Shown here: positions 1 to 64,000 of the stretch, one piece after another
Position numbering within the stretch: position 1 is the stretch's first letter
How the letters are laid out: the number at the start of each line of letters is the position of its first letter
Assembly (NCBI GenBank): GCA_964430545.1
Contig: CAYSFG010000033.1
Location: forward strand, 6,394 to 70,393
Source: Candidatus Woesearchaeota archaeon
Lineage (GTDB): Archaea > Nanobdellota > Nanobdellia > SCGC-AAA011-G17 > GW2011-AR18
Direction: 5' to 3'
DNA: 64,000 nucleotides
Position numbers and translations under genes: made by a program
The notes under the pieces: generated by a model
The model's database searches: none
Told to the model about the DNA's origin: nothing
Seen by the model: the letters and a program-made list of their open reading frames with translations, nothing else

Positions 1-775
1 ATTTTTTAGACTTAGAATTTTTTGCTATTAAAGCCGCTTGTTTTGCAGTTAAGTGTTTGTATTCTTTTGCTTTTTCCTTATGTTCTTCTGAAAATGTACT
101 TTCACTTATTAATAAGTCTGAATTTTTTGCTGCATTTATAGCATTCTTACAATATCCTGTATCAAAAACTATTGTTACAACTTTTCCTTTTAATATTTTT
201 GTTGCTTTTGCTGCAGTTATTTTTTTATCTTTCCAAACTATATCTTTACCTTTTTGTAAGTCTCCAAGTATAGGGTGTTGTATTAATCCAATTTTTGAGG
301 TATATTCTATATTTATTTTTCTTTTATCATTTTCTTCTATCCTAAATGCATATGAAGGTACGCTATGTTCTAATGCATATACTTTTATTTTAAATTTTTC
401 AAATTCTATGATAGTATTATCTTTTATTTCTATTAATTTTATTTTTAATTTTTGATTATAATATGCAGAGTTCATCATGTTATTAAAAAATTTATTTAAT
501 CCACTAGGGCCATAGATACATAATATTTTATTATAGTCATTTGCTTCTAGATTTCTCATTAAGCCAGCTAATCCTAATACATGGTCAGCATGGAAATGGC
601 TTATAAATATTCTTGTTAAGTTAGTAGGTTTTAATCCTGCAAATTTCATTTGTCTTTGAGTTCCCTCTCCACAGTCAAACATTAAGTGTTCTGATTCATA
701 GTTAATATAAATACTTGTAAGATTTCTTTCTTTTGTTGGTTGCATTGAGCTTGTTCCTAAAAATACGATTTTCAT
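1..775 (-). CDS. rnz: Ribonuclease Z (tRNA 3' processing, metallo-beta-lactamase fold); runs off the window start and is not in the ORF track
   Basis: Minus-strand translation from the ATG at 775 gives MKIVFLGTSSMQP...HFHADHVLGL (HxHxDH zinc motif), continuing past position 1. The plus-strand ORF 57..455 is its antisense shadow. Confidence 0.75.
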   Translation of the reverse strand, partial: MKIVFLGTSSMQPTKERNLTSIYINYESEHLMFDCGEGTQRQMKFAGLKPTNLTRIFISHFHADHVLGLAGLMRNLEANDYNKILCIYGPSGLNKFFNNMMNSAYYNQKLKIKLIEIKDNTIIEFEKFKIKVYALEHSVPSYAFRIEENDKRKINIEYTSKIGLIQHPILGDLQKGKDIVWKDKKITAAKATKILKGKVVTIVFDTGYCKNAINAAKNSDLLISESTFSEEHKEKAKEYKHLTAKQAALIAKNSKSKK

Positions 776-839
776 TATATAAACTATATACCCTAACATA
801 TAAAAAGCTTTTTAAACTGTTCTCAATATTAAAACTCTA

Positions 840-1484
840 ATGGGAAGAAAGAAGAAAAAATCTACAAAAATTGAAGAAGTTATAATTAAGGAAAATATTG
901 TTCATGAACTTCCTAAAGAAGAATCTTCTGTTGAAGTCAAGGATGTTTTAAATGAAACTACTGAAACGGTTGAAGTATATTTGGAAAGAGAAATTGTTAT
1001 TTCTGATAGTACAAATTTGACTAGAGAATTATATGATAAAACTAGATACGGTGAGCCTACAGAAAATAAAAAATTTCAATATTCTTTGATTGAAGGATTA
1101 TATTTATTAGAAAGGGGAAAATTTAAAATAAAATCTGGTAATAAAACTTTAGATTTTGATTCTTATATTAAAAAAGCAAGAAAAATAGAACCAAATTTTT
1201 GGGTGAGATATTGTGTATTTAAGGATTTAAGAAAACGTGGTTATATTGTTAAAACTGCTTTAAAATTTGGTGCTGATTTTAGAGTTTATGATAGAGGTGT
1301 TAAGCCTGGTGAAGATCATGCAAGATGGATTGTTTATCCTGTATCAGAGGGAGAACAACTTGGGTGGTATGAATTCTCTGCTAAAAATAGAGTAGCACAT
1401 TCAACAAGGAAAAGATTATTAGTTGCTTGTGCAGATGTAGAATGTCAAATAACATATTGGGAAATAAGGTGGATTAGACCTTAA
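840..1484 (+). CDS. endA: tRNA-splicing endonuclease catalytic subunit (EndA family) with an N-terminal extension of about 60 aa
   Basis: C-terminal core FWVRYCVFKDLRKRGYIVKTALKFGADFRVYDRG...HARWIVYPV matches the EndA catalytic domain. Confidence 0.8.
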   Translation: MGRKKKKSTKIEEVIIKENIVHELPKEESSVEVKDVLNETTETVEVYLEREIVISDSTNLTRELYDKTRYGEPTENKKFQYSLIEGLYLLERGKFKIKSGNKTLDFDSYIKKARKIEPNFWVRYCVFKDLRKRGYIVKTALKFGADFRVYDRGVKPGEDHARWIVYPVSEGEQLGWYEFSAKNRVAHSTRKRLLVACADVECQITYWEIRWIRP

Positions 1485-1605
1485 TTAGTCTCAAATAAAT
1501 TTTATAATTATAAGATATAAATAAGAATTTAATGTAGAATAATATTATTATAGGACTATATGTTTAAACCTACAAAATGTTTAAATAAAGTTAAATATAC
1601 TTATT

Positions 1606-2655
1606 ATGATGGTGGATCAAAGAGAAGCGGCATTAAGTTTTATAAAGATTAATGGTCCTGTTTTACCTGTTCAGATAGCTAAAGTTCTTAACACAAATAT
1701 TTTATTTTCTTCTGCAATTTTATCAGAATTAGTAGATAGAAAATTAATAAAAATTACACATGCATCTATTGGTGGTTCTCCTGTTTATTATCTTTCAGGC
1801 CAGGAAGCTTTAATGGATGAAAAATTATATCATAGTCTTGGTGGTAAGGAAAAAGAAGCTTATTATTTAATAAAAGATAAAAAAATTGTTAGGGAAAAAG
1901 ATCTTGAACCTTGGCAGAGAGTAGCTATTAAAAGTTTAAAAGATTTCACAAGACAAATTACAGTACTTATTGATAATGAACAGGATTCTTTCTGGAAACA
2001 TCATTTAGTTTCAGATGAAGAAGCTAAGGTTTTAATTGAAGATTATATTAAAACTAATTTACAAAAAAATATTATTGCTACAAATAAGATATATGTTCCT
2101 GAAGAAGTTATTTCACAAGAGATTATTCCTCAGAATATTATTCAAAATTCCATTATTCCAGAACAATTAGTTTCTAAAATTGTTGAAGAAAATATTATTG
2201 AAAAAGATTATAATAAAATATATAATGAATCAATAAATGAAAGACAAGAGATTGTAAAAGAAGTAATTAAATCGATAAAAGAAGATTTTAAAAGTCAAGA
2301 TATAAAAAGAGAAATTATTGCTGAAGAATCTAAGAAGCCTGAAGGTAAATTTTATAATAATGTTTCTAGATTCCTTGAGAAAAATAATATAGAAATATTA
2401 AAAGAAGAATTAGTAAAAAAAGATAAAGTAATAAATTTTATAGTTGATATAAAAAGTTCTTTAGGTAAATTAAGATATCTTGCTGTTGCAAAATCCAAAC
2501 CTACTATAAATGAAGCTGATGTTTCTATGGCTTATGCCGAAGGTCAAATAAAAAAATTACCAGTTATATTTTTAATAGATGGAAAAATTAATAAAAAAGT
2601 AGAAAAATTAATAGAAACTAAATTTAAAGGGCAGGTTTTAATTAAAGAATTATAA
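1606..2655 (+). CDS. Hypothetical protein: N-terminal winged-helix-like region, charged coiled middle, C-terminal restriction-endonuclease-like segment
   Basis: N-terminus SFIKINGPVLPVQIAKVLN resembles a wHTH. C-terminus FIVDIKSS...EADVSMAYAEGQ has a weak PD-(D/E)xK flavour. No secure family assignment. Confidence 0.35.
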   Translation: MMVDQREAALSFIKINGPVLPVQIAKVLNTNILFSSAILSELVDRKLIKITHASIGGSPVYYLSGQEALMDEKLYHSLGGKEKEAYYLIKDKKIVREKDLEPWQRVAIKSLKDFTRQITVLIDNEQDSFWKHHLVSDEEAKVLIEDYIKTNLQKNIIATNKIYVPEEVISQEIIPQNIIQNSIIPEQLVSKIVEENIIEKDYNKIYNESINERQEIVKEVIKSIKEDFKSQDIKREIIAEESKKPEGKFYNNVSRFLEKNNIEILKEELVKKDKVINFIVDIKSSLGKLRYLAVAKSKPTINEADVSMAYAEGQIKKLPVIFLIDGKINKKVEKLIETKFKGQVLIKEL

Positions 2656-2668
2656 ATAAAAAATAAAA

Positions 2669-2983
2669 TTAAGTCTTATAAGGTTGATTAATATCTTGCA
2701 GACTTATTTCATCAGCACTTATCTTTAATTCTTTAAGTTCTTCTTTTATATTATCTTTTGTTATTCCAATTTTATAATATTCTAATGAATAAAGCTGGCC
2801 ATAGCTTTCTATAAGGCGCCAGCCATGGCATTGTAGTTTAGTTACTATCACAGCAATATTATGTAAATGATCTCTTATAGTATCTCCATAATCTCTTATT
2901 ATAAATGGATCCACCTTTGATCTTCCTTCTATCGGCAATGCCCAGTTTGGTTTTCCATGTAACCATAAGTTTATTACTATCAT
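2669..2983 (-). CDS. Hypothetical protein (104 aa)
   Basis: ORF that overlaps the next ORF by 4 nt, giving a two-gene arrangement. Confidence 0.3.
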   Translation of the reverse strand: MIVINLWLHGKPNWALPIEGRSKVDPFIIRDYGDTIRDHLHNIAVIVTKLQCHGWRLIESYGQLYSLEYYKIGITKDNIKEELKELKISADEISLQDINQPYKT

Positions 2984-3177
2984 TTTTTATACTCCCAGAA
3001 CTCCTCTTCAAATTCTTTCATGTCTATTGCATCTAAGTCTATTTCTAGTGTTTCAAATTCATTTTCTTTTATATCTTTTTCATAATAACATAATGATTTA
3101 TACCATTCTTTATCATCATTTAGTTCATCCTCTTTTTTTATTTCTATTTTTTTATTTTCATAGTTTTCTTTTTTCAT
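2980..3177 (-). CDS. Hypothetical small acidic protein (65 aa)
   Basis: Highly acidic, and its stop overlaps the start of the downstream ORF by 4 nt. Possibly a small regulator or antitoxin-like partner. Confidence 0.3.
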   Translation of the reverse strand: MKKENYENKKIEIKKEDELNDDKEWYKSLCYYEKDIKENEFETLEIDLDAIDMKEFEEEFWEYKK

Positions 3178-3318
3178 TTTATTTTACCTCCAATAATTAT
3201 AATAATATTTTTGAATTAAAAAAGCTTCACAAGAAATTTCTGTAGATCTATTTAGAATGCTTGTATAAACTTACATAAAATTGGAAACCTTTATAATTTA
3301 TATGAAAACATTTAATAT

Positions 3319-4437
3319 ATGAAAACATCATATTTATTTGTTTTAGGAAGAGATCCTGAACTTTCAAGGATTGAGATAGAGTCTTATTTTGATTCTAGAA
3401 ATATTAAGGTAGAAATTATTGATGAAAGCTCTGATATTTTAGTTATTAATATAGAAAAACTTGATCCTGAAGTTATTAATGAACTTGGCGGGACTATTAA
3501 AATAGCTGAAGTAATCTCAAATAGTGATAATTATTATGATATTGAAGATAGTTTAACTAAAGCTAATATTTATCCGGGGATAAAAAATAAAGTTAATTAT
3601 GCTATAGAACCTTTCAAGACTAAGTTATTTTCTACAGTTTCAGATTATCTTAAGGATTACTTTAAAAAAGAAAAGATAAAAGCTTCTTTTAAAAGGAATC
3701 TTGATCCTTCTAGCCTATCTAAGAAAGATTTTATTAACGATATGATTAATTTTATTATTTTTAAGAATTTTATTGGTATTGTAAGATATGTTTCAGATCC
3801 TAAGGAATTCAAAAGAAGAGATCTTGGAAGACCTGATGTTGATTATATGAAAAGTATTTCTATAAGATTGGCTAAAATTATGGTTAATATTAGTAAGGTT
3901 AAACCAGGACAAATATTAATTGATCCCTTTTGTGGAAGCGGGACAGTATTACAAGAAGCATTATTAAAAAATATTAATGTTATAGGAATAGATGATGACT
4001 CTAATTCTATTAAACAAAGTAAAACTAATTTAGAGTGGTTAAAAAATAATTATAATATTAATTCTAATTATCAATTGATTAAACTTGATGCTCGTAAAAT
4101 GTTTAGTGTTATTAAAAAAGGAAATGTTATTGTTACAGAGCCATATATGGGTCCTTTTATTAGAAAACTTCCTAGATTAGAAGAGGCTCAACATTTAGTT
4201 AGAGATTTAAGAGAGCTTTATGATAGTATTGTTAGACAGGCTAAAGAAATTTTAAATAAAGATGAAAGAATTGTTATTATAATCCCGATTATTAGAACTT
4301 TAGAAAATAAAAATATTAAGATTGATTTTATTAATATTGCAAGTGCTTATGGTTTTACAGTTATTTACAAACCTGTATTTTATGCTTACAAAGGCAGTAA
4401 ACTTCATAGAGAGATTTATGTTTTGGAAAAGAATTAG
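3319..4437 (+). CDS. Putative tRNA (guanine-N2)-methyltransferase (Trm-G10 / UPF0020 family; THUMP-like N-terminus plus class I SAM methyltransferase)
   Basis: SAM-binding motif I LIDPFCGSGTVLQEA. Domain order and length match archaeal Trm-G10-type enzymes. Confidence 0.55.
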   Translation: MKTSYLFVLGRDPELSRIEIESYFDSRNIKVEIIDESSDILVINIEKLDPEVINELGGTIKIAEVISNSDNYYDIEDSLTKANIYPGIKNKVNYAIEPFKTKLFSTVSDYLKDYFKKEKIKASFKRNLDPSSLSKKDFINDMINFIIFKNFIGIVRYVSDPKEFKRRDLGRPDVDYMKSISIRLAKIMVNISKVKPGQILIDPFCGSGTVLQEALLKNINVIGIDDDSNSIKQSKTNLEWLKNNYNINSNYQLIKLDARKMFSVIKKGNVIVTEPYMGPFIRKLPRLEEAQHLVRDLRELYDSIVRQAKEILNKDERIVIIIPIIRTLENKNIKIDFINIASAYGFTVIYKPVFYAYKGSKLHREIYVLEKN

Positions 4438-4606
4438 GTTTTATATAGAATTATAAAATTATAGATTTAAAAATAATTAATTGATTATTTAATAAATAGA
4501 TTAATTAAAAAATTTTATTGTAAATTAAAACATTAATAATTCTCAAATAATACACAAAAAATACTCATCACAATCTTTATAAACTATCCAAATTTTCATT
4601 AGAAAC

Positions 4607-4813
4607 ATGGGAAGAATAAGAACTACATTAATCAAGAGATCTGGAGAAAAATTGTTAAAATCTAACCCAGAAGCGTTTCTACCTAATTTTGAACATAATA
4701 AAAAAACTGTGGAAAGTCTTGCAGAAGTTCCTTCTAAGAAATTAAGAAATGTTATTGCTGGTTATATTACTAAATTAGTTAAAAACTCTCAAAAAAGAGC
4801 ATCATCTTTTTAA
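4607..4813 (+). CDS. rps17e: 30S ribosomal protein S17e
   Basis: MGRIRTTLIKR... and PSKKLRNVIAGYIT match the S17e signature. Confidence 0.85.
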   Translation: MGRIRTTLIKRSGEKLLKSNPEAFLPNFEHNKKTVESLAEVPSKKLRNVIAGYITKLVKNSQKRASSF

Positions 4814-4825
4814 GATCATTGTAAA

Positions 4826-5137
4826 ATGACTGAAGAACATAAAGAATATAAATTTAGGGAGAGAACAAACACTATTTATGTAGGTGAAAAACCTTTAATT
4901 AATTATGCGACTAGCGTTGTTATGAATTTTACTGCACATAATATGCCTGAAGTTATAATTAAATCAAGAGGTAAATTTATTTCTAAAGCTGTAGATATTG
5001 CAGAAGTTGCAAAGAATAGATTTTTAAAAGATCAAATAGAACTTAAGGACATTAAAATAGGTTCTGAAGAGTTTATTAATAAAGAAAACAGGAATGTTAG
5101 GGTAAGTTTTATTGAGATTACTTTAAAAAAGAAATAA
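4826..5137 (+). CDS. albA: DNA/RNA-binding protein Alba
   Basis: IYVGEKPLINYATSVVMNF...VIIKSRGKFISKAVDIAEVAKNRF is typical Alba. Confidence 0.85.
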   Translation: MTEEHKEYKFRERTNTIYVGEKPLINYATSVVMNFTAHNMPEVIIKSRGKFISKAVDIAEVAKNRFLKDQIELKDIKIGSEEFINKENRNVRVSFIEITLKKK

Positions 5138-5392
5138 ACTTCCACTATATGTCGTAATGTAAACTAGAATTAAAAGTGGGAAAACTCGTGGCAGGATTAT
5201 AAAATTATTAAATAAAAATATTAGTAATGTTTATAAATTTTTTTATTATTACTACTATAAAAATATAATAAAAAACTTTAAAAGTTCATTAATATTTTTT
5301 TTAGATTATTTATAATAAATTTTTTAAACTCAATAAATTAAAACAATAACATTTATTAACAATACAATTCTAAGATATATAGTAAAGAGGTT

Positions 5393-7081
5393 ATGATGAT
5401 AAATTCACTTTTAATTGATATAGGAATAATAATTTTGGCTGCAGCATTCTTAGCTTTACTTACTAAATTAATAAAACAACCCATAGTTTTAGGTTATGTC
5501 ATAGCTGGTTTCTTAATAGGTCCTATAACTTTTGGGTGGGTTAAAAACATAGACTTAATTAAAACTTTAGCAGAATTAGGTGTAGCTTTCTTATTATTTA
5601 TTGTGGGTTTAGAATTAGATTTAAACAAATTCAGACAATTAGGGTGGGTGGTGGCAGTTACAGGGTTTTTGCAGGTAATTATGGTTACCGCTGTCAGTGC
5701 TTTTTTTGCAGGGATTTGGTTGTCTAAGATAGAAGCTTTTTACATTGGTCTTATTGTTGCTTTCTCAAGTACTATGATCGTCATTAAATTAATAGATGAC
5801 AAAAATGAATTACAGACGTTACATGGTAAGATTGTTTTGGGTATTTTATTAGTTCAGGATATTATGGTTGTTTTAGTTTTATCTTTATTACAAAGTTTAG
5901 GCAGTACTTCAACATTTACATTTCTATCTATCTTTAAAGGTCTTGCTTTAATAATAGTTTCTTATTTTATAGGTAAATATATCTTTAATTATATTTTAAA
6001 ATTAAGTGCATCTATTCCAGAATTATTATTTATAGTTTCTTTAGCAATAAGTTTTGTATATGCTGGTTTGGCATATTATCTTAATTTTTCTATTGCTATC
6101 GGCGCATTTATTGCAGGCATAGCTCTAGCTTCATCTCAATACAGCATAGAAATAATTGGCAGGGTAAAATCTTTAAAGGATTTTTTCTTAGTTATATTTT
6201 TTGTTTCTCTAGGGTTGCAAATTACATCTTTTTCATTTAGGGCTATTTCAGTATTACTTTTAATTTCTTTTTTACTTGTAGTTATTATAAAACCATTAAT
6301 AATATTTATTTTACTTAAATTATTTAAACAAAGTAATAGGACATCTTTTAGTTCAAGCATTGCTTTAGCCCAGATAAGTGAATTTTCTCTTGTTCTTGCA
6401 GGAACTGGTGTTGTTCTTGGCCATTTACAAAATAATATATTTAGTCTTGTAGTTATTTTAGGTGCTATAACTTTCACTTTAACTTCTTATTTAATAAAAT
6501 ATGATAGGGATATTTATACTTTTATTCATCCTTTATTAATAAAGATTGAAACTAATCCTAAAAATTTTGGTACTGAAAAATTAGAAAAAGAATTAAAAGA
6601 ACATATTGTTATTATTGGGGCTCATAGAATGGCTTCTAGGATTATTGAAATATTAAAACAAAGATATAAGAATTTTGTAGTTGTAGATTTTAATCCAGAA
6701 AGAGTTGCTGAATTAAGAAGAGAAAATATTAATTGTGTTTATGGTGATTATGGTAATGTTCATGTTATTGAAAATTTGAATATTTATAAAGCAAAGATAA
6801 TTATTTCAACTGTTCCAAATTTTAATGATAATCTTAGATTGATAAAGATGGCTAAATCAAATAATAAGTCTATTATTACAATAATAACTACACATAATGC
6901 TTTTGATGCTTTATTATTATATAAGGGGGGTGCTGATTTTGTTATATTCCCAGAATATTTATCAGGTCAAAAAATAGCAGATTATTTAGTCCATCTTGAT
7001 TCTAAAGGTATTAAAAAATGGGGGCAGCATTATAAGAGTACATTGATAGAAGAAATTAAAAGAAATAGGTTGTTTATTTGA
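5393..7081 (+). CDS. Monovalent cation:proton antiporter (CPA2/Kef-type) with C-terminal TrkA-N (Rossmann) regulatory domain
   Basis: Multi-TM N-terminal half followed by IVIIGAHRMASRIIEILKQ, an NAD-binding GxGxxG-like TrkA-N motif. Confidence 0.75.
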   Translation: MMINSLLIDIGIIILAAAFLALLTKLIKQPIVLGYVIAGFLIGPITFGWVKNIDLIKTLAELGVAFLLFIVGLELDLNKFRQLGWVVAVTGFLQVIMVTAVSAFFAGIWLSKIEAFYIGLIVAFSSTMIVIKLIDDKNELQTLHGKIVLGILLVQDIMVVLVLSLLQSLGSTSTFTFLSIFKGLALIIVSYFIGKYIFNYILKLSASIPELLFIVSLAISFVYAGLAYYLNFSIAIGAFIAGIALASSQYSIEIIGRVKSLKDFFLVIFFVSLGLQITSFSFRAISVLLLISFLLVVIIKPLIIFILLKLFKQSNRTSFSSSIALAQISEFSLVLAGTGVVLGHLQNNIFSLVVILGAITFTLTSYLIKYDRDIYTFIHPLLIKIETNPKNFGTEKLEKELKEHIVIIGAHRMASRIIEILKQRYKNFVVVDFNPERVAELRRENINCVYGDYGNVHVIENLNIYKAKIIISTVPNFNDNLRLIKMAKSNNKSIITIITTHNAFDALLLYKGGADFVIFPEYLSGQKIADYLVHLDSKGIKKWGQHYKSTLIEEIKRNRLFI

Positions 7082-7101
7082 ATTGTTTATATAAAAATAA
7101 T

Positions 7102-7740
7102 TTAAATTAATCCATTTTTTAGAAGTGCTTCTTGTATTATTTTATAAATAATTTCATGACCTTTTGTATTTGGATGATCTCCATCAACTAATAAACTTTT
7201 ATAATCAAGATTTACTAAATTTTCATATAGGGGAATAAATAGTATTTTATTTTTACTTGCAACTTTTTCTACAATACTATTAAAAATTTTTATATGTTTA
7301 TTTTGTGCAGAATATTCTGGGGCCCATGGTAAAGGATTAAGCTTAGTATCATCAACTGGTGTCAATCCAATAAGAACAATATCTTTAGAATAATTATTTG
7401 CAAGTTCTATTAATTTATTTAAATTTTTTTCATATTTTTTAGAAGAAATATTAAATTTATTATTTTTATTAATAATTAAACAGTCATTTGTTCCTACAGA
7501 AAATAAAAATAATGTTTTTTCTTTGTCATCTAATCTATCTATAACCTCTTTTTTAAATCTTTTAATTATACCATTACTTGTGTCTCCACTTATTCCTAAA
7601 TTATAAATAAGGTAATATTTTTTATAATTAGATTCAATAACTATTTTGTCTAAATATTTTCTTAGTCTTTGAACCCAACCTCCTTCAGCATCCCATGCCC
7701 CATAAGTTATGCTATCACCAAATACTAATATTTGTACCAT
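7102..7740 (-). CDS. SGNH/GDSL-family hydrolase
   Basis: N-terminal MVQILVFGDSITYG (GDS block) with downstream GTND and DGDHP blocks. Confidence 0.65.
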   Translation of the reverse strand: MVQILVFGDSITYGAWDAEGGWVQRLRKYLDKIVIESNYKKYYLIYNLGISGDTSNGIIKRFKKEVIDRLDDKEKTLFLFSVGTNDCLIINKNNKFNISSKKYEKNLNKLIELANNYSKDIVLIGLTPVDDTKLNPLPWAPEYSAQNKHIKIFNSIVEKVASKNKILFIPLYENLVNLDYKSLLVDGDHPNTKGHEIIYKIIQEALLKNGLI

Positions 7741-8038
7741 TAATAATATTTATTTAATCTGATTAATTAAACTTTTGTTTTTAATATCATTCTATTTTTG
7801 TAATATTTTAAAAAATTTTCAATAAAGATTTATAAATAATAAAATAAATTAAATAAAAATGATAAAAAAGATAGAAATTTAAAAATTTATGAAGAATATT
7901 AGTTTTAAAAATAGCAAACATTCAACAAAATATTTTATATATAAGAAATTTGGTTATTTTCAAATTAATATTACATCAAAATAAAGAGAAGGTATATTAA
8001 ATAATAAATTAGATATAATAAAATTTGAAAAATAAAAT

Positions 8039-8148
8039 GCCATACCCAAGATTTGAACTTGGAACAACAGCCTGACTCACTAAGGTGGATATGAGAGTTA
8101 CACCCTAATTTCTTAAGTCTGTGCTCTGCCAGGTTGAGCTAGTATGGC
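8039..8148 (-). tRNA. Intron-containing tRNA (110 nt) with an intron of about 37 nt in the anticodon arm; isotype unresolved
   Basis: Minus strand: acceptor GCCATAC/GTATGGC (7 bp), D arm GCTC-AACCTGGCA-GAGC, T arm CCAAG-TTCAAAT-CTTGG, discriminator A. The anticodon stem CAGAC only pairs with GGCTG on the far side of a 37-nt insert, with one A-G mismatch. The unspliced loop reads TTAAGAA. Confidence 0.7.
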
Positions 8149-8306
8149 CTATAAATAAGTTTAAACTAATCTTTTAAAAAGCTTTTTATTCTAGTATTAT
8201 TAGCTTATTACATGGAGAGAGTTTTTATAATGTTGGAAGGTGGTTATGTAAATTTAAATAAGTTTGATTTTAAAAAAGAGGGTTCTATAATATTTAATTC
8301 TTAATT

Positions 8307-8759
8307 TTATTTTCTTATTTTCTTAGCAAGTGCAAATAATTTAATATCATCAGCGCGTTTGTAGTCATGCGAAGAAATATAACCTTCATATTTATTAAAA
8401 TATTTATTTACATTAGATTTTAATGGTATCCAATCTTTTATTTTAGTATGGTGCATTGGGAAAAGTTTAGCATGTATATGATCTACACCAAATCCTTCAA
8501 ATATCATTCCAGTTCTTCCAACATCTTCAAATTTAGAATCAATTAATTTAGCTACTTTTTTTGAAGCAATTACAAGTTTTTTTAATACTAAATCCGGTAG
8601 GTCAAAAGCATAACTTCCATAATGTTTTTTTGTTATAACCACAGAAAATCCTTCTGTATTAGGAAAAATAGATAAAAATGCCAAATGTTTTTCATCTTCC
8701 CATATCTTATGGCATGGGGACTTTTCATTTACAATTTTACAAAAGAGGCAGTCTTTCAT
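8307..8759 (-). CDS. HIT-family (histidine triad) nucleotide hydrolase
   Basis: MKDCLFCKIV... N-terminus and a histidine triad VDHIHAKLFP. Confidence 0.75.
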   Translation of the reverse strand: MKDCLFCKIVNEKSPCHKIWEDEKHLAFLSIFPNTEGFSVVITKKHYGSYAFDLPDLVLKKLVIASKKVAKLIDSKFEDVGRTGMIFEGFGVDHIHAKLFPMHHTKIKDWIPLKSNVNKYFNKYEGYISSHDYKRADDIKLFALAKKIRK

Positions 8760-8942
8760 AATATAATTATTTTAATTTGCTTAATAAACTTTTTGAATTA
8801 AAGGCTCTGTCCAGATTGGGTAAAGAATTTTGATTAGATAAAAAAAGGTTTGTGTTATTTTTTTTGTGTTGTTTTTCTTTTGATATTGTATAATATAGTA
8901 TTTTATCCGAATTCTTTTTTCTTTGTGTAGCTTTTTTTATTT

Positions 8943-9569
8943 TTATTTTAAATAAAACTCAAGTTCTTCTAAATCATATATCTTATTTTTATATTCTTTT
9001 TTACCTTCCCTGTCTAATAATACTGCTTTTATACCATATATTTCTGCTCCCTGTATATCTGTTTCTATTTGGTCACCTATAACTATTACTTCTTCTGGTT
9101 TCATATTTAGTTTTGTTAATATTTTCTGATAAATTAGGGGGGAAGGTTTCATTATTCCTTCATTGCATGAAAAGTAAATTATATTAAAATATCCATGTAT
9201 ATTTAATTTTTTTATTGATTCATTTGAAATTGGAATTGTATTACTTAATAGTACAAGTTTTATTCCTTTTCTTTTTAATATTTCTAGTATGTCTAAAGAA
9301 TCATCAAATAAGGCAACATTATTTATTTGAGAATTCCATAATCTAACAAGTTCATCCTTAAATGCTACAGGTTTATTTATTTTGTTTAATAGTTTAGTAA
9401 AAAATTCATCTGAATTATAATTTCTTATATACCATTCTTTTCTTAATTCTTTGAATTTTTCTTCATTTTCACTTCCTATAATATTAATAACTTTTTGAAT
9501 ATAAGATCCAATGTGATTTTTATTATAAGCTAAAGTCCCCCATAAATCAAATATTACTGCTTTTATCAT
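8943..9569 (-). CDS. HAD-superfamily hydrolase
   Basis: Motif I MIKAVIFDLWGTL (DxxGT) and downstream HAD blocks. Confidence 0.75.
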   Translation of the reverse strand: MIKAVIFDLWGTLAYNKNHIGSYIQKVINIIGSENEEKFKELRKEWYIRNYNSDEFFTKLLNKINKPVAFKDELVRLWNSQINNVALFDDSLDILEILKRKGIKLVLLSNTIPISNESIKKLNIHGYFNIIYFSCNEGIMKPSPLIYQKILTKLNMKPEEVIVIGDQIETDIQGAEIYGIKAVLLDREGKKEYKNKIYDLEELEFYLK

Positions 9570-9732
9570 TTAATTTTTTGAGAAATTATTACTTTATTAA
9601 TATTTATATTGTTAAAATTAAGTTATATAATCAATTAACAAAGTAATAAATTTAATTTTTTTAGTTTATTGTTTATTAATATTAAAATTTATTTTTAATT
9701 AAAAGTTATGGCATTTTTTATATACTTTAAAA

Positions 9733-9818
9733 TGGACTTGTCGGGATTTTCGAAATTTTGTCGAACCCGAAGTTTCATCGACGCCAACGATGTGTATTAA
9801 CCATTCTACTACAAGCCC
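9733..9818 (-). tRNA. tRNA-Ala (anticodon GGC) with a 13-nt insertion in the T-loop
   Basis: Minus strand GGGCTTG TA GTAG AATGGTTAA TAC A CATCG TTGGCGT CGATG AAACT TCGGG [TTCGA CAAAATTTCGAAA AT] CCCGA CAAGTCC A. The G3:U70 wobble is the alanine identity pair and the anticodon loop is TTGGCGT. The T stem TCGGG/CCCGA encloses 20 nt instead of 7. Confidence 0.75.
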
Positions 9819-9854
9819 ATTAAAAGTTTAATACTAAACAATTTATTAATATAA

Positions 9855-11066
9855 CTAAAAATCAACATATTTACCATGTTTTATAACTTTATAAAATTCA
9901 TTATATTTATTTATATCTTCTTTTTCAGCTTTTATTAATGGTTTTCTGTGTATAACATGATTTACTAATGCCCAAGCAAAATATGGTGTAAAATCTATTA
10001 CTGATATTTGATCAACACCAGGTTCATCTTTTTTAAAGGCCATATTAGGATGGCTGTTTGACCCATGTATATTCATTTTATTATCTGCTATTATTTCATA
10101 TGCTCCCCTTGATGAAAATATCATATGAGACAACATAACATGTATTTGTTTAGGTCTTCCATCCATTTCTAATCCTAATACCATAGTTTTTTGTAAAGTT
10201 CCAAATGTATCTCCAATATCATCTATTCCTACTAATATTTTTCCTTCTATACCTTTAAAATTATTACTAGTTTCTGTTATTTCAGCAGTTATTTTTTTAG
10301 GATTATTAGGTTCTGCCCTATATTTATTGCAATATATTATAGAAGCATCAGTTAATCCAGAAAGTTCATAGAAGTGATCGACTGGTTTTTTTGCATTTTT
10401 GTCAGGTGCCAATATAACCAAATTTTTTCCATTTTCACCTATTTCTATCTTAGAATTTAATAAATAATTTGCCATTATTGGTATAGGATCTAGATTAAAT
10501 AATACTTGTTCTGGGCTGCATTGGTATATTTTACTATAAATTCTTTCCATTGCATCTGAATGTCTATCCATTGTCAGAACTTCTTTTATACCTGCATTGT
10601 AAAAACTTTTTACAGCAACTTCTAAACTAAAAGATTGTCCTTGCATAATTTCTATTTTTCTTTTCTTACCTTCTGAAATATTTTCATAGTTCTCTTCATA
10701 TTTTAAATTTGGATCTAAATCTTGTCTGTCAAATAAGTGTTCAGCTAATATTAAATATACTTCTTTTGCTCCTGATCTATATGCTGCATCTGCTAAAAAA
10801 GGTATTCTTCCAAATGCAGTCATTGTATCTAATTCAGTTTTTGTATAACTATATACTATACATGCTATTCTTCCAGAAAGTCTTTTTGGTCCTTCAAGCG
10901 TTTTTAATACATCAGTAATTGTTGGGCAGTATTCTCCATTGCTAAAACATATGTTTTTTACTAATTCATCTGGATCTATTACTCCAAAATTATTAGCTAA
11001 TCTTTTAGCAAAATTATCATTAGGTCTTAATGGTAAGAAAGCTAGTCCATCTCTTTCGTATTTCAT
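9855..11066 (-). CDS. prs: Ribose-phosphate pyrophosphokinase (PRPP synthetase)-like, with a C-terminal extension of about 90 aa
   Basis: RFSDGE-like FSNGEY, TMDRHS (the DxHS block), and PRPP-binding VGIDDIGDTFGTL. Total 403 aa against a typical ~300 aa. Confidence 0.55.
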   Translation of the reverse strand: MKYERDGLAFLPLRPNDNFAKRLANNFGVIDPDELVKNICFSNGEYCPTITDVLKTLEGPKRLSGRIACIVYSYTKTELDTMTAFGRIPFLADAAYRSGAKEVYLILAEHLFDRQDLDPNLKYEENYENISEGKKRKIEIMQGQSFSLEVAVKSFYNAGIKEVLTMDRHSDAMERIYSKIYQCSPEQVLFNLDPIPIMANYLLNSKIEIGENGKNLVILAPDKNAKKPVDHFYELSGLTDASIIYCNKYRAEPNNPKKITAEITETSNNFKGIEGKILVGIDDIGDTFGTLQKTMVLGLEMDGRPKQIHVMLSHMIFSSRGAYEIIADNKMNIHGSNSHPNMAFKKDEPGVDQISVIDFTPYFAWALVNHVIHRKPLIKAEKEDINKYNEFYKVIKHGKYVDF

Positions 11067-11120
11067 TATATTTTAGCAAAATTATCATTTTATAAACATT
11101 TGTAGAGTAGAAACTTATTG

Positions 11121-11672
11121 TTATTCAGTATATTTTTCTGTAATTTTTAAAAAAGTATTTTTAATATTTTTTTTAATATTAGGGATATAATTTAGTATAC
11201 CCTCTCTTAATGCTAAGTATGGTGGTATTAATATTAGGTCTGCAGAGATTGAAGAAACTACTGGTGAATATCCTTTTGTCATTAATATGCTTTGTATTGT
11301 ATCTCTGAATAAATGAAAGGTAATTAAAGCAGAAAAACCATTGATTGGTGCCATATTCAGAAGAAGGTCATATGTTGCTACACCAATTTTTCTAGAGTTA
11401 TATTTTTCTCCTTTAGTATATCTATTTCTATTTTCTTCTAAATATGTTAATAAAAATAATGATTCATATGCTAAAAATCCTAAACCATCTGATAATAAAC
11501 TTAGACCCCATGCATTTTTTATTAAACCTGATCCAAGGTCTGCTGTTTTTGCAGATATTAAAGTGCCAACAAAAAAACCAGCTGTTGTTGCGATTTTTCT
11601 ATTAGTTTTATTAATATCAGGCAAATAACTTACTTCTTCTGCTATAATTTCTAGTCTGCTTTTTAATCCCAT
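11121..11672 (-). CDS. Hypothetical protein
   Basis: ORF only. Partly hydrophobic, no recognisable motif. Confidence 0.3.
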   Translation of the reverse strand: MGLKSRLEIIAEEVSYLPDINKTNRKIATTAGFFVGTLISAKTADLGSGLIKNAWGLSLLSDGLGFLAYESLFLLTYLEENRNRYTKGEKYNSRKIGVATYDLLLNMAPINGFSALITFHLFRDTIQSILMTKGYSPVVSSISADLILIPPYLALREGILNYIPNIKKNIKNTFLKITEKYTE

Positions 11673-11705
11673 GTTTTTATAAAAATACTAAATATTTTTA
11701 AAACT

Positions 11706-13247
11706 TTACACTTTTTCAATTTTAGTTTCTATGAATTTACCAAAATATTTTAATTCCTTTTCTTCAGAAACTATTTTAGTTATTATCTCTTTTAAATCTT
11801 TTATTTTAATTCTTATTTGTTTCATATTGTCTCTATCTCTCAATGTTATATCTTCCTGATTTATACTTTCAAAATCTACTGTAATGCATAATTTTGTTCC
11901 AACTTCATCTTGTCTTCTATATCTTTTTCCTATACTTGCTGAATCATCATAAAAAACATTAAATCCTTCTTTAAATAAGTCTTTAAATATATTTTCTGAA
12001 ATTTCTGGTAGTTTATCTTTATTTACTAATGGAAAAACAGCAACATCAATAGGTGATAGATGTGATGGAAAGTTAAATAATGTTCTTTCTTTTTCTTCTT
12101 TATAAAATGCATCTAGTAATGCCCATATGTTTCTGTCTACTCCAAAACTTAATTCTAAAATATGTGGTATGAATTTTTTTACTTTTTCATTTTCATCTAT
12201 TGTCACTTCCAATTTTACTCCAGAACCTAATTGGTGTCCTCCTAGATCATGGTTTGTTCTATAATGAACACCACCTATCTCTTTGAACCCGCCTAATGTT
12301 TCTAAATTTAATTCTACATCAAAATGTATTTTATTATAAAAAGCTCTTTCTTCTGCTTTTAGTTCTCTAAATCTAAATATATTTTCAGGTATTTTTATTT
12401 TTTCTAAATAAAACTTCTGTACCATTGCCATGTGATAGATATAAAATTTTGGAAATTTTAGTTTTTCATTCATTTCTTTGCATGTTATTTTTTTTATCTT
12501 CTTATCTGAATAAATAATTAAATTATAATCTTTTATTTTATTGTAATCTTGGTGCTCGTTTATTTTTTCTGGATCAAAGAATATTTGTATTTCTGCTTGA
12601 ACAAATTCTCTTAATCTAAAAAATCCTTGTCTCGGACTTATTTCGTTTCTATAAACTCTTCCAATTTCAGCCAATCCTAAGGGTAATTTTCTTCTTGTTG
12701 CTTCGAACTCTCTTTTAAATGCTAAAAAAGGATTTTGCGCAGATTCAGGACGCAGCATCATCAAATCATCTCCTGTTGCTCCTACTTTTATATCAAACAT
12801 CATATTAAAAAAACGAACATCCATTAAGTTTCCTTTACAATTAGGACATTTCAATTTATTATCTTTTATTAATTTTGTTAATGCTTCTTCTTTTAATCCT
12901 CCAACATCTAATTTAGTTTCATCTTCTAATATTTGATCTGCCCTGAATCTAAAATGGCATTTTTGACATTCTGTCATTGGATCAGTAAAATTTTTTAAGT
13001 GCCCTGAACTTTCAAATACTTTTTTTGGCATTATAGTACAATCATCTATTTCATAAAAATTAGAATTTAATCCTAAAAAATATTTTCTCCATAAGTTTTC
13101 CCATTTGTGTTTAATTTTAGTCCCTAGACTACCATATGTCCAGAATCCTGCTTTGCCTCCATAAATTTCAGCACTAGGATAGATTAAACCACGTTTAGTT
13201 GCAATATCTATTATTTTTTCATATCTTGATTTTTCCTTATTTTCCAT
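11706..13247 (-). CDS. glyS: Glycyl-tRNA synthetase (archaeal/eukaryotic dimeric type)
   Basis: N-terminus KRGLIYPSAEIYGGKAGFWTYGSLG, class II aaRS core and anticodon-binding C-terminus. 513 aa. Confidence 0.9.
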   Translation of the reverse strand: MENKEKSRYEKIIDIATKRGLIYPSAEIYGGKAGFWTYGSLGTKIKHKWENLWRKYFLGLNSNFYEIDDCTIMPKKVFESSGHLKNFTDPMTECQKCHFRFRADQILEDETKLDVGGLKEEALTKLIKDNKLKCPNCKGNLMDVRFFNMMFDIKVGATGDDLMMLRPESAQNPFLAFKREFEATRRKLPLGLAEIGRVYRNEISPRQGFFRLREFVQAEIQIFFDPEKINEHQDYNKIKDYNLIIYSDKKIKKITCKEMNEKLKFPKFYIYHMAMVQKFYLEKIKIPENIFRFRELKAEERAFYNKIHFDVELNLETLGGFKEIGGVHYRTNHDLGGHQLGSGVKLEVTIDENEKVKKFIPHILELSFGVDRNIWALLDAFYKEEKERTLFNFPSHLSPIDVAVFPLVNKDKLPEISENIFKDLFKEGFNVFYDDSASIGKRYRRQDEVGTKLCITVDFESINQEDITLRDRDNMKQIRIKIKDLKEIITKIVSEEKELKYFGKFIETKIEKV

Positions 13248-13392
13248 TGGATTTAGAATTAAATTACTAGTATTTAAAAGTTGATGTTAAACATTTTTTT
13301 CTAAAGAAAAGAATATTTTAAATTGGTAGATAGTAATATTATCTAAATAAACTTTCAGTAACACTTATAAAACTTATTTAAATATCTATTTT

Positions 13393-14391
13393 ATGAGCTT
13401 AAATAAGTTTGACTTCCAAGAAGAAAAAGCTATTGAAGAAATAAAAAAAAGAAATGCTAAATTAGTTTTAATACAGTTGCCAGAAGGGCTAAAACAAGAA
13501 GCATTAAGAATAGCAACTAACTTAGAAAAAGAAGCTAATTGTCAAGTAATTGTTTCTGGTGATAGTTGTTGGGGTGCTTGTGATGTTACTATAGATGATG
13601 CTAAAAATTTAAAAGTGGATTTAATTGTTCATTTTGGTCATGCTCAATTTATTAAAATAAATTACCCTATTGTTTATATTGAGATTAAAGATAAAACAGA
13701 TATTATGCCTTTATTAAAACAATCTTTAAAATTATTAAAAAAATTTATTAATATTGGTTTAGTGGGTAGTGTTCAGCATTTGCATAAATTTCCTGAAGCC
13801 AAGAATTTTCTAGAGTCATATAATAAAAAAATAATAATTCCTGAAAAAAAAGGTTTTGCTGCTTATGATGGTCATGTTGTAGGTTGTGAATATAACTCTT
13901 TAAAATTAATTCAAGATGAAGTTGATTGTTTTTTGGTTATTGGAAATCAGTTCCATTCTTTAGGTGCAGCTATGTCAGTTACAAAACCAGTTTTTTTGAT
14001 TGATGTTTATAATAATGAACTTGTTGATATGGAAAAATTAAAAAACAAAGTTATAAAACAAAGGTTTGCTGCTATTGAAAAAATTAAAAGTTCTAAAAAT
14101 ATAGGAATTATTGTTGGTATTAAACCAGGTCAAAGATTTGGTAATTTTAAAGTTATAATTAATAAATTTAGAAAAATAGGTAAGAATGTTATTATTATTA
14201 CTATGAATGAAATGACCAAGGATAAATTGATTAATTTTTATAATATTGAAGGTTTTATTGAATTAGCTTGTCCTAGAATAGCAGTTGAAGATTATGATAA
14301 ATATGAAAAACCTATAATTACATTTCGTGAATCTTTAGTTGTTCTTAATGAATTAAAATGGGAAGATTTGATAGAGAAAGGATTTTTATAA
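13393..14391 (+). CDS. dph2: 2-(3-amino-3-carboxypropyl)histidine synthase (diphthamide biosynthesis Dph2)
   Basis: VSGDSCWGACDV Fe-S cysteine block and the three-repeat architecture typical of Dph2. Confidence 0.8.
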   Translation: MSLNKFDFQEEKAIEEIKKRNAKLVLIQLPEGLKQEALRIATNLEKEANCQVIVSGDSCWGACDVTIDDAKNLKVDLIVHFGHAQFIKINYPIVYIEIKDKTDIMPLLKQSLKLLKKFINIGLVGSVQHLHKFPEAKNFLESYNKKIIIPEKKGFAAYDGHVVGCEYNSLKLIQDEVDCFLVIGNQFHSLGAAMSVTKPVFLIDVYNNELVDMEKLKNKVIKQRFAAIEKIKSSKNIGIIVGIKPGQRFGNFKVIINKFRKIGKNVIIITMNEMTKDKLINFYNIEGFIELACPRIAVEDYDKYEKPIITFRESLVVLNELKWEDLIEKGFL

Positions 14392-14487
14392 TAAAGAAAA
14401 GGTTTTTGATAACTTAGAAAAATTAAATGTATATGGTAAATATACAATTTTTTAGTATTCAATTAATCATATTTTTTTGTATTAATT

Positions 14488-14811
14488 TTATAATCCTAAA
14501 TAGTCTCTAATTCCATTTGTTCCTGGAAGTTCATATTGTTTGTTTTTATTATATTTATTCCATCTTTTTGCAGCATTTTTTAAACTTAAATCAGAATAAC
14601 TTGTAATTGTAGAATTAGGTATAGTATTAAAATAAATTCTAGATATTAAATTACATGATTTTAAATCTTCAATTTTTTCTTCAGGTAGATTATTTATTAC
14701 AAAACCTAATTGATTAGAACCGAAGCTAGTGAATTTTAAATCTTTAATTATATCAATTAATTCTTCTCTCTTACTCGAATTTCTCAATCTCAAAAAAACA
14801 TTTTTGTTCAT
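14488..14811 (-). CDS. Hypothetical protein (107 aa)
   Basis: ORF with a 4-nt overlap to the upstream ZPR1 gene. Confidence 0.3.
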   Translation of the reverse strand: MNKNVFLRLRNSSKREELIDIIKDLKFTSFGSNQLGFVINNLPEEKIEDLKSCNLISRIYFNTIPNSTITSYSDLSLKNAAKRWNKYNKNKQYELPGTNGIRDYLGL

Positions 14812-15392
14812 TTCTTTTTCCCATTTAAATTACTTATAATTGTCTTTTCAGATATTATTGCTGAATTTCCAGATGGATCTTCTATAATCATCATTAATTT
14901 TTCATTCCCACATTCTACTTTCCATAATTTTTTTAATAAATTCTTAGCTTTTTTTCTAATACTATCTTCATCTGTTGCATCTCTTTCAACTTCTAATATA
15001 TGTTTAAATTTTTTTAATACCCCTTCTATATTGCTTACATATCCATCACTTGCTATTCCAGGTTCTACACTCATTTTCATTTGGGGGATTTTTACTGTTG
15101 CTTCTGAACCCTTTACTACTCTAACATTTAAGTCTTTACTATTTTCTATTGTAAATTCTATTTTAGAAGCCTTTCCTTGTTTTTCTGCTTCAACATCATT
15201 TTGTTTATAATTACATTCTGTGTTTTTGCATTGCATTCCAAAAATAAAAACTTTTCCAAAATAAGGTATATCTTGTTCTGTTTCATATAACATTAATGTA
15301 TCTTTTTGACACATAGGGCATTTTTCGTTTTCTATTGTGTCTAATTTTAATTTGCTTAAATCCATTTCACTTGAAATTTCTTCTTTGTTCAT
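14808..15392 (-). CDS. ZPR1-type zinc-finger protein
   Basis: CPMCQKDTLMLYETEQDIPYFGKVFIFGMQCKNTEC is the C4 ZPR1 zinc ribbon followed by the ZPR1 beta-domain. Confidence 0.7.
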   Translation of the reverse strand: MNKEEISSEMDLSKLKLDTIENEKCPMCQKDTLMLYETEQDIPYFGKVFIFGMQCKNTECNYKQNDVEAEKQGKASKIEFTIENSKDLNVRVVKGSEATVKIPQMKMSVEPGIASDGYVSNIEGVLKKFKHILEVERDATDEDSIRKKAKNLLKKLWKVECGNEKLMMIIEDPSGNSAIISEKTIISNLNGKKK

Positions 15393-15455
15393 ATAATATT
15401 GATATAAAATAACATTTATAAAGATTTTGAATTAGATTTTTTTAGAAAAATAAAA

Positions 15456-15761
15456 TTAATATCTAGCGTCACAATAGTCATCACCGCTACAACTACCGTC
15501 ACAATCTGCTGCATCATTTTTAAACCAAATATCTTTGTCTAATTTACCAAAATTTTCTTCTGCAAATTTTTTAGTTTTATTATATTTGCTAGTTTCATTT
15601 CTATTGGATGGTCTGTGATTTATAAATTTTCCAAAATAAACATCACAAAAGTTTCTATATTCATTTGTGTGTAATATAAATTCATGCCAAACATTATCAA
15701 GTTTTACAGATGGTGCAGACGGTTCTTTTCTTTGTGAGCATACCCAAAGGAATTTCAACAT
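15456..15761 (-). CDS. Hypothetical protein with a Cys-rich C-terminus
   Basis: ORF ending CDGSCSGDDYCDARY. Confidence 0.3.
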   Translation of the reverse strand: MLKFLWVCSQRKEPSAPSVKLDNVWHEFILHTNEYRNFCDVYFGKFINHRPSNRNETSKYNKTKKFAEENFGKLDKDIWFKNDAADCDGSCSGDDYCDARY

Positions 15762-15917
15762 TTCATTAAAATGCTTTTGTGCTAATTTGTTAGATAAATT
15801 ATACTTCTTTCCTTAGCGCATAATTATGTTTGGATTCTTATAATTTAATAAATTCTCAAATAGTTTTGTTTTATTCATTTTTTTTACATATATTATTAAA
15901 AATAATTTAATAAATAA

Positions 15918-16325
15918 TTATTGTCTAGAATCATTAGGGTTTAAATTTAAAGAACCTTCTTCTACTCCCCTATAAATTGTTGCAAAACTTGGGCACACAA
16001 CTATCCAGTCTTCTCCAAATCCTGCAATGTCTCCTTCTATTGTATCACATGTTTTTTTTAATTTTGAAACTGCTCTTTTTAATTCAACTAAATCTTTATC
16101 TTTTAATGGTTTAATATTTATTAATGCAACTGTATAGCCTTCTCTTAATGCATCTAATGCTGGTTTAATATCGGCAAAATCTTCAACAACAAAATTTCTT
16201 ACCACAACTTTTGCTTTTCCACTTCTATCAACTGGTTTAGAATTTATTTCTACATAGTCATCATTGAATTCATCAGAAGGCTGTTGTTTGCTTCCTGCAA
16301 AGATTTTATCAAATATTCCTACCAT
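15918..16325 (-). CDS. sepF: Cell division protein SepF
   Basis: KPALDALREGYTVALINIKPL...GDIAGFGEDWIVVCP is the SepF/DUF552 core. Confidence 0.75.
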   Translation of the reverse strand: MVGIFDKIFAGSKQQPSDEFNDDYVEINSKPVDRSGKAKVVVRNFVVEDFADIKPALDALREGYTVALINIKPLKDKDLVELKRAVSKLKKTCDTIEGDIAGFGEDWIVVCPSFATIYRGVEEGSLNLNPNDSRQ

Positions 16326-16692
16326 TTTAATAGTGTATAGTGTGAATGAGATATATAAACATTTCTGTTTTATTATCTAATAGTAAAAAACTAGCAAATG
16401 GAGTATATTTTTTTTGATATAACTATTATAATATCTATTTTTTATTTAAAATCTTTAATTTCTGTAAATAGTCTCCAACTTTTGCTTAATTTTTAGTGAT
16501 TTTAATATTAATAGACGCCTTAAAATTTAAAAAATTATAATAAAAATTGAAAGAATGTTGAACTTCAAGTTTTAGGAATAGTTATTTAAAATAATTAATG
16601 TTATTTATTACAACAATATGAAATAATTATTCATAATTTAATTTTATACAATATTTATAATAAAAAAACTTTAGTTATTATTTCTAAAATAT

Positions 16693-16947
16693 TTATTCAC
16701 TCTCTAATTTAGAAACAACATTCCAAATCTGCATTCTTGTATATTGAGGTAGATTGGGGTCATCAGCTATATATCCTAATTGTTCCAATGATTTATCTAT
16801 TCTTATATTTATATTTGTTTCATTTTCACTTGTTAAAATTTCTATTGCTGTTTTTATTCTTATTCTTACATTTTTAGGAACAGATACATCGGTTTCAATA
16901 TTATTAAGCCATTCAATTATATCATGTAAAACTTCTACTGTTACCAT
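16693..16947 (-). CDS. Small conserved archaeal protein (UPF0147-like)
   Basis: 84 aa helical protein VPKNVRIRIKTAIEIL...DPNLPQYTRMQIWNV, immediately downstream of prefoldin beta. Confidence 0.45.
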   Translation of the reverse strand: MVTVEVLHDIIEWLNNIETDVSVPKNVRIRIKTAIEILTSENETNINIRIDKSLEQLGYIADDPNLPQYTRMQIWNVVSKLESE

Positions 16948-17283
16948 TCATTCTCCTTTACTTTTTAGTTCAGACATTACATCTGATTGTATTCTAGAAG
17001 CTTTTTCTTTTAATTGATTTTCTTGTTTTTCAATACTCTTTATTCTAATTTCCACTATTTCTTTTTTAGATTCTAATTCTCCTTTTAATATGTCTTTCTC
17101 TCCTGTAACCATTATTGCACCAATTATTTTGTATACTTTGCCTTTTGACTTTTCTATTTCGTCTATAGAATTATTTAATTCTATCATTTGTGATTGGAAT
17201 TGTTGTTTTTGCATTAATATTTGTTGTATATTTTGATCAAGCATTTGCAACTGTGTGATCTTTTCATTATTTTCAGCTTTCAT
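16948..17283 (-). CDS. pfdB: Prefoldin beta subunit
   Basis: Coiled-coil protein with the central beta hairpin GKVYKIIGAIMVTGEKD. Confidence 0.75.
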   Translation of the reverse strand: MKAENNEKITQLQMLDQNIQQILMQKQQFQSQMIELNNSIDEIEKSKGKVYKIIGAIMVTGEKDILKGELESKKEIVEIRIKSIEKQENQLKEKASRIQSDVMSELKSKGE

Positions 17284-17293
17284 TTTTATTTAC

Positions 17294-17431
17294 CTAGATT
17301 GCATCAACTACTGTGCTTATCGTTCTTGCTTTATATAATATCTTAGAACCACAATATAGACATCTTACTCTTTTTTTAACTGTCCCAGAATCTATTTCTT
17401 TTTGACATTCTAAACACATATACATAACCAT
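17294..17431 (-). CDS. rpoP: DNA-directed RNA polymerase subunit Rpo12 (RpoP); 45 aa, below the ORF-track cutoff
   Basis: Minus-strand translation MVMYMCLECQKEIDSGTVKKRVRCLYCGSKILYKARTISTVVDAI is a CxxC...CxxC zinc ribbon. It sits next to L37ae, as in conserved archaeal clusters. Confidence 0.7.
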   Translation of the reverse strand: MVMYMCLECQKEIDSGTVKKRVRCLYCGSKILYKARTISTVVDAI

Positions 17432-17433
17432 TT

Positions 17434-17652
17434 TTATTCTCCTAGGTAAAAAGCTTTACCTGTAAATTTATGATTACATTTATTACAAAACCATATTCCT
17501 TTACTTAGTCTCTTTACATTTAATTTATTGCATGATGGGCATTCATATTTTTTTTTTTGTTTTTTTTCTATTGCTAAAACTTTTTGTTTTATTGTTAAAC
17601 CATATCTTACACCAAATCTTCCTGTTGATCCTACTTTCTTTGTTGACGTCAT
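17434..17652 (-). CDS. rpl37ae: 50S ribosomal protein L37Ae (eL43)
   Basis: MTSTKKVGSTGRFGVRYG and zinc ribbon CPSCNK...CNKCNHKF. Confidence 0.85.
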   Translation of the reverse strand: MTSTKKVGSTGRFGVRYGLTIKQKVLAIEKKQKKKYECPSCNKLNVKRLSKGIWFCNKCNHKFTGKAFYLGE

Positions 17653-17803
17653 TTTTAGACCTATTTAACGTGGAGTTTAGGGGGATTTATAAAGTTATCT
17701 GGTCTTATATCGAGAATAAATTAAGTTTATTTATTAAATAATTAAAAAAAGAATAAGGTTACAGGAATTAAAATTAGGTGTTTTTAGATTTAAAATAAAA
17801 ATA

Positions 17804-17850
17804 TGAGGCTGCCCGGATTTGAACCGGGATCTCAAGGTCCCAAACCTCGG
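17804..17850 (-). tRNA. tRNA-Pro(UGG)-like 3' half (position 26 through 3' end) with no 5' half nearby; split-tRNA half or tRNA fragment
   Basis: Minus strand C CGAGG TTTGGGA CCTTG AGAT CCCGG TTCAAAT CCGGG CAGCCTC A is a perfect anticodon arm (anticodon TGG) plus T arm plus 3' acceptor strand. The complementary 5' acceptor GAGGCTG and a D arm are absent within about 400 nt on either side. Confidence 0.5.
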
Positions 17851-18197
17851 GTTCTAACCAAGTTATACTACAAATACAGTTCAAAGGCCAAAACCTATTG
17901 AATCCCCATTATATTAACTTGGGCCCAAATTATTGGATTATGAAGACTTAATAAAGTTTACTTTATGTAACTTATTTCATCAATAAACCTATTTACTCAA
18001 TTCATTTTAATTGTAAATCTAATATCTATTGTATGTTTGTTATCTTTATTTCTTCTTCTGAGGATTATTTAATTTAGTATTATAATTTTTTTTGATTTCA
18101 TTTTCTAATATTAATTATTAGGTTTATAAAATTCTATTGTGTAGTTGGTAAGATCATTTAATAATATAAGATATATTAATTTTAAAAAATGTTAAAT

Positions 18198-18794
18198 TTA
18201 TTTTATTTTTTTATTTAATATTTCTTCAGTAATATCATCCCAAGAATAAACTCTTTTAATATTTTTAGGTAAGTCATTTTCTTGATTCCAGGTATAGTCT
18301 AATAATAATATTTTTTCAACTTCAGATGCACAATCTATCGCATTTTCAATAGAATCTTCTATCATAATTTCTATATCTAAACATTTACACACTTCTGATT
18401 TTTTATTGCTAATTCCATTTAAACTAGATTGATTTGTTAAATATAATCCAGAAAATTTATTCCAATAATGTTTTTCTATCCATTTTGCTGTATTTTCATG
18501 CAATTTATTAGGTCTTGAACTTATTAGATATAATTCATCACCATTTTCTTTTAATTTTTTTACACCTTCTTGTGCCCCTTTTAATGGCTTAATATTATTA
18601 TTAAACTTGTTAGTTTTATAAAATTTTTCTAGTCTATTTAATTCTTCTTCTTTCGAACACTTCCAGAATTTTCTAAGTCCATAAGAATTTATTTCTTCTA
18701 CCCTTAAGTTAATATTATACAATGAATTTGTATATTCTAATAATGGGGTTATAAATTCTGCTAGTACATCATCAATATCTATTCCTATTTTCAT
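18198..18794 (-). CDS. HAD-like 5'(3')-deoxyribonucleotidase family protein
   Basis: MKIGIDIDDVLAEF (the DxD motif I of NT5C-type nucleotidases). Confidence 0.55.
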   Translation of the reverse strand: MKIGIDIDDVLAEFITPLLEYTNSLYNINLRVEEINSYGLRKFWKCSKEEELNRLEKFYKTNKFNNNIKPLKGAQEGVKKLKENGDELYLISSRPNKLHENTAKWIEKHYWNKFSGLYLTNQSSLNGISNKKSEVCKCLDIEIMIEDSIENAIDCASEVEKILLLDYTWNQENDLPKNIKRVYSWDDITEEILNKKIK

Positions 18795-18878
18795 TAAAAA
18801 TAAAATTTTAGTTGCTTAATTTAAATATTTGTATAGTCTAACATAAACTTTATATACAATACAAAATAATTAAATTGC

Positions 18879-19715
18879 ATGTTTAAAAAATATGGTATAA
18901 TAGGTATTATCTTAATTTTTTTAGTCGAATTAAATTTCTTTTTTAAAATACAACCTTTTGCAAATTTTTATTTTCCAATTGTGTGGCTAGGTTATATTTT
19001 AATTTTAGATGCTTTAGTTTACAAACTCAGGGGAAACTCCTTAATTAGTAATAGATTTTTACAATTTATTGGTATGTTTTTTTTGTCTATTTTTATATGG
19101 TGGATATTTGAATTTTTTAATTTTTCAGTAAATAATTGGGTTTATGTCCATACTTCTGAAATGTCTGAATATGCTTCTTTATTTATGAAAATTCTTGCTT
19201 ATTCTACTGTTCTTCCTGCTTTTTTTGAGACTGTAGAATTAATAAGGTCTATTCATTTATTTGATAAAAAAGTTTTACATAAAAAACATAAGATTACTAA
19301 AAAATTTTTATATGTTATGGTTATTTTAGGTATAACATCATTTATAGTGCCATTATTTATTCCAAAATTTTCTTATCCATTGATTTGGTTAAGTTTTTTC
19401 TTTATCTTAGATCCTATAAATTATTTACATAAACAACCTAGTATCATAAGCCATCTTAGGGATAAAAAATTAGTTATTCCATTATCATTATTATTAGCTG
19501 GTATTATTATGGGATTTTTTTGGGAATTCTGGAATTATTGGGCTGTAAGAAAGTGGGTTTATGATATTCCATTTTTAAGTTTTTTTAAGATATTTGAAAT
19601 GCCTATTTTAGGTTATTTAGGTTATTTTCCATTTGCTTTTGAATTATATGCTATGTACTGGTTTTTAAGAAGTTTAATTATTCACAAAGAACATTTATTA
19701 ATTGACAATAAATAG
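18879..19715 (+). CDS. Polytopic membrane protein, hypothetical
   Basis: Seven or more hydrophobic segments rich in aromatic residues. Confidence 0.45.
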   Translation: MFKKYGIIGIILIFLVELNFFFKIQPFANFYFPIVWLGYILILDALVYKLRGNSLISNRFLQFIGMFFLSIFIWWIFEFFNFSVNNWVYVHTSEMSEYASLFMKILAYSTVLPAFFETVELIRSIHLFDKKVLHKKHKITKKFLYVMVILGITSFIVPLFIPKFSYPLIWLSFFFILDPINYLHKQPSIISHLRDKKLVIPLSLLLAGIIMGFFWEFWNYWAVRKWVYDIPFLSFFKIFEMPILGYLGYFPFAFELYAMYWFLRSLIIHKEHLLIDNK

Positions 19716-19746
19716 CTTTAAAAATTTTTAGTTTATTATTATTTTT

Positions 19747-20235
19747 ATGAAAGAACCAGAAATTGAAGTTTATGCAAAGGCTTTTATTTTATATCAGGAA
19801 AATTTATTCCTTATAAAATTAATTAATAATACATGGGTCCCTATTGGTGGGCATGTTGTAAAAAAAAATAATCTTGGAAAATTAATTGTAAATAAAGATT
19901 CTGAAATTTTTATTAAAGATAAGATATTAGGTTCAAGTGCTGATACAGAATTTAATTTATTTAATTATAATGGAATCCCTATTATATCACATCCGCCAGC
20001 TTATTTATCAAAAAGTGGAAATTATCATTTTGATTTAATTTATTATGGTTTATTTAACAAAGAACCTATATTAAATCATTCTAATATTGAAATTTTTAGT
20101 ATGCTTGAATTAAAAGCTATGGAAAAAAAAGGATTAATCAATAATAACATTATTAATTTTTATAATAAATGTTTAGATTTATCAAGAGAAAATATTAAGT
20201 CAGATATAGAAAAAAATAAATTAATTCTATGTTAA
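19747..20235 (+). CDS. Hypothetical protein
   Basis: ORF only. Confidence 0.3.
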   Translation: MKEPEIEVYAKAFILYQENLFLIKLINNTWVPIGGHVVKKNNLGKLIVNKDSEIFIKDKILGSSADTEFNLFNYNGIPIISHPPAYLSKSGNYHFDLIYYGLFNKEPILNHSNIEIFSMLELKAMEKKGLINNNIINFYNKCLDLSRENIKSDIEKNKLILC

Positions 20236-20251
20236 ATTATAAAATAAAAAT

Positions 20252-20977
20252 CTATTTTTTAGCTGTTGCTGCTGCTTTTGCTGCTGGTGTTTTTCCTGTT
20301 TCTGGTTTAGCTCCTGCTGTTGATGCTGTTCCAGGTGTTGCAGGTGCTCCAGCTGCTGCTTTTGCTGCTGCTTCAGCTTCAGCTGCTGCTTTTGCTGTTG
20401 CCTTTTCTTTGTCTCTAGTTTTCTTTTTTACTTCTAGATCTTGAGCCATTGTTATTAATTGTTTTTTCTTTTCTTCTGAAGGCTCTGTTTTTTCTGTTTT
20501 TATTTCATTGTCATATTTTCCTTCATCTACTTCCTTTAGAACTTGTATTGCATCTTTTCCATCTATCAGTATACCTGCAGATTGACAGCTTCCTAATACT
20601 GTTTTTACAGCCGCTTTTAGACTTTTAACTAATAATGCTGAACTTTTCATCTTTGCTATTTTTATAACCTGTTCAAATGATATTACGCCTGCTTTGTTTA
20701 TTTGTGGTTCTCCTGAACCTTTTTCTAAGTTTATTTCTTTGAATATTAATTGTGATACTGGTGGAGTTCCTATTGTTATTTCAAATGTTTTATCTTCTGT
20801 GTCTACTATGATTTTTACTGGTACTTTCATCCCTTTAAAGTCTTTAGTTTTTTCATTTATTTGAGTGACTACTTGACCTATATTTACTCTAAGTGGTCCA
20901 AGAGTTCCTCCAAGTGCTGCTCCTGCAACAGCTTTTCCACCATCAACCAATGCTTCAACTATAGTTTTCTTTCCCAT
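20252..20977 (-). CDS. rpl11: 50S ribosomal protein L11 (uL11) with an Ala/Lys/Pro-rich C-terminal tail of about 80 aa
   Basis: GGKAVAGAALGGTLGPLRVNIGQVV...TIGTPPVSQLI is the L11 core. Residues 160-241 are low-complexity KAAAEAEAAAKAAAGAPATPG...AAKAAATAKK. Confidence 0.85.
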   Translation of the reverse strand: MGKKTIVEALVDGGKAVAGAALGGTLGPLRVNIGQVVTQINEKTKDFKGMKVPVKIIVDTEDKTFEITIGTPPVSQLIFKEINLEKGSGEPQINKAGVISFEQVIKIAKMKSSALLVKSLKAAVKTVLGSCQSAGILIDGKDAIQVLKEVDEGKYDNEIKTEKTEPSEEKKKQLITMAQDLEVKKKTRDKEKATAKAAAEAEAAAKAAAGAPATPGTASTAGAKPETGKTPAAKAAATAKK

Positions 20978-21070
20978 TTCATTACCTTAAAGTAAGTTAT
21001 GTGATTTTTGAATTATTTATAAAAGTATCGTATAATTAAATTTTTATGAGAAATACAAATTTATTTTATG

Positions 21071-21100
21071 AATTATCACACAAACCAATGGTTTTTGCAT
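21071..21100 (-). promoter_or_regulatory. Conserved upstream element of about 30 nt (copy 1, upstream of rpl11)
   Basis: Minus-strand reading AGAAAGAAAAATGCAAAAACCATTGGTTTG lies just downstream of a TATA-like TTTTAAAAATA, about 95-120 nt upstream of the L11 start. Confidence 0.35.
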
Positions 21101-21153
21101 TTTTCTTTCTATTTTTAAAAATTATTTTATTTTAAATAATATTAATAAAATTT

Positions 21154-21630
21154 TTAATATCTATCTTCTTCAGCAGTTTCTTCACCTTCTCTCCTTATAA
21201 CTTTTACCCAGTCTATTTTAACTGTTATTGGTATTGGTATTGCTGCTTCTAATAATTCTACAACTACTTCTTCTTTAGATTCATCTATTCTTTTCACTTT
21301 TGCTTTTTCTTTCTTGAATGGGCCATGTATGATTTCTACAATATCTTTTTCCTGAATATTAACTTGTATTTTTACTTGTTCAAGCATAGGTTCTATTTCT
21401 TCATATTTCACTTCTTTGTTTAAAAGTCCTCTAGAATATGGTATTCCAAAACATGCTTGTGCTGCATCTTCTTGTGTTTTTGCTTCTATAAATATATATC
21501 CTCTCATTCCATGTGCATTTATTATACAATAAACTTCTAATTTCTTCTTTGTTACATTATTTTCAATAAAATCCATTACTTGTTCTTCTCTATTTGCTGT
21601 TGTTCTTATTGCGAATAGTTTATTTTCCAT
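21154..21630 (-). CDS. spt5: Transcription elongation factor Spt5 (archaeal NusG)
   Basis: NGN domain LFAIRTTANREEQV...GMRGYIFIEA plus a C-terminal KOW. Confidence 0.85.
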   Translation of the reverse strand: MENKLFAIRTTANREEQVMDFIENNVTKKKLEVYCIINAHGMRGYIFIEAKTQEDAAQACFGIPYSRGLLNKEVKYEEIEPMLEQVKIQVNIQEKDIVEIIHGPFKKEKAKVKRIDESKEEVVVELLEAAIPIPITVKIDWVKVIRREGEETAEEDRY

Positions 21631-21828
21631 TTATTTTCCACCTAATTGCCATATCATATTTATTATAAATCCAATGAATCCAATTAATAATATTCCTATT
21701 CCAGTTATCTTTACTATTGCTTTTAGTTCTTCTCTTGATGGCTTTTTTGTAACTTGCCAAACCCTCTTACACTCTAGTATAAATGATTTAAATTTTTGAC
21801 CAAGAGAAGGTTTAATTACTTGATCCAT
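21631..21828 (-). CDS. secE: Protein translocase subunit SecE (Sec61 gamma)
   Basis: 65 aa with a single C-terminal TM. Conserved secE-spt5-L11 gene order. Confidence 0.75.
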   Translation of the reverse strand: MDQVIKPSLGQKFKSFILECKRVWQVTKKPSREELKAIVKITGIGILLIGFIGFIINMIWQLGGK

Positions 21829-21930
21829 TACTTATTTAGATAATAGATAAGGTATTTAAAGCTTATTATGTTTTGAGTATTTCCGAATGTTAATATTTTT
21901 TATAGATTATAATTGCATATTTTCAGGTAC

Positions 21931-21960
21931 AAATCAATGGTTTTTGCTTTTTCTTTCTTT
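21931..21960 (-). promoter_or_regulatory. Conserved upstream element (copy 2, upstream of secE-spt5)
   Basis: AGAAAGAAAAAGCAAAAACCATTGATTTGT, about 100-130 nt upstream of the secE start. 26/30 identical to copy 1. Confidence 0.35.
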
Positions 21961-22216
21961 TAACTATTTTTTATAAATTCTTCATATTTTATATAATACT
22001 TGAACCTTAATAATCTTATTATGAAAATCTAAGTCTAATAAAATACGATAGTCTCATTTCTATATTTATAATAATTTTTATTTTAATAATGTCCTATATA
22101 ATAAAATGGGTTTTCAGTTTCTAATTTTTTTAATCCATTTTTAATTCTTTCAGATATGTGAAAATCTAATTTTTTCAGAAAATCATTTGCATCTGGTGAT
22201 AAATATACTTACCACA

Positions 22217-22390
22217 TTATAATTTAACATATTTTGATATTGGTATCTTTCTGGATTTTTCCAATCTTTTTATAGTTTCTCCACCAAGTTCGCCTTCTTC
22301 TATTAAGATATGTTTAATCAAAGCTATATTATTCTTTAATATAGTTATATCTTCATGCATACTTCTAATTTCTACTTTTGTTGTTATCAT
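22217..22390 (-). CDS. Small hypothetical protein (57 aa), below the ORF-track cutoff
   Basis: Minus-strand ORF MITTKVEIRSMHEDITILKNNIALIKHIL...KYVKL next to the HEPN/MNT pair. Very speculative. Confidence 0.2.
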   Translation of the reverse strand: MITTKVEIRSMHEDITILKNNIALIKHILIEEGELGGETIKRLEKSRKIPISKYVKL

Positions 22391-22500
22391 ATTATATAAT
22401 ATTTAAAGTTTATATAATTTTCTACTTGCAATTTTTATTTTCGGATGGATTTAATATCCAGGAACTCTGCTTCGGTGGGTTATTTATTTTAAACAAACTT

Positions 22501-22911
22501 TTATTTTAATTTGTTATTTATTATTTGTTTTAGCTTTGTTATAATTGATTTAATGTCTTCTCTTCTTTTTTCTAAATAGTCTTCAGGTATAATTAACCCT
22601 TCATAATAAATTCTATTTCTTTTTTCTCGCATATCATCAATTGTTTGAATTTCATGTTTTTTGAATTCTGGGTATTTTATTTCTATATATTCTATCAATC
22701 TTTTATGGGCTCCATCTCCTTCTGATTTATATCCGTCTAGTAATGCTACTGCAGTCATGAGCTCTTTTATAACATCATAATAATCTTTTGTTGTTAATGT
22801 GACAAATTCTTTTTCATCAACTTTTTTTATTCTTTCTATTGTCATTTCAGCAATCTTTAATATGTGTCTTGGTCTTTCCTTGTTTGGCGTTACTTTTAAT
22901 AGTCCTTCCAT
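22501..22911 (-). CDS. HEPN-domain protein (toxin component of a HEPN/MNT pair)
   Basis: All-helical 136 aa protein DYYDVIKELMTAVALLDG...KRLIEYIEIKYP, immediately downstream of a minimal nucleotidyltransferase. Confidence 0.65.
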   Translation of the reverse strand: MEGLLKVTPNKERPRHILKIAEMTIERIKKVDEKEFVTLTTKDYYDVIKELMTAVALLDGYKSEGDGAHKRLIEYIEIKYPEFKKHEIQTIDDMREKRNRIYYEGLIIPEDYLEKRREDIKSIITKLKQIINNKLK

Positions 22912-22914
22912 TTT

Positions 22915-23439
22915 TCAAAACACTTTCAAATATCCTTTTATCATTATTCCATTTAATATATTATTTTTTAGTTCTTTGCTAATTTTTTTAAAATTTTCTT
23001 CATATAGAATGTTTATCTTTCTTTTTAATATTTTTTCGTACTTTTCTAATTTTAATTCTTTAGATTTTGAATCTACAAATAAGTCTATATCACTTGTTTC
23101 TATATCTTCTCCCATTGATGCTGAACCAAATAATATTATTACTTTAGGAGAACATTCATCATAAATATAGTTAATTATTTTGCTATCATATAATCTTAGT
23201 AACATATCTATTTTCTTGTATACTCTAAATTTTTCATTATCTCTATTTGCTATATATGTAGGATATATACTTTTATTTTCTCTTATTACTAATTCTTCTT
23301 TTATTAATTTTCTAAGATGATTTATTACTGAAGGTTGAGAAATTTTTGTATTTCTTGATATTTCTCTCATTTGAAAATTTTTTCCAGGACAATCAAAAAA
23401 TTCTTGCAAAATTTTATATATGGTATAATCTTGTAGCAT
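22915..23439 (-). CDS. Minimal nucleotidyltransferase (MNT) with N-terminal wHTH (antitoxin component)
   Basis: VIILFGSASMGEDIETSDIDLFVD is the Pol-beta-type NTase GS...DxD motif. N-terminal HTH ISRNTKISQPSVINHLRKL. Confidence 0.75.
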   Translation of the reverse strand: MLQDYTIYKILQEFFDCPGKNFQMREISRNTKISQPSVINHLRKLIKEELVIRENKSIYPTYIANRDNEKFRVYKKIDMLLRLYDSKIINYIYDECSPKVIILFGSASMGEDIETSDIDLFVDSKSKELKLEKYEKILKRKINILYEENFKKISKELKNNILNGIMIKGYLKVF

Positions 23440-23526
23440 ATGGTATTATTATATTGCACATGGTATATAAATATTGCTGTTTGTTGGTTAATAAAAATAA
23501 GGTAATTGTTATATTATTTTAGATTA

Positions 23527-23551
23527 ATATTTTAGGCACAAATATAGGTTT
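23527..23551 (-). promoter_or_regulatory. Conserved upstream element (copy 3, degenerate, upstream of the MNT gene)
   Basis: GAAAACCTATATTTGTGCCTAAAA aligns with AAAAACCATTGATTTGTACCTGAAA of copy 2. About 90-110 nt upstream of the MNT start. Confidence 0.25.
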
Positions 23552-23908
23552 TCAGATTCTATTTTTTATTAAAGATTTTTCTAAATCACCAAATATTATT
23601 TTTTTATCATTTTCTTCAAGTTCTTTTCTTATGATTAATCTATTAAATTCATTGAAATCAATTTCAGGTAAATTGTCTGGTATTTTTAAAAAAATTTTAT
23701 CATAAGAACAAAGTCCAATTCTTATTATTTTTTTATTTATATCAACTTTAAATCCATTAATAGAATCATACTTACTATATTGACTATAACTTATAATTTT
23801 TATGTCTGGCTTTTCTATAGGATTTCCAAAAAAAACATATTGTTCCATAAATGACGCATTAGGAAGAAATTCTTTTTCCTTGAATATATATAAATATCCT
23901 AGTTTCAT
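23552..23908 (-). CDS. Hypothetical protein
   Basis: ORF only, directly downstream of ftsZ. Confidence 0.3.
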   Translation of the reverse strand: MKLGYLYIFKEKEFLPNASFMEQYVFFGNPIEKPDIKIISYSQYSKYDSINGFKVDINKKIIRIGLCSYDKIFLKIPDNLPEIDFNEFNRLIIRKELEENDKKIIFGDLEKSLIKNRI

Positions 23909-23910
23909 TT

Positions 23911-25032
23911 TTAGTCAACAAAATCTATTCCTAATTGGTTTTCTATTTCTTTTTTAGGTTTAAATATTTTTTGTGGTTTTTTTCCACCAAATATTTGTGG
24001 CGATTTTACTCCAGTTACAATTAATAATGTTCTTATTGTATTATCTAAATCTTCAGATATTTGCGCTCCCCATATTGTTCTTGCATCAGCATCTAATCTT
24101 TCAGTTATTGTTTCTACTATTTTTCTTGCTTCATCTAATGTCATATTAGGTCCGCCTGATATATTTATTAAAGCACCATTAGCTCCAGTAATATCTACAT
24201 CTAATAATGGATTTTGAATAGCTTTTTCGACAGATTCAATAGCACGATTATCTGTATCACTTTCACCTACCCCAATCATTGCTACCCCGCCTTTTCCCAT
24301 TACTGTTTTTATATCCGCAAAATCTAAATTAACAAGTCCAGTTTTAGTTACCAATTCAGCTATTCCCTTTACTGCATTTGTTAATATTTCATCTGCTACT
24401 TTGAATGCTGTATGTAATGGTAATCCAGGACATAATTCTAATAATTTGTCATTTGGAATTACTATTAATGTGTCAACAGTTGATTCTAATTTTTCCAAAC
24501 CAGCTATCGCATTTGCATATCTTCTCTCTCCTTCCATAGAAAAAGGTAAAGTTACAATTGCTACAGTCAATGTTCCTAATTTTTTTGCTATTTCTGCTAC
24601 TACTGGAGCTGCGCCTGTTCCGGTTCCACCACCCAATCCGCAAGTTATAAATATTATATCTGACCCCTGCAATTTATCTTTTATTTCTTTTTCACTTTCT
24701 TTTGCTGCATCTTCTCCTACTTTTGGTATTGATCCAGCACCTAATCCTGAAGTTAATTCTCTTCCTATTAGTATTTTATCATTTGCATTTGTATATAATA
24801 AATCTTGAGCATCTGTATTTATAGCTATTGTTACTGCTCCTGCAATTCCAACTTCTGACATTCTATTAATGGTATTATTTCCTCCGCCACCACAACCAAC
24901 TACTTTTATTCTTGCTTTTTGTTTATTTACTAATTCTTCTAGTTCTTCATCTACTTGTGTTATTTTTTTAGGTACTTGTTTTAATCCCGCGATAGCAATT
25001 CTTTCATTGACTTGTCTTAATATACCATCCAT
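23911..25032 (-). CDS. ftsZ: Cell division GTPase FtsZ
   Basis: [13 protein letters not shown] and the tubulin signature [19 protein letters not shown]. Confidence 0.95.
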
Positions 25033-25167
25033 AATTTTTATCTCTTTTATTACTATTTAAATTTAATTGTAACAGAGTGTATATACTAAAGTATAGAATT
25101 ATAATATTTTTTATATTGTTTGATAAATAATTATTATTATCTAATTTAAGCAAAAATATTTAATTAT

Positions 25168-25821
25168 TTATTGTAAGACAATTTCTGTTAATTCAGGTAT
25201 AATTTCTTTTACTTTTTTTATAAAACTATCTATGTATTCTTTACTTAGTTTTATTTCAGATTTTATTTCAGCTTTATTATTATCTATTTTTATTTCATAA
25301 TCATGATCATGTATTCCTAATAAATTTTGTAATAAACTTCCTATTTTTTCTTTATTATCTGTGACTATCTTATTTATTTTTACTTCGTAGACCACATTTC
25401 TTCCTGCTAAAGGATGATTAAAGTCTATTATAGTTCTTCCTCCGTTTACTGTTCTTATTGTCCCAATCATTCCAGATGCGTTTATTTGTAATCCTGGAAA
25501 TGGATTTATTTTTTGATCTTTTAAGATTTGTGTATTTATTGTTTTCATCAAGGATGGGTCTTTATTTTTAAATGCTTGTTCCGGTTTTAATTCTATTATA
25601 TGGACGCTTCCTATTTCTTTTCCTATTAATTCTTTTTCTATTGTAAGAAATATTTGTCCTTGTCCTAAACATATTATTTTGGGTCCATAATGCGAATGGT
25701 TTGTTTTTGAATTTAGTTTTTTTGCTTCATCTGCATAAGTAACATCAAATAATTCATTTGTTTCTTTAATTCTTGCCCTATAATCAATTTCTACAAAATC
25801 TTTTTCTTTTGTTTTATTCAT
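25168..25821 (-). CDS. FKBP-type peptidyl-prolyl cis-trans isomerase (archaeal long FKBP/SlyD-like)
   Basis: VEIDYRARIKETNELFDVTYADEA...GPKIICLGQGQIFLTIEKELIGKEIG is an FKBP fold with an insert-in-flap domain. Confidence 0.65.
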   Translation of the reverse strand: MNKTKEKDFVEIDYRARIKETNELFDVTYADEAKKLNSKTNHSHYGPKIICLGQGQIFLTIEKELIGKEIGSVHIIELKPEQAFKNKDPSLMKTINTQILKDQKINPFPGLQINASGMIGTIRTVNGGRTIIDFNHPLAGRNVVYEVKINKIVTDNKEKIGSLLQNLLGIHDHDYEIKIDNNKAEIKSEIKLSKEYIDSFIKKVKEIIPELTEIVLQ

Positions 25822-25965
25822 AAAAATGAGATCAAAACAGGGTATATAAATTTTTTTAAACTAATGCATTGTTGCGTTGCCAGGACTTTTATAATAAAAT
25901 TAATGAATAAAATTTTAAATAAATTAACAAAAACATTTATATAATGCTTCATTTCTTCACAACTT

Positions 25966-26358
25966 ATGGGAGAAGTAAGATTAGTACAAGCAGGTAACTT
26001 AAAGATAGGCAGTTATGTTATTTTTGATGGTTTGGCTTGTGTTGTTAAAAATATACAAACTTCAAAAACAGGTAAACATGGTTCTGCAAAGTGTAGGATA
26101 GAGGGTGTTGGTTTGATTAATGGTGAAAAAAAGATTAAACTTCATCCAGGAAGTGATAATATTGAATCTCCAATTATAGAAAAGAAAAATGCTCAAGTTT
26201 TATCAATTTCAGGTGATATTGCTAGTGTTATGGATACAGAAACATTCGAAACATTTGATCTTAAAATTCCAGAAGATCATAAAGATAAAACAAAAGAGGG
26301 CAATATTATACAATATTGGATTATTTTAGATCAAAAAATTATTATGGGTGGCAAATAA
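25966..26358 (+). CDS. eif5a: Translation initiation factor 5A (aIF-5A)
   Basis: Hypusine loop TSKTGKHGSAKCRIEG. Confidence 0.9.
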   Translation: MGEVRLVQAGNLKIGSYVIFDGLACVVKNIQTSKTGKHGSAKCRIEGVGLINGEKKIKLHPGSDNIESPIIEKKNAQVLSISGDIASVMDTETFETFDLKIPEDHKDKTKEGNIIQYWIILDQKIIMGGK

Positions 26359-26520
26359 ATGGTAAAATTTCCTGAAGCTAATAGAAGATTATATGGTAAT
26401 GTTTTTGTGTGTAGAAAATGTAAAACTAAAATGAGGACTGATGCAGCTAAAGTAAAGAAAGGTAGAATAAGTTGCAAAAAATGCACTTCAAAAGCATTAA
26501 GACCAGTTAGGAAGAAATAA
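26359..26520 (+). CDS. rpl40e: 50S ribosomal protein L40e; 53 aa, below the ORF-track cutoff
   Basis: MVKFPEANRRLYGNVFVCRKCKTKMRTDAAKVKKGRISCKKCTSKALRPVRKK is a C4 zinc ribbon matching L40e. Confidence 0.7.
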   Translation: MVKFPEANRRLYGNVFVCRKCKTKMRTDAAKVKKGRISCKKCTSKALRPVRKK

Positions 26521-26584
26521 TTTTATAATTAATAATTTTTTATAACTAAAAGTATATAAACTACTTTATTTTAATTTATTAACA

Positions 26585-27778
26585 ATGAATTACGATTTAA
26601 TTTTTCTATTATTATTTTATTTATTGCTATTGATAATATTTAAAATTTTTAGAAATAAATTTGAGGTACAGTCTAAAGTTTTTGTTCTTTGCAAAACTAA
26701 ACTTGGTTTAAACCTGATGAATAATATTGCTAAAAAGATTCCCAAAACATTAAAATTTATTGGGACTTTGAGTATTATTATAGGTTTTATTGGAATGGTT
26801 TTTACTGTAGGTATTATTTTCAATGGTACTTATACATTATTAACAAAGCCTAATGCCCCACCTCAATTAGCACCTGTTATTCCTGGTGTTAATATAGATG
26901 GTCTTCCCAATTTATCTTTTTGGCATTGGATAATTTCTATTTTTATTGTAGCAGTAATTCATGAATTTAGTCACGGAGTTTATGCTAGACTAAGTAAAGT
27001 AAGAATTAAATCTTCTGGTTTTGCTTTCCTTGGTCCGATTTTAGCGGCTTTTGTTGAACCTGATGAAAAACAAATGAATAAGATAAAAACAAAAGATCAA
27101 TTAAAAATTTTAAGTGCAGGTCCTTTCTCAAATATTTTTTTAGCTATAGTAGTTATTTTATTTATGATATTAGTAATTTCTCCTGTTAACAATTATCTTT
27201 TTGAAGTTAAAGGTATTAATCTTGCTTCTTTGAACCAAAGTTTTCCTATAGCTTCTTCAGGAATAAAGTTTAATGATACTATAATAGAAATTAATAATGT
27301 TAAGTTAAATGATATTAAATTATTAACAAATGAAATATCAAAATATAAACCAGGTGATATTGTTAATGTAAAAACAGAATCTAATGATTATAAAATTAAG
27401 TTAGGTGTTAATCCTTCTAATTATTCTATAGGCGCTTTAGGTGTAGCAATTTCTGGGTATAAAGTTGGTCCAAAAGAATTTATAAAAAATAGATTTGTAT
27501 TTTTAGTGTCTATATTTTCTTGGTTTTCTCTTTTAGTATTTTGGTTATTTAATATTAGTTTAGGTGTTGGTTTATTTAATTTATTGCCTTTAGGGCCTGT
27601 TGATGGTGGGAGAATGTTTTACGTTGCTACTTTACATTTTTTAAAAGATAAGAAAAAAGCTTTAAGATTATTAAATTTTGTATCTTTGATTATGATATTA
27701 TTAATAATTATAAATTTGTCTCCTTTTATTATAAAATTATTTAAATTTTTATTTAATCTTTTATTAATTTTGTTTTAG
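26585..27778 (+). CDS. Site-2 protease (M50 family intramembrane metalloprotease) with a PDZ-like insert
   Basis: HEFSHGV (HExxH) inside a TM helix, and a second TM block with LPLGPVDGGRM (LDG motif). Confidence 0.8.
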   Translation: MNYDLIFLLLFYLLLLIIFKIFRNKFEVQSKVFVLCKTKLGLNLMNNIAKKIPKTLKFIGTLSIIIGFIGMVFTVGIIFNGTYTLLTKPNAPPQLAPVIPGVNIDGLPNLSFWHWIISIFIVAVIHEFSHGVYARLSKVRIKSSGFAFLGPILAAFVEPDEKQMNKIKTKDQLKILSAGPFSNIFLAIVVILFMILVISPVNNYLFEVKGINLASLNQSFPIASSGIKFNDTIIEINNVKLNDIKLLTNEISKYKPGDIVNVKTESNDYKIKLGVNPSNYSIGALGVAISGYKVGPKEFIKNRFVFLVSIFSWFSLLVFWLFNISLGVGLFNLLPLGPVDGGRMFYVATLHFLKDKKKALRLLNFVSLIMILLIIINLSPFIIKLFKFLFNLLLILF

Positions 27779-27812
27779 TTACATTTAAAAATGTTTATAA
27801 TAACTTATTTTT

Positions 27813-28598
27813 ATGCTAATAGATGTTCATTCACATTTGTACTTTCAGCATTTTGTGAAAGATTTTGAAGAAGTTTTAGAGAGAGCAAAAAATGTTGGTG
27901 TATCTTTTATAATTTGTTCTGGTGTAGATCATGAAAGCAATGTTAAAGTTCTTGAATTATCAAAAAAATATTCTATAATTAAAGCTTCTTTAGGTATTTA
28001 TCCTTTAGATGCTGTTGGATTAGGTAATTATAATAATATTCATGAAGATACAAAAAAAATAGATGTTGATGAAGAAATTAAATTTATAAGAAAAAATAAA
28101 GATAATATAATTGCTATAGGCGAAGTTGGTTTGGATAAATCTCCTGAAGAACCAAAATTAAAAGAACAAGAAGAAGTTTTTCTTAAAGCAATTAGATTAT
28201 CAAAAGAAATTAATAAACCTTTAGTTGTTCATACAAGAAAAGCAGAGAAGGAATGTTTAGATTTATTGGAAAAAGAAAATGCAAAAAATGTTGTGTTGCA
28301 TTGTTTTACTGGAAATTTAAAACTTGTAAAACGTGCTGAATCTTTAGGTTTTAGTTTTTCAATTCCCGCTATTATTACGAGATTACAACATTTTCAAAAT
28401 TTAGTAAAAGAAGTTTCTATGCAAAATATCTTAACAGAAACTGATGCACCTTATTTAAGTCCAATAAAAGGAGAAAGAAGCGAACCGTTTTATATTCGGG
28501 AAAGTATAAAAATTATTGCAAAAATAAAAAATTTAACTGAAGAAGAAACAGAAAAAATAATTTTTAGTAATTTTCAAAAAATTTTTCTAAAAAATTGA
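27813..28598 (+). CDS. tatD: TatD-family metal-dependent hydrolase/DNase
   Basis: MLIDVHSHL start and conserved His/Glu/Asp blocks (GEVGLD, HCFTG). Confidence 0.85.
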   Translation: MLIDVHSHLYFQHFVKDFEEVLERAKNVGVSFIICSGVDHESNVKVLELSKKYSIIKASLGIYPLDAVGLGNYNNIHEDTKKIDVDEEIKFIRKNKDNIIAIGEVGLDKSPEEPKLKEQEEVFLKAIRLSKEINKPLVVHTRKAEKECLDLLEKENAKNVVLHCFTGNLKLVKRAESLGFSFSIPAIITRLQHFQNLVKEVSMQNILTETDAPYLSPIKGERSEPFYIRESIKIIAKIKNLTEEETEKIIFSNFQKIFLKN

Positions 28599-28765
28599 GA
28601 AATCGTAAACTATATAAATCAATTATTCGTAATTCAATAAGATGATAATATCTTCCTTTGGGGAGAAGAGGTGAAAAATGGCAGCAAAAAAGAAAACGGC
28701 AGCAAAAAAGAAGAGGAGATAAATTCTCCTTTTTTTATTTTATTAATTTACAAATATTTTTTAAT

Positions 28766-29362
28766 TTATAAATTTATTATTATTCCTTTATCTCCAGGAT
28801 TTATAATTAATGTTTCTTTGATTTTATCATTTTTATTTTCATTCTCATGAAAATGCCCACAGAAGGTATATTCTGGTTTAAATTTTTCAATAAATTTTCT
28901 AGAAGATTTGCATCCTCTATGTTCTTCATAAAGATAATCTAATTTTGTGTTGTATATAGGTGCATGGGTTATAAATATTAAATTTTTTTTATTATTTAAA
29001 ATTTTATTTAATTTATTAATTAAGTTTTCTAGTCTTGGTTCTATTAATGAAAATCCCCCAGTTCCAAATCCAAAAAATATCCATTCTTTGTATTTATATA
29101 TTTTCTCATGCAGGTTAAAAAGATTTTTATATTTTTTACATAAATTTTCTATTTCTTGTGGTGTTTCATGGTTCCCGGGTATGATTAATGTTTTTATTTC
29201 AAAAGAATTTATTTTTTTAGCCACGTCATTTAATCCATTTCCAAATATTGAGAAATCTCCACAGCATATTATCAACTCTGGTTTTTCATTATTAACTTTT
29301 TTTTCTATTATTTTTAATGATTTATAATTACAGTGTAAATCTGTAAAAATTAGTATTTTCAT
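28766..29362 (-). CDS. Calcineurin-like metallophosphoesterase
   Basis: ILIFTDLHCN, CCGDFSIFG and IIPGNHE motif blocks. Confidence 0.75.
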   Translation of the reverse strand: MKILIFTDLHCNYKSLKIIEKKVNNEKPELIICCGDFSIFGNGLNDVAKKINSFEIKTLIIPGNHETPQEIENLCKKYKNLFNLHEKIYKYKEWIFFGFGTGGFSLIEPRLENLINKLNKILNNKKNLIFITHAPIYNTKLDYLYEEHRGCKSSRKFIEKFKPEYTFCGHFHENENKNDKIKETLIINPGDKGIIINL

Positions 29363-29450
29363 ATTAATATCATCAAATGCTTAAATTTAAATGTTGCTAG
29401 TAAAAATTAAATAAAGAAAAAGAGGTATTGGCAACACTTTTTATGTTTTA

Positions 29451-29558
29451 TTATTCATAAGCATAATAACCATACATGAAAGCGGCTTCTTCTATTGACA
29501 CTTCATCGTTTTCAAGCATAGTATCTATTTCTGTTTTAAATTTTCTTCTTAAGCTCAT
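29451..29558 (-). CDS. Small ORF (35 aa) with a strong Shine-Dalgarno sequence, hypothetical
   Basis: AGGAGG sits 8 nt upstream of ATG. Product MSLRRKFKTEIDTMLENDEVSIEEAAFMYGYYAYE. Start overlaps the stop of the upstream small ORF (ATGA). Confidence 0.25.
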   Translation of the reverse strand: MSLRRKFKTEIDTMLENDEVSIEEAAFMYGYYAYE

Positions 29559-29659
29559 TTTATCCTCCTTTTTATTTTTGGTCTTTCTAAAGGTAAATCC
29601 ATTAAACTTATACTAAATATTCTTTCTATTATTTTATGTTCTAGTTCTATTGGCAACAT
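29555..29659 (-). CDS. Small ORF (34 aa) with a strong Shine-Dalgarno sequence, hypothetical
   Basis: GGAGGAG sits 9 nt upstream of ATG. Product MLPIELEHKIIERIFSISLMDLPLERPKIKRRIK. Translationally coupled to the next small ORF. Confidence 0.25.
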   Translation of the reverse strand: MLPIELEHKIIERIFSISLMDLPLERPKIKRRIK

Positions 29660-29950
29660 TTTTTTTCTCCTCCTTTGGTCTTCTAACTAGGTATATTATT
29701 TCAAAATACCTTTAAAAAAACACTAATTTATGTTTTGTTTAATTAAAACCTAGTATTATTTATTTAGATTAATTCATTTATAAACTTTAGGCGGGCATGT
29801 GGCACGAGCTCTTTTTTGGCACGAGCATTTGATGTTACAATGTATATTTTATAGAATATAGTAAATCAACAAAGTTTTTAGATTATTTTTTCGTTGTTAA
29901 CTGACAACACATTAGTTTTCATTTAAGAATTTGTTTGGTTTGTTATATAT

Positions 29951-30760
29951 TTAGTTTAGTATACCATTGTCAATTATAGAATTTCCAAATAATCCAACAT
30001 TACTTTCTTCTTTGTATATATTTATTTGTTTTAGCAATTTAATTGAATTTCTGCATATTATTTCTATTTTTTCATTAGAAATATCACTTAAACTTTCAAT
30101 ATCTTTTAAACTTGAAAAATTTTTATATAAAAAGTCTATTGTTTTATATAATTCTTCAACCATACAATTATTACCAATTATTGAAAATGTTTTTGAAATA
30201 ATTACTTTATTTTCAATTAAAACGTCTAATGTTTTCCTATTAGGCAAATTATTATCATAAAGAATTTTTAAATTTAATCTTTCTCCTAATCCTCTAATAT
30301 TTTTTAAATATCTATTTGATAACATTTTTTCATACCATACAGGATTATATATTTTTTTAGTCTCTGCCTTTATAATTTCTATTGGTAATATTCCATATGA
30401 TATTTCTAAAAATTTATCTGGTTGTTCTCCAATTTTAAGTGAATGTACAGGCATTTTTTGTTTTATAAAATGTAATAATTCTTCATCACCTCTTTTAAAA
30501 TATTCTCTAATTCTTTCATTAACTAAAATTAAATCTTCATGTAAACTTCCTTTTGGTATTATTATTTTTTCATGTTCAAATTCTTCAACTTCTTTAATAG
30601 TTTTTATTAAAATTTCAATAATCTGTTCTTCCGAAGGTTGTGTATATCTTTTAGGCAATATTATTCCTTTAAATAATCTTTCTTCACCATCATCCATTGC
30701 TTTTATATCAGCAGTATATATTATATTTCCTAAAAATTTTTTATATTCTTTTATTTTCAT
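29951..30760 (-). CDS. Hypothetical protein (269 aa) downstream of orc1/cdc6
   Basis: ORF only. Confidence 0.35.
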   Translation of the reverse strand: MKIKEYKKFLGNIIYTADIKAMDDGEERLFKGIILPKRYTQPSEEQIIEILIKTIKEVEEFEHEKIIIPKGSLHEDLILVNERIREYFKRGDEELLHFIKQKMPVHSLKIGEQPDKFLEISYGILPIEIIKAETKKIYNPVWYEKMLSNRYLKNIRGLGERLNLKILYDNNLPNRKTLDVLIENKVIISKTFSIIGNNCMVEELYKTIDFLYKNFSSLKDIESLSDISNEKIEIICRNSIKLLKQINIYKEESNVGLFGNSIIDNGILN

Positions 30761-30799
30761 TATTTGTATTTATTAATAAACTATATTATAAAACTTTCT

Positions 30800-31873
30800 T
30801 TAATAATCATTCAATGTTTTTGTAGTATTATATTCTATTATAGTTGTTCTTCCTTCGTCAAAACCCTTGTTAATTTCTTTTAAATTTATACTATTTGCTT
30901 TTTCAAGATCTTTTAATCTTCTGTAAAATGTCCTAGTGCTTTTTTTTGTTTTATTCTCATATATTTTGTATATTTCTATTGACGTTTTTCCAGAATTATT
31001 TTTTATTATTTCTAATAGTTCCTTTTCACTATCACTTATAATATCTAATTTTTTTATTTTGAAATCATTTAGTTTTGATATTGAAATTGTTATATGTTCT
31101 TTTGTTATTTTTTTTGAGTTATTATTTTCTGCTATTTCCCCTGCTTCCTTCATTAAAAATAACCCTACTCTTATATCACCTAATTCAAATGTTTTAGTTA
31201 TAATATCATTAAATGATTCATTGTCAAATGTGTTTTGCACAAAAGTATAATCTAATCTTTGTTTTAATATTCCATATATTTCGTTTTTATTATATTGTCT
31301 GAACTCTAATGTTTCTGGCATTAATCTTGATTTTATTCTTTGATCAAGTATTGTTAAGAATTCTTTGTCATTTGTTATTAATATTATTATTTTTCTTGAT
31401 ATTTGTTCAACTAAATTATAAATTATATCTTCATCTTCTAGTTTGTCTATTTCATCTAGTACTATTACTGCTGATTTTTCATTTAATAATTCTGCTGCCT
31501 TTTCCATTAATTGTTCTATATTTTTATTATGTACCCAAGTATATTTTAGTTGTACACATATTTCTTGTACTAATTTAAATGCAGTATCTTTTATCCAGCA
31601 ATTTATATAAATACAATTTACTTCATTTGGATGTTCTTCTTTTAAACTTTCTAATACATGTTTAACTCCAAGTGTCTTACCTATCCCATGTTCTCCTACT
31701 ATTAACAAATTTCTCCCATTTCTTTTTTGTAATATTGGTTTGATACATTCTGCTATGTATTGTTGTTCATTTTCTCTATATTTTATTATTGGAGGAGTAA
31801 AGTCTATATCTAGAAATTGTGGATTTAAAAATAATGATTCATCTGCCTTTAGTATATTATCAAACATTCCCAT
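30800..31873 (-). CDS. cdc6: Orc1/Cdc6 replication initiator (AAA+ ATPase plus C-terminal winged helix)
   Basis: Walker A LLIVGEHGIGKTLGV, Walker B VIVLDEIDKL, and a C-terminal wH domain. Confidence 0.9.
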   Translation of the reverse strand: MGMFDNILKADESLFLNPQFLDIDFTPPIIKYRENEQQYIAECIKPILQKRNGRNLLIVGEHGIGKTLGVKHVLESLKEEHPNEVNCIYINCWIKDTAFKLVQEICVQLKYTWVHNKNIEQLMEKAAELLNEKSAVIVLDEIDKLEDEDIIYNLVEQISRKIIILITNDKEFLTILDQRIKSRLMPETLEFRQYNKNEIYGILKQRLDYTFVQNTFDNESFNDIITKTFELGDIRVGLFLMKEAGEIAENNNSKKITKEHITISISKLNDFKIKKLDIISDSEKELLEIIKNNSGKTSIEIYKIYENKTKKSTRTFYRRLKDLEKANSINLKEINKGFDEGRTTIIEYNTTKTLNDY

Positions 31874-31907
31874 ATATTGTTAAGAGATTCATGGCTTTTA
31901 TTATTTT

Positions 31908-32264
31908 CTATATTTCTTTAACACCATTATCAGTATATGCTATTAATCTAAAACCATATCCTAATGATAATATTGCGCTTATTATTGCCATATGTTCTTT
32001 TCCAGTTCCAGAATATAAGTTTAATCCTACTTCAGTTCCAGTTAATTTTTCATTTAATGCTTTTTTCACACTTTCTTTTTCTTGTTCTAATGATTGATTA
32101 TCATCTAATATTATTAGTTCAGCATTCATTGTGTTTTTGAAATTTTCTTTACCAAAATTATTTGTTACTATAAATATTTTTTCCCATTTTTCTGAGTTTA
32201 TTACTTGTGTTACATGTATCCATGTTCCTTTTCCTGTTGATAATGATGCTATTAAACATGTCAT
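31908..32264 (-). CDS. Hypothetical protein (118 aa)
   Basis: ORF immediately upstream of cdc6. Confidence 0.35.
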   Translation of the reverse strand: MTCLIASLSTGKGTWIHVTQVINSEKWEKIFIVTNNFGKENFKNTMNAELIILDDNQSLEQEKESVKKALNEKLTGTEVGLNLYSGTGKEHMAIISAILSLGYGFRLIAYTDNGVKEI

Positions 32265-32544
32265 TAATAAAAGAAAAATTAGTTATTTATAAAGATTTAG
32301 TTAAAGGAAGTATTTAGTCTATTGTTTAATTTAAAGGTATTAAGGATAATTATTTTTGGCAGGAACTGCATTTTAATATTTTATTAAGTGAACAATTTTT
32401 ATCATAATTACATCTTTTAAAAAAGTTATCTGCATTATATTTTAAAGTTACCTTCATTTTATAATACCAATAAGGTGTAATATAAAATATTTAATAATGA
32501 AGCAGGATTAAAATAATTAATATATCAGATTTTTTCATCTCTAA

Positions 32545-33489
32545 TTATTTATTTTCCTCATCTTCAAGTTCCTTAAGTAATTTTTTCTTAATCTTATCTT
32601 TTAAATCAAGTTCTTTTAATAATTCTTTATATCTGTTTCTTATTGTTACTTCTGTTACTCCAGCTACATCTGCTACTTCTCTTTGTGTTCTTTTTTCATT
32701 ATTCATTAATGCGGCTACGTATAATGATGCAGCAGCTATTCCAGTTGGACCTCTTCCAGATGTTAGTTCAGCGTCTCTTGCTTTATTTAAGATATCAACA
32801 GCTTTAGATTGAGTTTCAGCTGATAATTTTAAAGCACTTACAAATCTCGGTAAATAATCTACTGGATTGCTTGGTAATATTCTTATTCCTAATTCTCTTG
32901 TTATAAATCTATAAGTTCTTCCTACTTCTTTTTTGTCTATTCCTGAAGCTTCTGATATTTCATCTAGTGTTCTTGGAACTTCATGTCTTCTGCATGATGC
33001 ATATAACGAACCTGCTACAACACTTTCCATACTTCTTCCTCTTACTAACCCTCTTTGTACGGCCATTGTATATATTCTAGCTGCTTCTTCTTCTACTGAT
33101 TTTGGTAGTTTTAAATATGAACTCACTCTTTTTAATTCTTGTAATGCTAATTTTAAATTTCTTTCAATTGCTGTTGAAATTCTATGTTGCCATTTTCTTA
33201 ATCTAAAAAATTTATTTTTTCCCTTAGCATTTAATTGGTAAATATCTCCTTTTTGTCCTATATCTGTTCCTAATCCACGATCGAATTTTGTCCAACTCAT
33301 AGGGGCACCTGTTCTTCTTCTTTTAGAAGCTTGATCGTCGTTAAATTCCCTCCATTCTTGTCCAAAGTCTATCATTTTTTCTTCTATAACTAGACCACAA
33401 TCTCTACAAATTGCTTCTCCTCTATCTTTTTGTATTAGAAGATTTTTCCCACCACATTCTGGACATTTTCTAGCTACTTCTGTTGGCAT
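32545..33489 (-). CDS. tfb: Transcription initiation factor IIB (TFB)
   Basis: N-terminal zinc ribbon CPECGG...CRDCG and two cyclin-fold repeats. Confidence 0.95.
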   Translation of the reverse strand: MPTEVARKCPECGGKNLLIQKDRGEAICRDCGLVIEEKMIDFGQEWREFNDDQASKRRRTGAPMSWTKFDRGLGTDIGQKGDIYQLNAKGKNKFFRLRKWQHRISTAIERNLKLALQELKRVSSYLKLPKSVEEEAARIYTMAVQRGLVRGRSMESVVAGSLYASCRRHEVPRTLDEISEASGIDKKEVGRTYRFITRELGIRILPSNPVDYLPRFVSALKLSAETQSKAVDILNKARDAELTSGRGPTGIAAASLYVAALMNNEKRTQREVADVAGVTEVTIRNRYKELLKELDLKDKIKKKLLKELEDEENK

Positions 33490-33781
33490 TTTTTAAATTT
33501 CCCCCTAATATATTACCCCTTAATAGTTTCACAAAAAACTTTATATATAAATTGTATTCCTACTATATAAAGCTTGTGTATAATATAAAATATATTTTAT
33601 AGGATATATATATTATCCTCGACGATTTAAATATTTTGAATAAAATTCATTATTAGGATATTTTAATTTATTTAGTTTAAAACTCATTTTTTTACACTTA
33701 ATTTATAATTTTATATGTAATTTAGTTTAGTCAAAAATACAATAGAAAAATATTTTAATTATTTTATTATAAAAATTATTA

Positions 33782-34162
33782 CTAGGAAATTAATATTGCA
33801 TTAAGAGTTTTTATTTGTCCAGGTCTTGATGTTACCTTGGCTTTTCCTAATTTAGTATTTATTATTGCACCTTTTGTTATTATATTTCTTCTTATGAACT
33901 GTCTGTTTGCAGAATTATCTTCAACATTTGTTATTTCTGTAATTTGATATTTTTTAGTTTTAGGATTTAAAACATTTGCTTTATTAGTTGATAATAATGT
34001 AAATTTTAAACTTCCACTTTTTTCTCTTTTAATTTTTATTCTTTCTACTCCCACTTTTGTTAATGTAGGATCATATCCATTGTTAAATAATCTTTTCTTT
34101 CTATACTTCCTATATAATCCACCAGATACTTTTCTTCTTGATCTTTCTTGTGATTTTGCCAT
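33782..34162 (-). CDS. rps8e: 30S ribosomal protein S8e
   Basis: SRRKVSGGLYRKYRKKR...LSTNKANV matches S8e. Confidence 0.85.
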   Translation of the reverse strand: MAKSQERSRRKVSGGLYRKYRKKRLFNNGYDPTLTKVGVERIKIKREKSGSLKFTLLSTNKANVLNPKTKKYQITEITNVEDNSANRQFIRRNIITKGAIINTKLGKAKVTSRPGQIKTLNAILIS

Positions 34163-34259
34163 AAGAATTCTGAATTGAGAACTAATTAATAAAGCTTACT
34201 AACAATTATAACAAATAAAATACAGATAACTTTATATATAATTGACTTTTTGAAATTAT

Positions 34260-34481
34260 ATGGAACTAAGACCTTTAGATACATTGAATGAATCAAGAAA
34301 CAAAAACGTTATTGTAGAATTAAAAAATAATAAACAATTAATTGGAAAATTAAAATCATTTGATATTCATATTAATACTGTTTTAGAGCAATGTGAAGAA
34401 AAAGTTGATGGTGAAGTTAAAAGAAAATTAGGCACTGTTTTTATTAGAGGGGATACAATAGTATTTATTTCCACTTCATGA
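34260..34481 (+). CDS. Sm-like archaeal protein (LSm)
   Basis: Sm1 VIVELKNNKQLIGKLKSFDIHINTVL and Sm2 FIRGDTIVFI. Confidence 0.8.
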   Translation: MELRPLDTLNESRNKNVIVELKNNKQLIGKLKSFDIHINTVLEQCEEKVDGEVKRKLGTVFIRGDTIVFISTS

Positions 34482-34498
34482 GTTTCTAGGAATTTAAA

Positions 34499-34714
34499 AT
34501 GACTAAAGGTACTGCATCAATGGGCCTTAAAGGCAAGAGAAGTGGTTTAGTGCAGAGATGTAGGCGTTGTGGAAAAAGAAGTTATCATGTTCGTAATAAA
34601 AAATGTGCATCATGTGGTTATGGTGATACGGCTAAATTAAGGCGTTATGCTTGGCAGACTAAAAGACATGGTAAAACAATCAGAAGAAAAAGAGATAATT
34701 CTTTGGCATATTAA
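34499..34714 (+). CDS. rpl37e: 50S ribosomal protein L37e
   Basis: MTKGTASMG...[22 protein letters not shown] zinc ribbon. Confidence 0.9.
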
Positions 34715-34807
34715 TTACTTATTGTATTTATAAATTTATTAAATTTTAAAAAATCCTTCCATTTTTTCTAATAAACCGTTATAAAGAATAAAAATAATAA
34801 ATCATCT

Positions 34808-35527
34808 ATGCAAATAAAAAATAATTTTATTCAGTTTAGATTAGTCAAGGAAGATAAAGAATATATTTATATTAAAGGAACTAGTGGTCCTGCTAAAGAA
34901 GTTAGAATATCCAAACATTTAACACCCGAACTTTATTTTTTAGCAGGAATAATTCTTGGCGATGGACATTTAGACAAAGATATAAAAAGAATTACATTAG
35001 AATTAACTGACAGAGAAAAATTAGAAAAGATTGCTACAATTTTTGAATTAGTATTTTCTTATACAAAAATAAAAATTGCAATTAGAACTGATAAAAGGGA
35101 AAATAGAAAAATAAGATTTTATTTTAATATAAATAATTCGCCAATATACCATTTATTCAACACTATCTTTGGAATACCTAAAGGAAAGAAAAGTGATATA
35201 ATAAAAGTGTCAAAATTTATTAAACAATCAAATTTAAAATTCAGAAAATATTTTCTTCTTGGAGTTTTTATAACAGACGGGGGGCGAAGACAAGGGGGTT
35301 TTGGTTTATCTACAGCTAGCAAAATATTTAGAGAAGATATATCTGAACTACTTTTTTCAATAGGAATTATACATTCAAAAGATAGTTGGATAAACAAAAA
35401 GTATAAAAAACCTTATTATGGTCTATCTTTTAGAAAAAAACAAATATACAATATGCAGGGGTACCAAAGTGGTCAAATGGGCCAGATTCTAGATTCTTTA
35501 TATGAGAAACTAGAAGGCTTAGCTTAG
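34808..35527 (+). CDS. LAGLIDADG-family homing endonuclease-like protein; its 3' end overlaps the 5' exon of the downstream tRNA
   Basis: Two LAGLIDADG motifs, FLAGIILGDGHL and LLGVFITDGGR. The ORF continues about 73 nt into the tRNA starting at 35455, so its true C-terminus is uncertain. Confidence 0.65.
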   Translation: MQIKNNFIQFRLVKEDKEYIYIKGTSGPAKEVRISKHLTPELYFLAGIILGDGHLDKDIKRITLELTDREKLEKIATIFELVFSYTKIKIAIRTDKRENRKIRFYFNINNSPIYHLFNTIFGIPKGKKSDIIKVSKFIKQSNLKFRKYFLLGVFITDGGRRQGGFGLSTASKIFREDISELLFSIGIIHSKDSWINKKYKKPYYGLSFRKKQIYNMQGYQSGQMGQILDSLYEKLEGLA

Positions 35528-35618
35528 GAAATCCTTAGGTGTTATGGGTGATTTTACACTACGATTTTATGACACCTGGTGGCTTAGGCCTTCGCAGGTT
35601 CGAATCCTGTCCCCTGCA
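35455..35618 (+). tRNA. Class II tRNA (Leu-like) carrying an intron of about 80 nt; anticodon unresolved
   Basis: Acceptor GCAGGGG/CCCCTGC (perfect), 3-bp D stem CCA/TGG with Leu-type D loop AAGTGGTCAAA, 3' anticodon strand CCTGG, 14-nt variable arm TGGCTTAGGCCTTC, T arm GCAGG-TTCGAAT-CCTGT, discriminator A. 164 nt against an expected 85. Confidence 0.65.
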
Positions 35619-35970
35619 TTATATTTCCTTAAGTTTAGTTAAAATAATAGCATATTCTGCAGGTTTGATATAATACCCTTCTTCAATTAATTTATTTAAT
35701 AATTCAACTGCTTTTTCTTTGTTGATTATATTTTTCTTCAAGGCAAGAAAAATAACTGTTGTTGTCCTAATTGTATTTATATTATAAGATTTGGCAGCTT
35801 TTATTGCATAAGCATCATCAATAATTAGAATTTCTTTTTTATCTTTTGAAAGAGATATAGCTTTCGTTTCTCATTTACCTAAATTGATATTAAGTTTATT
35901 CTTAATTTTTTCTACTTTAATCCATCCATCTTCTATTGCTTTTTTAATTATAATATGGAGGATTGTATAT
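35619..35970 (-). pseudogene. Degraded PIN-domain nucleic-acid-binding protein gene (COG2405-like): in-frame TGA and no start codon
   Basis: Minus-strand frame reads ...KKAIEDGWIKVEKIKNKLNINLGK*ETKAISLSKDKKEILIIDDAYAIKAAKSYNINTIRTTTVIFLALKKNII... The TGA at 35871-35873 falls at the conserved Gly of the LGKGE block. No ATG at the 5' end. Confidence 0.45.
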
Positions 35971-36063
35971 TAGATTTATGCCTTAGTTGACAGCAAAAGC
36001 AATGTATTAGTAAGGTTATTAATTGCTTTTACTATATAATAAATTTGTACTTCTTAATGGTTT

Positions 36064-37488
36064 TCATACAAATATATTTTGATCATTACAATCCCAACCT
36101 AAATTTTTCATATCTTCAGAATTTTCACAAATTTGTTTTGATATTCTAGGATGATCTGGCAGTCCTATTTTACTCCAATCAAAATTTGGTGAAGGATCCC
36201 ATTTTCCACTACTAGAGATTTCATAATGCGCAATTACATTATAATCACTTATTTCTTCTAAACCATATTTACTTAATAGATAAGGCAATAAAATATTTAG
36301 AGTATCATATTGTTCTTTTGTATATTCATCATTAGACTTTGCAGTGTTTACAATTTCTATACCTATACTATCTGAATTTGCATTAGCAGCATGATAAGCT
36401 ATATATTCTTCAGGCACTAAATAATAAAGATCACCATTTTTATCTAATAAATAATGCGGAGCTAATTTTCTTTCTTTAAAAGTATTAATTGCTTGATCTA
36501 TTGTAGTTGTAGCTGTATGGTGCAATATTATTTTATTAATATTTCTATCATTATTTGGAATCCTATAACCAGCTATAATTTCTTCTAAATAATCTATATT
36601 AATATTTAATTCAATAGGAAATCCTTCTGGTATTGTTTCTATATTAATCTTTTTAACGACTTCTGATATTTTTTTAATTGCCTTTTGTTTAAATAATGTT
36701 CTTAATGTATCAATATCTACATTACCATAACCATCAATACCTTTTATTTTTATTTGTCCATTTTCTTGATAGAATTTTATTTTAATTTCTTTATGTATTG
36801 TTATATCATCAAGAGAATTAATAGAACCAAAAATTGTTGATAAACCTTCATCTAAATTTTTATTTTCTAAAGTATTTATAATTGCATTTATAATCCCACT
36901 TTTAGGTTGCTCTTCACCAGGTTTTTTTATTGGAATATAATCATCTGGGTTGCAATTATTATAAAAGAAAGTTGTTGGTTTGCAAAGTTGCCATTTATTA
37001 TTTTTAAACATTAACCATATATTAGAATTACTATCTATTCCTTTTCTGTCTAATTCTATAGGCCAACTTTCATAATTTTTAGGTTTATTTATACTAGTTT
37101 CAGGTGAGGCAGTATTTATTGAAGATCCATCTACTTCTTTTGGTATGAATTTTTTACTTTCTATTTTTCTATCTTTTAATTCACTTGGATTTTTTTTAAC
37201 ATAAATTTGTATACTTTCTACTTGTCTTCTTAATTCTGCTATATTTTTATATCCTAAAGCCCAATTATATAATGCTTGTGATGGTATTGCTGGATCAGCT
37301 GATTCTTTTACTAAATTTTCATATCCCTTTTCTTTTGGTATTGCCGGAACTCTTAAAATATTATAATCATTTATTAATTTACCAACAGAAATATCATTGT
37401 TTATTATTTGATTAAATTCTTGTGCATTTATTATATTTATAACTAATAACGTCATTACAATTATTATTAACACGATTTTTTTATTCAT
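36064..37488 (-). CDS. Secreted N-acetylmuramoyl-L-alanine amidase (Amidase_2/PGRP domain) with Sec signal peptide and a large N-terminal region
   Basis: Signal MNKKIVLIIIVMTLLVINIINAQE. C-terminal KIILHHTATTTIDQAINTFKERKLAPHYLLDKNGDLYYLVPEEYIAYHAANANSDSIGIEIVN matches the Amidase_2 zinc-amidase blocks. Confidence 0.8.
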   Translation of the reverse strand: MNKKIVLIIIVMTLLVINIINAQEFNQIINNDISVGKLINDYNILRVPAIPKEKGYENLVKESADPAIPSQALYNWALGYKNIAELRRQVESIQIYVKKNPSELKDRKIESKKFIPKEVDGSSINTASPETSINKPKNYESWPIELDRKGIDSNSNIWLMFKNNKWQLCKPTTFFYNNCNPDDYIPIKKPGEEQPKSGIINAIINTLENKNLDEGLSTIFGSINSLDDITIHKEIKIKFYQENGQIKIKGIDGYGNVDIDTLRTLFKQKAIKKISEVVKKINIETIPEGFPIELNINIDYLEEIIAGYRIPNNDRNINKIILHHTATTTIDQAINTFKERKLAPHYLLDKNGDLYYLVPEEYIAYHAANANSDSIGIEIVNTAKSNDEYTKEQYDTLNILLPYLLSKYGLEEISDYNVIAHYEISSSGKWDPSPNFDWSKIGLPDHPRISKQICENSEDMKNLGWDCNDQNIFV

Positions 37489-40400
37489 ATTGATTTATAT
37501 TCCATATTATTATCTAATTCTATCCATCCTTCACTAAGACCATTATCTTTAGTTTTTATTGAATCATCTATTTTTATTTTAACCCATTTTGGTTTATTTA
37601 TACTGCTGCTATCGCTGTCATTATCAATAACCTTAATTGTTGTTTTTTTATCAATTATTATTTTTCCTATTAAATTACCATTAATATTATTTTTAACATC
37701 TATCTCCCCACTAAAACCATCTATTATTAAAATTCCAATTTCATTATTAATTTCACTTTGTGCATTTTTAACTATTACATTACTAGTTTCTCCTTTTCCA
37801 TATTTTTCAACTAAATCTCTTATAACATCTATAATTTCATTTCTTTTTGCATTTAACAAATACAATATATTTCTGCTTTGATCAGCATCTAATACATCTA
37901 CATTTTCACTTAGTCCGTTTTTCTTTAATTTTACTAATAATTCATTTTTTAATTTAGCATCATTAATATTAATGCTGCTTGTGTCTAACCAACAGCTTCC
38001 TAATGTTTTTCCTGTTGCTTGATCATTTCCGCATGTTCCTACTGACTGCCATCTTCCATCTTCTGGTGTTGGTTGTACTAAGCTGCATACTCTTATTATT
38101 CCTGAACTTTCAAATGTTCTATCAATTCCAGATGTTGCAATTCCAATTAATGGACTGGTTCCAGATGTTACTCCTAATATATTAGAAGATGAACTTGTTA
38201 ATCCTGCTCCTCCAATTGTTTCTGCTGCACCTATTGCTCCTAATCTTGTTAATGATGCACTTTTAGTTCCATCATAATTTGATACACATTTATTTGCACT
38301 GTCAATATCATCTCTTTGTCCTTCTTTGCTTGCAATTGCATCTTTTAATTCCCCTATTCCAAATGAACTGCTTACTTTTCCAAATCCACAATTTTCTTGT
38401 CCATTAATATTTACACAAATTTCATTATATCCTTTTGCTCCTACTTTTTGTACAGTTTTTTGTTCATATTTTCCAGCATCTATTCTTCCTTGGAAACTTC
38501 CATATTGTTCATCATCTCTAAATGTTACATATAATGGTTGTAATCTTGATGCTTTATTGATTAAATATACTGAATATATTGTTGGTTGTTGTATTTGGTT
38601 ACTTGGGGCATTGCTTACTACTGGTGTTGGCTGTGAATATATCCCACCATAATATCCTGATCCTGAATATATATGATAAAATACTTTGTAATTTGATAAT
38701 TCCAATGTTCCTGCTGGTATTGGTGTTGCTCCTGATTGTGTTCCGAATGTTGCAATATCTCCAGGCCCAGCATATGGTGCTTCATCAAAGAATGCTGTAA
38801 ATTGCGGCGGATTTTCTGGTTCTGTTAATTGATCTAATATTTTTCCTAATTTAGGGAATTTTCCATTTACACTTGTTCTACATATTTGTGTTCCTATTTC
38901 TTCGCTTGATTGTCCTAAGAATGCTGCTGTATATGTATTACTATATTCTTTTGTAAAAAAATTTACTGAGTCACCTATATTATTAAATGAATTTTGAAAA
39001 TTTAAATATTCTCCTCCGCCTTTAGGTTCTCCAAATGCTTTTCCTGTTACCCAATCTAATACACCACCAGTTATACCCAACAATGTTGATGTTTCTCTCC
39101 ACATTACTTCACATACCCCTACACTTCTTATATAATCACAAAATCCTACATCTTCATTTCTATTTAATTTTATTTCTAAACAATCATGATATCCTTGTAT
39201 TAAACTTCTTAAATTTTTTAATCCTGCATCTATTCCTGTTAAACATAATGGTACTACTATTCCTTCTTTTATATTGGGAAAACATAATACTGTTGATCCT
39301 ATTATTCCTGATTGTATTACATTTCTTGGTGCTACTCTTCCGCCTAATGTACATCTTGAACTAGGGCACATTACGGGGTCACATGCATTAAATAATAATT
39401 TACAATCTGAAGGATCCATTACACTTGTACATCTTGGTTGTGCTGATTGTCCTATATTTTTTGGATCTAATTTTGCGCATTTAACTAATTGTGATACTCC
39501 AGGTATTTTTATTTGTTGTCCTTCTTTTGAGCATCTTAAATTATTATCTATTGTTAATATTCTATTTTTTAATCCTTGTATTGCTTCTATTGCTGAAGTA
39601 TCATATTTTATTTGATCATCTCCTCCACCTTGACAGTCTATTACTTGATTTGGTCCAACATTCCATACTTGTGAAAATTTTATTGGATTTGATCCTGTTG
39701 GAAAACGTTCTAATACTTTTACATAGTCGCCATTTCCTATTGGAAAGCAATATGGTTTTCCATCAGGATCAAAATAAGAGTTTAAATTTCCTGCATAACT
39801 TCCAGATAATGCTACTCCTGATGCTGTTGATATTGTTGATTTATAATAATGTGGTTTGCATTTTCCTTTTCCATTTTCAATATAATAATCTCCAAATATT
39901 CTTTTACAATCTTCTTCATTTGAATTATCTTTAGGTGTTAAATCACTCTCCCAATCATTTGTTACATATATTGGTTGTCCACTTTCGTCTGTTGCTTGTA
40001 TTCCTTTCCATAATGTTTCTGTTCTTGTTGTGGCTATATTACAATTATTAATATATGTTCCCCCAGCTTCTGAACATATTTCTTTATTAAAATTATCATC
40101 TCCAAATATTTGTTTATTATAATCATATTTGCTTATACCTTTAAATTTTTTTGAAACAAATTGTCCTGCATAACTTCCGTCAGTTGATGGTGTTGGTAAT
40201 AAATTTGGTACTGTTCCTAGTGCTTTCCATTCTCCAGGTTTTTCGCTTATAGGAAGTAAATTGCTTAATTCTTCATTTTTTTTATTTAATCTTGCATCTC
40301 TTACTAAATTTACTCTGCTAGAAATTAATGTATTTTTTTCTACATCACTTAATTCATTAAAACCAGGTAATTTATTTATTACACTTTGAGAAGCTTTATA

Positions 40401-43358
40401 ATCAGCTACTAATGTATTAACGCCTAATTCTCCTGCTTGGGCATTTATATATTTTCCATAACTTGTATCTTTTGGATATTGTTTTTCTAGTATTGAATAT
40501 TTCAAGCATTCTTGATAATTTTGTATTATATCAGAGTTTGCAATTCCTAACGCGCTTGCTGCATTTTTATATTCTTGAAAGTCTTGGCATTTTTCATCTT
40601 TATAATTTATTTCTTCTATTGTTCCTTTTATTGATTCTTGTGATTTTTTTAATGCTTCTTGTGTATTATCTGTAGTTTTTTTAATTTCATCTCCATAATA
40701 ATTTATACATTCACTAACTGTGTCAAAATCTTGATGTTTTTCTGTTCCTTTTTCTTTTACTTCTGTGTTACATTTTTGTCCGAAAAAATCATCTGATTGT
40801 CTTCTTGCTATTGCCCTTGTGCTTCCTTGTAATAATGAACTTTTTAATGTTACAAATGCAAATGTTCCTAAGCATACTTTTTTCCAGGTTTTTACAACAC
40901 TATCTAATGTGTCTATTACAGAATTAAATTTTTTTAATAAATTTTCAGTTGTATTTAATTGTGAATTTAACATTTCTGGCGTCCATTCAAATGGTCTTGG
41001 ATCTATTGGTACATTTAATCTAAAATTAGAAGTTGTATATGCCCTTCCTGATCCAGGTATTATTGTTACATATGCTTCTGTATTTGTTTTTATATCTGTT
41101 ACTTGTACATTTTTGCTTTCTTCTCCATATTCTGGGAGTATTTCTCCGTTTTCTGTTATTATTGCAAATGCTGTAGTTATAGGTTTTGCTGCATTTAATT
41201 GTAATGTTGTTACTGTTCCATCTCCTGATACTGGTATATCTTTTTCTTCTATCTCTTTGAAGTCTTCTTTATTATTTTTTTGATATAATCTTATTGTTAC
41301 TGATGTTTGGCTGTTTATTCTTTCTACTTTCCAGAATTTATCTGCAGATGGAATTGTTGGTAGTGGTTCATTTTGTTGTTCTCTTTGAATTACGTTTTTA
41401 ATTTTATTTGATATTACTCTTCCTGATTCATCAATAAAACTTTCACTTATCAATCCTTTATATCTTACACCATCTAATCCCTTTATTCTATTTCCTTCAT
41501 ATAATGGCTGGCTTATTTCTGCACTCCCATCTGAATTATATACTTTTAATAATAATACTCCTCTATCTTTTTTTGTTAATTTTTCAACTTTTTTTAAATT
41601 AATAGCAACGCCAGAATCTTCTAAATAGTCCCCACCACCTTTTCCCCCATATATATCTTTTAATTTATCTTGTAGTCCTATTTTTGTATAATAAAATTCA
41701 GCAAGTTTTAGCATTTCTAATTGAAAATTAAAGCATCTTGTTCTTGTATCTGAGTCAGGATTGGTAGTTTTACAGGCATCATTATTTATTAGATATTTTT
41801 CATATATTTCAGCTAGATCATTTGTTGCAGATTTTGCGTCTGCTGTTCCAGGATATTTATCTATTATTGTTTTATATAAAGCAACAGCCTTACATGCAAT
41901 ATCCTCTTTAGAACCATAGGGATTAACAGTTTTATCTAACTCACAATAATCATCTTCTATTTTATTTACTATGTCTTGTGTTGGTGGTTTTATTTCTAAT
42001 GGTAATAAACCATCTTTTGTTGATATTGTTTCTCTTATTATTGTTTTACTATCACCTTCATTGTTTTCTATTACTGCTATATTTTTAATATGATATAATT
42101 TTACACCGTTATTTTTTATTGTTATTATCTGTGAAAGTTTTGAATCATCTAAATTAAAGTCTTGTGCTAAATTTCTTATATCATTTTCTTCTAATTCACA
42201 TTTTTGTAGATTTGTTTCATCAATTATTCCTGTGAATCTTGTACAATCATTGCTGTATTTTCCTACAATAGTTTGTTCTGCTGATACTAAATGCCATGAA
42301 CTTCCAGGATAAAGTGTTTGTCCAACATTTACTTTTTTTCTAATTGTTTTTCCAGGAAGATCAAATTCAAAGTCTGCCCTGTCTGTTGGTGTTATTATAT
42401 CGTCTAGTTTTACTTGAAATACATCTTGAAATGGATTTCCTGTATATCCAAATGTAAAATATCTTGAATTTCCTTTTTCTAATCTAAATGTTCCTTTTGT
42501 TTTTAGTCCTTGTGCTTCTACTGGATTTTTATTTGGATTATAAAATGTTAGCGGTATTAATTCTTTTCCATAAACTTCAAATGTTCCACCATTTTCATCT
42601 ATGCTTACAGCCCGTATATATCCTTTTCCAGAAAAAAACATATTTTGTTCTTTATTTTTTGTAAATTCATCTAAATTCTTATATGGTTTTAAATTTAAAT
42701 CTTGTTCATTTATTCCAAATAAGTTTGTGCTTTGTGTATCTAATAATATTTTTGCATTCATATCTAATGTTATTAAATTATTTTCTGGTTTTCGTGTTTC
42801 CTTATCTAGTTTTTTTAAATAAACAATAACTGCACCCATATTATTTAATGAGTAACTATCACTTCTTGGAGGAATATATCTTACTCTATTTCCTGCCAGA
42901 TATTTTGCAGATTCACCAGATTCATTCATTGTTATATCTATAGAAATTATTCTTGGTATGTTTGTTATTCCTGTGAATACATCTCTTTGGCTTGGATCAT
43001 TTGTTAATGGACTTAATAATGTCCCTAATGTTGTTCCTTTTAAATACATAAATACTGGAACATTGCTTTGATCTAATAATGATTCACGTACTTGTTTTGG
43101 TTGATAATCTGCTACATTTATTATTATGCTTTCTCCTATATATATTGGATCTCCAAAACTAAATCCTCCTCTAGATCTTAATAAATTATCAGCAATATTA
43201 TCATTATATACATCACCGCCATAATTAGTATTGCTTCTTTGACTTGCTGGAATAGAATATGGATTATTATCATTATAAGGATCATATTGCTCTTGTAGTG
43301 CTGATGCTATTGGTAGAGATATTATTAATAATATCACAATTATTGCACTTAATTTCAT
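37485..43358 (-). CDS. Giant secreted protein (1957 aa) with Sec signal peptide and multiple Cys-rich segments; putative surface adhesin or host-interaction protein
   Basis: N-terminal signal MKLSAIIVILLIISLPIASA. Uninterrupted 5.9-kb ORF whose start and stop overlap the flanking genes by 4 nt each. Cys-dense region around residues 1180-1330. The plus-strand ORFs inside it are Leu/Phe-rich antisense artefacts. Confidence 0.7.
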   Translation of the reverse strand: MKLSAIIVILLIISLPIASALQEQYDPYNDNNPYSIPASQRSNTNYGGDVYNDNIADNLLRSRGGFSFGDPIYIGESIIINVADYQPKQVRESLLDQSNVPVFMYLKGTTLGTLLSPLTNDPSQRDVFTGITNIPRIISIDITMNESGESAKYLAGNRVRYIPPRSDSYSLNNMGAVIVYLKKLDKETRKPENNLITLDMNAKILLDTQSTNLFGINEQDLNLKPYKNLDEFTKNKEQNMFFSGKGYIRAVSIDENGGTFEVYGKELIPLTFYNPNKNPVEAQGLKTKGTFRLEKGNSRYFTFGYTGNPFQDVFQVKLDDIITPTDRADFEFDLPGKTIRKKVNVGQTLYPGSSWHLVSAEQTIVGKYSNDCTRFTGIIDETNLQKCELEENDIRNLAQDFNLDDSKLSQIITIKNNGVKLYHIKNIAVIENNEGDSKTIIRETISTKDGLLPLEIKPPTQDIVNKIEDDYCELDKTVNPYGSKEDIACKAVALYKTIIDKYPGTADAKSATNDLAEIYEKYLINNDACKTTNPDSDTRTRCFNFQLEMLKLAEFYYTKIGLQDKLKDIYGGKGGGDYLEDSGVAINLKKVEKLTKKDRGVLLLKVYNSDGSAEISQPLYEGNRIKGLDGVRYKGLISESFIDESGRVISNKIKNVIQREQQNEPLPTIPSADKFWKVERINSQTSVTIRLYQKNNKEDFKEIEEKDIPVSGDGTVTTLQLNAAKPITTAFAIITENGEILPEYGEESKNVQVTDIKTNTEAYVTIIPGSGRAYTTSNFRLNVPIDPRPFEWTPEMLNSQLNTTENLLKKFNSVIDTLDSVVKTWKKVCLGTFAFVTLKSSLLQGSTRAIARRQSDDFFGQKCNTEVKEKGTEKHQDFDTVSECINYYGDEIKKTTDNTQEALKKSQESIKGTIEEINYKDEKCQDFQEYKNAASALGIANSDIIQNYQECLKYSILEKQYPKDTSYGKYINAQAGELGVNTLVADYKASQSVINKLPGFNELSDVEKNTLISSRVNLVRDARLNKKNEELSNLLPISEKPGEWKALGTVPNLLPTPSTDGSYAGQFVSKKFKGISKYDYNKQIFGDDNFNKEICSEAGGTYINNCNIATTRTETLWKGIQATDESGQPIYVTNDWESDLTPKDNSNEEDCKRIFGDYYIENGKGKCKPHYYKSTISTASGVALSGSYAGNLNSYFDPDGKPYCFPIGNGDYVKVLERFPTGSNPIKFSQVWNVGPNQVIDCQGGGDDQIKYDTSAIEAIQGLKNRILTIDNNLRCSKEGQQIKIPGVSQLVKCAKLDPKNIGQSAQPRCTSVMDPSDCKLLFNACDPVMCPSSRCTLGGRVAPRNVIQSGIIGSTVLCFPNIKEGIVVPLCLTGIDAGLKNLRSLIQGYHDCLEIKLNRNEDVGFCDYIRSVGVCEVMWRETSTLLGITGGVLDWVTGKAFGEPKGGGEYLNFQNSFNNIGDSVNFFTKEYSNTYTAAFLGQSSEEIGTQICRTSVNGKFPKLGKILDQLTEPENPPQFTAFFDEAPYAGPGDIATFGTQSGATPIPAGTLELSNYKVFYHIYSGSGYYGGIYSQPTPVVSNAPSNQIQQPTIYSVYLINKASRLQPLYVTFRDDEQYGSFQGRIDAGKYEQKTVQKVGAKGYNEICVNINGQENCGFGKVSSSFGIGELKDAIASKEGQRDDIDSANKCVSNYDGTKSASLTRLGAIGAAETIGGAGLTSSSSNILGVTSGTSPLIGIATSGIDRTFESSGIIRVCSLVQPTPEDGRWQSVGTCGNDQATGKTLGSCWLDTSSININDAKLKNELLVKLKKNGLSENVDVLDADQSRNILYLLNAKRNEIIDVIRDLVEKYGKGETSNVIVKNAQSEINNEIGILIIDGFSGEIDVKNNINGNLIGKIIIDKKTTIKVIDNDSDSSSINKPKWVKIKIDDSIKTKDNGLSEGWIELDNNMEYKSI

Positions 43359-45373
43359 CCTATTTCAGGCCTCCTAAATAATGGATGTTCTTGGTTTGTA
43401 TATATTGATAATTGAATATTTTGCATTGCTTCCATATCACCAGGTATCGGGTCTGCTAATACATATAATGTTAAGTCTCCATTTTGGGTTAAGTCATTTC
43501 TTGTAAAATTATGGTTAAATACTTCCCCACCTGTTATTACATAATTTAATGACATAGATGGTATTTCTATTTTTTCACAGTGTGTTTTTTTCTTAAATAA
43601 ACTAAATATTCCTAATTCTCTTGTATCTACACAATTTTCTATTTCTTGTTTTTCTGTAGTTATTGGCCATGTACTGTTTCTTATTACATATGCAGTTATT
43701 GAATATTCTCCTGCTAATAATTCTATATTTTTATTTTCTAAAAATGTATTATACGCAGTGCTATACTGTACTTTCTGATGATCAAATTGGAATGATATTT
43801 GTTCTGAATCATACGGTTCTCTTATTTTTCCATCTTTTTTATCTATTATTTTTATTTCTACTTTTTTCTTGTATAATGGTTCAAGAGCTACTATTAAATT
43901 TTGGTTTATATTCTGATTTGATGAATAAATTGTTTTTCCAGGATAATATCCTTCTTTTATTCCTTCAATTACTCCATTAACACATAATGGTAATTTTGTA
44001 TTTAATTTTGGTTCATCTCCTGTTTTTTCTGATTTTCCCAATGGGCATGCTGCTGGTGTGCATTTATAAGTTAATGTTACATCTTTTAATGGTATTAAAT
44101 CTGAATTTTCATCAAATGTTCCTGTGTATATTGTTGCTTCTTTTTTTGCATACTTACATATTTCATTATTAATTTCAGGGATATCATTATATGGTATGTC
44201 ATATTTTCTTGGTTGATTATTATCAATTATTACTTCTGTTGCAAATTGAAATGTTAAATCTGTTTTTGAATCTCTTAATGTTATTAATACCGGATATTTT
44301 ATATCATATACAAATCTATGTTCTGATATGCATACAAATGAGGATAATAAACTTGATGCCCCGCTTCCTATTTTTTTTGATGCTTGATTATTTTTTAATA
44401 TATTTCCTTCAGAAGGATTAATATCTATTAATGTGGGCCAGTCCGGTATATACATAAAATTTACGTCTACATCCTTTCTTGGTTTTTTTAATGCATCAAA
44501 TTGTAAATATTCTAGATTTTTTAATGTATCTGCGCTTGTATCTTTTACTGATATTGCTGCTGTATTTTCAAATATTATATTTTTTAATTTTAATTCTATA
44601 TCTTGTTTATACCATATTCTTTCATTACAACTTAATTCAAGTCCAGAATATGGTATTTCAGGATCATAAGCTATTAACATCGCTATTGTTCTATTTTCTA
44701 AAAATAATTTTTCATTTTCAGATTCCATTATTTCTTTTGCTACATTATATAATTTACCTAGGCTTGTATCAACATCTGTATTATAATTTGATATTGAAAA
44801 ATTTGCAATTCCTACTTCAATTTCTAAAGGATAATTAACACTTACTATTATTTTATCATCTCTTATTTCTGTTTTCGTTTCTGGATTTTTAGATGCTGTG
44901 AAACTATATCCTTGTTTTGCAAATGTAGTTAAATTATTTATACATACTATAAAATTTTCATTTACATATTGTGATATTGAATTTTGAATATCTGTTTTAC
45001 TTGGCATATTTAATTCTTGTATTCCATTAGCTGTTTCTCTAAACCATAAAGGTGTTTTTAAATCAGATCCTGAGATTATTTCTAGTGTTGATGGTATTGG
45101 TGTAAAACTTGTAACAGGTAATTTGTCTTCTTTCAAATTTAAAAATCCCCCTTGTGAAGCTACTAATGTTACTCCATCCATTGAAACCCTATTTACGCAA
45201 CTTGATAAGAAGTCTTCTACTGGTTTTATTTGTATAGGTAATGTTTTCACTACATTTAATTTTTCAAAGAATTTTTGGATTATACCTTCTCTTATTATAA
45301 AAACGCTTGCGATGATTACTAAAATTACTAAACCTATAATTATAAAAGCAGTTACCTGGCCCCTCTTTTTCAT
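43355..45373 (-). CDS. Secreted/surface protein (672 aa) with a class III (type IV pilin-like) signal peptide
   Basis: N-terminus MKKRGQVTAFIIIGLVILVIIASVFII: positively charged, then RGQ, then a hydrophobic helix, as in archaeal prepilin peptidase substrates. First gene of the three-gene operon. Confidence 0.55.
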   Translation of the reverse strand: MKKRGQVTAFIIIGLVILVIIASVFIIREGIIQKFFEKLNVVKTLPIQIKPVEDFLSSCVNRVSMDGVTLVASQGGFLNLKEDKLPVTSFTPIPSTLEIISGSDLKTPLWFRETANGIQELNMPSKTDIQNSISQYVNENFIVCINNLTTFAKQGYSFTASKNPETKTEIRDDKIIVSVNYPLEIEVGIANFSISNYNTDVDTSLGKLYNVAKEIMESENEKLFLENRTIAMLIAYDPEIPYSGLELSCNERIWYKQDIELKLKNIIFENTAAISVKDTSADTLKNLEYLQFDALKKPRKDVDVNFMYIPDWPTLIDINPSEGNILKNNQASKKIGSGASSLLSSFVCISEHRFVYDIKYPVLITLRDSKTDLTFQFATEVIIDNNQPRKYDIPYNDIPEINNEICKYAKKEATIYTGTFDENSDLIPLKDVTLTYKCTPAACPLGKSEKTGDEPKLNTKLPLCVNGVIEGIKEGYYPGKTIYSSNQNINQNLIVALEPLYKKKVEIKIIDKKDGKIREPYDSEQISFQFDHQKVQYSTAYNTFLENKNIELLAGEYSITAYVIRNSTWPITTEKQEIENCVDTRELGIFSLFKKKTHCEKIEIPSMSLNYVITGGEVFNHNFTRNDLTQNGDLTLYVLADPIPGDMEAMQNIQLSIYTNQEHPLFRRPEIG

Positions 45374-45445
45374 ATATAAAAATAACCATATTACCTATAT
45401 AAATGTTACCGTAAACCTTATATAATGTTTTAAAATTCAATCTTT

Positions 45446-45640
45446 ATGGCAACAAAATTACATACTAGGAGAAGAAGATATTTACCTAAAGGTCCTGAAC
45501 GTAATAGAAAAAAAAGATTTAAGACTTTTCTTAATGAGTCTAAGGCTAAAGTTTATGCTGAATCACTAGGTTTAAAAAATTATAAAATTATTAAGTCTAA
45601 TTATGGTTTAAGCAAGAAGTTTAAGATTGTTTTGGAATAA
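45446..45640 (+). CDS. Small basic hypothetical protein (64 aa)
   Basis: MATKLHTRRRRYLPKGPERNRKKRFK... is highly basic and may bind nucleic acid. It sits divergently upstream of the giant operon. Confidence 0.3.
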   Translation: MATKLHTRRRRYLPKGPERNRKKRFKTFLNESKAKVYAESLGLKNYKIIKSNYGLSKKFKIVLE

Positions 45641-45992
45641 TTTTATCAATTTTTATCAATTCATTATTTTTTTATTAAATTTTTTTAATTAAAGTTATTA
45701 TTTTATGAATATATATTTTAAAAAGAGTTATAAAATATTTGTTTTAAATAATCTATAAAAATAAATAATTATTTTGTAAATTTTTAATTGATTCTTTATG
45801 TATTATTTTATAATGTAATAGAAAATTTCAACTAACTTTTAACATTTTTCCAAAATTTCTTAATAAAGATATATAAAAGATTCAAATAATAAATAGGTAT
45901 TAAAGTATTAAGTACAGAAGTTCATAATATAACTAAAAGATTAGCAATTGTAGAATCTAAACTTTCTTAAATAACAACTAATTTCAGATTAG

Positions 45993-46457
45993 ATGGAAAA
46001 TGAATTTAAAAAAATTAAAAATTTATTAGATAATAATAAAATTATATATGAAATAAAAGAACATGAACCAGTTTTTACAAGTGAGCAAGCTGCAAAAGTT
46101 AGGGGTATAGAATTAAAGTCAGGTGCAAAATCAATGATAGTTAAAAGTGAAGGGAAATTTTATAATCTTATAATAAGTGCAGCTAAAAAAATAGATTTTA
46201 ATAAAATTAAAAAAATATTAAATAAAAAAAGTGTTAGTCTTGCAACTCCAGAAGAAGTTTTAAAAAATACAGGTTGTGAAATTGGCAGTGTTCCTCCTTT
46301 TGGTAATTTATTTAATTTAACTATTTATTGTGATCCTTCATTATTAGAAAATGAATATATAGACTTTAATGCTGGCTTGCATAATTTATCAATTAGAATG
46401 AAATCTAAAGATTGGGTTGTAATAGTTAATCCAATAATTATAGATTTTAGTAAATAA
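45993..46457 (+). CDS. YbaK/ProX-type aminoacyl-tRNA deacylase
   Basis: ATPEEVLKNTGCEIGSVPPFG and the overall YbaK block pattern. Confidence 0.7.
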   Translation: MENEFKKIKNLLDNNKIIYEIKEHEPVFTSEQAAKVRGIELKSGAKSMIVKSEGKFYNLIISAAKKIDFNKIKKILNKKSVSLATPEEVLKNTGCEIGSVPPFGNLFNLTIYCDPSLLENEYIDFNAGLHNLSIRMKSKDWVVIVNPIIIDFSK

Positions 46458-46661
46458 ATATTTATATAACCTTTAAATAAAGATTTTACTATGTTATTCA
46501 CATTAAATTTAGAACATGAATTTAAAAATTATAGGTTAACTACTGATAATTATTGGAGGCAACTAGATGATATAAAAATTAAAGATAAAGATAAAACTTA
46601 TACATAGTTTGATAATTGTATTAATACATTAAAATCAAATAAATATAAAGATCATGTTAAC

Positions 46662-47117
46662 TTGAATGGGGTAAATTATAAAATACATAAAGAAACAGAT
46701 ATAGTAAAATCATTTTTAATACCTAAGTTATACCCTATGGTTCATAGAGATGAAAAACCACATATATTTACAACACAAGAACTTGAAAGAGTAATAGCTT
46801 TAGGTGATGATGATATTAATAATATACTTGCTATAGATCTTGAAGGTTATTTAAAATTATACAATCAGTCAATAATTCAAGAAATAATTAAATATAATGT
46901 TCCTATTGCTGTCAGGAATGAGGCTTTTTGTGCAGGAAATGATTATGTTGGAAAAGTTGCAGTTGGAGATAAGGATTTTATTAGAGATATTAGATTAACT
47001 TTATTAAATGGTTTTTATTCCCATTTAACATCAGGTAAGTTAGATGTGTTTGTTGATATTGTCCCTAATGATTCTGAAGATAAATTATTAGATAAAATAA
47101 ATAGTTTATATAAATAA
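46662..47117 (+). CDS. Hypothetical protein
   Basis: ORF only. Confidence 0.3.
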   Translation: MNGVNYKIHKETDIVKSFLIPKLYPMVHRDEKPHIFTTQELERVIALGDDDINNILAIDLEGYLKLYNQSIIQEIIKYNVPIAVRNEAFCAGNDYVGKVAVGDKDFIRDIRLTLLNGFYSHLTSGKLDVFVDIVPNDSEDKLLDKINSLYK

Positions 47118-47210
47118 AAATATTAAATTATTAATATTTTTTACAAAAATTCGGAAGATATTTTCAAATTATTAGGAAAGACTTATAAATTATAAGAACT
47201 AAATATATTT

Positions 47211-47501
47211 ATGAAAAAAATACAATTTAATATTGATTGGAGTGTTGTATTTTGGATTAGTATAATAATCTTATTTTTATGGTTGATAGCAAAAGCTGTT
47301 GGTTTGATTCATTCTCCATGGTTTATAGAAGCAATTCCTTATGTGGTAGGATTTTTTAGTTTATTAGCAATTGCAAAAGAAATAGGTAAATACGCCCAAA
47401 AAATAAATACTTTAATAGAAGATGTAAAGGAATTAAAATTTTGTGTTATTAATATTGATAAAAGATTAATTGTTGTAGAAACAAAAATTGATAAATTATA
47501 A
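47211..47501 (+). CDS. Small membrane protein with a C-terminal coiled coil, hypothetical
   Basis: Two TM segments followed by a heptad-like tail. Confidence 0.3.
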   Translation: MKKIQFNIDWSVVFWISIIILFLWLIAKAVGLIHSPWFIEAIPYVVGFFSLLAIAKEIGKYAQKINTLIEDVKELKFCVINIDKRLIVVETKIDKL

Positions 47502-47506
47502 ATAAA

Positions 47507-48148
47507 TTAACTATATCTTTCTTCTTTCCATATATCTCCATGATTATTATATCCTCTTACTTCCCAGAATCCTGGTTCGTCTTTATCAACAAATTTTAAT
47601 GCGTTTAAAAATTTTGATCCTTTCCATGCATATAATTGTGGTATTATCATTCTCATTGGCCATCCGTGTTCTTGTGATATTGGTTTTCCTTCTAATTCAT
47701 ATGCAATTATTACATTATTTTTTTCTAAGTCTTCTCTCGGTACGTTTGTTGAATATCCATCTGTCCCATATTGTATTAAATATTTCCAATTATCTTTTGG
47801 TTTTACAATTTTCACAAAATCTTTAAATGAAACACCTTTCCATTTTACATCAAATTTACTCCATGAGGTTACACAATGAAAATCTTCTGTTAAATTTGTA
47901 GCTGGCATTTTTAATATTTTATTATATGTAAATGATAATTCTTTTTCTATTAACCCATAAACTTTTAAACTCCATTTAGCTTTATCAAATTCTGGTTTAA
48001 CTCCTAGATCTAATACTGGAAATTTTTCTGTTAAATATTGACCTGGCGGTAATCTCTTATTTACATTTTCAGAATGTTTTTTATTTCTAAATAAATTTGC
48101 TAGTTTTTCTTTTGCTTCTATATATTTTTCATTTATTTCATTTGGCAT
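47507..48148 (-). CDS. Molybdopterin-binding oxidoreductase domain protein (sulfite oxidase family, MsrP/YedY-like)
   Basis: FHCVTSWSKFDVKWKGV and GWPMRMIIPQLYAWKGSKF match the Oxidored_molyb domain. Confidence 0.65.
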   Translation of the reverse strand: MPNEINEKYIEAKEKLANLFRNKKHSENVNKRLPPGQYLTEKFPVLDLGVKPEFDKAKWSLKVYGLIEKELSFTYNKILKMPATNLTEDFHCVTSWSKFDVKWKGVSFKDFVKIVKPKDNWKYLIQYGTDGYSTNVPREDLEKNNVIIAYELEGKPISQEHGWPMRMIIPQLYAWKGSKFLNALKFVDKDEPGFWEVRGYNNHGDIWKEERYS

Positions 48149-48237
48149 AATATTTTATATATTTGTTATAATATAAAACTATTTATGGATAGTTAAATCA
48201 ATAAAATATTGTAGTATAGACTTTAAATAATAAACTA

Positions 48238-48369
48238 TGGGCCCATCCGGACTCGAATTCTCCAACTTTTTTTAGAAGTTTCCGGAGACCTTCACCACGT
48301 TTACCCAAAATTTAAAACTTTTCAAGGTGACGTTTTAGCCATAAGCTATAGCCACTAAACTATGGGCCC
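48238..48369 (-). tRNA. tRNA-Phe (anticodon GAA), 132 nt with three apparent introns (D loop, anticodon loop 37/38, T loop)
   Basis: Minus strand GGGCCCA TA GTTT AGTGGCTA [TAGCTTATGGCT] AAAAC G TCACC TTGAAA [AGTTTTAAATTTTGGGTAAACG] T GGTGA AGGTC TCCGG [AAACTTCTAAAAAAAGTTGGAGAA] TTCGAGT CCGGA TGGGCCC A. All four stems are perfect only after removing the bracketed inserts. Confidence 0.7.
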
Positions 48370-48406
48370 AATAAAAAATTAAAATATCTAAAGAATAAAA
48401 GCTTTC

Positions 48407-49570
48407 CTATAATATTTTTATAGTCTCTTTAAACATTTCATTCATCTCATCTGTTTTAATAACGAGGATTTTTACTTTGCTATCTTTATTTTGTATATAT
48501 CCTTCTTCTTTAAATTTTTCATTCTTATTTTCATCAATTATTATTCCCAAGTTATCTAATTCTTTAAGTATTTTTTCTCTAATAACAATAGAATTGTAAC
48601 CTATTGCTCCTGTGAATATTATTAAATCTAATCCATTCATTGCAGCAATATAACTTCCTATATATTTTTTTATTCTATATGAAAATAAATCCAGTGCAAT
48701 CTTAACTTTATGATTTTTCTTTTCTAACTTTAATAGTTCTCTTACATCATCACTTTCCCCAAGTCCATAAAATCCGCATTCTTTGTTTAGATATTCTTCT
48801 AATTTTTCATAATCTAATTTTAGTTTTTTTCCTAAATATAATAAGGCGCCTGCGTCTATATCTCCTATTCTTGTTGAACCAAATATTCCTTCTAATGGTG
48901 TGTATCCCATGCTTGTATCAAAACTTTTTTGTTCTTTTATTGCAGTTATGCTAGACCCGCCCCCTAAATGGCATATTATTATTTTATCAGGTATTTCTTC
49001 AAATGAGCTTTTTAGTTTATTTAATATTGAGCTTATTGATATTCCATGATATCCATATTTATAAAGTTCTAATTTTTCTGCAATTTTATTGTTTATAGCA
49101 TACAATTTTGCAGTTTCTTGTTTTGTTTTATGAAATGCACTATCAGATATTCCTATAAATTTTACTTTAGGAAGTAATTTTTGTAAATTTATTAATTCAA
49201 TTAATGTTGGCTTTATGTGTAATTGGGCTGATTCACTTACTTCTCTTAATTTTTCTAAATAAATTTTATCTATTATTTTATTTTCTAAAAAATATAAACC
49301 AGGTGCTACTATTCTTATTCCTATTCCACTTAATCCATTATCTATTAAGTTTTTATTTATTAAATATTTTATTAAATATTTTGCAGAGTTTTCATAATCA
49401 TTTTTATTTATTTTTTTCTTTTCTTTTTTATCATTAAATTCTATATTAACTAAAAATTCTTTTCCAAATTTTTCAAAATTAGCTTTTAATATTAATTTAT
49501 GATTATACAAACTATACTTCTTTGAAGCACTCCCTACATTTACTATTAAATATTTTTTTTCCATTGCCAT
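48407..49570 (-). CDS. ackA: Acetate kinase
   Basis: N-terminal KYLIVNVGSASKKYSLY (ASKHA phosphate-1 motif). 387 aa. Overlaps and is co-oriented with phosphoketolase. Confidence 0.75.
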   Translation of the reverse strand: MAMEKKYLIVNVGSASKKYSLYNHKLILKANFEKFGKEFLVNIEFNDKKEKKKINKNDYENSAKYLIKYLINKNLIDNGLSGIGIRIVAPGLYFLENKIIDKIYLEKLREVSESAQLHIKPTLIELINLQKLLPKVKFIGISDSAFHKTKQETAKLYAINNKIAEKLELYKYGYHGISISSILNKLKSSFEEIPDKIIICHLGGGSSITAIKEQKSFDTSMGYTPLEGIFGSTRIGDIDAGALLYLGKKLKLDYEKLEEYLNKECGFYGLGESDDVRELLKLEKKNHKVKIALDLFSYRIKKYIGSYIAAMNGLDLIIFTGAIGYNSIVIREKILKELDNLGIIIDENKNEKFKEEGYIQNKDSKVKILVIKTDEMNEMFKETIKIL

Positions 49571-51864
49571 TTTTCTATTTCGTCAGGATCTATTCCATAT
49601 TCTTTTATATATTCAGAATGTTCTTTTAATTTTTTTTCATATTTTTTTATTATTTTTTGTGTTTTATATTTTTTAATTACATTATTTTTTTCTAATAACA
49701 TTAATGCTTCTATTAATAAATGATACCTGCTTGTTTTGTTTCTTACATGCATATCAAATGGTGTTGTTGTTGATCCGTTTTCTATATATCCATGTACTTT
49801 AAATCTTTCTGGATTTTTATGGTCACAAAGAATCGCTTTTATGTCATTCGGATATCCATGATAGTTGAATATGACTGGTTTGTCTTTTGTGAAGTAATTT
49901 TCAAAATCATTCAACGGTATTCTGCATGTTTCATTTCCTATTCCTATTGAAGATAGTTCCATAATATTAACAAATCTTATTTTTATTTCAGGAATTTCAT
50001 TTTTTAATATATCTATTGCAGCTAAACATTCTTTTGTCAAGTAATCCCCTATCCCAACAAATACTATTTCTGGATTTTTATCACTAGCAAATTCCCATAT
50101 ACTTAATCCCGTCTGTAATTCTTTTTCTGCTTTTTCAATAGTTAACCATCTTGGCTCTACTGTTTTTCCTGCAACTATTATGTTTATTCCATTTTTTGAT
50201 TCCAAACATTTTTTTAATACAACTAAAGTAGAACTTCCATCTGCAGGAAAATATACTTTAGATAAACAATTTGTTCTTTCAAGCATTCCACTTATGAATT
50301 TTGGATTTTGATGAGAAAAACCATTATGTTCTTGTCTCCATCCTGATGATGTTAATATATAATTTAATGATGAAACATCTCCTCTCCATGATGTCTCGCC
50401 AGCTATTTTTAAAAATTTTTCATATTGGTCTGCCATGCTACTAACTATTTCTATAAAAGCTTCATAAGATGCAAATACACAATGTCTTCCTGTTAATATA
50501 TATCCTTGTGATAGTCCTTGTAGTGTATGTTCACTTAACATTTCTATTACTCTTCCATTTCTTCCGATATCTTTATCCCATTCTTTTATTGGCCAAACAA
50601 ATGATCTTTTTGTGGTTTTGAATATTTTATCTAATTTATTTGAGTAAGTCTCATCTGGTGACATTAATCTAAAATTGTTTTTATTTAATTTAAAAACTTC
50701 ATTTAAATATGCTCCGACTCTTCTCATACTTGATGATCCTATTGTTCCTGGTTTTGTTGAGTCTTCCTCAAATTTTTTTATATTTGGTAATTTTAATTCT
50801 TTATAATTTTTCCATCCTAAAGCATGTTTATTTAGTCCCATTGGTAATTTAGGTATTATTTCTTTTATTTCTTCTATAAAGCCATTATTAAATAATTGAT
50901 TAAAATTATAACTTCCAAACCATTTTTCAACAGCTTCAAGTTCTTTTAAATTTGTTTTTGCTTCTTTTGCTATTACTTGATGTGATAAACAATTACCTTC
51001 TAGTTTTTCTCCATTTAATGTTTTTATTCCAGTCCATCCTTTTTGCGTTCTTAATATTATCATGGGAAATCTTGGTGATAGTATTCCATTTTTTGATTGT
51101 ATTTTTTTTATTTTTATATAACATTCTTCTAATTCATCAATCATTTTTTCATAAATATTTGGTTCTTCCACTATTATGGGGTCATATCCGTATCCATAGA
51201 ATAATGATTTTAATTCTTTGTTTGACATTCTTCCTAATATTGTAGGTCCTGAAATTTTATATCCATTTAAATGTAATATTGGTAGAACTGCGCCATTTGT
51301 TTTTGGATCTATGAATTTGTTTATATGCCATGCTGTTGCTGTTGCTCCTGTTTCTGCTTCTCCATCACCTATTAAACATGCGACTATTAATTCTGGATTA
51401 TCTAATATTGCACCATATGCTGTGGATAATGAATATCCTAATTCTCCTCCCTCTACTATTACTCCTGGTGCTCCTGGATTGCTGTGGCTCGGAAATCCAT
51501 ATGGCCAACTAAAGTTTTTTGCAATATATTCTATTCCTTGTTTTGTATGTGTTGCTTCTTTGTAGAATTTTCCTAAACTTCCTTCTAAAAATAGATTTGA
51601 TTGTAATGCAGGAAATCCATGTCCTGGCCCCAATACAAACATCATATTTAATTCATGTTTTTTAATTAAATAATTTAAATTTGCATATACAAAATTGATT
51701 CCAGGACATGTTCCCCAATGTCCTAACAATCTTGGTTTTATATCTTCAAAGTTTAATTTTTTTTCTAGAAAGAAATTATTTTTTAAATATATCTGTATCG
51801 CTGATAAGTAATTTACTGCTCTTACATATTTTTTTATTGATTCTACAGCCTCTTTTTTATTCAT
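49546..51864 (-). CDS. xfp: Xylulose-5-phosphate/fructose-6-phosphate phosphoketolase (XFP, TPP-dependent)
   Basis: Phosphoketolase signature LLGHWGTCPG near the N-terminus, TPP-binding GDGE block. 772 aa. Confidence 0.9.
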   Translation of the reverse strand: MNKKEAVESIKKYVRAVNYLSAIQIYLKNNFFLEKKLNFEDIKPRLLGHWGTCPGINFVYANLNYLIKKHELNMMFVLGPGHGFPALQSNLFLEGSLGKFYKEATHTKQGIEYIAKNFSWPYGFPSHSNPGAPGVIVEGGELGYSLSTAYGAILDNPELIVACLIGDGEAETGATATAWHINKFIDPKTNGAVLPILHLNGYKISGPTILGRMSNKELKSLFYGYGYDPIIVEEPNIYEKMIDELEECYIKIKKIQSKNGILSPRFPMIILRTQKGWTGIKTLNGEKLEGNCLSHQVIAKEAKTNLKELEAVEKWFGSYNFNQLFNNGFIEEIKEIIPKLPMGLNKHALGWKNYKELKLPNIKKFEEDSTKPGTIGSSSMRRVGAYLNEVFKLNKNNFRLMSPDETYSNKLDKIFKTTKRSFVWPIKEWDKDIGRNGRVIEMLSEHTLQGLSQGYILTGRHCVFASYEAFIEIVSSMADQYEKFLKIAGETSWRGDVSSLNYILTSSGWRQEHNGFSHQNPKFISGMLERTNCLSKVYFPADGSSTLVVLKKCLESKNGINIIVAGKTVEPRWLTIEKAEKELQTGLSIWEFASDKNPEIVFVGIGDYLTKECLAAIDILKNEIPEIKIRFVNIMELSSIGIGNETCRIPLNDFENYFTKDKPVIFNYHGYPNDIKAILCDHKNPERFKVHGYIENGSTTTPFDMHVRNKTSRYHLLIEALMLLEKNNVIKKYKTQKIIKKYEKKLKEHSEYIKEYGIDPDEIEKWQWKKNI

Positions 51865-51903
51865 AATTTTTTTATATATCCTGTTATATAATAAGTTATC
51901 GTT

Positions 51904-52263
51904 CTATGTAAATCTTGTCTGTAATTTTTTACTATAACTTAATGGATGATCTGTTACTAAGGTTATTGCAGTCATATAAGGTTCAAGCTCTTTGTACATA
52001 TTATCATAACTTTTTTGTCCTTTTTTTGTTAATACTAAACTTTTTTTTTCATATTTTATTAATTTATTTTCTTCTAAAAATTCTAAATTCTTGTATAATG
52101 CTCTATCTTGTTTTTTTACTATATCAGCGTTTTTTGCTATATCAATAAATTGCGCTTTAGATATTGTTATTGTTAAGTTTTTATCTTGTATCTTTTTATT
52201 TGCTTCTCTATACCAGAATCCTAATGCGAATAATATAAATTTGTGTGTTTGACTTAGTAGCAT
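51904..52263 (-). CDS. Hypothetical protein, possibly a wHTH regulator
   Basis: ORF only, directly upstream of xfp. Confidence 0.3.
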   Translation of the reverse strand: MLLSQTHKFILFALGFWYREANKKIQDKNLTITISKAQFIDIAKNADIVKKQDRALYKNLEFLEENKLIKYEKKSLVLTKKGQKSYDNMYKELEPYMTAITLVTDHPLSYSKKLQTRFT

Positions 52264-52305
52264 TGCTTTATTTTTTGATTTATTAGAAGATAAATGTTTG
52301 CTATT

Positions 52306-52854
52306 TTAATTATCTAATTCATAATTAATAATTGTTATACAATCTGCTGCCAAATAAACTGTGTTTCCTAAAGATATTTTCTTTCCATATCTTAATACAA
52401 ATCCTTCTTCTTTTTTTGGTAAACCTACTTGGTCTCCTATTACAAATACCGAATTTTCTTTAAATTTAATTTTACTAATTACTTCTCCTTTTTCTTCTAA
52501 TACATAAATTTCATTCTCTTTAGATAATTCTTTTATTATTTCTTGAAAACTTTTTTTTTCTAAACTAAATCCTTTATGTTCTTTTCCTGATAAAACATTT
52601 TTTATTATATCACCTATTGTTATTTCATCACATCTTAGATCATAAACTATTTTACCATCTATTCTCATATATAATGGGGGTTTAGGAGGCCCATTTAATA
52701 TAATGTGAAATATTACATCTCTTCTTAGTGCATGTGATTTAAAAAAACTAGAAACTATGCAATGTGCTACTATATCCAATCTTCCTGCTTCTCTCAGATT
52801 TTTAAAATTTCCTGTTGTATATCCTTGTCTTGAAAATAGTATAAAGTGTTTCAT
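52306..52854 (-). CDS. trmY: tRNA (pseudouridine54-N1)-methyltransferase TrmY (COG1901/DUF358, SPOUT fold)
   Basis: MKHFILFSRQGYTTGNFKNLREAGRLDIVAHCIVSSFFKSHALRRDVIFHIILNG matches the TrmY N-terminal block. Confidence 0.7.
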   Translation of the reverse strand: MKHFILFSRQGYTTGNFKNLREAGRLDIVAHCIVSSFFKSHALRRDVIFHIILNGPPKPPLYMRIDGKIVYDLRCDEITIGDIIKNVLSGKEHKGFSLEKKSFQEIIKELSKENEIYVLEEKGEVISKIKFKENSVFVIGDQVGLPKKEEGFVLRYGKKISLGNTVYLAADCITIINYELDN

Positions 52855-53136
52855 AAGAATATTATTTTATTCACATTTAAAAGGTTAACTTAAATTATTT
52901 TTCTCAAAAGTTATAATAAATATCAACTTAATTAAGGTGTTTTAATATTTCCAACTGTTTTGATTATTGGAGAAAAAATAACAGAGGAAAGCTTGGAAAA
53001 TTAAGTAGACTATTTATTTATGGAGAAGAGAACCTATTCAAATGGATGAGATTAATCGGAACATCAAATAAAATTAAAGAATTAAAATTTTTAACTTGGA
53101 AAAAATATGGATATTTATCAAAGAATTGGAATTTAA

Positions 53137-53221
53137 AGCCCCTGGTGGAAATTGAATCCACAACCTCTTCCTCATTAGCATAAGTTACCAAGGAAGGACT
53201 CCACCATTAAGCTACAGGGGC
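53137..53221 (-). tRNA. tRNA-Thr (anticodon GGU) with a 13-nt canonical anticodon-loop intron
   Basis: Minus strand GCCCCTG TA GCTT AATGGTG GAGT C CTTCC TTGGTA [ACTTATGCTAATG] A GGAAG AGGTT GTGGA TTCAATT TCCAC CAGGGGC T. Confidence 0.75.
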
Positions 53222-53535
53222 GTTAAGAAATAAGATTTTGCTACTATTTTTAAGTGTTTTTATTAAATAAAATAAGAATTTATTCTAATTCTAAATCTTT
53301 AACATTGCCCATAAAATCTTTTAATGTTCTTTTGTTATCATAAAATTTTAATCTTAAAGTTTTTCCTTCATTTATTATTTTTAACATTTTTTGGGCTAAC
53401 TGAATTAATTTTTCTTGAATAGTTTTTTTAGTATCACTTGTTCAGTTGTAGTTTTTTTAATTCTAATAATTTTCTCGCTTTTTTTAAGTCTTAAATTTCT
53501 TTTTTATAGGTTATATTTTAAATTGATGATATCCA

Positions 53536-53772
53536 TCAATTTTTACCTAATTTTTTCATTAATTCTTTTTTATTAGGAACTCCAACAAATTCTAATTTAT
53601 TGTTTATGACAATGCCGGGAGCGCTCATGATAAGATATTTTTGCAGAAGTGCAGGATTTTTTGTTATATCTATACTTTCATATTTTATATTTTCCTCATC
53701 TAACATTTTTTTAACTTGATTGCATCCTGAACAATTCGGTGTAGTTAAAATTTGAATTTTCATTTTTCTCAT
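53536..53772 (-). CDS. Glutaredoxin/thioredoxin-like small protein (CxxC)
   Basis: MKIQILTTPNCSGCNQVK is an active-site CxxC at the N-terminus of a thioredoxin fold. Confidence 0.65.
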   Translation of the reverse strand: MRKMKIQILTTPNCSGCNQVKKMLDEENIKYESIDITKNPALLQKYLIMSAPGIVINNKLEFVGVPNKKELMKKLGKN

Positions 53773-53978
53773 TCCTTATAAGTATTAATTCCCAATAATT
53801 GATACAAATAACAATATGAAATAAAACTTTCAATAAATATAATCATTCCTATCACAATAAAAATTATCTTTAATATATTTTCATAAAGAATAAGTCCTAA
53901 AAGAACCAATATAAGTCCTAAAAAAAATCTTAATATTCTATCTGTCAATCCTATATTCTTTAGCATTTTAATCCTCAC
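53769..53978 (-). CDS. DUF2892-family small membrane protein
   Basis: KNIGLTDRILRFFLGLILVLLGL. A paralogue lies at 57918..58118. Confidence 0.5.
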   Translation of the reverse strand: MRIKMLKNIGLTDRILRFFLGLILVLLGLILYENILKIIFIVIGMIIFIESFISYCYLYQLLGINTYKE

Positions 53979-54828
53979 CTTTATACAGTTTATTTTTTAT
54001 TAATAAAATAACAGTTATTATAATTAATGCTATTATGGATAAAACAAGCCAAACTGGGATTTTTTCCAACACACTTATTAAAAATGCAGTTAATTGTGAA
54101 GCAATTATGTTAATTTTCATTTGGCTTGCAGAATGATTTGTTAACTGATTTTTTAACATGAAATAAATTATAAGCCAAGCCATAATAATAAATATAATTC
54201 CAGATAATAAATTAGAAACAGACACACTAATATCTTTCCCAAATATATTATACTTTATTTCTTTTTTAAATATTAAAATCTTTTCCATAATTTTTGTTTT
54301 ATCAACAAAGTAAGATATCACAAACAATGGAGCAACCATCCCTATCACATAAAATACAGAATATATTCCGCCCCAAAATATTGATCCAGGTAAAGCAGAT
54401 AAAGCTAATGCCCCAGCTAATACTGGTGCGCAGCATAAAGTAGCAAATGCAGAAAATACACCTAAAATAAAAACAGAACCTATTCCAGTTACTTTTATTT
54501 GGGATTTTGTTTGGAAAGGTAGGGAAAAATGATATCCTAATAATATGGATATGCCTAATAAAAATAAAAATCCAGCTCCAATACCATAGATTAAATTATG
54601 GTACTGTTTGAGCATTTGTCCTATAAATCCAAATCCTAAACCAAGAGGTAAAAAAATTGCTAGTAGACCAAAGAAAAAAACTAGGGTCATTAAAAGAATT
54701 GTCTTTTTCTGTCTAAATATGGATGCAAAATAAGCTGGCAATAATACCCCTATACAACAAGGGGCAAATAATGCAGCTATTCCTGCTAATAATGCAGTTA
54801 CTAATGAAGCAATAATTAATATTTCCAT
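53968..54828 (-). CDS. ccdA: Cytochrome c-type biogenesis / thiol-disulfide electron transporter CcdA (DsbD family)
   Basis: Polytopic membrane protein with Cys pairs in TM1 and TM4 (FAPCCIGVLLPAYF, TLCCAPVLAGALALSA). Confidence 0.75.
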   Translation of the reverse strand: MEILIIASLVTALLAGIAALFAPCCIGVLLPAYFASIFRQKKTILLMTLVFFFGLLAIFLPLGLGFGFIGQMLKQYHNLIYGIGAGFLFLLGISILLGYHFSLPFQTKSQIKVTGIGSVFILGVFSAFATLCCAPVLAGALALSALPGSIFWGGIYSVFYVIGMVAPLFVISYFVDKTKIMEKILIFKKEIKYNIFGKDISVSVSNLLSGIIFIIMAWLIIYFMLKNQLTNHSASQMKINIIASQLTAFLISVLEKIPVWLVLSIIALIIITVILLIKNKLYKGED

Positions 54829-54831
54829 AAT

Positions 54832-55599
54832 TTATGTCACCTTACTTATCTCTGCAAATAGTACATCATTATTTATTGCCATATTTGGATCATCTAATTT
54901 AAAAATAATAATCCCTTTTTTATTAATAATAAAATAAGTATGCCCGGGATAGGATCCTTTATGCATTGAAGATTGTAGATTTAGTGTCCCATAAGCCTGT
55001 GATACAAAACCCCCTGTATCATATAACATATTAGATTTTTGGAATGTAGTTTTAGAACTGAAAACTTGAGACCATTTTTCTTTTGAGTCTACTACAATGG
55101 AAACAGGTATAATTTCTTCAGTATTAAGACGTGAATCTTGGCCTAGAGCAGTAATCTGCTGCCAGCAAGCAGGATAACACATTGCTCCTTCATTAAAAAA
55201 TAATATTACATTTTTGCCTTTGTAGTTACTAAGTTTAAAAGTTGTGTTATCTTGTTTTATTAAGATAAAATCTGGTGCTTCCTTTCCTATTGCATCGTCA
55301 AAATTAATTGTTTTAATATCTTTGTTAAGCACATTATTTTCTGTAATTAAATTATTATCATGATGGTTCATATCATCTACTTGTGATATTTCTTGATTTA
55401 TTTTATTAGCATAACCACTATCACTAATATTTTTAATTGTCATAAAGAACAATGTACCTATTAAAAGTATTACCACAATTATAATTATAGTTTTTTTATA
55501 GTTCATTTTTTCTGATCGGATAATTTTATAGTTAATATATTTAATGACAGCAACTCTTGTGATTTTTTTTTGTTGTATTGTGCTGCATTTGTTTTTCAT
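54832..55599 (-). CDS. Membrane-anchored thioredoxin-fold protein (SCO1/SenC- or TlpA/ResA-like) with a CxxxC motif
   Basis: N-terminal TM, then a redoxin-like domain containing GAMCYPACWQQ. Confidence 0.5.
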   Translation of the reverse strand: MKNKCSTIQQKKITRVAVIKYINYKIIRSEKMNYKKTIIIIVVILLIGTLFFMTIKNISDSGYANKINQEISQVDDMNHHDNNLITENNVLNKDIKTINFDDAIGKEAPDFILIKQDNTTFKLSNYKGKNVILFFNEGAMCYPACWQQITALGQDSRLNTEEIIPVSIVVDSKEKWSQVFSSKTTFQKSNMLYDTGGFVSQAYGTLNLQSSMHKGSYPGHTYFIINKKGIIIFKLDDPNMAINNDVLFAEISKVT

Positions 55600-55723
55600 A
55601 TTTATTCAAGCAAGAAGTTGAACAAAACCAATTATTATTTTTATCAATGCCTTTACCTTTCTCTTGTTTCATGCTACATATTGGGTCAGTTTTTTTAAAT
55701 CCAAACATTTTAACAGCCTCCAA
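55541..55723 (-). CDS. YHS/TRASH-domain metal-binding protein
   Basis: DPICSMKQEKG...WFCSTSCLNKY matches the YHS block DPVCGM...FCS..C. C-terminal CCH. Confidence 0.5.
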   Translation of the reverse strand: MEAVKMFGFKKTDPICSMKQEKGKGIDKNNNWFCSTSCLNKYEKQMQHNTTKKNHKSCCH

Positions 55724-55973
55724 CCATTCCTGTTGATTGTGGTGCAGTACTACCGCCTAATTTTGTAGGTATTGTTCCATGGTGTTCATACATCATTTTT
55801 TCGTTTGCAGTCCATCCAGTTGTATCAAGATTCTTCCCAGCTGAAGCTGTTGCTACTTCAATTACTAAACCTATTTCACTTTTTAGTGAATTTATCTGAA
55901 AAGACTGAAATACTAAAAACAATAATATTCCCCCAATCATTATTAAATTAAGATATTCTATATATTTTTTCAT
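55710..55973 (-). CDS. Small membrane-anchored hypothetical protein
   Basis: N-terminal TM plus a His-containing tail MMYEHHG. Confidence 0.3.
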   Translation of the reverse strand: MKKYIEYLNLIMIGGILLFLVFQSFQINSLKSEIGLVIEVATASAGKNLDTTGWTANEKMMYEHHGTIPTKLGGSTAPQSTGMVGGC

Positions 55974-55976
55974 TTT

Positions 55977-56318
55977 TTATTCCTCCCTAATCCATCCTTT
56001 ATTTTTACAATGATCCATGCATAAATTGTAGAGCCATACAAATATTAAAGTAAATACTGCTGTAAAGATAATAATTTCTACAAAACCTATAAAAAAAGAT
56101 GAAAATGTTATTGTTGTTTCTTTTGCTATTTTTACTAAATCAATTCCATGGAACAAATTATTAAATAATTCTAAAGCTTTATTTGAAAATAAAACAAATA
56201 ATAAAGTACATAGTGTATAAATAAGACTTGCAGTTATTGTTGTAGCTACGACAGAAGGCCATGCAGGTAATTTATTCATTTTAACATCCACCAATCTGTT
56301 CGCTAGAACCACCAGCAA
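55977..56318 (-). CDS. Hypothetical membrane protein
   Basis: Three hydrophobic segments. Confidence 0.3.
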   Translation of the reverse strand: MLVVLANRLVDVKMNKLPAWPSVVATTITASLIYTLCTLLFVLFSNKALELFNNLFHGIDLVKIAKETTITFSSFFIGFVEIIIFTAVFTLIFVWLYNLCMDHCKNKGWIREE

Positions 56319-56997
56319 CAGATCCCTTTTCTATATCTCTATATTTATTTGAAGCTAAATTTATATAATTTAATTCTATTCCTTTTTCTTGTAGTACTTT
56401 GGCTTTTGCAGCTATTGCACCTGGAAAGAATAAAGTCTTCCATTTTCCTATTTCTTCTAATATTTGGTAATCTGTAAATTCATTTTGGTGGTATTTTATT
56501 AAATATTTAGCTAAGCCTCTCATTACATAACTATGCGCACAACCACATACAGCCCTTCCATTTTTATCTATTAATGCTTGTGCACCACAGCAATATTCGC
56601 ATGCCATCTGGCTTGCAATAGAAATGTATCTTTGCATTTCAATATCAGTTAATTTAATACCATCATCTAAAGCACTAATTTTTTTTATTGTTACATCTGT
56701 TTTCTGGGTATCTACAGCTGAAACATCATCAAAGCTAACTACAAGTTCTGTTCCATATATTCTAGGCACTCCACTAGGTAAAATATTAGCAATATCAATT
56801 TTAGTGTTGCTTCCAGAAAATAAATTAAATGAAGAACTGCCATTCGTTATTTGGGTAAGCTGGAAAATATTAAAGCCTATAATAAAAACTATAGCTATAA
56901 GTAAACTTAAAGATAAGTAGTGCATACTGTCATTTGAAAAATACTTATTGTTATTATTTAGATTTTTATCTTCTAATATTTTTATATTTTTTTTCAT
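56281..56997 (-). CDS. Membrane-anchored Cys-rich extracytoplasmic protein, hypothetical
   Basis: N-terminal TM, then ...MACEYCCGAQALIDKNGRAVCGCAHSY. Confidence 0.35.
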   Translation of the reverse strand: MKKNIKILEDKNLNNNNKYFSNDSMHYLSLSLLIAIVFIIGFNIFQLTQITNGSSSFNLFSGSNTKIDIANILPSGVPRIYGTELVVSFDDVSAVDTQKTDVTIKKISALDDGIKLTDIEMQRYISIASQMACEYCCGAQALIDKNGRAVCGCAHSYVMRGLAKYLIKYHQNEFTDYQILEEIGKWKTLFFPGAIAAKAKVLQEKGIELNYINLASNKYRDIEKGSVAGGSSEQIGGC

Positions 56998-57096
56998 AGA
57001 AATTAGTAAAGTGCAACAGCTTAAATAAATAATTATGAAACTAGTTTCGCAGTTATATATAAATAATGTTTCACATTAATATATTTAGAACAAAAT

Positions 57097-57516
57097 ATGA
57101 ATGATAAGAAAAATAAACTAATATTCATAGGAATATTTATATTAATAGTAATAATTATAGTATCAGTATTTTTTATATTTTTTATGCCGGTATTTAGTAA
57201 AAATATCTATAAAACAAAAACAAGTGTCGGACAAGTTAGTATTGATTTAACTCCTAAAGGTATAGTTGATGGAAAATTTACTTTTGACATTGAAGTAAAT
57301 ACTCATACGATTAATAATTTAAATGAATATGACATAAAACAAAACATTATTATGAATTATGATAAAAAATCAATTAAACCTATATTCGCACCCCAGTTAT
57401 CAAGTCATCATAATTCAGGAGTATTGGTTTTTGATTTAAATAAAGCGCCTAAGGAATTTAGTATAAATATTATTGGAATTCCTGATGTAAATGAAAGATC
57501 ACTAAAGTGGAAATGA
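57097..57516 (+). CDS. Membrane-anchored hypothetical protein
   Basis: Single N-terminal TM followed by a soluble domain of about 100 aa. Confidence 0.35.
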   Translation: MNDKKNKLIFIGIFILIVIIIVSVFFIFFMPVFSKNIYKTKTSVGQVSIDLTPKGIVDGKFTFDIEVNTHTINNLNEYDIKQNIIMNYDKKSIKPIFAPQLSSHHNSGVLVFDLNKAPKEFSINIIGIPDVNERSLKWK

Positions 57517-57911
57517 GCTTGAAATTAAAAGAAAGATTATCTTCTGTAACAAGCATATTTTCAAGTATTTTAAGTTTTTTAGGAGGGTACCAAGTCTGCC
57601 ATAATATTTGTTTAAGCCTAATTGCAGTGTTATCAATAATTGGAATTACTATAACAGGCATGCCATTATTTTTCTTAACAAAAATTGCAATTCCTTTTTG
57701 GATAGTCGCATTTTTATTATTATTAATAACACTTATATTATATTTCAAAAAAAAGTGTATATCAAAGAATTTAATAATTTTTAATACAGGAATAATCATA
57801 GCTGGAATACCATTTCAACAATTAAAAAATTATTTTATTGTGTTTTGGATTATTGGTGGAAGCCTGATTGTAGCATCAATTATTTTGTATATTAAAAAAA
57901 TAAAAAAATAA
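57507..57911 (+). CDS. Hypothetical polytopic membrane protein with an intramembrane CxxxC
   Basis: GGYQVCHNICLSL inside the first TM. The overlapping minus-strand ORF 57470..57799 is rejected as antisense. Confidence 0.4.
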   Translation: MEMSLKLKERLSSVTSIFSSILSFLGGYQVCHNICLSLIAVLSIIGITITGMPLFFLTKIAIPFWIVAFLLLLITLILYFKKKCISKNLIIFNTGIIIAGIPFQQLKNYFIVFWIIGGSLIVASIILYIKKIKK

Positions 57912-57917
57912 TTTTCT

Positions 57918-58118
57918 TTATTGATTTTTATTATTTATATTTAGTAAAGTATGTAGAGCACACCAGCCTATGAAACTTTCTATTAATGCAATTATTCCTA
58001 TTATTACAATTACTAAGTTTACCCAAAAGTTTGATGTTTTCAAAGCCCATGGGCCAAGCCACCAAAAAGCTAATGCAAACCTTAATACTCTATCAGTTAT
58101 TCCTAAATTTTGTTTCAT
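57918..58118 (-). CDS. DUF2892-family small membrane protein
   Basis: NLGITDRVLRFALAFWWLG is a paralogue of 53769..53978. Confidence 0.5.
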   Translation of the reverse strand: MKQNLGITDRVLRFALAFWWLGPWALKTSNFWVNLVIVIIGIIALIESFIGWCALHTLLNINNKNQ

Positions 58119-58528
58119 TAATTTTTACCTCCATTTTTTTATATAGATAAACTGAATTCTATAATTTATATAATTTTCTATAAAAGTTTATCTATCTCTC
58201 AAAGAATTTGTTATAATTTAGTAATGGTTCGTCTGCTGGTTGATATTTGAATACTTCTTTAAATTTTTTAGAGATGTTATCTACTAATGGGTCAATGTAC
58301 ATTGGGAATATGAAGTGTGATAGTATTGTTTGCTTTGTCTTTTCTTTCTTCAGGTTTTAGCCCAAACAAGTCTAGGTTCTTCTTTATATATTCATAACGT
58401 CCTTTACTATCATAAATATCATTGTCCATTTTTATTTCACTCTCCTATTTTAGTTGAGTTGTTATAAATAGTCAAGTAAGATAATGCAAGATTCTGCATT
58501 GCAAAGATGTTAACGTATTCTCTCAGAA

Positions 58529-58650
58529 GTATGAATGCGGGGGACATTGACCATGCTGATAATCTAGCAACGCTAAGTGTCTTTAGTATGCCTTAATGTT
58601 TTAATAGATAAACTTATTTATATTGTCTTCTGTTATTCTTCTGGCTTAGT
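58529..58650. repeat. Left copy of a direct repeat of about 120 nt (partner at 62622..62735)
   Basis: GAATGCGGGGGACATTGACCATGCTGATAATCTAGCAACGCTAAGTGTCTTTAGTATGCCTTAAT...AAACTTATTTATATTGTCTTCTGTTATTC is near-identical to the copy at 62622, differing by 3-4 substitutions and one 12-nt variable spacer. Confidence 0.7.
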
Positions 58651-59080
58651 TTATTTTTTGTTTTATTTGATTTATTATTTCTCCTGAGCATTTATCCCAG
58701 AATTCTAAAATATTTTTAGCTTTCATTATGTCTACTTTGAATCCTCTATAATTTACGTCATGTCTTATTTTTTTGAATAGGAATAGATTGTTTAGTTGCA
58801 TTTTTTTTTTTATTTCCATTTCTTTTAGTATGTCCATGCTTACTTCATGATTTTTCGGTTCATATCCTAATAACCACCATTGTGCGTCTCCTAATTGTCT
58901 TATTGATTCGTATGTTTCTCTAAAGATTAGTGTTGCGCTTTCTTCGTTTAATGGTATCATTTTTACTATTTTAATGTTTATTTCTGCTATTTCTATCATT
59001 GATTTTATTTTATGTATATCTAGTTGTCTTGGTCTTAATTGTTTATCTTTTTCTAATAATTCTATTATCTCTTTCTTCAT
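58646..59080 (-). CDS. HEPN-domain protein (toxin of the second HEPN/MNT pair)
   Basis: Helical 144 aa protein immediately downstream of an MNT gene. Confidence 0.65.
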   Translation of the reverse strand: MKKEIIELLEKDKQLRPRQLDIHKIKSMIEIAEINIKIVKMIPLNEESATLIFRETYESIRQLGDAQWWLLGYEPKNHEVSMDILKEMEIKKKMQLNNLFLFKKIRHDVNYRGFKVDIMKAKNILEFWDKCSGEIINQIKQKIN

Positions 59081-59700
59081 GGTTTTACCTCTAGGAATCC
59101 TGATAATTTTATTCCATTTGCAATATTGTTGAATAAATTTATATCTATATTTTTTCTATTAAATATATGTACTTGTATTTTTCTTTTTATATGGTTTTCA
59201 ATATTTGTTATATACTCTAATTGTTCTTTTCTATTCGCTACTAATTGTCTTAATGATAGAACTTGATATCCTTCTTCTATTTTTTCTTCTGTTTCTATTG
59301 CTATATCTATGTCAGATTCTGATATATCTTCTCCTGTTCTAAAGCTTCCGAATAAGATTATTGTTTTTGGATTTCTGTAATAATCATTTAAGAATTCTAC
59401 TATTCCACTTTGATATAGATAGTTTAAATTAAATACTATTTTACTTCTTGTGAATAACCAGTTTTGTGTGTTTGCTCTTATTCTCCATATTTTTGTAAGT
59501 TTTGTTATGTTTATTATTTCTAATCTATAAAATTCTTCTAATATTTTTCCAACATTTGATTTTGGTACTTGTGCTTCTTCTGCTAAATCTGATAAGCTAT
59601 ATTCAATATCTGGATGCTTGAATAGTTCTTCGAGTATTTTATCTCTTCCATTTTTTTCAATTAAGTATTGTTCTCTTTTTAGAACTTTTGTTTTTTTCAT
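59077..59700 (-). CDS. Minimal nucleotidyltransferase with N-terminal HTH (antitoxin of the second pair)
   Basis: IILFGSFRTGEDISESDIDIAIE NTase motif. N-terminal DNA-binding region. Confidence 0.75.
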   Translation of the reverse strand: MKKTKVLKREQYLIEKNGRDKILEELFKHPDIEYSLSDLAEEAQVPKSNVGKILEEFYRLEIINITKLTKIWRIRANTQNWLFTRSKIVFNLNYLYQSGIVEFLNDYYRNPKTIILFGSFRTGEDISESDIDIAIETEEKIEEGYQVLSLRQLVANRKEQLEYITNIENHIKRKIQVHIFNRKNIDINLFNNIANGIKLSGFLEVKP

Positions 59701-59861
59701 ATAACTTATGTTCTATATATAGAACTATTTAAACATTTCGGTTGTTGTTAATTGATAGTAAGTGTTAGTAATATTAAATATTATCTTCTGTTATTTGTAA
59801 ACTATTTATTTAGTAATATCGATTAAGTCTTTGCATTTTTTCTTTGTTTGAGGGTCTTCTT

Positions 59862-61166
59862 TTATTCTAACAACCACTTCCATAATGGTATTATTTTTAT
59901 TGTTTTATTTTCTATTTTCTCTTCTTTGTAATCAGATTCATTTGTTATAATTATTCCTTTGTTTAGTTTAAAATGATTTAATGATGTTATTAATGAGTTT
60001 ATTTCTCTGTTTCTTGTTTCATTATTTGATAAGTTAGTGCATACTTGTATTATTGAAACTATTTTTTTACCTTCTTTCATTATGAAGTCTATTTCTTTAT
60101 CTTCTGTTGTTTTGAAATAGTTTATAGTAAGTAGTGGGTTTTTTTCTTTTTGTCTTAACAATTGTAGGAATACAGTATTTTCTAGTCTTTTTCCTTGTTC
60201 TTGAATTGAGAATAGGTTTAGGAAACTTATATCATCAAGATATATTTTTGGTATTGATAAACCGCTCTTCTTTTCAGAATTTTCGTATTTTCTTAGTGCG
60301 AAAATAAAGAATGAATCTTCGAAAATATTAAAATTATAATATAATGTGTTTTTGCTTATTTTAATTCCTTGTGATTTTAGGTTATTATATAGACTATTTA
60401 TGCTTAATTCTTTAGCTGTAGAGCTTATTAATGAATTCATTAACCATCTTATTATTTTTGTGTTTTTTAGGCTATACCTCTCGACTATATCTTTGTATAT
60501 TACAAGATCGAAATAATCTTTTACTATTTTCATTTTTTCATTCTTGTCATTTTCTAAAACTACTTCAGGATAGCCTCCGTATAGTAGATATTCTTCAAGG
60601 TAATTAAGTAATCTTGATTTTGTTTCTGTGTCTATTTTATTAATATCAAACTTGAATTTTTTGAAAGCTAAAAATTCTTTAAAAGATAATGGAAGTAGAA
60701 GATTTGTTATAGATCTTCCTCTTAATGATGTTGCTATTTCTTTGCTTAATAATTTTGATGATGATCCTGTTAAGAAAATTTGGCAATTGTATCTGTCATA
60801 AATATCTCTTATAGCAAGTTCCCATTTGTTTATTACTTGAGGTTCGTCTATGAATATGAAAAGTTTTTTCTTTATTATTTCTGGAAATATAGACCATTGG
60901 ACTTCTATTAATTCACTTATTTCTTTATATGATATATCACTTAAAATAGGGCTTTCAAAATTAAAATATAAAATCTGCTCTTTAAGTATTCCTGATTTTT
61001 CCAAATTTTGTATTTTATTAAATAATAAAGAAGTTTTACCAACCCTTCTAGCACCTATAACTGTCTGAATTTTATTAGATTCTTTAATTATTAATTCTCT
61101 GTCTATAAGATTGAATTCTCTTTTATTAAAATCCAATAAATAACGTTTTATCTTTTCTGTGTCCAT
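59862..61166 (-). CDS. AAA+ superfamily ATPase (COG1373; AAA_14 plus DUF4143)
   Basis: Walker A IGARRVGKTSLL, Walker B FIFIDEPQ. Architecture typical of archaeal DUF4143 ATPases. Confidence 0.75.
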   Translation of the reverse strand: MDTEKIKRYLLDFNKREFNLIDRELIIKESNKIQTVIGARRVGKTSLLFNKIQNLEKSGILKEQILYFNFESPILSDISYKEISELIEVQWSIFPEIIKKKLFIFIDEPQVINKWELAIRDIYDRYNCQIFLTGSSSKLLSKEIATSLRGRSITNLLLPLSFKEFLAFKKFKFDINKIDTETKSRLLNYLEEYLLYGGYPEVVLENDKNEKMKIVKDYFDLVIYKDIVERYSLKNTKIIRWLMNSLISSTAKELSINSLYNNLKSQGIKISKNTLYYNFNIFEDSFFIFALRKYENSEKKSGLSIPKIYLDDISFLNLFSIQEQGKRLENTVFLQLLRQKEKNPLLTINYFKTTEDKEIDFIMKEGKKIVSIIQVCTNLSNNETRNREINSLITSLNHFKLNKGIIITNESDYKEEKIENKTIKIIPLWKWLLE

Positions 61167-61443
61167 AACTATAATATAAACAAACTAATATATAAAAGTT
61201 TCCCTTTCAATAGGGAAAGAATAAACAAATGTTTCCTTATATATAGGGAAATTTAAAATAATCAGCCTATATCGTAAATGGGGTTAGCATATAAATAAAA
61301 ATGATATATCGTAAAATTGGTGAATATATAAAGAATAGTTCAATAGTATATAGTTACTATTAAGTGATAACCATACCGTAAGATTTATAAACTTAGTAAT
61401 TTTGCTAAAATAAGCTAAAAATTAACTAGAGAGAAAAACAAAA

Positions 61444-62340
61444 ATGGATACTCAAACTATTGATAGTGTAAGATATGCTTTAGGAAAAGCACATAGCGAA
61501 ATTTATGGTGCTACAATTATTAAAGAACCTGTAAAACCTTTTTATAAAACAGGAACTCATGGTGTTAGTGAAAGTTTAAGAAAATGTACTGATTCTGGTT
61601 ATAAACCTTTATTCATGCCTGAACTTGCTATTGCAAGAAGCAAAACAGATGGTGATTCAATGTTATGGAAAGATTGGTTTTTAACAACAAGTATTATAGC
61701 TACAGGAAGAACAAAAGGGGGAAATCCTGTTGTAGTTTATGCTCACGTACAGAATCCTTTTAATAATCCAGACAATATAAGAAATGCAGTAAATGGAACA
61801 GAAGGAAGAAAAATTGTTAATGGTGCTGGAACATTAACTAATGAAGAATTTTATCAATTACTAGACCAGCAAGGAAATGGAAGAGTTTTCGTTGTAGACT
61901 ATGATAAACTAGAAAGTTCAACAAGTGGGATTATAAAAGTTAAAGATGCTTTAGAACATCCACAAACAATACCCTTCTTAGGAAGCAAAGAAATAGCAGA
62001 AGCTTATATTGATAGATATCAAAAAGTTCATGATAAAAATATTGGAGTATGGTATTATGATGATTTAGGAGAAGAACCAAGGGCTCGTTTGCTCTGTGCT
62101 GGCAGCAGCGTCAACGGCGGCTTGTTCAGCAGCTGCAGCCTTGACTACAGCGGTCGTGTCCTCGGGGTTGCGCCGGAGGCGCAGTGCGTCGAAAAAAAAG
62201 TAGTAGATGAACCTAAAGCAGAACCTCTTGAAGCTAGAGTAAGTGGGCCTAGTGTAGAATTATTAAATGATGGAAGACTTGTTAGAGTTGGTGGAATTAT
62301 TTATGTTCGTGCAGAAGGTTTAGAATTAAGATCGCAATAA
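61444..62340 (+). CDS. Hypothetical protein with atypical composition, containing a 120-bp block of about 65% GC
   Basis: Low K/I/N content compared with neighbours. Nucleotides 62085-62205 (PRARLLCAGSSVNGGLFSSCSLDYSGRVLGVAPEAQCVE) are strongly GC-rich. Confidence 0.5.
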   Translation: MDTQTIDSVRYALGKAHSEIYGATIIKEPVKPFYKTGTHGVSESLRKCTDSGYKPLFMPELAIARSKTDGDSMLWKDWFLTTSIIATGRTKGGNPVVVYAHVQNPFNNPDNIRNAVNGTEGRKIVNGAGTLTNEEFYQLLDQQGNGRVFVVDYDKLESSTSGIIKVKDALEHPQTIPFLGSKEIAEAYIDRYQKVHDKNIGVWYYDDLGEEPRARLLCAGSSVNGGLFSSCSLDYSGRVLGVAPEAQCVEKKVVDEPKAEPLEARVSGPSVELLNDGRLVRVGGIIYVRAEGLELRSQ

Positions 62341-62621
62341 ACAAACTTTTTTATACTATTTATTTTTATTATTTTCTTTGTCCCAGCTATTCTAAAAACT
62401 TTACAATATAGTAAAGTGTTAATGGAGTAGTTTGGATCTACACGCATTTTCATTAAGACAACAATAGTTGTTATAAAATACAGCCTTGACAGAAATGAAA
62501 AATTTATTCCATTATTCTTAATATTCTAACCATTCTATAACTAGAAGATTATTTAAAATAATAAAACTAATATAATATTAGGCATCAGAATAAACGTCAG
62601 GCATTCACCATATTAATAGTA

Positions 62622-62735
62622 TATGGAATGCGGGGAACATTGACCATGCTGATAATCTAGCTACTCTAAGTGTCTTTAGTATGCCTTAATAGTATAATGT
62701 TAAACTTATTTATATTGTCTTCTGTTATTCGTCTG
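62622..62735. repeat. Right copy of the direct repeat of about 120 nt (partner at 58529..58650)
   Basis: See the left copy. Confidence 0.7.
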
Positions 62736-62775
62736 ACTCTTCTTCTACTTCAATTGATTTTGATTTCTTTTCTTT

Positions 62776-63027
62776 CTAAGAATTCTTTGGCTGCTCTGAT
62801 TTTCTTTGATGATCTTCTTTGTCGTTTATTATTTTTTTAAGCAAGTCTAAATGCTTTTGATAATATTTTTCTCTTATTTCTATTGCTTCTTCTAATAATT
62901 CTCTTATTGTTGTTGATAGGTCTTTTTGTTCTAACTTTGCTAATCTTTCTAGTTTAGTTAATAGTTCATCATCTAACCTAAACATTTTTCTTTCCTTTTT
63001 CTTCTTGGGCTTTTCTTTGTAGATCAT
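62776..63027 (-). CDS. Ribbon-helix-helix (CopG/Arc-like) DNA-binding protein
   Basis: KMFRLDDELLTKLERLAKLEQKDLSTTIRELLEEAI is an RHH beta-strand plus two helices. Confidence 0.5.
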   Translation of the reverse strand: MIYKEKPKKKKERKMFRLDDELLTKLERLAKLEQKDLSTTIRELLEEAIEIREKYYQKHLDLLKKIINDKEDHQRKSEQPKNS

Positions 63028-63409
63028 TGTAGTCCCCCATTACATTTTTGCAGTTTGTATTTATATTCTCTAGTACATGTTTTGTACATACTTTTAAATT
63101 TTGTAGGATATTCTAGCCGTAATTTATCTAATTTGATTTTTGTTTTCATATTTTATTATTTTGATTTACTGCTATTTAAGTCTTGTACGTCTCTTGTGCG
63201 TAAACCTATATTGTAGAATTTATTTATAAATTTTGTAGTCCTTTCGTAGCCACAGACTGAGTTTTTGTTCATAATTCTATTATTTGTATTAAGTAGTATA
63301 TAAGTAGCGAGTTAATGTTATACACTAAAAAGTGTAAGAGATGTACAAAATGTATGTTGTCATGTCTAAAAAGTATGTGGCGCTTACTTAAATAAGAATT
63401 ATTTGTAAA

Positions 63410-63706
63410 CTATTTCTTTTGCATGATTTCTTTTGTTTTTATTATTATTTCTTTTGCTAAGTTTGTAATCTCTTTATATAGTGATTCTTTTAATTTGATC
63501 TCTACTCCATATTGATAATGTTCTCTTATTCCTACTATAGTGTTTTCTTTATCTTCTGTGTTTATTGAATATATTTTATCTAATATTTCCTTCTCAAGAT
63601 CTATCTTGTTTTCTTCTATTAAACTATTGATTAATGCGAAAGTACATTCTTGATTTCTTGATTCATATCCATATTTTATTGCTATTGCTAATAAACATTG
63701 GTACAT
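63410..63706 (-). CDS. HEPN-like protein, possibly N-terminally disrupted (third TA-like locus)
   Basis: Upstream in the same frame the sequence reads MSQTKNKVEWCLRKAEK*IQEGKIHKGLVIVKPDIRKAEDHIKKAEHYL... with an in-frame TAA. An upstream minus-strand ORF fragment ends ...GTEEFVELIKNEPNKE and overlaps as ATGA. Confidence 0.4.
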   Translation of the reverse strand: MYQCLLAIAIKYGYESRNQECTFALINSLIEENKIDLEKEILDKIYSINTEDKENTIVGIREHYQYGVEIKLKESLYKEITNLAKEIIIKTKEIMQKK

Positions 63707-64000
63707 TGAATAAAATATTGTGCTTGTGCTTATGTCTGGAAAGTTTCCTTTTTTTAGATAATCTGTTGCTGATAAATAATGCTCTGCTTTTTTAATATGA
63801 TCCTCTGCTTTCCTTATATCGGGTTTTACTATTACAAGTCCTTTATGTATTTTACCTTCTTGTATTTATTTTTCTGCTTTTCTTAGGCACCATTCAACTT
63901 TATTCTTTGTTTGGCTCATTTTTGATCAACTCCACAAATTCTTCTGTACCTGTAATAACTATCCCTTTTATAATATTTATTATTACAGAATCATTTTTGT

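Follow-up and report, generated by a model that had tools for sequence, protein, structure and literature searches.

A predicted 13-nt T-loop intron in the tRNA-Ala(GGC) gene of a Woesearchaeota archaeon

A tRNA-Ala(GGC) gene in a 64-kb stretch of Woesearchaeota DNA (all 64,000 nucleotides of which are referred to below as the window) is very probably a functional gene interrupted in its T-loop by a 13-nt intron of the archaeal, protein-spliced type, the splicing itself being predicted from sequence. That this is a real tRNA-Ala(GGC) with a helix-bulge-type T-loop intron of 13 nt was already the core of the initial annotation, and that reading is supported by the fold of the precursor, by homologous genes, by an intron-less relative and by an EndA gene in the same window. 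The window has a G+C content of about 25%, and its gene content is archaeal (TFB, Cdc6/Orc1, Spt5, aIF5A, ribosomal proteins L11 and S8e, diphthamide synthase, FtsZ and SepF). A class II aminoacyl-tRNA synthetase gene is located 1.9 kb upstream of the tRNA-Ala gene, and its closest relatives, at 68-87% identity, are found in metagenome-assembled genomes of Candidatus Woesearchaeota and Nanoarchaeia. As the host is a DPANN archaeon, endonuclease-spliced tRNA introns are part of its expected biology.

The gene, the fold of its precursor and its detection

Read 5' to 3' (the reverse complement of 9733-9818), the gene is GGGCTTG TA GTAG AATGGTTA ATAC A CATCG TTGGCGT CGATG AAACT TCGGG TTCGACAAAATTTCGAAAAT CCCGA CAAGTCC A, with TTTT directly after the discriminator A73. 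It specifies a 7-bp acceptor stem that includes the G3:U70 pair, a perfect 5-bp anticodon stem (CATCG/CGATG) and the anticodon loop TTGGCGT, with the anticodon GGC; the G3:U70 pair and the anticodon stem and loop had been recognized at the outset. Also borne out by the sequence is the earlier observation that the T stem (UCGGG/CCCGA) encloses 20 nt, as against the usual 7. The parts of the gene, with the intron in the position that we favour, are as follows.

9733..9818 (-): complete tRNA-Ala(GGC) gene, 86-nt precursor body, CCA not encoded (sequence read)
9760..9818 (-): 5' exon, tRNA positions 1-59 (ARAGORN cloverleaf and minimum free energy fold; the end at 59 deduced from bulge geometry)
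9818-9812 (-): acceptor 5' strand, in the 5' exon
9785-9783 (-): anticodon GGC, in the 5' exon
9770-9766 (-): T-stem 5' strand, in the 5' exon
9765-9760 (-): T-loop bases UUCGAC, in the 5' exon
9747..9759 (-): proposed 13-nt intron AAAAUUUCGAAAA at 59/60 (excision restores a 7-nt loop; six further distinct genes have homologous inserts here)
9749..9765 (-): hBH/BHL core, a 4-bp helix of U54-G57 (9765-9762) with intron CGAA (9752-9749), in the minimum free energy and centroid folds
9746..9748 (-): 3-nt bulge A-A-U between this helix and the T-stem 3' strand (minimum free energy fold)
9733..9746 (-): 3' exon, beginning with U60 (9746) and the T-stem 3' strand CCCGA (9745-9741)
9740-9734 (-): acceptor 3' strand CAAGUCC, in the 3' exon, followed by the discriminator A73 (9733)

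The minimum free energy and centroid folds of the 86-nt precursor agree, both giving a cloverleaf in which the T stem is followed by the AAU bulge, a UUCG(A):(U)CGAA helix and a loop, so that a 3-nt bulge adjoins a 4-bp helix at the exon-intron boundary. The initial annotation had supposed that the insert pairs with itself (TTCGA with TCGAA) in a helix-bulge-type arrangement; the type of motif stands, but in the fold the helix joins exon bases U54-G57 to the intron CGAA. The loop closed by this helix is 9 nt long, or 7 nt if A58:U is also paired. A strict hBHBh' (3-4-3) motif is not formed, the 5' site being in this hairpin loop of 7-9 nt with no inner helix. For want of a second 3-nt bulge and an inner helix the intron is classed as relaxed hBH/BHL, the relaxed hBH or 'BHL' form being already established in the literature (PMC5829648; PMC6379350).

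Such a gene is easily overlooked. Default ARAGORN reported no tRNA in the whole 64-kb window, and the tRNA-Ala gene was never reported by ARAGORN under default settings, with -i, or with -i and a lowered threshold, because this program models introns in the anticodon loop only. The Rfam model RF00005 gave the unspliced gene 27.6 bits where its gathering cut-off is 29, and did so with the T arm handled as a deletion and with a false 3' end; this low score reflects the intron and not a non-tRNA. (The match to 9762-9818 seen at a relaxed E-value is a truncated pseudo-alignment, and we did not accept it as a gene model.) At its curated threshold Rfam found three of the five tRNA genes that we count in the window, and missed tRNA-Ala. 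After deletion of the 13 nt, ARAGORN reported tRNA-Ala(GGC) at 119.7 bits, with a 7-nt T loop restored. Five homologues (described below) behaved like the window gene in this respect: none of the six precursors tested was seen by ARAGORN, and all six were reported as tRNA-Ala(GGC), at 117-122 bits, when excised at 59/60. No alternative standard T arm, which the initial annotation had named as evidence that would tell against an intron, was found in the precursor.

Several other readings of the locus were set aside. A self-splicing intron is not a candidate, the insert being just 13 nt long and the window containing no Rfam intron match; group I and group II introns have a catalytic RNA core of hundreds of nucleotides. 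Short ORFs (21-30 aa) overlapping the gene on both strands were put down to chance, and scans for sigma-70 promoters and intrinsic terminators gave background-level matches from models that are not applicable to an archaeon.

Homologous tRNA-Ala genes

A comparison of orthologous tRNA-Ala genes had been suggested as a check on the intron. Homologous genes were approached in two ways. For the first, metagenomes were scanned with a pattern in which exon bases alone were fixed (TGGC, 13 N, CGGGTTCGA, 6-36 free bases for the T-loop, CCCGNCNNGTCCA). Eleven loci matched, nine of which were tRNA-Ala(GGC) genes giving six further distinct sequences; the other two were high-GC chance matches. The T-loop inserts of the six are 13, 13, 14, 20, 22 and 33 nt long and show 36-62% identity to that of the window gene, the exons showing 64-86%. 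In all six a 4-mer able to pair with U54-G57 has been kept (CGAA in four, with CGAG, CGAC and CGUA also occurring), and the seven distinct sequences all have an A-N-U bulge beside the T stem, in a common register. In a register-fixed alignment of the seven, the intron content having been free in the search, the U54-G57 helix is 92.9% paired; when the 3' partners are slid by one column, overall pairing falls from 96.8% to 54-64%. The T-stem pair 49:65 covaries in the same alignment (U-A, G-C and C-G).

Individual homologues add some detail. One with a 13-nt insert like that of the window gene (L003) has a different loop sequence (TTCGATATACTCACGAAAGT), and the two with the longest inserts, L017 (33 nt) and L016 (22 nt), can form an extra inner helix of 5-6 bp, making a near-complete BHB. 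The sequences L016-L025 come from short metagenome contigs. The textbook motif was not returned by the thermodynamic fold in two of the longer homologues, L018 taking another register and L016 lacking the central helix; the L018-type register (helix U55-A58:UCGA) was rejected as a cleavage frame, as it would leave a 9-nt T-loop.

For the second approach, the loci of relatives were fetched by way of the neighbouring synthetase gene, the tRNA-Ala(GGC) gene lying downstream of it on the same strand. L003, with its 13-nt insert, is one of these loci. Two relatives (L005 and L007) have no intron in tRNA-Ala(GGC). In L005 the gene lies directly downstream of the same synthetase gene, has TTCGAGT as its T-loop and, in its mature sequence, shares 80% identity with the window gene. 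Other relatives have introns elsewhere: L008 (9586-9700) and L012 (10609-10720) each have a tRNA-Ala(GGC) with a well-formed 21-nt BHB intron at 53/54 together with a D-loop intron, L009 (11058-11158) has D-loop and variable-region introns, and L010 (3609-3714) has D-loop and anticodon-loop introns. The D arm of the genes in L008-L012 is different, so these may not be strict orthologues of the window gene. Position 33 of the L009 tRNA-Ala is apparently C, not U.

Thus the helix and bulge are retained while the sequence and length of the insert drift, and the insert is present in some relatives and absent from others (L005 and L007), as would be looked for in an intron.

Other tRNA genes, the splice junction and the endonuclease

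Five tRNA genes were recognized in the 64-kb window, all five with introns (some of these being proposed). The four others, which have normal T arms and introns elsewhere, and the endonuclease gene are as follows.

8038..8148 (-): tRNA(CAU) for Met or Ile2, with two proposed introns, at 29/30 (21 nt) and 37/38 (16 nt), and an 8-nt micro-exon CUCUCAUA
17804-17907 (-): tRNA-Pro(UGG), of which Rfam covers 17877..17804 only, with a non-pairing 5' acceptor strand
35455-35618 (+): tRNA-Arg(UCU), with an 83-nt intron
53137-53221 (-): tRNA-Thr(GGU), with a 13-nt intron at 37/38
840..1484 (+): tRNA-splicing endonuclease EndA, 214 aa, a single unit with N- and C-terminal domains (Pfam PF02778 and PF01974)

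The tRNA(CAU) model came from trying exhaustively the excisions that would give back a 5-bp anticodon stem with a loop of 7 nt; a 9-bp helix pairs its two introns to one another. ARAGORN with -i calls this locus (8148..8038) Leu(TAG/AAG), but there is no long variable arm and the two-intron tRNA(CAU) is the better solution. In tRNA-Pro(UGG), the 5' strand appears to be split into GGGG, a 30-nt insert and UUG, suggesting an acceptor-stem intron near 4/5; rejoined, GGGGUUG pairs with CAGCCUC. The D arm of this tRNA is weak, as in the tRNA-Pro of ARMAN-2 (PMC3239211). A LAGLIDADG homing-endonuclease ORF (34808-35527) runs into the 5' exon and intron of tRNA-Arg, an overlap that may be due to chance or may indicate a mobile element beside or inside the tRNA gene. 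No second T-loop insert was found in the window. In particular, the tRNA-Phe with a T-loop intron described in the initial annotation did not emerge there from scans for acceptor/T arms, for GAA anticodon arms or for any 5-bp stem rich in G+C around TTCRA and a further 7-69 nt; the tRNA(CAU) locus, which contains 'GAA', may be what was taken for it.

Three GC-rich islands considered as possible hidden RNA genes (2782-2970, 20255-20426 and 62042-62259) turned out to be coding sequence. The second, at 58% G+C, is accounted for by an Ala/Lys/Glu-rich C-terminal tail of about 80 residues (AKAAAEAEAAAKAAAGAPATPG...) on ribosomal protein L11 (20252-20977, -), which is unusual for L11 and resembles the hinge of a stalk protein. 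In ORF 61444-62340, which has no Pfam match, an island of about 110 nt (62085-62195, +) with about 70% G+C is in frame and stop-free (PRARLLCAGSSVNGGLFSSCSLDYSGRVLGVAPEAQCVE); a foreign insertion, a chimera created in assembly and an odd domain are all possible origins.

Where, then, would the tRNA-Ala precursor be cut? A guide within the window is the intron of tRNA-Thr(GGU) (53221..53137), which matches that of tRNA-Ala in length and architecture: after the anticodon stem come a 3-nt bulge (UGA), a helix of 4 bp (UUGG:CUAA) and a loop of 9 nt, and there is no inner helix, so that this is a BHL intron of the same design as the T-loop intron. In it, each strand is cut two bases beyond the helix on the 3' side, in the geometry of a bulge-helix-bulge. 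Transferred to tRNA-Ala, this rule gives UUCG-AC/AAAAUUUCGAAAA/U-CCCGA, that is, an intron at 59/60 and a mature T-loop UUCGACU. As the AAU bulge abuts the T-stem 3' strand and the cut follows its second base, the U is the sole loop base contributed by the 3' exon. Position 59/60, like 37/38, separates the sixth and seventh bases of a 7-nt loop, and the two sites are geometric equivalents. The initial annotation had the intron at 58/59, with a mature loop TTCGAAT; either cut restores a loop of 7 nt, but the geometry makes 59/60 clearly more likely, and it is on this basis that we infer the exact junction.

The same endonuclease-spliced intron might nevertheless be cut one base upstream (at 58/59, or the equivalent 57/58), releasing CAAAAUUUCGAAA (9748-9760) and leaving UUCGAAU in the mature tRNA. 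We consider this unlikely. The restored loop is as good and the ARAGORN score is equal (119.7 bits), A58 is able to pair with U in the fold of the window gene to extend the helix to 5 bp, and broad-specificity endonucleases tolerate bulges of 1-4 nt (PMC3239211). But the 3' cut would have to be made, in a non-standard way, after the first bulge base and not the second, which is not how the tRNA-Thr 37/38 intron is arranged; the A58:U pair is missing in two of the homologues (L003 and L025); and the published DPANN precedent sits at 59/60 (PMC3239211).

More radical alternatives are that the insert is never removed, or that it does not exist. If it were retained, the tRNA would have an enlarged T-loop of 20 nt, or the gene would be a decaying pseudogene. 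The sub-threshold Rfam score (27.6 against 29 bits) would suit this, as would the sighting of just one, alpha-type, EndA in the 64-kb window. We regard it as very improbable, however, as the exons are intact and evidently under selection in divergent genomes, with covariation in the T stem, and as the inserts vary freely (from 13 to 33 nt) yet keep the 3-nt bulge and the 4-mer that pairs with U54-G57: a drifting insert with a fixed pairing signal is what would be expected of a splice signal, not of a structural loop or of decay. Retention would, moreover, lock T54-A58 in a helix and so abolish the elbow between T-loop and D-loop. That TTCGA occurs twice in the 20 nt (TTCGACAAAATTTCGAAAAT) raises the question of an assembly error, or of a slippage duplication of TTCGA within a normal T-loop, but an artefact of this kind can virtually be dismissed: the same 86 nt, identical throughout, are present in two independent assemblies (ERR4904393 and ERR3478687), so the insert is not an assembly slip; the 13-nt insert of L003 (TTCGATATACTCACGAAAGT) contains no direct repeat; and six other distinct genes have inserts at the same site.

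On the preferred reading, a spliced intron at 59/60, processing of the precursor can be predicted from its sequence in the following terms. The conserved T-loop bases U54-U55-C56-G57 would pair with the CGAA located close to the intron's 3' end, and the resulting 4-bp helix would stack on the T stem, the 3-nt AAU bulge separating it from the T-stem 3' strand; the 5' splice site would lie within the closing loop, with no second bulge. On each strand EndA (840-1484) would cleave two bases beyond the helix in the 3' direction, at one site behind C59 and at the other behind the second A of the bulge (9747/9746), whereupon the U at 9746 would become U60, and an RNA ligase would then join the exons into a 73-nt tRNA with the T-loop UUCGACU. 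The joined sequence would be ...GGGUUCGAC/UCCCGA, as against ...UUCGA/AUCCCGA if the cut were at 58/59. No RtcB-type ligase gene was recognized among the window ORFs scanned.

The relaxed tRNA-Ala substrate is encoded about 8 kb from the EndA gene. The closest solved structures to this EndA are the Nanoarchaeum equitans alpha subunit (3IEY_A, E 7e-34) and the Methanocaldococcus jannaschii enzyme (1A79, E 1e-30). Residues Y150, H160 and K191 align with the catalytic triad and show no variation across 12 Woesearchaeota sequences, and to judge from these residues the genome encodes a catalytically competent EndA. From residue 67 onwards its sequence runs collinear with that of the strict M. jannaschii enzyme. 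The N. equitans alpha subunit has a Lys-rich insertion of 6 residues ahead of its catalytic His, which is absent from this EndA and from 11 Woesearchaeota homologues. The region in which a CSL- or ASL-like loop might occur (residues 70-79) reads YGEPTENKKF. There is a Lys/Glu-rich N-terminal extension of 43 residues, which we set aside as a candidate specificity element since it is variable or absent in close homologues. No second EndA-like (beta) ORF was found within the 64-kb window. In the textbook view, relaxed substrates need (alpha-beta)2 or epsilon2 endonucleases (PMC6379350; PMC5829648), and points against our best explanation are that the 5' site is relaxed and yet a single alpha-type EndA alone is seen in 64 kb, and that the folds of L018 and L016 depart from the textbook motif.

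Relation to known archaeal tRNA introns

The nearest precedent is in ARMAN-2 (Candidatus Micrarchaeum acidiphilum), whose pre-tRNA-Cys(GCA) has a 13-nt intron at 59/60 of relaxed hBH (BHL) form that is cleaved in vitro by the ARMAN-2 endonuclease (Fujishima et al. 2011, PMC3239211), whereas an enzyme of strict specificity barely cuts the ARMAN-2 T-loop substrate (Hirata et al. 2012, PMC3488258). The window intron resembles this one in having a DPANN host, a T-loop site at 59/60, a length of 13 nt and a relaxed hBH/BHL motif. There is a further likeness to ARMAN-2 tRNA-Pro(GGG), which has introns at 53/54 and 59/60 (PMC3239211), in that two sister Woesearchaeota (L008 and L012) here have a 53/54 intron in tRNA-Ala(GGC). 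The differences are that the tRNA is Ala and not Cys, that the host belongs to another phylum, that the ARMAN-2 intron has been cleaved in vitro and ours is predicted from sequence, and that ARMAN-2 has a three-unit epsilon2 EndA with an ASL loop in place of a single alpha-type unit of 214 aa.

Non-canonical BHB, HBh' and hBH introns are also well known from Crenarchaeota (Thermoproteales) and Nanoarchaeum (Marck and Grosjean 2003 and Sugahara et al. 2008, as cited in PMC6379350 and PMC3241643). As those citing papers present them, these introns likewise occupy sites other than 37/38, namely the D-loop, the T-loop, the variable region and the acceptor stem; certain genes are interrupted by more than one of them, and the splice motifs are of relaxed form. 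The range in the window is similar, comprising the T-loop intron, a proposed acceptor-stem intron and a proposed 29/30 plus 37/38 pair. On the same accounts, the enzymes differ: the EndA of those organisms is a heterotetrameric (alpha-beta)2 with a Crenarchaea- or N. equitans-specific loop, and in our 64 kb neither a beta subunit nor such a loop was found. Compared with the canonical archaeal 37/38 intron, the tRNA-Ala intron shares the enzyme family and the geometry of stem, 3-nt bulge and 4-bp helix, but it lies in the T-loop, and its helix uses T54-G57 and not bases of the anticodon loop. The bases T54-G57 are universally conserved in T-loops.

The position, length and motif class of the window intron are therefore already known from ARMAN-2; the novelty is confined to the identity of the tRNA (Ala, GGC), to the lineage, and to the company of a single-unit EndA with no N. 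equitans-type loop. As T-loop introns of this size and shape at 59/60 have been documented before, the general picture is unchanged. A survey of DPANN genomes that included one from Woesearchaeota found alpha4-type EndAs alongside many disrupted tRNA genes, noted that standard predictors leave DPANN tRNA sets incomplete, and linked an 'L3' loop with broad specificity (Kaneta et al. 2018, PMC5829648); set against that loop, the Lys-rich insertion of 6 residues is missing from the window EndA in its alignment with the N. equitans alpha subunit. For annotation, introns such as this one help to explain why DPANN tRNA sets seem incomplete (PMC5829648).

For evolution, the tRNA-Ala(GGC) genes of Woesearchaeota, with no intron in some, one at 59/60 in others, a 53/54 plus D-loop pair in others again, and further combinations besides, provide a compact system for the study of intron gain, loss and movement; more tentatively, the introns of orthologous tRNA-Ala genes appear to turn over quickly between sister genomes. 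For enzymology, a relaxed T-loop substrate with a single-unit EndA nearby that seems to have none of the known specificity loops bears on the broad specificity of DPANN enzymes. It is conceivable, though we put it forward as a tentative and somewhat doubtful idea, that a single alpha-type Woesearchaeota EndA processes relaxed bulge-helix-loop introns at many non-canonical sites (59/60 and 53/54 in the T-loop, the acceptor stem, 29/30 in the anticodon stem, and the D-loop) without the specificity loops of N. equitans, Crenarchaeota or ARMAN-2. If this is so, broad substrate specificity would have a further structural basis, as yet undescribed.

Follow-up and report, generated by a model that had tools for sequence, protein, structure and literature searches.

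The window analysed here, a 64,000-nt stretch of DNA from an AT-rich (25.6% GC), Woesearchaeota-like DPANN archaeon, carries on its minus strand a tRNA gene whose contiguous acceptor stem is broken. Positions 17850-17804 (minus strand) read CCGAGG-UUUGGGA-CCUUG-AGAU-CCCGG-UUCAAAU-CCGGG-CAGCCUC-A, and both sequence reading and Rfam agree with an earlier, sequence-only reading of this DNA that the segment comprises an anticodon arm with UGG, a variable region of 4 nt, a T arm (CCCGG-UUCAAAU-CCGGG), the 3' acceptor strand CAGCCUC and the discriminator A. The anticodon UGG, for proline, lies at 17840-17842 (minus strand; sequence reading, Rfam and ARAGORN). The same reading had reported no D arm within about 400 nt on either side, but the D arm UAGUAUAACUUGGUUAGAAC directly adjoins the segment at its 5' end (17868-17851, minus strand), where Rfam aligns it as UA-GUAU-AACUUGGUUA-GAAC within a full-length match to RF00005 (model positions 1-71 on 17804-17877, minus strand; 36.5 bits, gathering score 29). 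Contiguous with the D arm, acceptor positions 5-7 are also in place as UUG (17873-17871, minus strand). The Rfam alignment is non-standard only at three acceptor pairs (2-71, 3-70 and 4-69) and at a single pair of the D stem. With GUAUUUG as the contiguous 5' strand, positions 2-4 stay unpaired against CAGCCUC and 4 of the 7 acceptor pairs form. The gene is therefore disrupted, as had been proposed, and the accompanying claim of a missing 5' acceptor strand holds for positions 2-4 of the contiguous strand; it does not hold for positions 5-7, which are present, nor for GGGG, which is found 30 nt upstream. CCA is not encoded, as TAT comes after A73. Just 3' of the tRNA end, a T-rich stretch, TTTTTATTTT (17792-17801, minus strand; sequence reading), is a probable archaeal terminator.

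[quoted passage not shown] Exactly one solution was found in the 200 nt, consisting of a 4-nt exon 1, GGGG (tRNA positions 1-4; 17907-17904), a 30-nt intron, AUUCAAUAGGUUUUGGCCUUUGAACUGUAU, between tRNA positions 4 and 5 (17903-17874), and exon 2, which holds tRNA positions 5-73 from acceptor positions 5-7 to the discriminator A (17873-17804), all on the minus strand. In the precursor, the leader and exon 1 (UAUAAUGGGG) are followed by this intron and then by exon 2 (UUGUAGUAUAAC). The splice motif (17869-17913, minus strand) has the strict hBHBh' form, with helices on both flanks of the BHB. Its outer helix of 4 bp pairs UAUA (17913-17910) with UGUA (17872-17869), and its central helix of 4 bp pairs AUGG (17909-17906) with CUGU (17879-17876) as A-U, U·G, G·U and G-C, two of the four being G·U pairs. 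Two 3-nt bulges stand on opposite strands, GG/A on the 5' side (17905-17903) and AU/U on the 3' side (17875-17873), the slash marking the junction after the second nucleotide of each. The inner helix of 5 bp pairs UUCAA (17902-17898) with UUGAA (17884-17880), and it is capped by an apical stem, AGGU/GCCU, in the hairpin AGGU-UUUG-GCCU.

When the upstream 200 nt were shuffled 20,000 times with dinucleotides preserved, a central helix of any kind together with a restored acceptor arose 301 times, and flanking helices of at least 2 bp were also present in 15 cases, while none of the 20,000 reached the observed flanking helices of 4 and 5 bp. Thermodynamics alone does not favor the BHB register, since the explicit BHB structure has an energy of -28.1 kcal/mol compared to -39.4 kcal/mol for the MFE fold, which prefers a slightly different, neighboring register. 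When hard constraints were placed on the BHB in ViennaRNA, the central helix was not kept.

Removal of the intron changes the acceptor stem from 4 to 7 of 7 pairs, as GGGGUUG pairs with CAGCCUC throughout (G1-C72, G2·U71, G3-C70 and G4-C69 for the four nucleotides of exon 1). The junctions are fixed by this pairing because a one-base shift at either would break pair 4-69 or 5-68. The mature D stem retains an A12·A23 mismatch. ARAGORN recognizes the spliced 74-mer of exon 1 and exon 2, GGGGUUGUAGUAUAACUUGGUUAGAACCCGAGGUUUGGGACCUUGAGAUCCCGGUUCAAAUCCGGGCAGCCUCA, as tRNA-Pro(tgg) and reports no tRNA in either the unspliced 74-mer or the precursor. Taken from its sequence, the locus is thus very probably a complete, cis-encoded tRNA-Pro(UGG) gene with a 30-nt non-canonical BHB intron at position 4/5 of the acceptor stem. 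An interruption of the acceptor stem after the fourth nucleotide is a rare but known kind of disruption, one that is overlooked by standard tRNA finders, and involves no new mechanism. The analysis covered 64 kb of the genome, and a second, intact tRNA-Pro(UGG) gene may lie elsewhere in it.

We scanned a genome collection with the 22-mer at the 3' end of the gene, GGTTCAAATCCGGGCAGCCTCA, which returned 27 loci. All of these are archaeal, and their labels are mostly Woesearchaeota, Nanoarchaeia, Nanoarchaeota or 'uncultured Methanosarcinales'. At most of the loci the gene is uninterrupted and starts with GGGGCUG, GAGGCUG or GGGGUUG. The 5' end of the spliced window gene, GGGGTTGTAG..TAACTTGGTTAGA, matches that of intronless orthologues (GGGGTTGTGGGTTAACTTGGTTAGA), and two intronless Woesearchaeota genes (L012 and L015), which start with GGGGTTGT, read GGGGTTGTGGGTTAACTTGGTTAGAC, almost the spliced window sequence. 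In an 11-row alignment of the spliced and unspliced window gene with nine relatives, mean column identity was 90%. Further, tblastn with the proteins encoded next to the window gene revealed a conserved gene order, SecE-Spt5-L11-tRNAPro-L37ae-RpoP-prefoldin β-UPF0147. The window has the same order with three genes (18198-20235) added between L11 and the tRNA, and this conserved block identifies the window gene as the positional orthologue of ordinary tRNA-Pro genes. The three added genes are an NT5C-like nucleotidase, a 5'-nucleotidase homologue, on the minus strand and two ORFs of 278 and 162 aa without a Pfam match on the plus strand. At the same spot in other relatives, L11 and the tRNA are adjacent in some, L043 has a His_Phos_1 gene, and L038 and L041 have small ORFs.

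Further homologues were collected from contigs encoding an L37ae protein 82-85% identical to that of the window; two of these contigs (L040 and L042) have no tRNA-Pro upstream and one (L044) is cut off. Three of the genes found in this way have an intron at exactly 4/5. One of them, L035 (GCA_016179945.1), whose L37ae protein NCBI lists under Candidatus Woesearchaeota archaeon, has a second intron at 37/38, L036 has the 4/5 intron only, and L041 has a second intron in the T arm at about 53/54. The L004/L030 genes of Nanoarchaeia have an analogous intron at 3/4 and a second one in the D loop. The tRNA-Pro genes of L037 and L039 are intronless, and those of L038 and L043 have an intact acceptor together with introns in the D loop and at 37/38. 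This varied intron content among orthologous tRNA-Pro(UGG) genes suggests that introns turn over quickly at this one locus. From metagenomes, a DNA-pattern scan brought up no relatives other than intronless ones and a copy of L004.

The same BHB search, run with each gene's own 3' strand, gave a single solution in each of the five acceptor-intron genes (window, L035, L036, L041 and L004). The acceptor introns of the other four are 27-31 nt long, and the 5' bulge is GG/A in 5 of 5 genes. We aligned the five precursors with MAFFT and scored four helices, in which 94.3% of cells are paired and 7 pairs have changed on both sides; among the 4/5-intron genes, for instance, the central helix is AUGG/CUGU, UUGG/CCAA or AUGG/CUAU. 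When partners were slid by 1-3 columns as a control, the paired fraction fell to 23-44% (at most 43.8%), and the observed covariation score was not matched in any of 500 shuffles. Because the five homologues are related, they share some of this pairing by descent. The covariation is independent of the window sequence that prompted the model and, coming from five related sequences, is supportive of the predicted fold rather than a formal proof of it.

Upstream of exon 1 lies the sole TATA-like box of the locus, TTTATTAA (17948-17955, minus strand), a putative promoter element identified by sequence reading. Between this box and exon 1 we place a predicted 5' leader, GGGCCCAAGUUAAUAUAAU (17908-17926, minus strand), whose extent is based on the MFE fold, a leader motif and the pairing across the five genes. 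Three parts of this leader take part in pairing: CCAAGUUA (17922-17915), which is antisense to the D-loop sequence UAACUUGG (17865-17858); UAUA (17913-17910), which supplies the outer BHB helix with its 5' strand; and AU (17909-17908), with which the central helix starts. In the MFE fold, the leader pairs with the D loop and the resulting helix is stacked below the outer BHB helix. This leader/D-loop helix is 95% paired across the five acceptor-intron genes. A leader motif, CCARGUU, occurs in 5 of 5 acceptor-intron genes compared to 0 of 13 orthologues with an intact acceptor; it takes the form CCAAGUU(A), or CCAGGUUAA in L004, sits 12-25 nt upstream of G1 and complements the D-loop sequence AACUUGG. 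Where the acceptor is intact, most orthologues have 19-30 nt between the TATA-like box and G1. The distance is longer in the acceptor-intron genes, at 40 nt in the window gene and in L004 and 47-51 nt in the rest. This spacing fits a transcript that would start approximately 15-25 nt earlier and so supply the leader.

EndA cleavage in the bulges of a BHB followed by exon ligation by an RtcB-type ligase is the standard route of archaeal tRNA splicing. We propose that transcription would start downstream of the TATA-like box and give the pre-tRNA about 17-19 nt of leader. This leader, antisense to the D loop and to exon-2 positions 6-9, would fold back on exon 2. Together with the intron hairpin, this fold would present GGGG and both splice sites in a helix-bulge-helix-bulge-helix arrangement that can be read in the sequence and is supported by the covariation. 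EndA would then cleave each of the 3-nt bulges, following G4 in one and preceding U5 in the other; the exons would be joined by an RtcB-type ligase, and the acceptor stem GGGGUUG/CAGCCUC would form only after joining. The central helix of the BHB uses leader nucleotides -2 and -1 along with G1 and G2. Given that the acceptor stem cannot form before ligation and that the central helix draws on the leader, splicing should precede leader removal, 3' trimming and CCA addition. The window itself encodes a tRNA splicing endonuclease of 214 aa (840-1484, plus strand), identified by the two Pfam domains PF01974 (1.2e-26) and PF02778 (8.4e-14), which are its N- and C-terminal domains, and by NCBIfam TIGR00324 endA (103.9 bits, cut-off 59.6). 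Its best solved relatives are the catalytic subunit of Nanoarchaeum equitans (3IEY_A, 6.8e-34) and the Methanocaldococcus jannaschii enzyme (1A79), and judged by this homology it is the enzyme expected to cut the tRNA-Pro BHB. The protein has about 45 extra N-terminal residues relative to the M. jannaschii enzyme and, in a phmmer alignment, does not have the short insertion found next to the catalytic His of the N. equitans catalytic subunit. A Pfam scan of most ORFs in the window turned up no RtcB ligase or RNase P component.

The sequence-only reading had instead interpreted the locus as a free-standing 3' half of a split tRNA gene, to be joined in trans to a separate 5' piece encoded elsewhere, as in N. 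equitans. The inability of the contiguous GUAUUUG to pair at positions 2-4 is in keeping with this, as is the host lineage, DPANN, where split tRNAs were first found (PMC4033280). The motif GAGGCTG, which had been reported as absent from the window, is also present twice elsewhere in it, at 51846-51852 and 55714-55720 (both minus strand). However, both sites are in protein-coding contexts, one at the start of the phosphoketolase ORF (49546-51864) and the other at the end of an ORF without a Pfam match (55710-55973), and we rejected the GAGGCTG/GRGGYTG sites elsewhere in the window as 5' pieces acting in trans on account of their ORF contexts. All but 4 nt of the tRNA are contiguous. The remaining 4 nt are found on the same strand, 30 nt further upstream, within a strict cis BHB, and a single promoter-like TATA box precedes them. 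A separate promoter would not fit in the 30-nt intron, and the same cis arrangement occurs in four homologous genes. Within the window, the upstream sequence has its pairing partners in exon 2 and in the intron, and not in the trailer of a 5' piece. What had been described as a single GC-rich leader at 17880-17926 is not one element, as it is made up of the leader (17926-17908), the exon GGGG (17907-17904) and most of the intron (17903-17874). The stretch would nonetheless take part in BHB-type processing by the same enzymology that joins split tRNAs, as had been suggested. With the first exon in cis, joining in trans is exceedingly improbable. A tRNA with a very large intron had been named as an alternative, and the class of element was right, but the intron is 30 nt long and lies in the acceptor stem, not between halves.

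It also had to be considered whether the locus is a decayed pseudo-tRNA or an integrase attachment-site remnant with a BHB-like fold upstream by coincidence. Three genes are inserted between L11 and the tRNA compared to some relatives, the D stem has one mismatch, and AT-rich DNA gives many weak BHB-like matches (25 in a 225-nt stretch). Yet the window holds a single copy of the 3' 22-mer, the nucleotidase homologue and the two Pfam-less ORFs that were inserted include no integrase, integrase domains are likewise missing from the neighboring ORFs, and the insertion is on the 5' side of the tRNA whereas att duplications arise at the 3' end. The gene sits in the syntenic place of an orthologous functional gene with an intact acceptor, and the combined BHB and acceptor solution, which chance falls far short of explaining, is conserved in four further lineages with compensatory changes. 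We therefore regard decay or an att origin as highly improbable. An intron with boundaries or a mechanism other than the strict BHB is very unlikely too. Exon 1 could then be GGGC (17926-17923), which the MFE fold pairs with GCCU of the 3' acceptor strand, or AGG (17896-17894), which joined to UUG would pair at positions 2-7 by sequence reading. Both had been picked out by eye as exon-1 candidates, as GGGC+UG and as AGG+UUG with a 20-nt intron, and both were rejected: each leaves a U1·C72 mismatch, orthologues start with G1, and neither puts the splice sites in BHB bulges, so that both fail the BHB search. Neither is kept in L035, L036, L041 and L004, whereas the GGGG solution (GGG in L004) is. 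The tRNA-Pro gene with a strict BHB intron at 4/5 is the reading that we retain.

Interruption is not limited to tRNA-Pro in this genome region. All five tRNA genes found in the window are interrupted, and of the four besides tRNA-Pro, three are interrupted at non-canonical sites. The tRNA-Thr(GGU) gene (53137-53221) has a 13-nt canonical intron with a BHB. A tRNA gene with a CAU anticodon (8038-8148, minus strand) has one intron at 29/30 (8098-8118, 21 nt, strict BHB) and one at 37/38 (8074-8089, 16 nt); it is absent from both whole-window Rfam scans, scores 41.4 bits in a local scan, and is called Met by ARAGORN after splicing and misread as Leu(tag) by ARAGORN -i. The class II tRNA-Leu(UAG) gene (35455-35618, plus strand) has two introns, one at 30/31 (35486-35521) in a strict BHB whose inner helix is 6 bp long and one at 37/38 (35529-35573) whose central helix contains one U·U mismatch, and is 83 nt long when spliced. 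We considered an amber CUA anticodon for this gene and rejected it as an artefact of the unspliced reading (UCU if spliced once), as removal of both introns gives Leu(UAG); TAG is an ordinary stop codon in the window. The tRNA-Ala(GGC) gene (9733-9818, minus strand; Rfam 27.6 bits, under the gathering score) has an insert of 12-13 nt in the T loop, UUCGA-CAAAAUUUCGAA-AAU, with ambiguous splice sites, and a clean BHB was looked for at this insert and not found. Run on the whole window, ARAGORN finds no tRNA by default and three with the intron option; these do not include tRNA-Pro and two of them are misread.

Several protein genes of the window were also noted. An ORF with a LAGLIDADG_3 homing-endonuclease domain (34808-35527, plus strand) ends inside the tRNA-Leu gene, over its exon 1 and first intron, and a LAGLIDADG gene is also found near L37ae in L042. 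Other genes encode a protein with a YbaK/ProX-like aminoacyl-tRNA editing domain (45993-46457, plus strand), the pseudouridine-54 N1-methyltransferase TrmY (52306-52854, minus strand), which adjoins tRNA-Thr, and glycyl-tRNA synthetase (11706-13247, minus strand). At 51904-52305 and 49546-51864 (minus strand), a frame of 134 codons ends in TAG, beyond which the same frame continues over 785 codons. This arrangement resembles a pair of neighboring genes, one for an HTH protein and one for a phosphoketolase with its own ATG, and not readthrough.

Non-canonical BHB introns in archaeal tRNA genes have been described before, and those at position 3/4 of the acceptor stem in Thermoproteales are termed 'an extreme case' (Sugahara et al. 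2008, as cited in PMC4090602). Like these, the window intron is a short, protein-spliced, BHB-bounded intron inside the acceptor stem, its exon 1 is only a few nucleotides long so that the BHB is built with the 5' leader, and other introns occur in the same genome. Unlike these, it is at position 4/5 (3/4 in the homologue L004), and its host is an AT-rich DPANN archaeon and not a hyperthermophilic crenarchaeon. On the side of the genes studied here we further note a feature of the family itself, a conserved leader of 7-10 nt antisense to the D loop. What is new here is a 4/5 intron in a DPANN tRNA-Pro, and the kind of intron is already known. A second comparison is with the split tRNA genes of N. 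equitans and the tri-split tRNAs of Caldivirga maquilingensis (PMC4033280, PMC4390854). As in both of these, a flank that is not part of the tRNA pairs into a helix beside the BHB so that EndA and a ligase join the pieces, and the host shares the DPANN lineage with N. equitans. In contrast to split tRNAs, both pieces are on one transcript, 30 nt apart, so a second locus is not needed, and the helper helix is formed by the 5' leader and exon 2 and not by the trailer and leader of two transcripts.

Kaneta et al. 2018 reported that tRNA gene disruption is raised in DPANN archaea, including Pacearchaeota and Woesearchaeota, and linked it to EndA variants, and incomplete predicted tRNA sets in DPANN were taken to point to unidentified disrupted tRNA genes (PMC5829648). 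The window tRNA-Pro fits this case, in that ARAGORN misses it and Rfam, with a low score, misplaces its 5' end. tRNAscan-SE 2.0 lengthens candidates by 60 nt to catch introns near the ends (PMC8450103). For annotation, a 4-nt exon behind an acceptor-stem intron is one route to a 'missing' or 'half' tRNA-Pro in DPANN genomes, whose tRNA sets are frequently described as incomplete.

Finally, we put forward, tentatively and as a possibility that we hold to be somewhat doubtful, that the antisense leader is a dedicated cis-acting splint which holds the micro-exon of 3-4 nt in a long helix for EndA. If so, splicing would be forced before any 5'-end maturation, and the position of the promoter about 15-25 nt further upstream in acceptor-intron genes would be explained. 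These genes would then be a living intermediate between intron-containing and split tRNA genes, as cutting the DNA of the 30-nt intron in two would give a Nanoarchaeum-style pair. Under the same condition, the mosaic of intron positions (none, 4/5, 3/4, D loop, 37/38 and T arm) would record very rapid gain, loss and sliding of introns in Woesearchaeota. Acceptor-stem introns mark the far end of the range of tRNA gene disruption in archaea, and a family with clear covariation and a conserved antisense leader offers a defined substrate for studying how DPANN EndA recognizes a BHB outside the tRNA body and for asking in which order splicing and end-processing take place. The conserved antisense leader and the intron-position mosaic among orthologues are what most merit specialist attention.

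Follow-up and report, generated by a model that had tools for sequence, protein, structure and literature searches.

Does a homing endonuclease gene that reads into an interrupted tRNA gene belong with the tRNA introns, or does it occupy the locus on its own account? The question is raised by a locus in the window, the stretch of 64,000 nt analysed here (G+C 25.6%), in which a LAGLIDADG ORF runs into a class II tRNA gene. The gene neighbourhood is archaeal, with ribosomal protein S8e encoded on the minus strand and LSm and ribosomal protein L37e on the plus strand (Pfam). The initial annotation implied a link between the endonuclease and the tRNA intron. We lean towards a different answer, that two separate things adjoin here: a tRNA-Leu(UAG) gene with two introns and, in the upstream flank of the tRNA, a free-standing homing endonuclease gene of putative activity. 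The L37e gene, the ORF that follows it after a gap of 93 nt, and the ORF motifs are placed as follows:

34499..34714 (+), ribosomal protein L37e gene (Pfam PF01907, 2e-18), the conserved left neighbour of the endonuclease ORF
34808..35527 (+), free-standing two-motif LAGLIDADG endonuclease ORF, 239 aa as read (Pfam, AlphaFold2, Foldseek)
34934..34972 (+), LAGLIDADG motif 1 (YFLAGIILGDGHL; LAGIILGDGHL) in alignment A1
35249..35287 (+), LAGLIDADG motif 2 (YFLLGVFITDGGR; LLGVFITDGG) in alignment A1

The ORF encodes a two-motif LAGLIDADG endonuclease, as initially annotated, with nuclease activity and target both predicted. Pfam detects LAGLIDADG_3 (3.7e-12) and Hom_end (1.8e-4), and both motifs are present. 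In alignment A1 residues G51, D52 and G53 of motif 1 are invariant across the family, and motif 2 keeps its acidic residue, as D or E, in 21 of the 22 homologues aligned. The AlphaFold2 model (pLDDT 88.7) has a predicted pseudo-dimeric alpha-beta-beta-alpha-beta-beta-alpha fold; of the solved structures, Foldseek ranks the TliVMA intein endonuclease domain, I-Tsp061I, PI-SceI and I-DmoI as closest (E 5e-12 to 1e-7; probability 1.00 for the last three). The window protein is like these enzymes in its monomeric two-motif fold (predicted here) and in having a catalytic acidic residue in each motif, and unlike them in that its gene lies outside any rRNA intron or intein, that identity is only 14-22%, and that its subfamily carries an extra N-terminal beta-strand region of ~35 residues. 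A full HMMER search returned 84 clusters at E<=1e-30, mostly proteins of 200-245 aa, and beyond these matched proteins of 1500-2700 aa, which we take to be intein-bearing. The ORF homologues are 228-243 aa long, and some family members show weak Pfam WhiA_N matches. No virus-borne copies were found among the IMG/VR viral contigs, which hold only relatives of 27-32% identity.

The ORF reads into a 164-nt class II tRNA at 35455..35618 (+) with a 14-nt variable arm, discriminator A (A73) and D-loop GGUCAAA, all in agreement with the initial annotation. Failure in covariance scoring had been named beforehand as a ground for rejecting the tRNA; the model scores 37.2 bits with Rfam RF00005 (gathering score 29), and the Rfam alignment places an 85-nt insertion in the anticodon region. 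The ~81 extra bases resolve into two predicted bulge-helix-bulge introns around a 7-nt micro-exon, in place of the single intron of ~80 nt after CCAGA UUCUAG that had been proposed:

35455..35485 (+), tRNA-Leu(UAG) exon 1: acceptor 5' strand, D arm and anticodon-stem positions 27-30
35486..35521 (+), intron 1, 36 nt, at the non-canonical position 30/31, with a relaxed bulge-helix-bulge (fold and covariation)
35522..35528 (+), micro-exon GCUUAGG, positions 31-37, with the anticodon UAG at 35525..35527
35529..35573 (+), intron 2, 45 nt, at the canonical position 37/38 (comparison of site and bulge pattern)
35574..35618 (+), exon 3: positions 38-73, with the 14-nt variable arm, T arm, acceptor 3' strand and discriminator A

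A bulge-helix-bulge consists of a 4-bp helix between 3-nt bulges, and in the canonical case pairs the first two anticodon bases; position 30/31 is among the listed non-canonical intron sites of archaeal tRNAs, and relaxed motifs of the HBh' type are known (PMC4090602). A naive scan for this motif over all position pairs produces an excess of chance hits and is indecisive alone, and the junctions were instead set by the fold, the logic of the mature stem and comparison. The minimum-energy fold (z = -4.85) contains a 3-nt bulge AGA between the helices GGCC/GGCU and UUCUAG/CUAGAA, and applying bulge-helix-bulge geometry to it gives 35486..35521 as intron 1. The central helix GGCC/GGCU is paired at 4/4 positions, with bulges AG|A and UA|G, and is flanked by a 6-bp inner helix (UUCUAG/CUAGAA) and an outer helix of 1 bp (a single G-C), corresponding to the relaxed HBh' type. 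At intron 2 the central helix CUUA/UAUG is paired at 3/4 positions and the bulges are GG|A and AC|A; its outer helix has 6 bp and its inner helix 2 bp, and the junction carries a one-A ambiguity. Both introns would be removed by a splicing endonuclease of relaxed specificity, for which an epsilon2 or alpha-beta type is expected, together with an RNA ligase.

Joining the exons in silico produces an anticodon stem CCAGG/CCUGG with the loop CUUAGGA and anticodon UAG, and the spliced 83-nt sequence is called as tRNA-Leu(tag) by ARAGORN. Among the anticodons that had been left open, Leu-UAG is thereby retained; the Ser and CUA readings fall away, the CUA triplet of the apparent loop UUCUAGA being part of intron 1. 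Default ARAGORN found no tRNA in the window, and its intron mode gave an Arg(tct) with an intron of 83, which was rejected as mis-framed with a shifted acceptor. A single canonical intron was also rejected, its 3' flank lacking pairing to positions 32-35 and the resulting stem containing an A-C mismatch. The gene is an archaeal tRNA-Leu(UAG) interrupted by two predicted introns, at 30/31 and 37/38.

Comparison with related loci bears on both introns. Homologues of the ORF lead to 29 loci in DPANN genomes (Woese-, Pace-, Nano-, Aenigmat- and Iainarchaeota). The 27 tRNAs found beside the ORF, that of the window included, divide into 7 with neither intron, 7 with the 30/31 intron only, 4 with the 37/38 intron only and 9 with both. 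The predicted mature tRNAs of all 27 are 82-84 nt long and can be aligned with the intron-free members, and the intron-free tRNAs of the 7 homologous loci align with the predicted mature sequence of the window. For the 30/31 intron, fixed blocks at the splice sites were compared in 28 genes, including tRNAs of endonuclease-free relatives. Pairing in the central helix holds in 100% of cells, 3/4 pairs showing double changes, and in the inner helix in 93.8% of cells, where 4/4 pairs show them. The covariation score is 0.746, versus 0.253 for shuffles (0/500 reach 0.746) and at most 0.20 for slid controls. For intron 2, the site and the bulge pattern GG|N ... A[AC]|A are common to 12 other homologous loci.

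The initial annotation had the endonuclease gene co-oriented with the interrupted tRNA and reading into it, and this stands: the two overlap by 73 nt (35455..35527), the last 24 codons and the stop of the ORF are tRNA and intron sequence, and the TAG stop is the tRNA anticodon (35525..35527). The same behaviour recurs among the homologues. In 26 of 27 ORF-tRNA pairs (window included) no in-frame stop precedes tRNA nt 1, and the ORF stop falls anywhere between pre-tRNA nt 20 and 120, the anticodon TAG serving as stop in 9 cases, as it does in the window. The reading phases between ORF and tRNA include all three (3, 13 and 11 loci), so the tail is no conserved peptide, and the apparently conserved C-terminus (R-E-C-R-S-G-Q-T-G-Q-I-L...) is the translated 5' half of the tRNA plus intron 1. 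The linker, which begins after the last conserved motif of the protein and ends at the tRNA, has an open reading frame in phase with the ORF in 27/28 loci versus 8/28 and 2/28 for the two off-frames, indicating that genuine coding sequence reaches the tRNA boundary and that the stop is borrowed from the tRNA. Homologous ORFs ending before the position equivalent to 35455 were to count against the annotated overlap, and 27 of 28 remain open up to the tRNA.

The initial annotation also placed the endonuclease gene beside the tRNA and outside any intron, an arrangement that proves to be widespread. The ORF starts upstream of tRNA nt 1 and lies within neither an intron nor an intein, the two introns being only 36 and 45 nt long. 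A tRNA-Leu(UAG) gene lies directly downstream of the endonuclease gene in 26 of the 29 homologous DPANN loci; the homologues at the other three (L004, L005 and L010) have a stop codon of their own and no tRNA downstream. The window and 9 genome loci share the syntenic gene order S8e, LSm, L37e, endonuclease, tRNA-Leu. A metagenome search with the window L37e gave 80 loci, of which a single one (L031) carries the endonuclease, at 60% identity to that of the window. In ~20 endonuclease-free L37e relatives tRNA-Leu(UAG) follows L37e after 38-165 nt with nothing between. From this rarity and these direct L37e-tRNA junctions, the endonuclease gene is read as a sporadic insertion of ~0.7 kb just upstream of tRNA-Leu(UAG).

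Decayed copies of the gene also occur, namely a truncated remnant comprising only its last ~80 codons (L029) and a frameshifted copy (L024). The boundaries of the insertion are seen by alignment with the endonuclease-free locus L033: homology extends from L37e through the TATA box of the L033 tRNA (window 34719..34749, which aligns with the L033 spacer up to 5 nt before its tRNA) and resumes at window 35454, one base before the tRNA (-1), the alignment being AT-rich. With the closest relative, L030, homology stops at ~34723, just after L37e, and is again picked up at tRNA -1. No displaced tRNA 5' fragment was found upstream of the ORF and no tRNA repeats flank the element in the window. The spacers of empty loci contain no endonuclease remnants, the only matches being tRNA-encoded tails. 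Partial repeats of the tRNA 3' end are present in some relatives.

The alignment with L033 has a bearing on how the tRNA is transcribed. Two promoter-like elements lie between L37e and the ORF:

34734..34749 (+), probable remnant of the ancestral TATA box of tRNA-Leu (TTTATTAAATTTTAA), now ~705 nt from the tRNA (AT-rich alignment with L033)
34779..34786 (+), TATA-like box (TTATAAAG), 22-29 nt before the ATG of the ORF

The position of the second box fits a leaderless or short-leader transcript, judged from spacing, and most homologous loci have a TATA-like element ahead of the start codon with comparable spacing. In empty loci the tRNA is preceded, at about -34..-26, by a clear TATA box, TTTTTAAA, from which a position-weight matrix was built. 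The tRNA TATA score has a median of 8.7 in empty versus 1.2 in occupied loci, with 2.5 in the window and a background of -0.5 in ORF bodies. In about one third of the occupied loci a good TATA box survives at the proper distance, within the 3' end of the ORF and in some cases encoded by its S-F-K-K/R codons, so co-transcription is not needed everywhere. The 'IPLKN' codons of the long-linker subfamily were also considered as a tRNA TATA box, an idea dropped as a general claim, their DNA being TATA-like in some members only.

In the window lineage the insertion apparently went between the ancestral TATA box of the tRNA and its position +1, and the window tRNA probably relies on read-through transcription of the ORF followed by RNase P release. 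The fuller proposal, in which the endonuclease gene is housed in the 5' leader of tRNA-Leu(UAG) between TATA box and +1, with one joint transcript from which RNase P frees the tRNA, is put forward tentatively, and we would sooner doubt than assume it. If true, it would place homing endonuclease genes in a third 'phenotypically silent' niche, besides introns and inteins, and the processed mRNA would either be non-stop or end inside the tRNA (here at the anticodon).

The course of events that we favour begins with a monomeric two-motif LAGLIDADG gene with its own TATA box, which would enter the short spacer between L37e and tRNA-Leu(UAG) as a unit of ~0.7 kb. Its coding sequence would reach the tRNA and find its first in-frame stop inside the pre-tRNA, here the anticodon TAG. 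The tRNA would be co-transcribed with the endonuclease mRNA and then freed by RNase P, and the enzyme would cleave the empty L37e/tRNA-Leu site. The gene would thus behave as a site-specific selfish element, inherited mostly vertically and occasionally degraded. Its sporadic occurrence among relatives, yet always at the same site, fits such an element. A slow gain-loss homing cycle is in keeping with its rarity, with a site that stays fixed across phyla, with the decayed copies and with the retention of catalytic residues.

Two rival explanations concern what holds endonuclease and tRNA together. The first is collaborative homing, for which F-CphI and the psbA intron of cyanophages reportedly provide the parallel: the enzyme would cut an intron-less tRNA-Leu(UAG) at 30/31 or 37/38, and the introns would protect the carrier and spread jointly with the endonuclease gene. 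We judge this improbable. It draws on close pairs in which the two features come and go together: L031 has the endonuclease and the 30/31 intron, its close relative L032 has neither, and their other introns are common to both; L022 and L027, with endonuclease and intron, differ very little in mature tRNA from L092, which lacks both. Across all loci there is no association, the 30/31 intron being present in 17/28 loci with the endonuclease versus 12/29 without (Fisher p=0.19) and wholly intron-free tRNAs in 7/28 occupied versus 9/29 empty loci. In L023 the endonuclease adjoins an uninterrupted CUAGG-CUUAGGA-CCUAG arm, arms of the same sequence being interrupted elsewhere, and L033 has an intron 1 nearly identical to that of the window with the endonuclease absent. 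Local co-transfer of endonuclease and intron may have occurred in some close pairs and is not the rule; the distribution indicates that endonuclease and introns are independent of each other, and the link that was initially implied is not borne out, 7 endonuclease loci being intron-free and endonuclease-free relatives having the same introns. The adjacency could also be due to chance and gene calling, an ordinary gene beside a tRNA being read to the next stop. The lack of a conserved peptide in the read-through tail, its use of three phases and the tRNA origin of the conservation seen in alignment A1 are all as this account would have it; it founders on the recurrence of the arrangement in 26/29 loci from several phyla and on the linker that is open in frame (27/28) and mostly closed off-frame (8/28 and 2/28), and we regard it as very improbable.

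A serious rival, if one we hold to be unlikely, is host function. The protein would be a domesticated LAGLIDADG host factor, for instance one binding DNA or RNA at the tRNA-Leu locus or its precursor, its gene being no mobile element and staying beside the tRNA through co-expression, for which WhiA and the LAGLIDADG maturases are parallels. In 12 syntenic loci, endonuclease and S8e identities run side by side in pairs (81/77, 79/84, 63/65 and 60/50%), and endonuclease identity correlates with that of LSm plus L37e (Spearman 0.48, p=5e-5); the tRNA is too short to serve as host proxy in this comparison. No recent horizontal transfer is visible in these 12 loci, no pair having an endonuclease far closer than its host genes. 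Since identity tracks the host markers in this way, the long vertical persistence could also mean host function, and intact ORFs at 30-60% identity across several DPANN phyla, coding constraint up to the tRNA boundary and the weak WhiA_N matches point in the same direction. Against this, the gene is found in only 1/80 close L37e relatives and the tRNA stays where the gene is lacking, some copies are truncated or frameshifted, the catalytic acidic residues persist although a pure binding protein has no need of them, and outside the family the closest relatives are intein endonuclease domains.

Taken as a free-standing mobile gene, the window endonuclease invites comparison with phage genes. T4 SegB, in a tRNA gene cluster, and F-CphI, beside psbA, are reportedly free-standing phage homing endonuclease genes. 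Like them, the window gene is intergenic, fixed in position and sporadic, with a conserved neighbour as possible target. Unlike them, it is LAGLIDADG rather than GIY-YIG or HNH, its host is a cellular DPANN archaeon (viral contigs having only the distant relatives noted above), its ORF has no stop of its own and ends inside a tRNA, and its inheritance is by appearance mostly vertical. With integrative elements that target tRNAs it shares the use of a tRNA gene as conserved landmark, and in some relatives the partial tRNA 3'-end repeats; it differs in having no integrase, in its 5'-flank insertion and in the lack of a flanking tRNA repeat in the window. Literature searches yielded no description of this endonuclease-tRNA arrangement. 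What is new here is that a predicted homing endonuclease gene stands free in the genome of a cellular archaeon, where it is bound to the 5' flank of one tRNA gene and is without its own stop codon.

The locus provides a cellular archaeal case of a free-standing LAGLIDADG gene bound to a single intergenic site, of which occupied, empty and decayed versions are all on hand for comparison. That a tRNA leader could render such an element harmless to its host is a testable idea. An endonuclease beside an intron-rich tRNA need not be tied to those introns. The window contains three tRNAs, every one of them interrupted. Standard tRNA finders miss or mis-call this tRNA-Leu(UAG) gene, and from these two observations it follows that DPANN annotations will lack such tRNAs and report the endonuclease with a false, seemingly conserved C-terminus made of translated tRNA.

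Multi-intron tRNAs with non-canonical bulge-helix-bulge motifs are known in Thermoproteales, Nanoarchaeota and ARMAN (Marck & Grosjean 2003, Sugahara 2008, reviewed in PMC4090602), and the window tRNA adds a member to this group. It is like the known cases (PMC4090602) in its 3-nt bulges around a 4-bp helix and in combining a canonical 37/38 intron with a non-canonical one, and unlike them in that its introns are only 7 nt apart, isolating the anticodon in a micro-exon. A further difference lies in the tRNA-Leu(UAG) family of DPANN as a whole, which also has introns in the D-loop, the T-loop and the variable arm.

The window has three tRNA genes, each of them interrupted, and ARAGORN in its default mode therefore reports no tRNA there. 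Besides the tRNA-Leu(UAG) gene, these are the genes for tRNA-Pro(UGG), identified by an Rfam match and by ARAGORN on the sequence spliced in silico, and tRNA-Thr(GGU), which has a canonical intron:

17804..17907, minus strand: tRNA-Pro(UGG) gene
17907..17904, minus strand: first exon of tRNA-Pro(UGG), GGGG
17903..17874, minus strand: intron of tRNA-Pro(UGG), 30 nt
53137..53221, minus strand: tRNA-Thr(GGU) gene with a canonical intron of 13 nt

The 30-nt intron of tRNA-Pro(UGG) lies within the acceptor stem, between nucleotides 4 and 5. The Rfam match (17877..17804) has three mismatches in the acceptor. Once the intron is removed in silico, ARAGORN calls the product tRNA-Pro(tgg), and all 7 bp of the acceptor are paired. 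The bulge-helix-bulge motif consists of the central helix AUGG/CUGU and the inner helix UUCAA/UUGAA.

In related loci (L-numbers, recovered through homologs of the endonuclease or the L37e gene), tRNA-Leu(UAG) has additional insertions, located in the D-loop, in the T-loop or T-stem, or in the variable arm (L003, L031, L032, L034, L035, L037, L044, L053, L066, L070, L080, L081 and L101), and some of these genes have at least three interruptions. The tRNA-Leu genes of L064 and L065 contain both GCTAAGG and GCTTAGG in the anticodon region, 9 nt apart, and a candidate placement of the intron between positions 30 and 31 pairs only 3 of 4 positions.

The 3' end of the tRNA is partially repeated 60-120 nt downstream of the tRNA-Leu gene in L020, L026, L047, L070, L071, L089 and L093/L095, and several of these copies are preceded by the hairpin GGTTGATAAGG...CCTTATG. 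They resemble either attachment-site repeats or alternative 3' exons. In the spacer between the L37e and tRNA genes of L063 (3162..3326) and L071 (3162..3344), the 8 nt with which the tRNA begins (GCGGAGGT) occur two more times, and the first of these additional copies lies at the usual distance from the TATA box. The extra copies could represent an interrupted 5' end or the footprint of past insertions.

The region that follows L37e is variable: in some relatives the place of the tRNA is taken by a small, α-helical-looking ORF of ∼80 amino acids or by other genes (L030, 819..1425; the spacers of L035 and L064/L065). In L002, L006, L009, L012 and L016, a conserved element (...GGNCAGRCAACGAAACATTTATTAA...) is present ∼25-50 nt upstream of the endonuclease ATG, and is probably a promoter region that travels with this endonuclease subfamily.

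The window also encodes a predicted peptidoglycan hydrolase, a protein whose N-terminus is hydrophobic and whose C-terminal part is an N-acetylmuramoyl-L-alanine amidase domain (PF01510, 1.9e-26); the host archaeon itself lacks peptidoglycan:

36064..37488, minus strand: gene for the 474-aa amidase-domain protein

Follow-up and report, generated by a model that had tools for sequence, protein, structure and literature searches.

For Woesearchaeota and Pacearchaeota, large proteins with SLT domains are on record whose proposed role is to bind bacterial walls and break them down (PMC8204110; Vigneron et al. 2022, PMC9723730). Archaeal peptidoglycan hydrolases are prominent in Nanoarchaeota and have been shown to kill bacteria, and a survey found almost none of them in the classes that make pseudomurein (PMC12352652). 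A second point of reference is the polymorphic toxin systems, in which a long conserved N-terminal scaffold is followed by a variable C-terminal enzymatic 'warhead' that can also be encoded just downstream as a cassette of its own (Zhang et al. 2012, PMC3482391).

The locus described here lies in a 64,000-nucleotide stretch of a Candidatus Woesearchaeota genome (contig CAYSFG010000033.1, positions 6,394 to 70,393; the window) and consists of three minus-strand genes encoding proteins of 672 aa (g1), 1957 aa (g2, the giant) and 474 aa (g3). To judge from its homologs, the block represents an operon that recurs across the uncultured Woesearchaeota/Nanoarchaeia archaea. The giant resembles the published murein-transglycosylase proteins (fam00969, PMC8204110) in its lineages, size class (up to ~3000 aa), predicted extracellular location and presumed wall target. 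Like these it is a very large, apparently exported protein, 1957 aa long with a putative signal peptide and confined to this archaeal group by the labels of its loci (79/80), and SLT, the mark of the published proteins, occurs in 5/22, 9/18 and 11/43 of its homologs in three samples. It differs in that no SLT domain was detected by Pfam in the window giant itself, the hydrolase being an Amidase_2 enzyme on the separate downstream gene. Compared by published description, the giant may belong to fam00969. The sequence-only reading of the window had ranked this block as its least explained, which overlooked that large murein-hydrolase proteins of these lineages were already published (PMC8204110, PMC9723730), while no description of the operon, its ~1800-aa conserved core, the g1 partner, the closing gene g4 or the swappable cargo was found in that literature. 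The likeness to polymorphic toxins (PMC3482391) lies in the scaffold and the variable enzymes; here, however, the cargo is almost entirely cell-wall hydrolases, no variable immunity gene follows (g4 is one conserved family, present in 34 loci and absent in the window), and no known bacterial secretion system is present, export being apparently by Sec.

Organization of the locus

The three co-oriented genes are located exactly as in the list of open reading frames. The translational coupling proposed from the sequence was confirmed at both the g1/g2 and g2/g3 junctions, which read ATGA, the stop codon overlapping the next start by 4 nt. Stop codons are frequent at the ~25% G+C of the window, and homologs were found for all three genes (22 full-length giants, 81 g1 relatives and 38 relatives of the g3 amidase domain), indicating that these are real genes and not chance reading frames. 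The features of the block were as follows.

45374..45445, minus strand: 72-bp gap between g1 and a divergent 64-aa gene (read from sequence)
45396-45403, 23-30 nt upstream of the g1 ATG: TATA-like TTTATATA (read from sequence)
43355..45373, minus strand: g1, 672 aa, predicted surface stalk protein with an N-terminal anchor or prepilin signal, the giant's invariant partner (ORF, homologs, AlphaFold2)
45293..45373, minus strand: g1 aa 1-27, MKKRG/QVTAFIIIGLVILVIIASVFII, class III (prepilin-like) signal or signal anchor (homolog N-termini, predicted helix)
43394..44146, minus strand: g1 aa 410-660, predicted tandem beta-sandwich (CnaB- or transthyretin-like) stalk domains
37485..43358, minus strand: g2, 1957 aa, predicted secreted Cys-rich giant scaffold protein (ORF, 22 collinear homologs, 966 clusters)
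43299..43358, minus strand: g2 aa 1-20, MKLSAIIVILLIISLPIASA, putative Sec-type signal peptide (judged by eye; hydropathy)
42288..43136, minus strand: g2 aa 75-357, conserved block A (collinear BLAST blocks in all distant homologs; conservation profile)
41679..41951, minus strand: g2 aa 470-560, TPR-like helical repeat (weak profile match to PDB)
40569..41120, minus strand: g2 aa 747-930, conserved block B, start of a long helical bundle (BLAST blocks, conservation, AlphaFold2)
37869..39761, minus strand: g2 aa 1200-1830, conserved block C, the family's most conserved part (BLAST blocks, conservation, cluster matches)
39099..39437, minus strand: g2 aa 1308-1420, invariant core rich in Cys and Gly and of moderate hydrophobicity, CTSVMDPSDCKLLFNACDPVMCPSSRC... 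(invariant columns C1310-C1416)
37488..37868, minus strand: g2 aa 1831-1957, variable C-terminal tail, short here (tail lengths; tail domains of relatives)
36064..37488, minus strand: g3, 474 aa, cargo protein predicted to be secreted, linker module plus Amidase_2 domain (ORF, Pfam, PHROG)
37423..37488, minus strand: g3 aa 1-22, MNKKIVLIIIVMTLLVINIINA, putative Sec-type signal peptide (judged by eye; hydropathy)
36790..37419, minus strand: g3 aa 24-233, module homologous to the C-terminal tail of giant P0008 (phmmer)
36187..36549, minus strand: g3 aa 314-434, Amidase_2 (N-acetylmuramoyl-L-alanine amidase) domain of AmpD/AmiD type (Pfam, alignment)

The 72-bp gap with its TATA-like TTTATATA is likely the promoter of the operon. 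Strongly hydrophobic segments were confined to the N-termini of all three proteins by hydropathy, and their export would apparently proceed via Sec. Cysteine counts were even in each (36 in g2, 10 and 4 in the others), which likewise fits export. The block is surrounded by archaeal housekeeping genes, including TFIIB, ribosomal protein S8e, Cdc6, FtsZ, diphthamide synthase and an intron-containing tRNA. A LAGLIDADG endonuclease gene is located 0.5 kb downstream. The thiol-disulfide cluster at 53.5-58.1 kb, suggested earlier as an aid to the folding of the Cys-rich exported proteins, was a conserved neighbour in 0/80 related loci, and a Pfam match within it was obtained for the AhpC/redoxin gene only.

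Conservation of the operon in related genomes

In every related locus whose sequence runs on for more than 1 kb downstream (72/72), a giant homolog came directly after g1, and g1 preceded the giant in all seven loci (7/7) reached by starting from giant homologs. The 4-nt g1-g2 overlap was kept in 52 of 69 cleanly called pairs. Labels of Woesearchaeota, Nanoarchaeia, Nanoarchaeota or archaeon were attached to 79 of the 80 g1-g2 loci, the remaining one being probably a mis-binned contig. S8e occurred within 10 kb in 20/80 loci and TFIIB in 14/80, and on the basis of this neighbourhood the operon is chromosomal and vertically inherited.

The linkage did not extend to the amidase. A conserved order of pilin-like protein, giant and amidase had been envisaged, but an amidase occupied the third position in only 4 of the 18 relatives checked. 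The conserved unit is g1-g2(-variable g3)-g4, where g4 is a ~250-aa membrane protein of one conserved family that closes the operon in 34 related loci. No g4 is present at the window locus, which suggests that this copy may be incomplete or that g4 lies elsewhere in the genome.

The g1 and g2 proteins

The g1 translation carries the N-terminus MKKRGQVTAFIIIGLV and is the sole open reading frame in the window with a prepilin-like motif. It has the short basic leader, the Gly/Ala/Ser at position -1 and the ~20-21 hydrophobic residues of a class III signal. A prepilin-type N-terminus on this 672-aa protein, noted in the sequence-only reading, was supported by the family as a whole: K3, G5 and Q6 reach at least 90% conservation across 54 diverse homologs, position -1 was G or A and rarely S with Q at +1 in 81 N-termini, and the (K/R)(G/A)-Q N-terminus is conserved across the family. 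One subgroup features a conserved ~45-aa extension ahead of the motif. The 81 homologs span 620-712 aa and a Pfam domain was found in none. The basic leader, Gly/Ala at -1 and hydrophobic helix are shared with archaeal class III signal proteins (type IV pilins, archaellins and Sulfolobus sugar-binding proteins), from which g1 differs in its 672-aa length, its multi-domain body and the lack of linked assembly genes; g1 may be either cleaved and polymerised as pilins are or a plain anchor of the complex.

Structure prediction, recommended earlier for both large proteins, was informative for g1 and poor for g2. The AlphaFold2 model of g1 (pLDDT 85.4) shows a long helix (aa 4-38) at the N-terminus, where the only hydrophobic segment of the protein lies, and a 630-aa body predicted to form a stalk that resembles sortase-pilus adhesin-like beta-sandwiches; structure comparison gave no match to a type IV pilin head domain beyond the helix. 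The g2 model reached a pLDDT of 57, with helices at pLDDT 70-89 over aa 794-1024, generic helical-bundle matches only and no confident prediction for the Cys/Gly-rich core.

The description of g2 as a Cys-rich, apparently secreted protein lacking a recognisable catalytic domain stood. Its 36 cysteines are densest at aa 1204-1416, its sole strongly hydrophobic segment is the N-terminal signal, and no match was found in Pfam, NCBIfam, PHROG or PADLOC. A profile of aa 470-560 matched the CpoB TPR domain in the PDB weakly (E 0.01), TPR_6 being present in 3/22 homologs, and the tail contains a sub-threshold SH3_3-like segment (E 0.026; 15.2 bits, cut-off 27). All homologs consist of the collinear blocks A, B and C and diverge after approximately aa 1830. 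Block C matched 966 protein clusters in a 1.84-billion-protein representative library, 830 of them at E<=1e-30. N-glycosylation sequons were depleted in g2 (3 observed against 20.7 expected; family ratio 0.23), and this depletion was specific to the exported proteins, a further point in favour of their export.

The g3 amidase and its swappable counterparts

The Amidase_2 profile (PF01510) matched g3 at 93.4 bits (cut-off 26, E 1.9e-26) over positions 2-131 of 131, with the motifs HHTA at aa 323, HYLLD at aa 345, AYHAA at aa 364 and SIGIE at aa 374. The closest solved relatives were AmpDh2 and AmiD, and the domain aligned over its full length with these and AmpD at low identity (phmmer E ~1e-7), the LHHT His, the IGIE Glu and the further His, Lys and Asp all corresponding, so that the zinc and catalytic residues H323, E378, H421, K429 and D431 are intact. 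The assignment as an Amidase_2 zinc amidase therefore held, while its placing in the PGRP type did not: the third zinc ligand is an Asp shared with AmpD and AmiD (Asp431, in GKWDP), where the PGRP/T7-lysozyme subtype (His-His-Cys) would have a Cys, and this subtype was ruled out. Differences from these enzymes are that g3 is archaeal, apparently secreted and extended at its N-terminus by a 310-aa module akin to giant tails. Residues 24-233 of g3 matched the tail of giant P0008 (aa 1898-2094; phmmer E 8.5e-15), and this homology between the N-terminal part of g3 and the C-terminal tail of another giant indicates gene split or fusion. A short motif is common to the g3 module and to the third genes of three related loci (L003, L004 and L005), and the SLT part of the L004 gene matched the tail of the L005 giant. 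No full-length homolog of g3 was found, its 38 relatives matching in the amidase domain only.

In relatives the third gene is a variable slot, filled by SLT, Amidase_2, M23 or M15 enzymes, or such enzymes are fused to the C-terminus of the giant. The gene after the giant, examined for 18 proteins, encoded SLT (6), Amidase_2 (4), M23 (1) and M15_4 (1). Giant tails ranged from 0 to 1389 aa, were divergent and included at least 12 domain families. In 22 homologs the tail domains were SLT (5), M15_4 (2), Amidase_3, 3D, GDSL and SH3_3 (1 each); 18 long representatives carried SLT (9), GDSL (3), YkuD (2), muramidase, phage tail lysozyme, Amidase_2 and 3D (1 each); and 43 tails from species-level genomes carried SLT (11), M23 (3), GDSL (2), M15_4, glucosaminidase and SH3_3 (1 each). 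The D-Ala-D-Ala peptidase M15, M23, the L,D-transpeptidase fold and SLT act on features without counterpart in pseudomurein. Since these cargo types, together with muramidase, act on features specific to bacterial murein, bacterial murein is the more likely substrate. Of the two amidase targets considered from the sequence, murein or a pseudomurein-like envelope, the repertoire thus favours the former.

Proposed function and alternative explanations

On balance we favour the reading that the block is a copy of the lineage-wide g1-g2-(g3)-g4 operon and gives rise to a module that is exported to the cell surface and targets bacterial peptidoglycan. The prepilin-type helix of g1 would hold the protein in the membrane, or allow its release, and its beta-sandwich stalk would project from the cell. 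The Sec-exported, disulfide-rich g2 would be the conserved scaffold bearing interchangeable murein-cleaving enzymes, either as C-terminal fusions or, as in the window, as products of the gene that follows. The g3 protein would be split-off cargo, its first ~210 residues corresponding to the tail of other giants and its C-terminal AmpD/AmiD-type zinc amidase cleaving bacterial murein at the MurNAc-L-Ala bond. Gene order and the split/fusion relationship suggest that the three products associate physically. Such a module would probably act where the archaeon touches a bacterial partner or prey, breaching the sacculus or holding on to it, so as to attach, to reach the cell contents or to scavenge fragments of the wall. 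The pairing of a stalk and a giant with interchangeable wall-cutting enzymes suggests that these tiny archaea attack or attach to bacteria.

A two-component envelope layer of S-layer type, with g1 as anchor and stalk, g2 as outer canopy and the hydrolases secondary (scavenging or defence), is a doubtful alternative that still carries some weight. Its model is SlaB/SlaA of Sulfolobales (PDB 8qox), where a membrane-anchored beta-sandwich stalk and a much larger unanchored partner are likewise encoded in one operon. However, g1 is anchored N-terminally and SlaB by a C-terminal helix and coiled coil, the structural match to SlaB reflects generic beta-sandwich domains (TM-scores 0.12-0.18), and there is no sequence similarity. 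The sequon depletion of g2 and its relatives also argues against this model, as does block C: in the protein of a surface lattice, an invariant Cys pattern over hundreds of clusters would be unusual conservation. Heavy N-glycosylation is typical of archaeal S-layer proteins, and enzyme tails such as those of the giants are not known among them. Unlikely as well is a type IV pilus tip complex, in which g1 would be cleaved after Gly5 by a prepilin peptidase, the machinery would be encoded elsewhere, and g2 and g3 would be presented away from the cell. The conserved KKRG/Q motif with ~21 hydrophobic residues behind it and the predicted long helix would suit this, and in a related Nanoarchaeia genome a T2SSE ATPase is ringed by small proteins with similar N-termini and its cluster contains an SLT+Amidase_2 protein ~10 kb from the g1-g2 pair of that genome. 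Yet g1 is far larger than a pilin and matches no pilin head, one g1 subgroup has the extension ahead of the motif, and class III signals are also found on archaeal surface proteins outside pili. When the Nanoarchaeia T2SSE and its 697-aa neighbour served as tblastn queries, neither the window nor any of the 80 related loci yielded an ATPase or platform gene in the 10 kb flanking g1 on each side, and a pilus is therefore not established; a prepilin peptidase gene was likewise absent from the window.

The remaining explanations are more remote. Autolysins that remodel a murein-like or pseudomurein-like wall of the archaeon itself were raised in the sequence-only reading; bacterial Amidase_2 enzymes do serve as autolysins and the core-like conservation of the operon would suit a housekeeping envelope function. 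This is very improbable given that the cargo is aimed at features that pseudomurein lacks, that an essential enzyme would not be expected to differ in type or presence among close relatives, and that the ~35 window ORFs scanned included none for the synthesis of murein or pseudomurein; the scarcity of peptidoglycan hydrolases in pseudomurein-making classes (PMC12352652) points the same way. Least credible, and disfavoured, is descent from a virus or mobile element, the block being what is left of, for instance, a tail or lysis module with an endolysin. The g3 amidase domain does match many phage endolysin/amidase PHROGs and the LAGLIDADG gene lies nearby, but g1 and g2 had no PHROG match, g1 relatives numbered 0 in 2.9 million viral contigs and block C matches 0 in 50,697 phage genomes, integrase and capsid genes were not found nearby, and the locus is syntenic among housekeeping genes in many genomes.

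Within the favoured reading of a module directed at bacterial walls, the share of giants with wall-active tails bears on the role of the core. A murein-active domain was recognisable by Pfam in only ~40% of giant tails (sample of 43), and the function of the g1-g2 core may therefore be something else, with the hydrolases as accessories. Some giant tails among the 18 long representatives carry non-murein domains, namely Metallophos and ankyrin repeats.

A conserved operon around a giant protein predicted to be exported

Three co-oriented genes overlapping by 4 nt had been proposed from a sequence-only reading, and this arrangement agreed exactly with the ORF list. ATGA was present at both the g1/g2 and g2/g3 junctions, where the stop codon and the next start codon share 4 nt.

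Genes of the three-gene block
43355..45373, minus strand, g1, stalk protein, 672 aa
37485..43358, minus strand, g2, giant protein, 1957 aa
36064..37488, minus strand, g3, amidase protein, 474 aa

The G+C content of the window is approximately 25%, which argues that the 5.9-kb open frame did not arise by chance. Homologs exist for all three products, and the closest relatives were from Woesearchaeota and Nanoarchaeia metagenome-assembled genomes. The window also includes archaeal housekeeping genes encoding TFIIB, ribosomal protein S8e, Cdc6, FtsZ and a diphthamide synthesis protein, together with an intron-containing tRNA.

All seven of the inspected loci reached from giant homologs encoded a g1 homolog of 618-676 aa abutting the start of the giant. 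A g1-profile scan with one genome per species gave 80 loci, of which 79 were labelled Woesearchaeota, Nanoarchaeia, Nanoarchaeota or 'archaeon'. A giant homolog was the next gene after g1 in every locus whose sequence continues for over 1 kb past g1 (72/72), and 52 of 69 cleanly called pairs shared the identical 4-nt overlap. When a library of 1.84 billion representatives was searched with the giant's conserved C-terminal block (block C, aa 1200-1830 in g2), 966 clusters built at 50% identity were matched, including 830 at E<=1e-30, and most were 1500-3800 aa in length. Genes for S8e and TFIIB were located within 10 kb in 20/80 and 14/80 loci, respectively. Taken together, the g1-g2 linkage, the spread of block C and the proximity to S8e and TFIIB argue that the operon is an old, chromosomal and vertically inherited feature of the Woesearchaeota/Nanoarchaeia lineage.

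One locus (L080) was labelled 'uncultured Gammaproteobacteria' yet contained g1 and g2, and is probably a mis-binned contig. In another (L015) a single 1338-aa open frame spanned g1 together with the giant's block A, through a gene fusion or a fault of the assembly.

The operon was closed in 34 related loci (among L011-L087) by g4, a polytopic membrane protein of ~250 aa. In the window g4 was absent by tblastn and by iterated profile search of the six frames, and this operon copy may be incomplete or g4 may be located elsewhere in the genome. Downstream of g3 the window has a short stretch without coding sequence, followed by a tRNA and by a gene for a LAGLIDADG endonuclease. The position of g4 in relatives (the 35619-36063 side in the window) was taken by this tRNA/LAGLIDADG region (34808-35618, plus strand). 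The tRNA of 164 nt at 35455-35618 (Rfam, 37.2 bits) has an implied intron of ~90 nt and was missed by ARAGORN, and the homing-endonuclease ORF (34808-35527) extends 73 nt into its 5' part. A 40-aa ORF downstream of g3 was considered as a decayed DUF3368 toxin gene, for which tblastn gave no support.

The stalk protein and the giant

The g1 N-terminus, MKKRG-QVTAFIIIGLVILVIIASVFII, follows the pattern expected of an archaeal class III (prepilin-type) signal, as had been suggested from the sequence. Residues K3, G5 and Q6 were kept in at least 90% of 54 homologs with overall identities of 22-69%, and homologs deviating at the Gly had Ala or Ser instead, which favours this assignment. An AlphaFold2 model of g1 was confident (pLDDT 85.4); in it the N-terminus is a long helix, the body has an alpha/beta region, and aa 410-660 form beta-sandwich domains in tandem. 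The sandwiches look like CnaB-type domains in the pilus adhesins of Gram-positive bacteria and like the stalk of SlaB, the S-layer anchor of Sulfolobus, in both cases a generic surface-stalk likeness that does not establish homology, and a profile search of g1 against PDB sequences gave no match. A subgroup of g1 homologs of ~705 aa (P0075, P0079, P0080, P0083, P0085, P0087-P0089 and P0091) had a conserved extension of ~45 residues ahead of the KKGQ motif (MIPT.E.L..FIKS..FVNFS.IAKHFNI.N.TVSD...), which is helix-turn-helix-like by eye. If the signal is cleaved in this subgroup, the cut would free the ~45-residue piece into the cytoplasm.

Beyond its Sec-type signal the giant g2, which contains 36 Cys, is free of strongly hydrophobic segments. 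Searches of g1 and g2 with Pfam, NCBIfam, PHROGs and PADLOC returned nothing significant, and profile search of g2 against PDB sequences gave a weak TPR/CpoB match only. These results are in keeping with the earlier description of g2 as a putative secreted, Cys-rich giant with no recognisable catalytic motif. Three conserved collinear blocks were common to all giant homologs (aa 75-357, 747-930 and 1200-1830 in g2 numbering), beyond which the homologs diverge with tails of 0-1389 aa. The short tail of g2 itself gave an SH3_3-like signal below threshold only (E 0.026).

Hydrolases as variable cargo

Murein-cleaving enzymes were found either fused to the C-terminal tail of the giant or encoded by the next gene, and are termed cargo.

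Domains in giant tails and in the proteins encoded between giant and g4
Giant tails, 22 first homologs: SLT 5, Peptidase_M15_4 2, Amidase_3 1, 3D 1, GDSL 1, SH3_3 1
Giant tails, 18 long representatives: SLT 9, GDSL 3, YkuD 2; muramidase, phage tail lysozyme, Amidase_2 and 3D 1 each
Same 18 representatives, further domains: Metallophos 3, ankyrin repeats 2
Giant tails, unbiased species-level sample of 43: SLT 11, M23 3, GDSL 2, M15_4 1, glucosaminidase 1, SH3_3 1
Proteins encoded between giant and g4 (18): SLT 6, Amidase_2 4, M23 1, M15_4 1

Judged from these domain assignments, the hydrolase is a swappable cargo, fused or split off, and the Amidase_2 gene of the window would be one variant. 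The three-gene linkage anticipated in relatives thus held for the g1-giant pair in 72/72 loci but not for the third gene, which varies (Amidase_2 in 4/18).

The g3 protein has a Sec-type hydrophobic N-terminus and a C-terminal Amidase_2 domain (aa 314-434; Pfam 93.4 bits against a cut-off of 26), and the amidase motifs noted earlier were located at aa 323, 345, 364 and 374, supporting its prediction as a secreted Amidase_2 protein. Among solved structures the domain aligned best to AmpDh2, AmiD and AmpD, and residues H323, E378, H421, K429 and D431 are the counterparts of their zinc-binding and catalytic residues. The PGRP-type label first given to g3 has to be replaced, as the third zinc ligand is Asp, which places it with the AmpD/AmiD type and not with the His-His-Cys PGRP/T7-lysozyme type. 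No full-length homolog was found by a homolog search with full-length g3. Its aa 24-233 were homologous to residues 1898-2094 in the tail of the giant homolog P0008 (E 8.5e-15), and the SLT part of the g3 of one related locus (L004) likewise matched the tail of the giant of another (L005). On these matches g3 is best read as a giant tail that has been split into its own gene with translational coupling kept.

Proposed function and target

The best-supported reading of g1-g2-g3 is an exported surface module, in which g1 would act as tether or presenter of the complex, g2 as a conserved scaffold and g3 as supplier of an amidase predicted to cut the MurNAc-L-Ala bond. Export is indicated by the signal-like N-termini, by the Cys counts of the three proteins, which are all even (36, 10 and 4), and by a depletion of N-x-S/T sequons confined to the exported proteins. 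The depletion suggests that glycosylation of this apparatus is selected against.

N-x-S/T sequons
g2 of the window: 3 observed, 20.7 expected
g3 of the window: 0 observed, 4.8 expected
g2 family: ratio 0.23
Amidase homologs: ratio 0.19
g1 family: ratio 0.42
Membrane protein g4: ratio 0.94, without depletion
Other window proteins: 60 observed, 67 expected, without depletion

The cargo enzyme families are established as acting on D-Ala-D-Ala, on peptide cross-bridges, on L,D-cross-links and on glycan through 1,6-anhydro-forming cleavage, all features specific to the bacterial polymer. Bacterial murein is therefore indicated as the target, since the cargo collectively acts on such features, and for the same reason the enzymes are unlikely to be autolysins for the cell's own wall. 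The scan of window ORFs showed no genes for wall synthesis, and a survey found archaeal peptidoglycan hydrolases to be prominent in Nanoarchaeota and nearly absent from the pseudomurein-making classes (PMC12352652); both points also speak against autolysins. Some archaeal peptidoglycan hydrolases have been shown to kill bacteria (PMC12352652).

An S-layer-like pair, with g1 as anchor and g2 as canopy, would fit the ubiquity and architecture of the two proteins but is disfavoured by the depleted sequons, the N-terminal rather than C-terminal anchor, the unusual degree of core conservation and the enzyme tails borne by the giants. The N-terminus of g1 would also suit a tip complex of a type IV pilus, and one Nanoarchaeia genome has an SLT+Amidase_2 protein inside a pilin/T2SSE-ATPase cluster ~10 kb from its own g1-g2. 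We consider a pilus tip quite improbable, given that g1 is far above pilin size and that an assembly ATPase or platform gene was located within 10 kb of g1 in 0/80 loci, with none in the window. A viral or mobile origin of the block was rejected, as g1 and g2 lacked PHROG matches, g1 relatives numbered 0 in 2.9 million viral contigs, block C matches numbered 0 in 50,697 phage genomes, and synteny with housekeeping genes was conserved.

The surface module might also be taken further, as an ancestral, contact-dependent host-breaching organelle of Woese/Pacearchaeota composed of g1-g2-g4, in which the cargo would open the bacterial sacculus and aa 1308-1420 of g2 would then engage or perforate the bacterial membrane. 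This core is invariant, Cys-rich, Gly-rich and moderately hydrophobic. We regard this extension as speculative and rather unlikely; if true, a very large uncultured archaeal clade would live on bacteria, not archaea, by a mechanism without a described counterpart.

Relation to earlier proposals

Large murein-transglycosylase proteins of Woese/Pacearchaeota have been described, with binding or degradation of bacterial walls proposed as their role (PMC8204110), and related 'vampiristic' proposals have been made (PMC9723730, PMC10936187), so neither this type of system nor the target proposed for it is new. The window giant very probably belongs to this family (fam00969), judged from the match to its published description (PMC8204110). 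The literature searched did not describe the g1-g2-g4 operon, nor the giant's conserved core of ~1800 aa that is free of hydrolases, nor its obligatory g1 partner, which is translationally coupled to it and has a prepilin-type N-terminus, nor the membrane protein g4, nor the hydrolase as swappable cargo, fused or split off. The published large murein transglycosylases would thereby become a single cargo variant within a wider modular system whose partner proteins are obligatory.

Few uncultured archaea are as widespread as Woesearchaeota and Pacearchaeota. A conserved, vertically inherited operon in which a giant, apparently exported scaffold is coupled to exchangeable enzymes that together cover almost all bond classes of bacterial peptidoglycan provides concrete genomic evidence for these archaea acting on bacteria, an interaction that would cross domains. 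The operon offers a defined molecular handle, shared across the lineage, on the interaction partners of these abundant uncultured archaea. Its proteins are defined targets for antibodies, activity assays and fluorescent probes in finding partners, and the cargo enzymes form a pool of putative archaeal antibacterial lysins.

Neighbouring genes

A thiol-disulfide cluster at 53.5-58 kb had been suggested to support folding of the exported proteins, a role that gains no support from conserved neighbourhood, as homologs of the window's DsbD-like and redoxin proteins occurred in 0/80 related loci. The Nanoarchaeia cluster with the T2SSE-family ATPase (contig JAQUOT010000001.1; L009 and L031), upstream of g1-g2, combined the SLT+Amidase_2 protein with a 697-aa protein and many ~160-aa proteins with prepilin-like N-termini, and a similar run of small proteins surrounded an Amidase_2 gene in L010. 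Homing endonucleases recur in the neighbourhood of the operon, including a LAGLIDADG domain in an intein that splits the TFIIB gene of L003 (18810-21290).

Fermentative genes in the window include phosphoketolase (772 aa) and acetate kinase (387 aa) at 47507-51864 (minus strand), which overlap by 25 nt, are adjoined by a gene for a molybdopterin-binding oxidoreductase domain protein, and constitute a compact acetate-forming fermentative pair. A very basic protein of 64 aa (MATKLHTRRRRYLPKGPERNRKKRFKTF...), with no match in Pfam, is encoded divergently from g1 at 45446-45640 (plus strand) and has conserved counterparts in the corresponding place in L001, L003 and L005, and in 11/80 loci.
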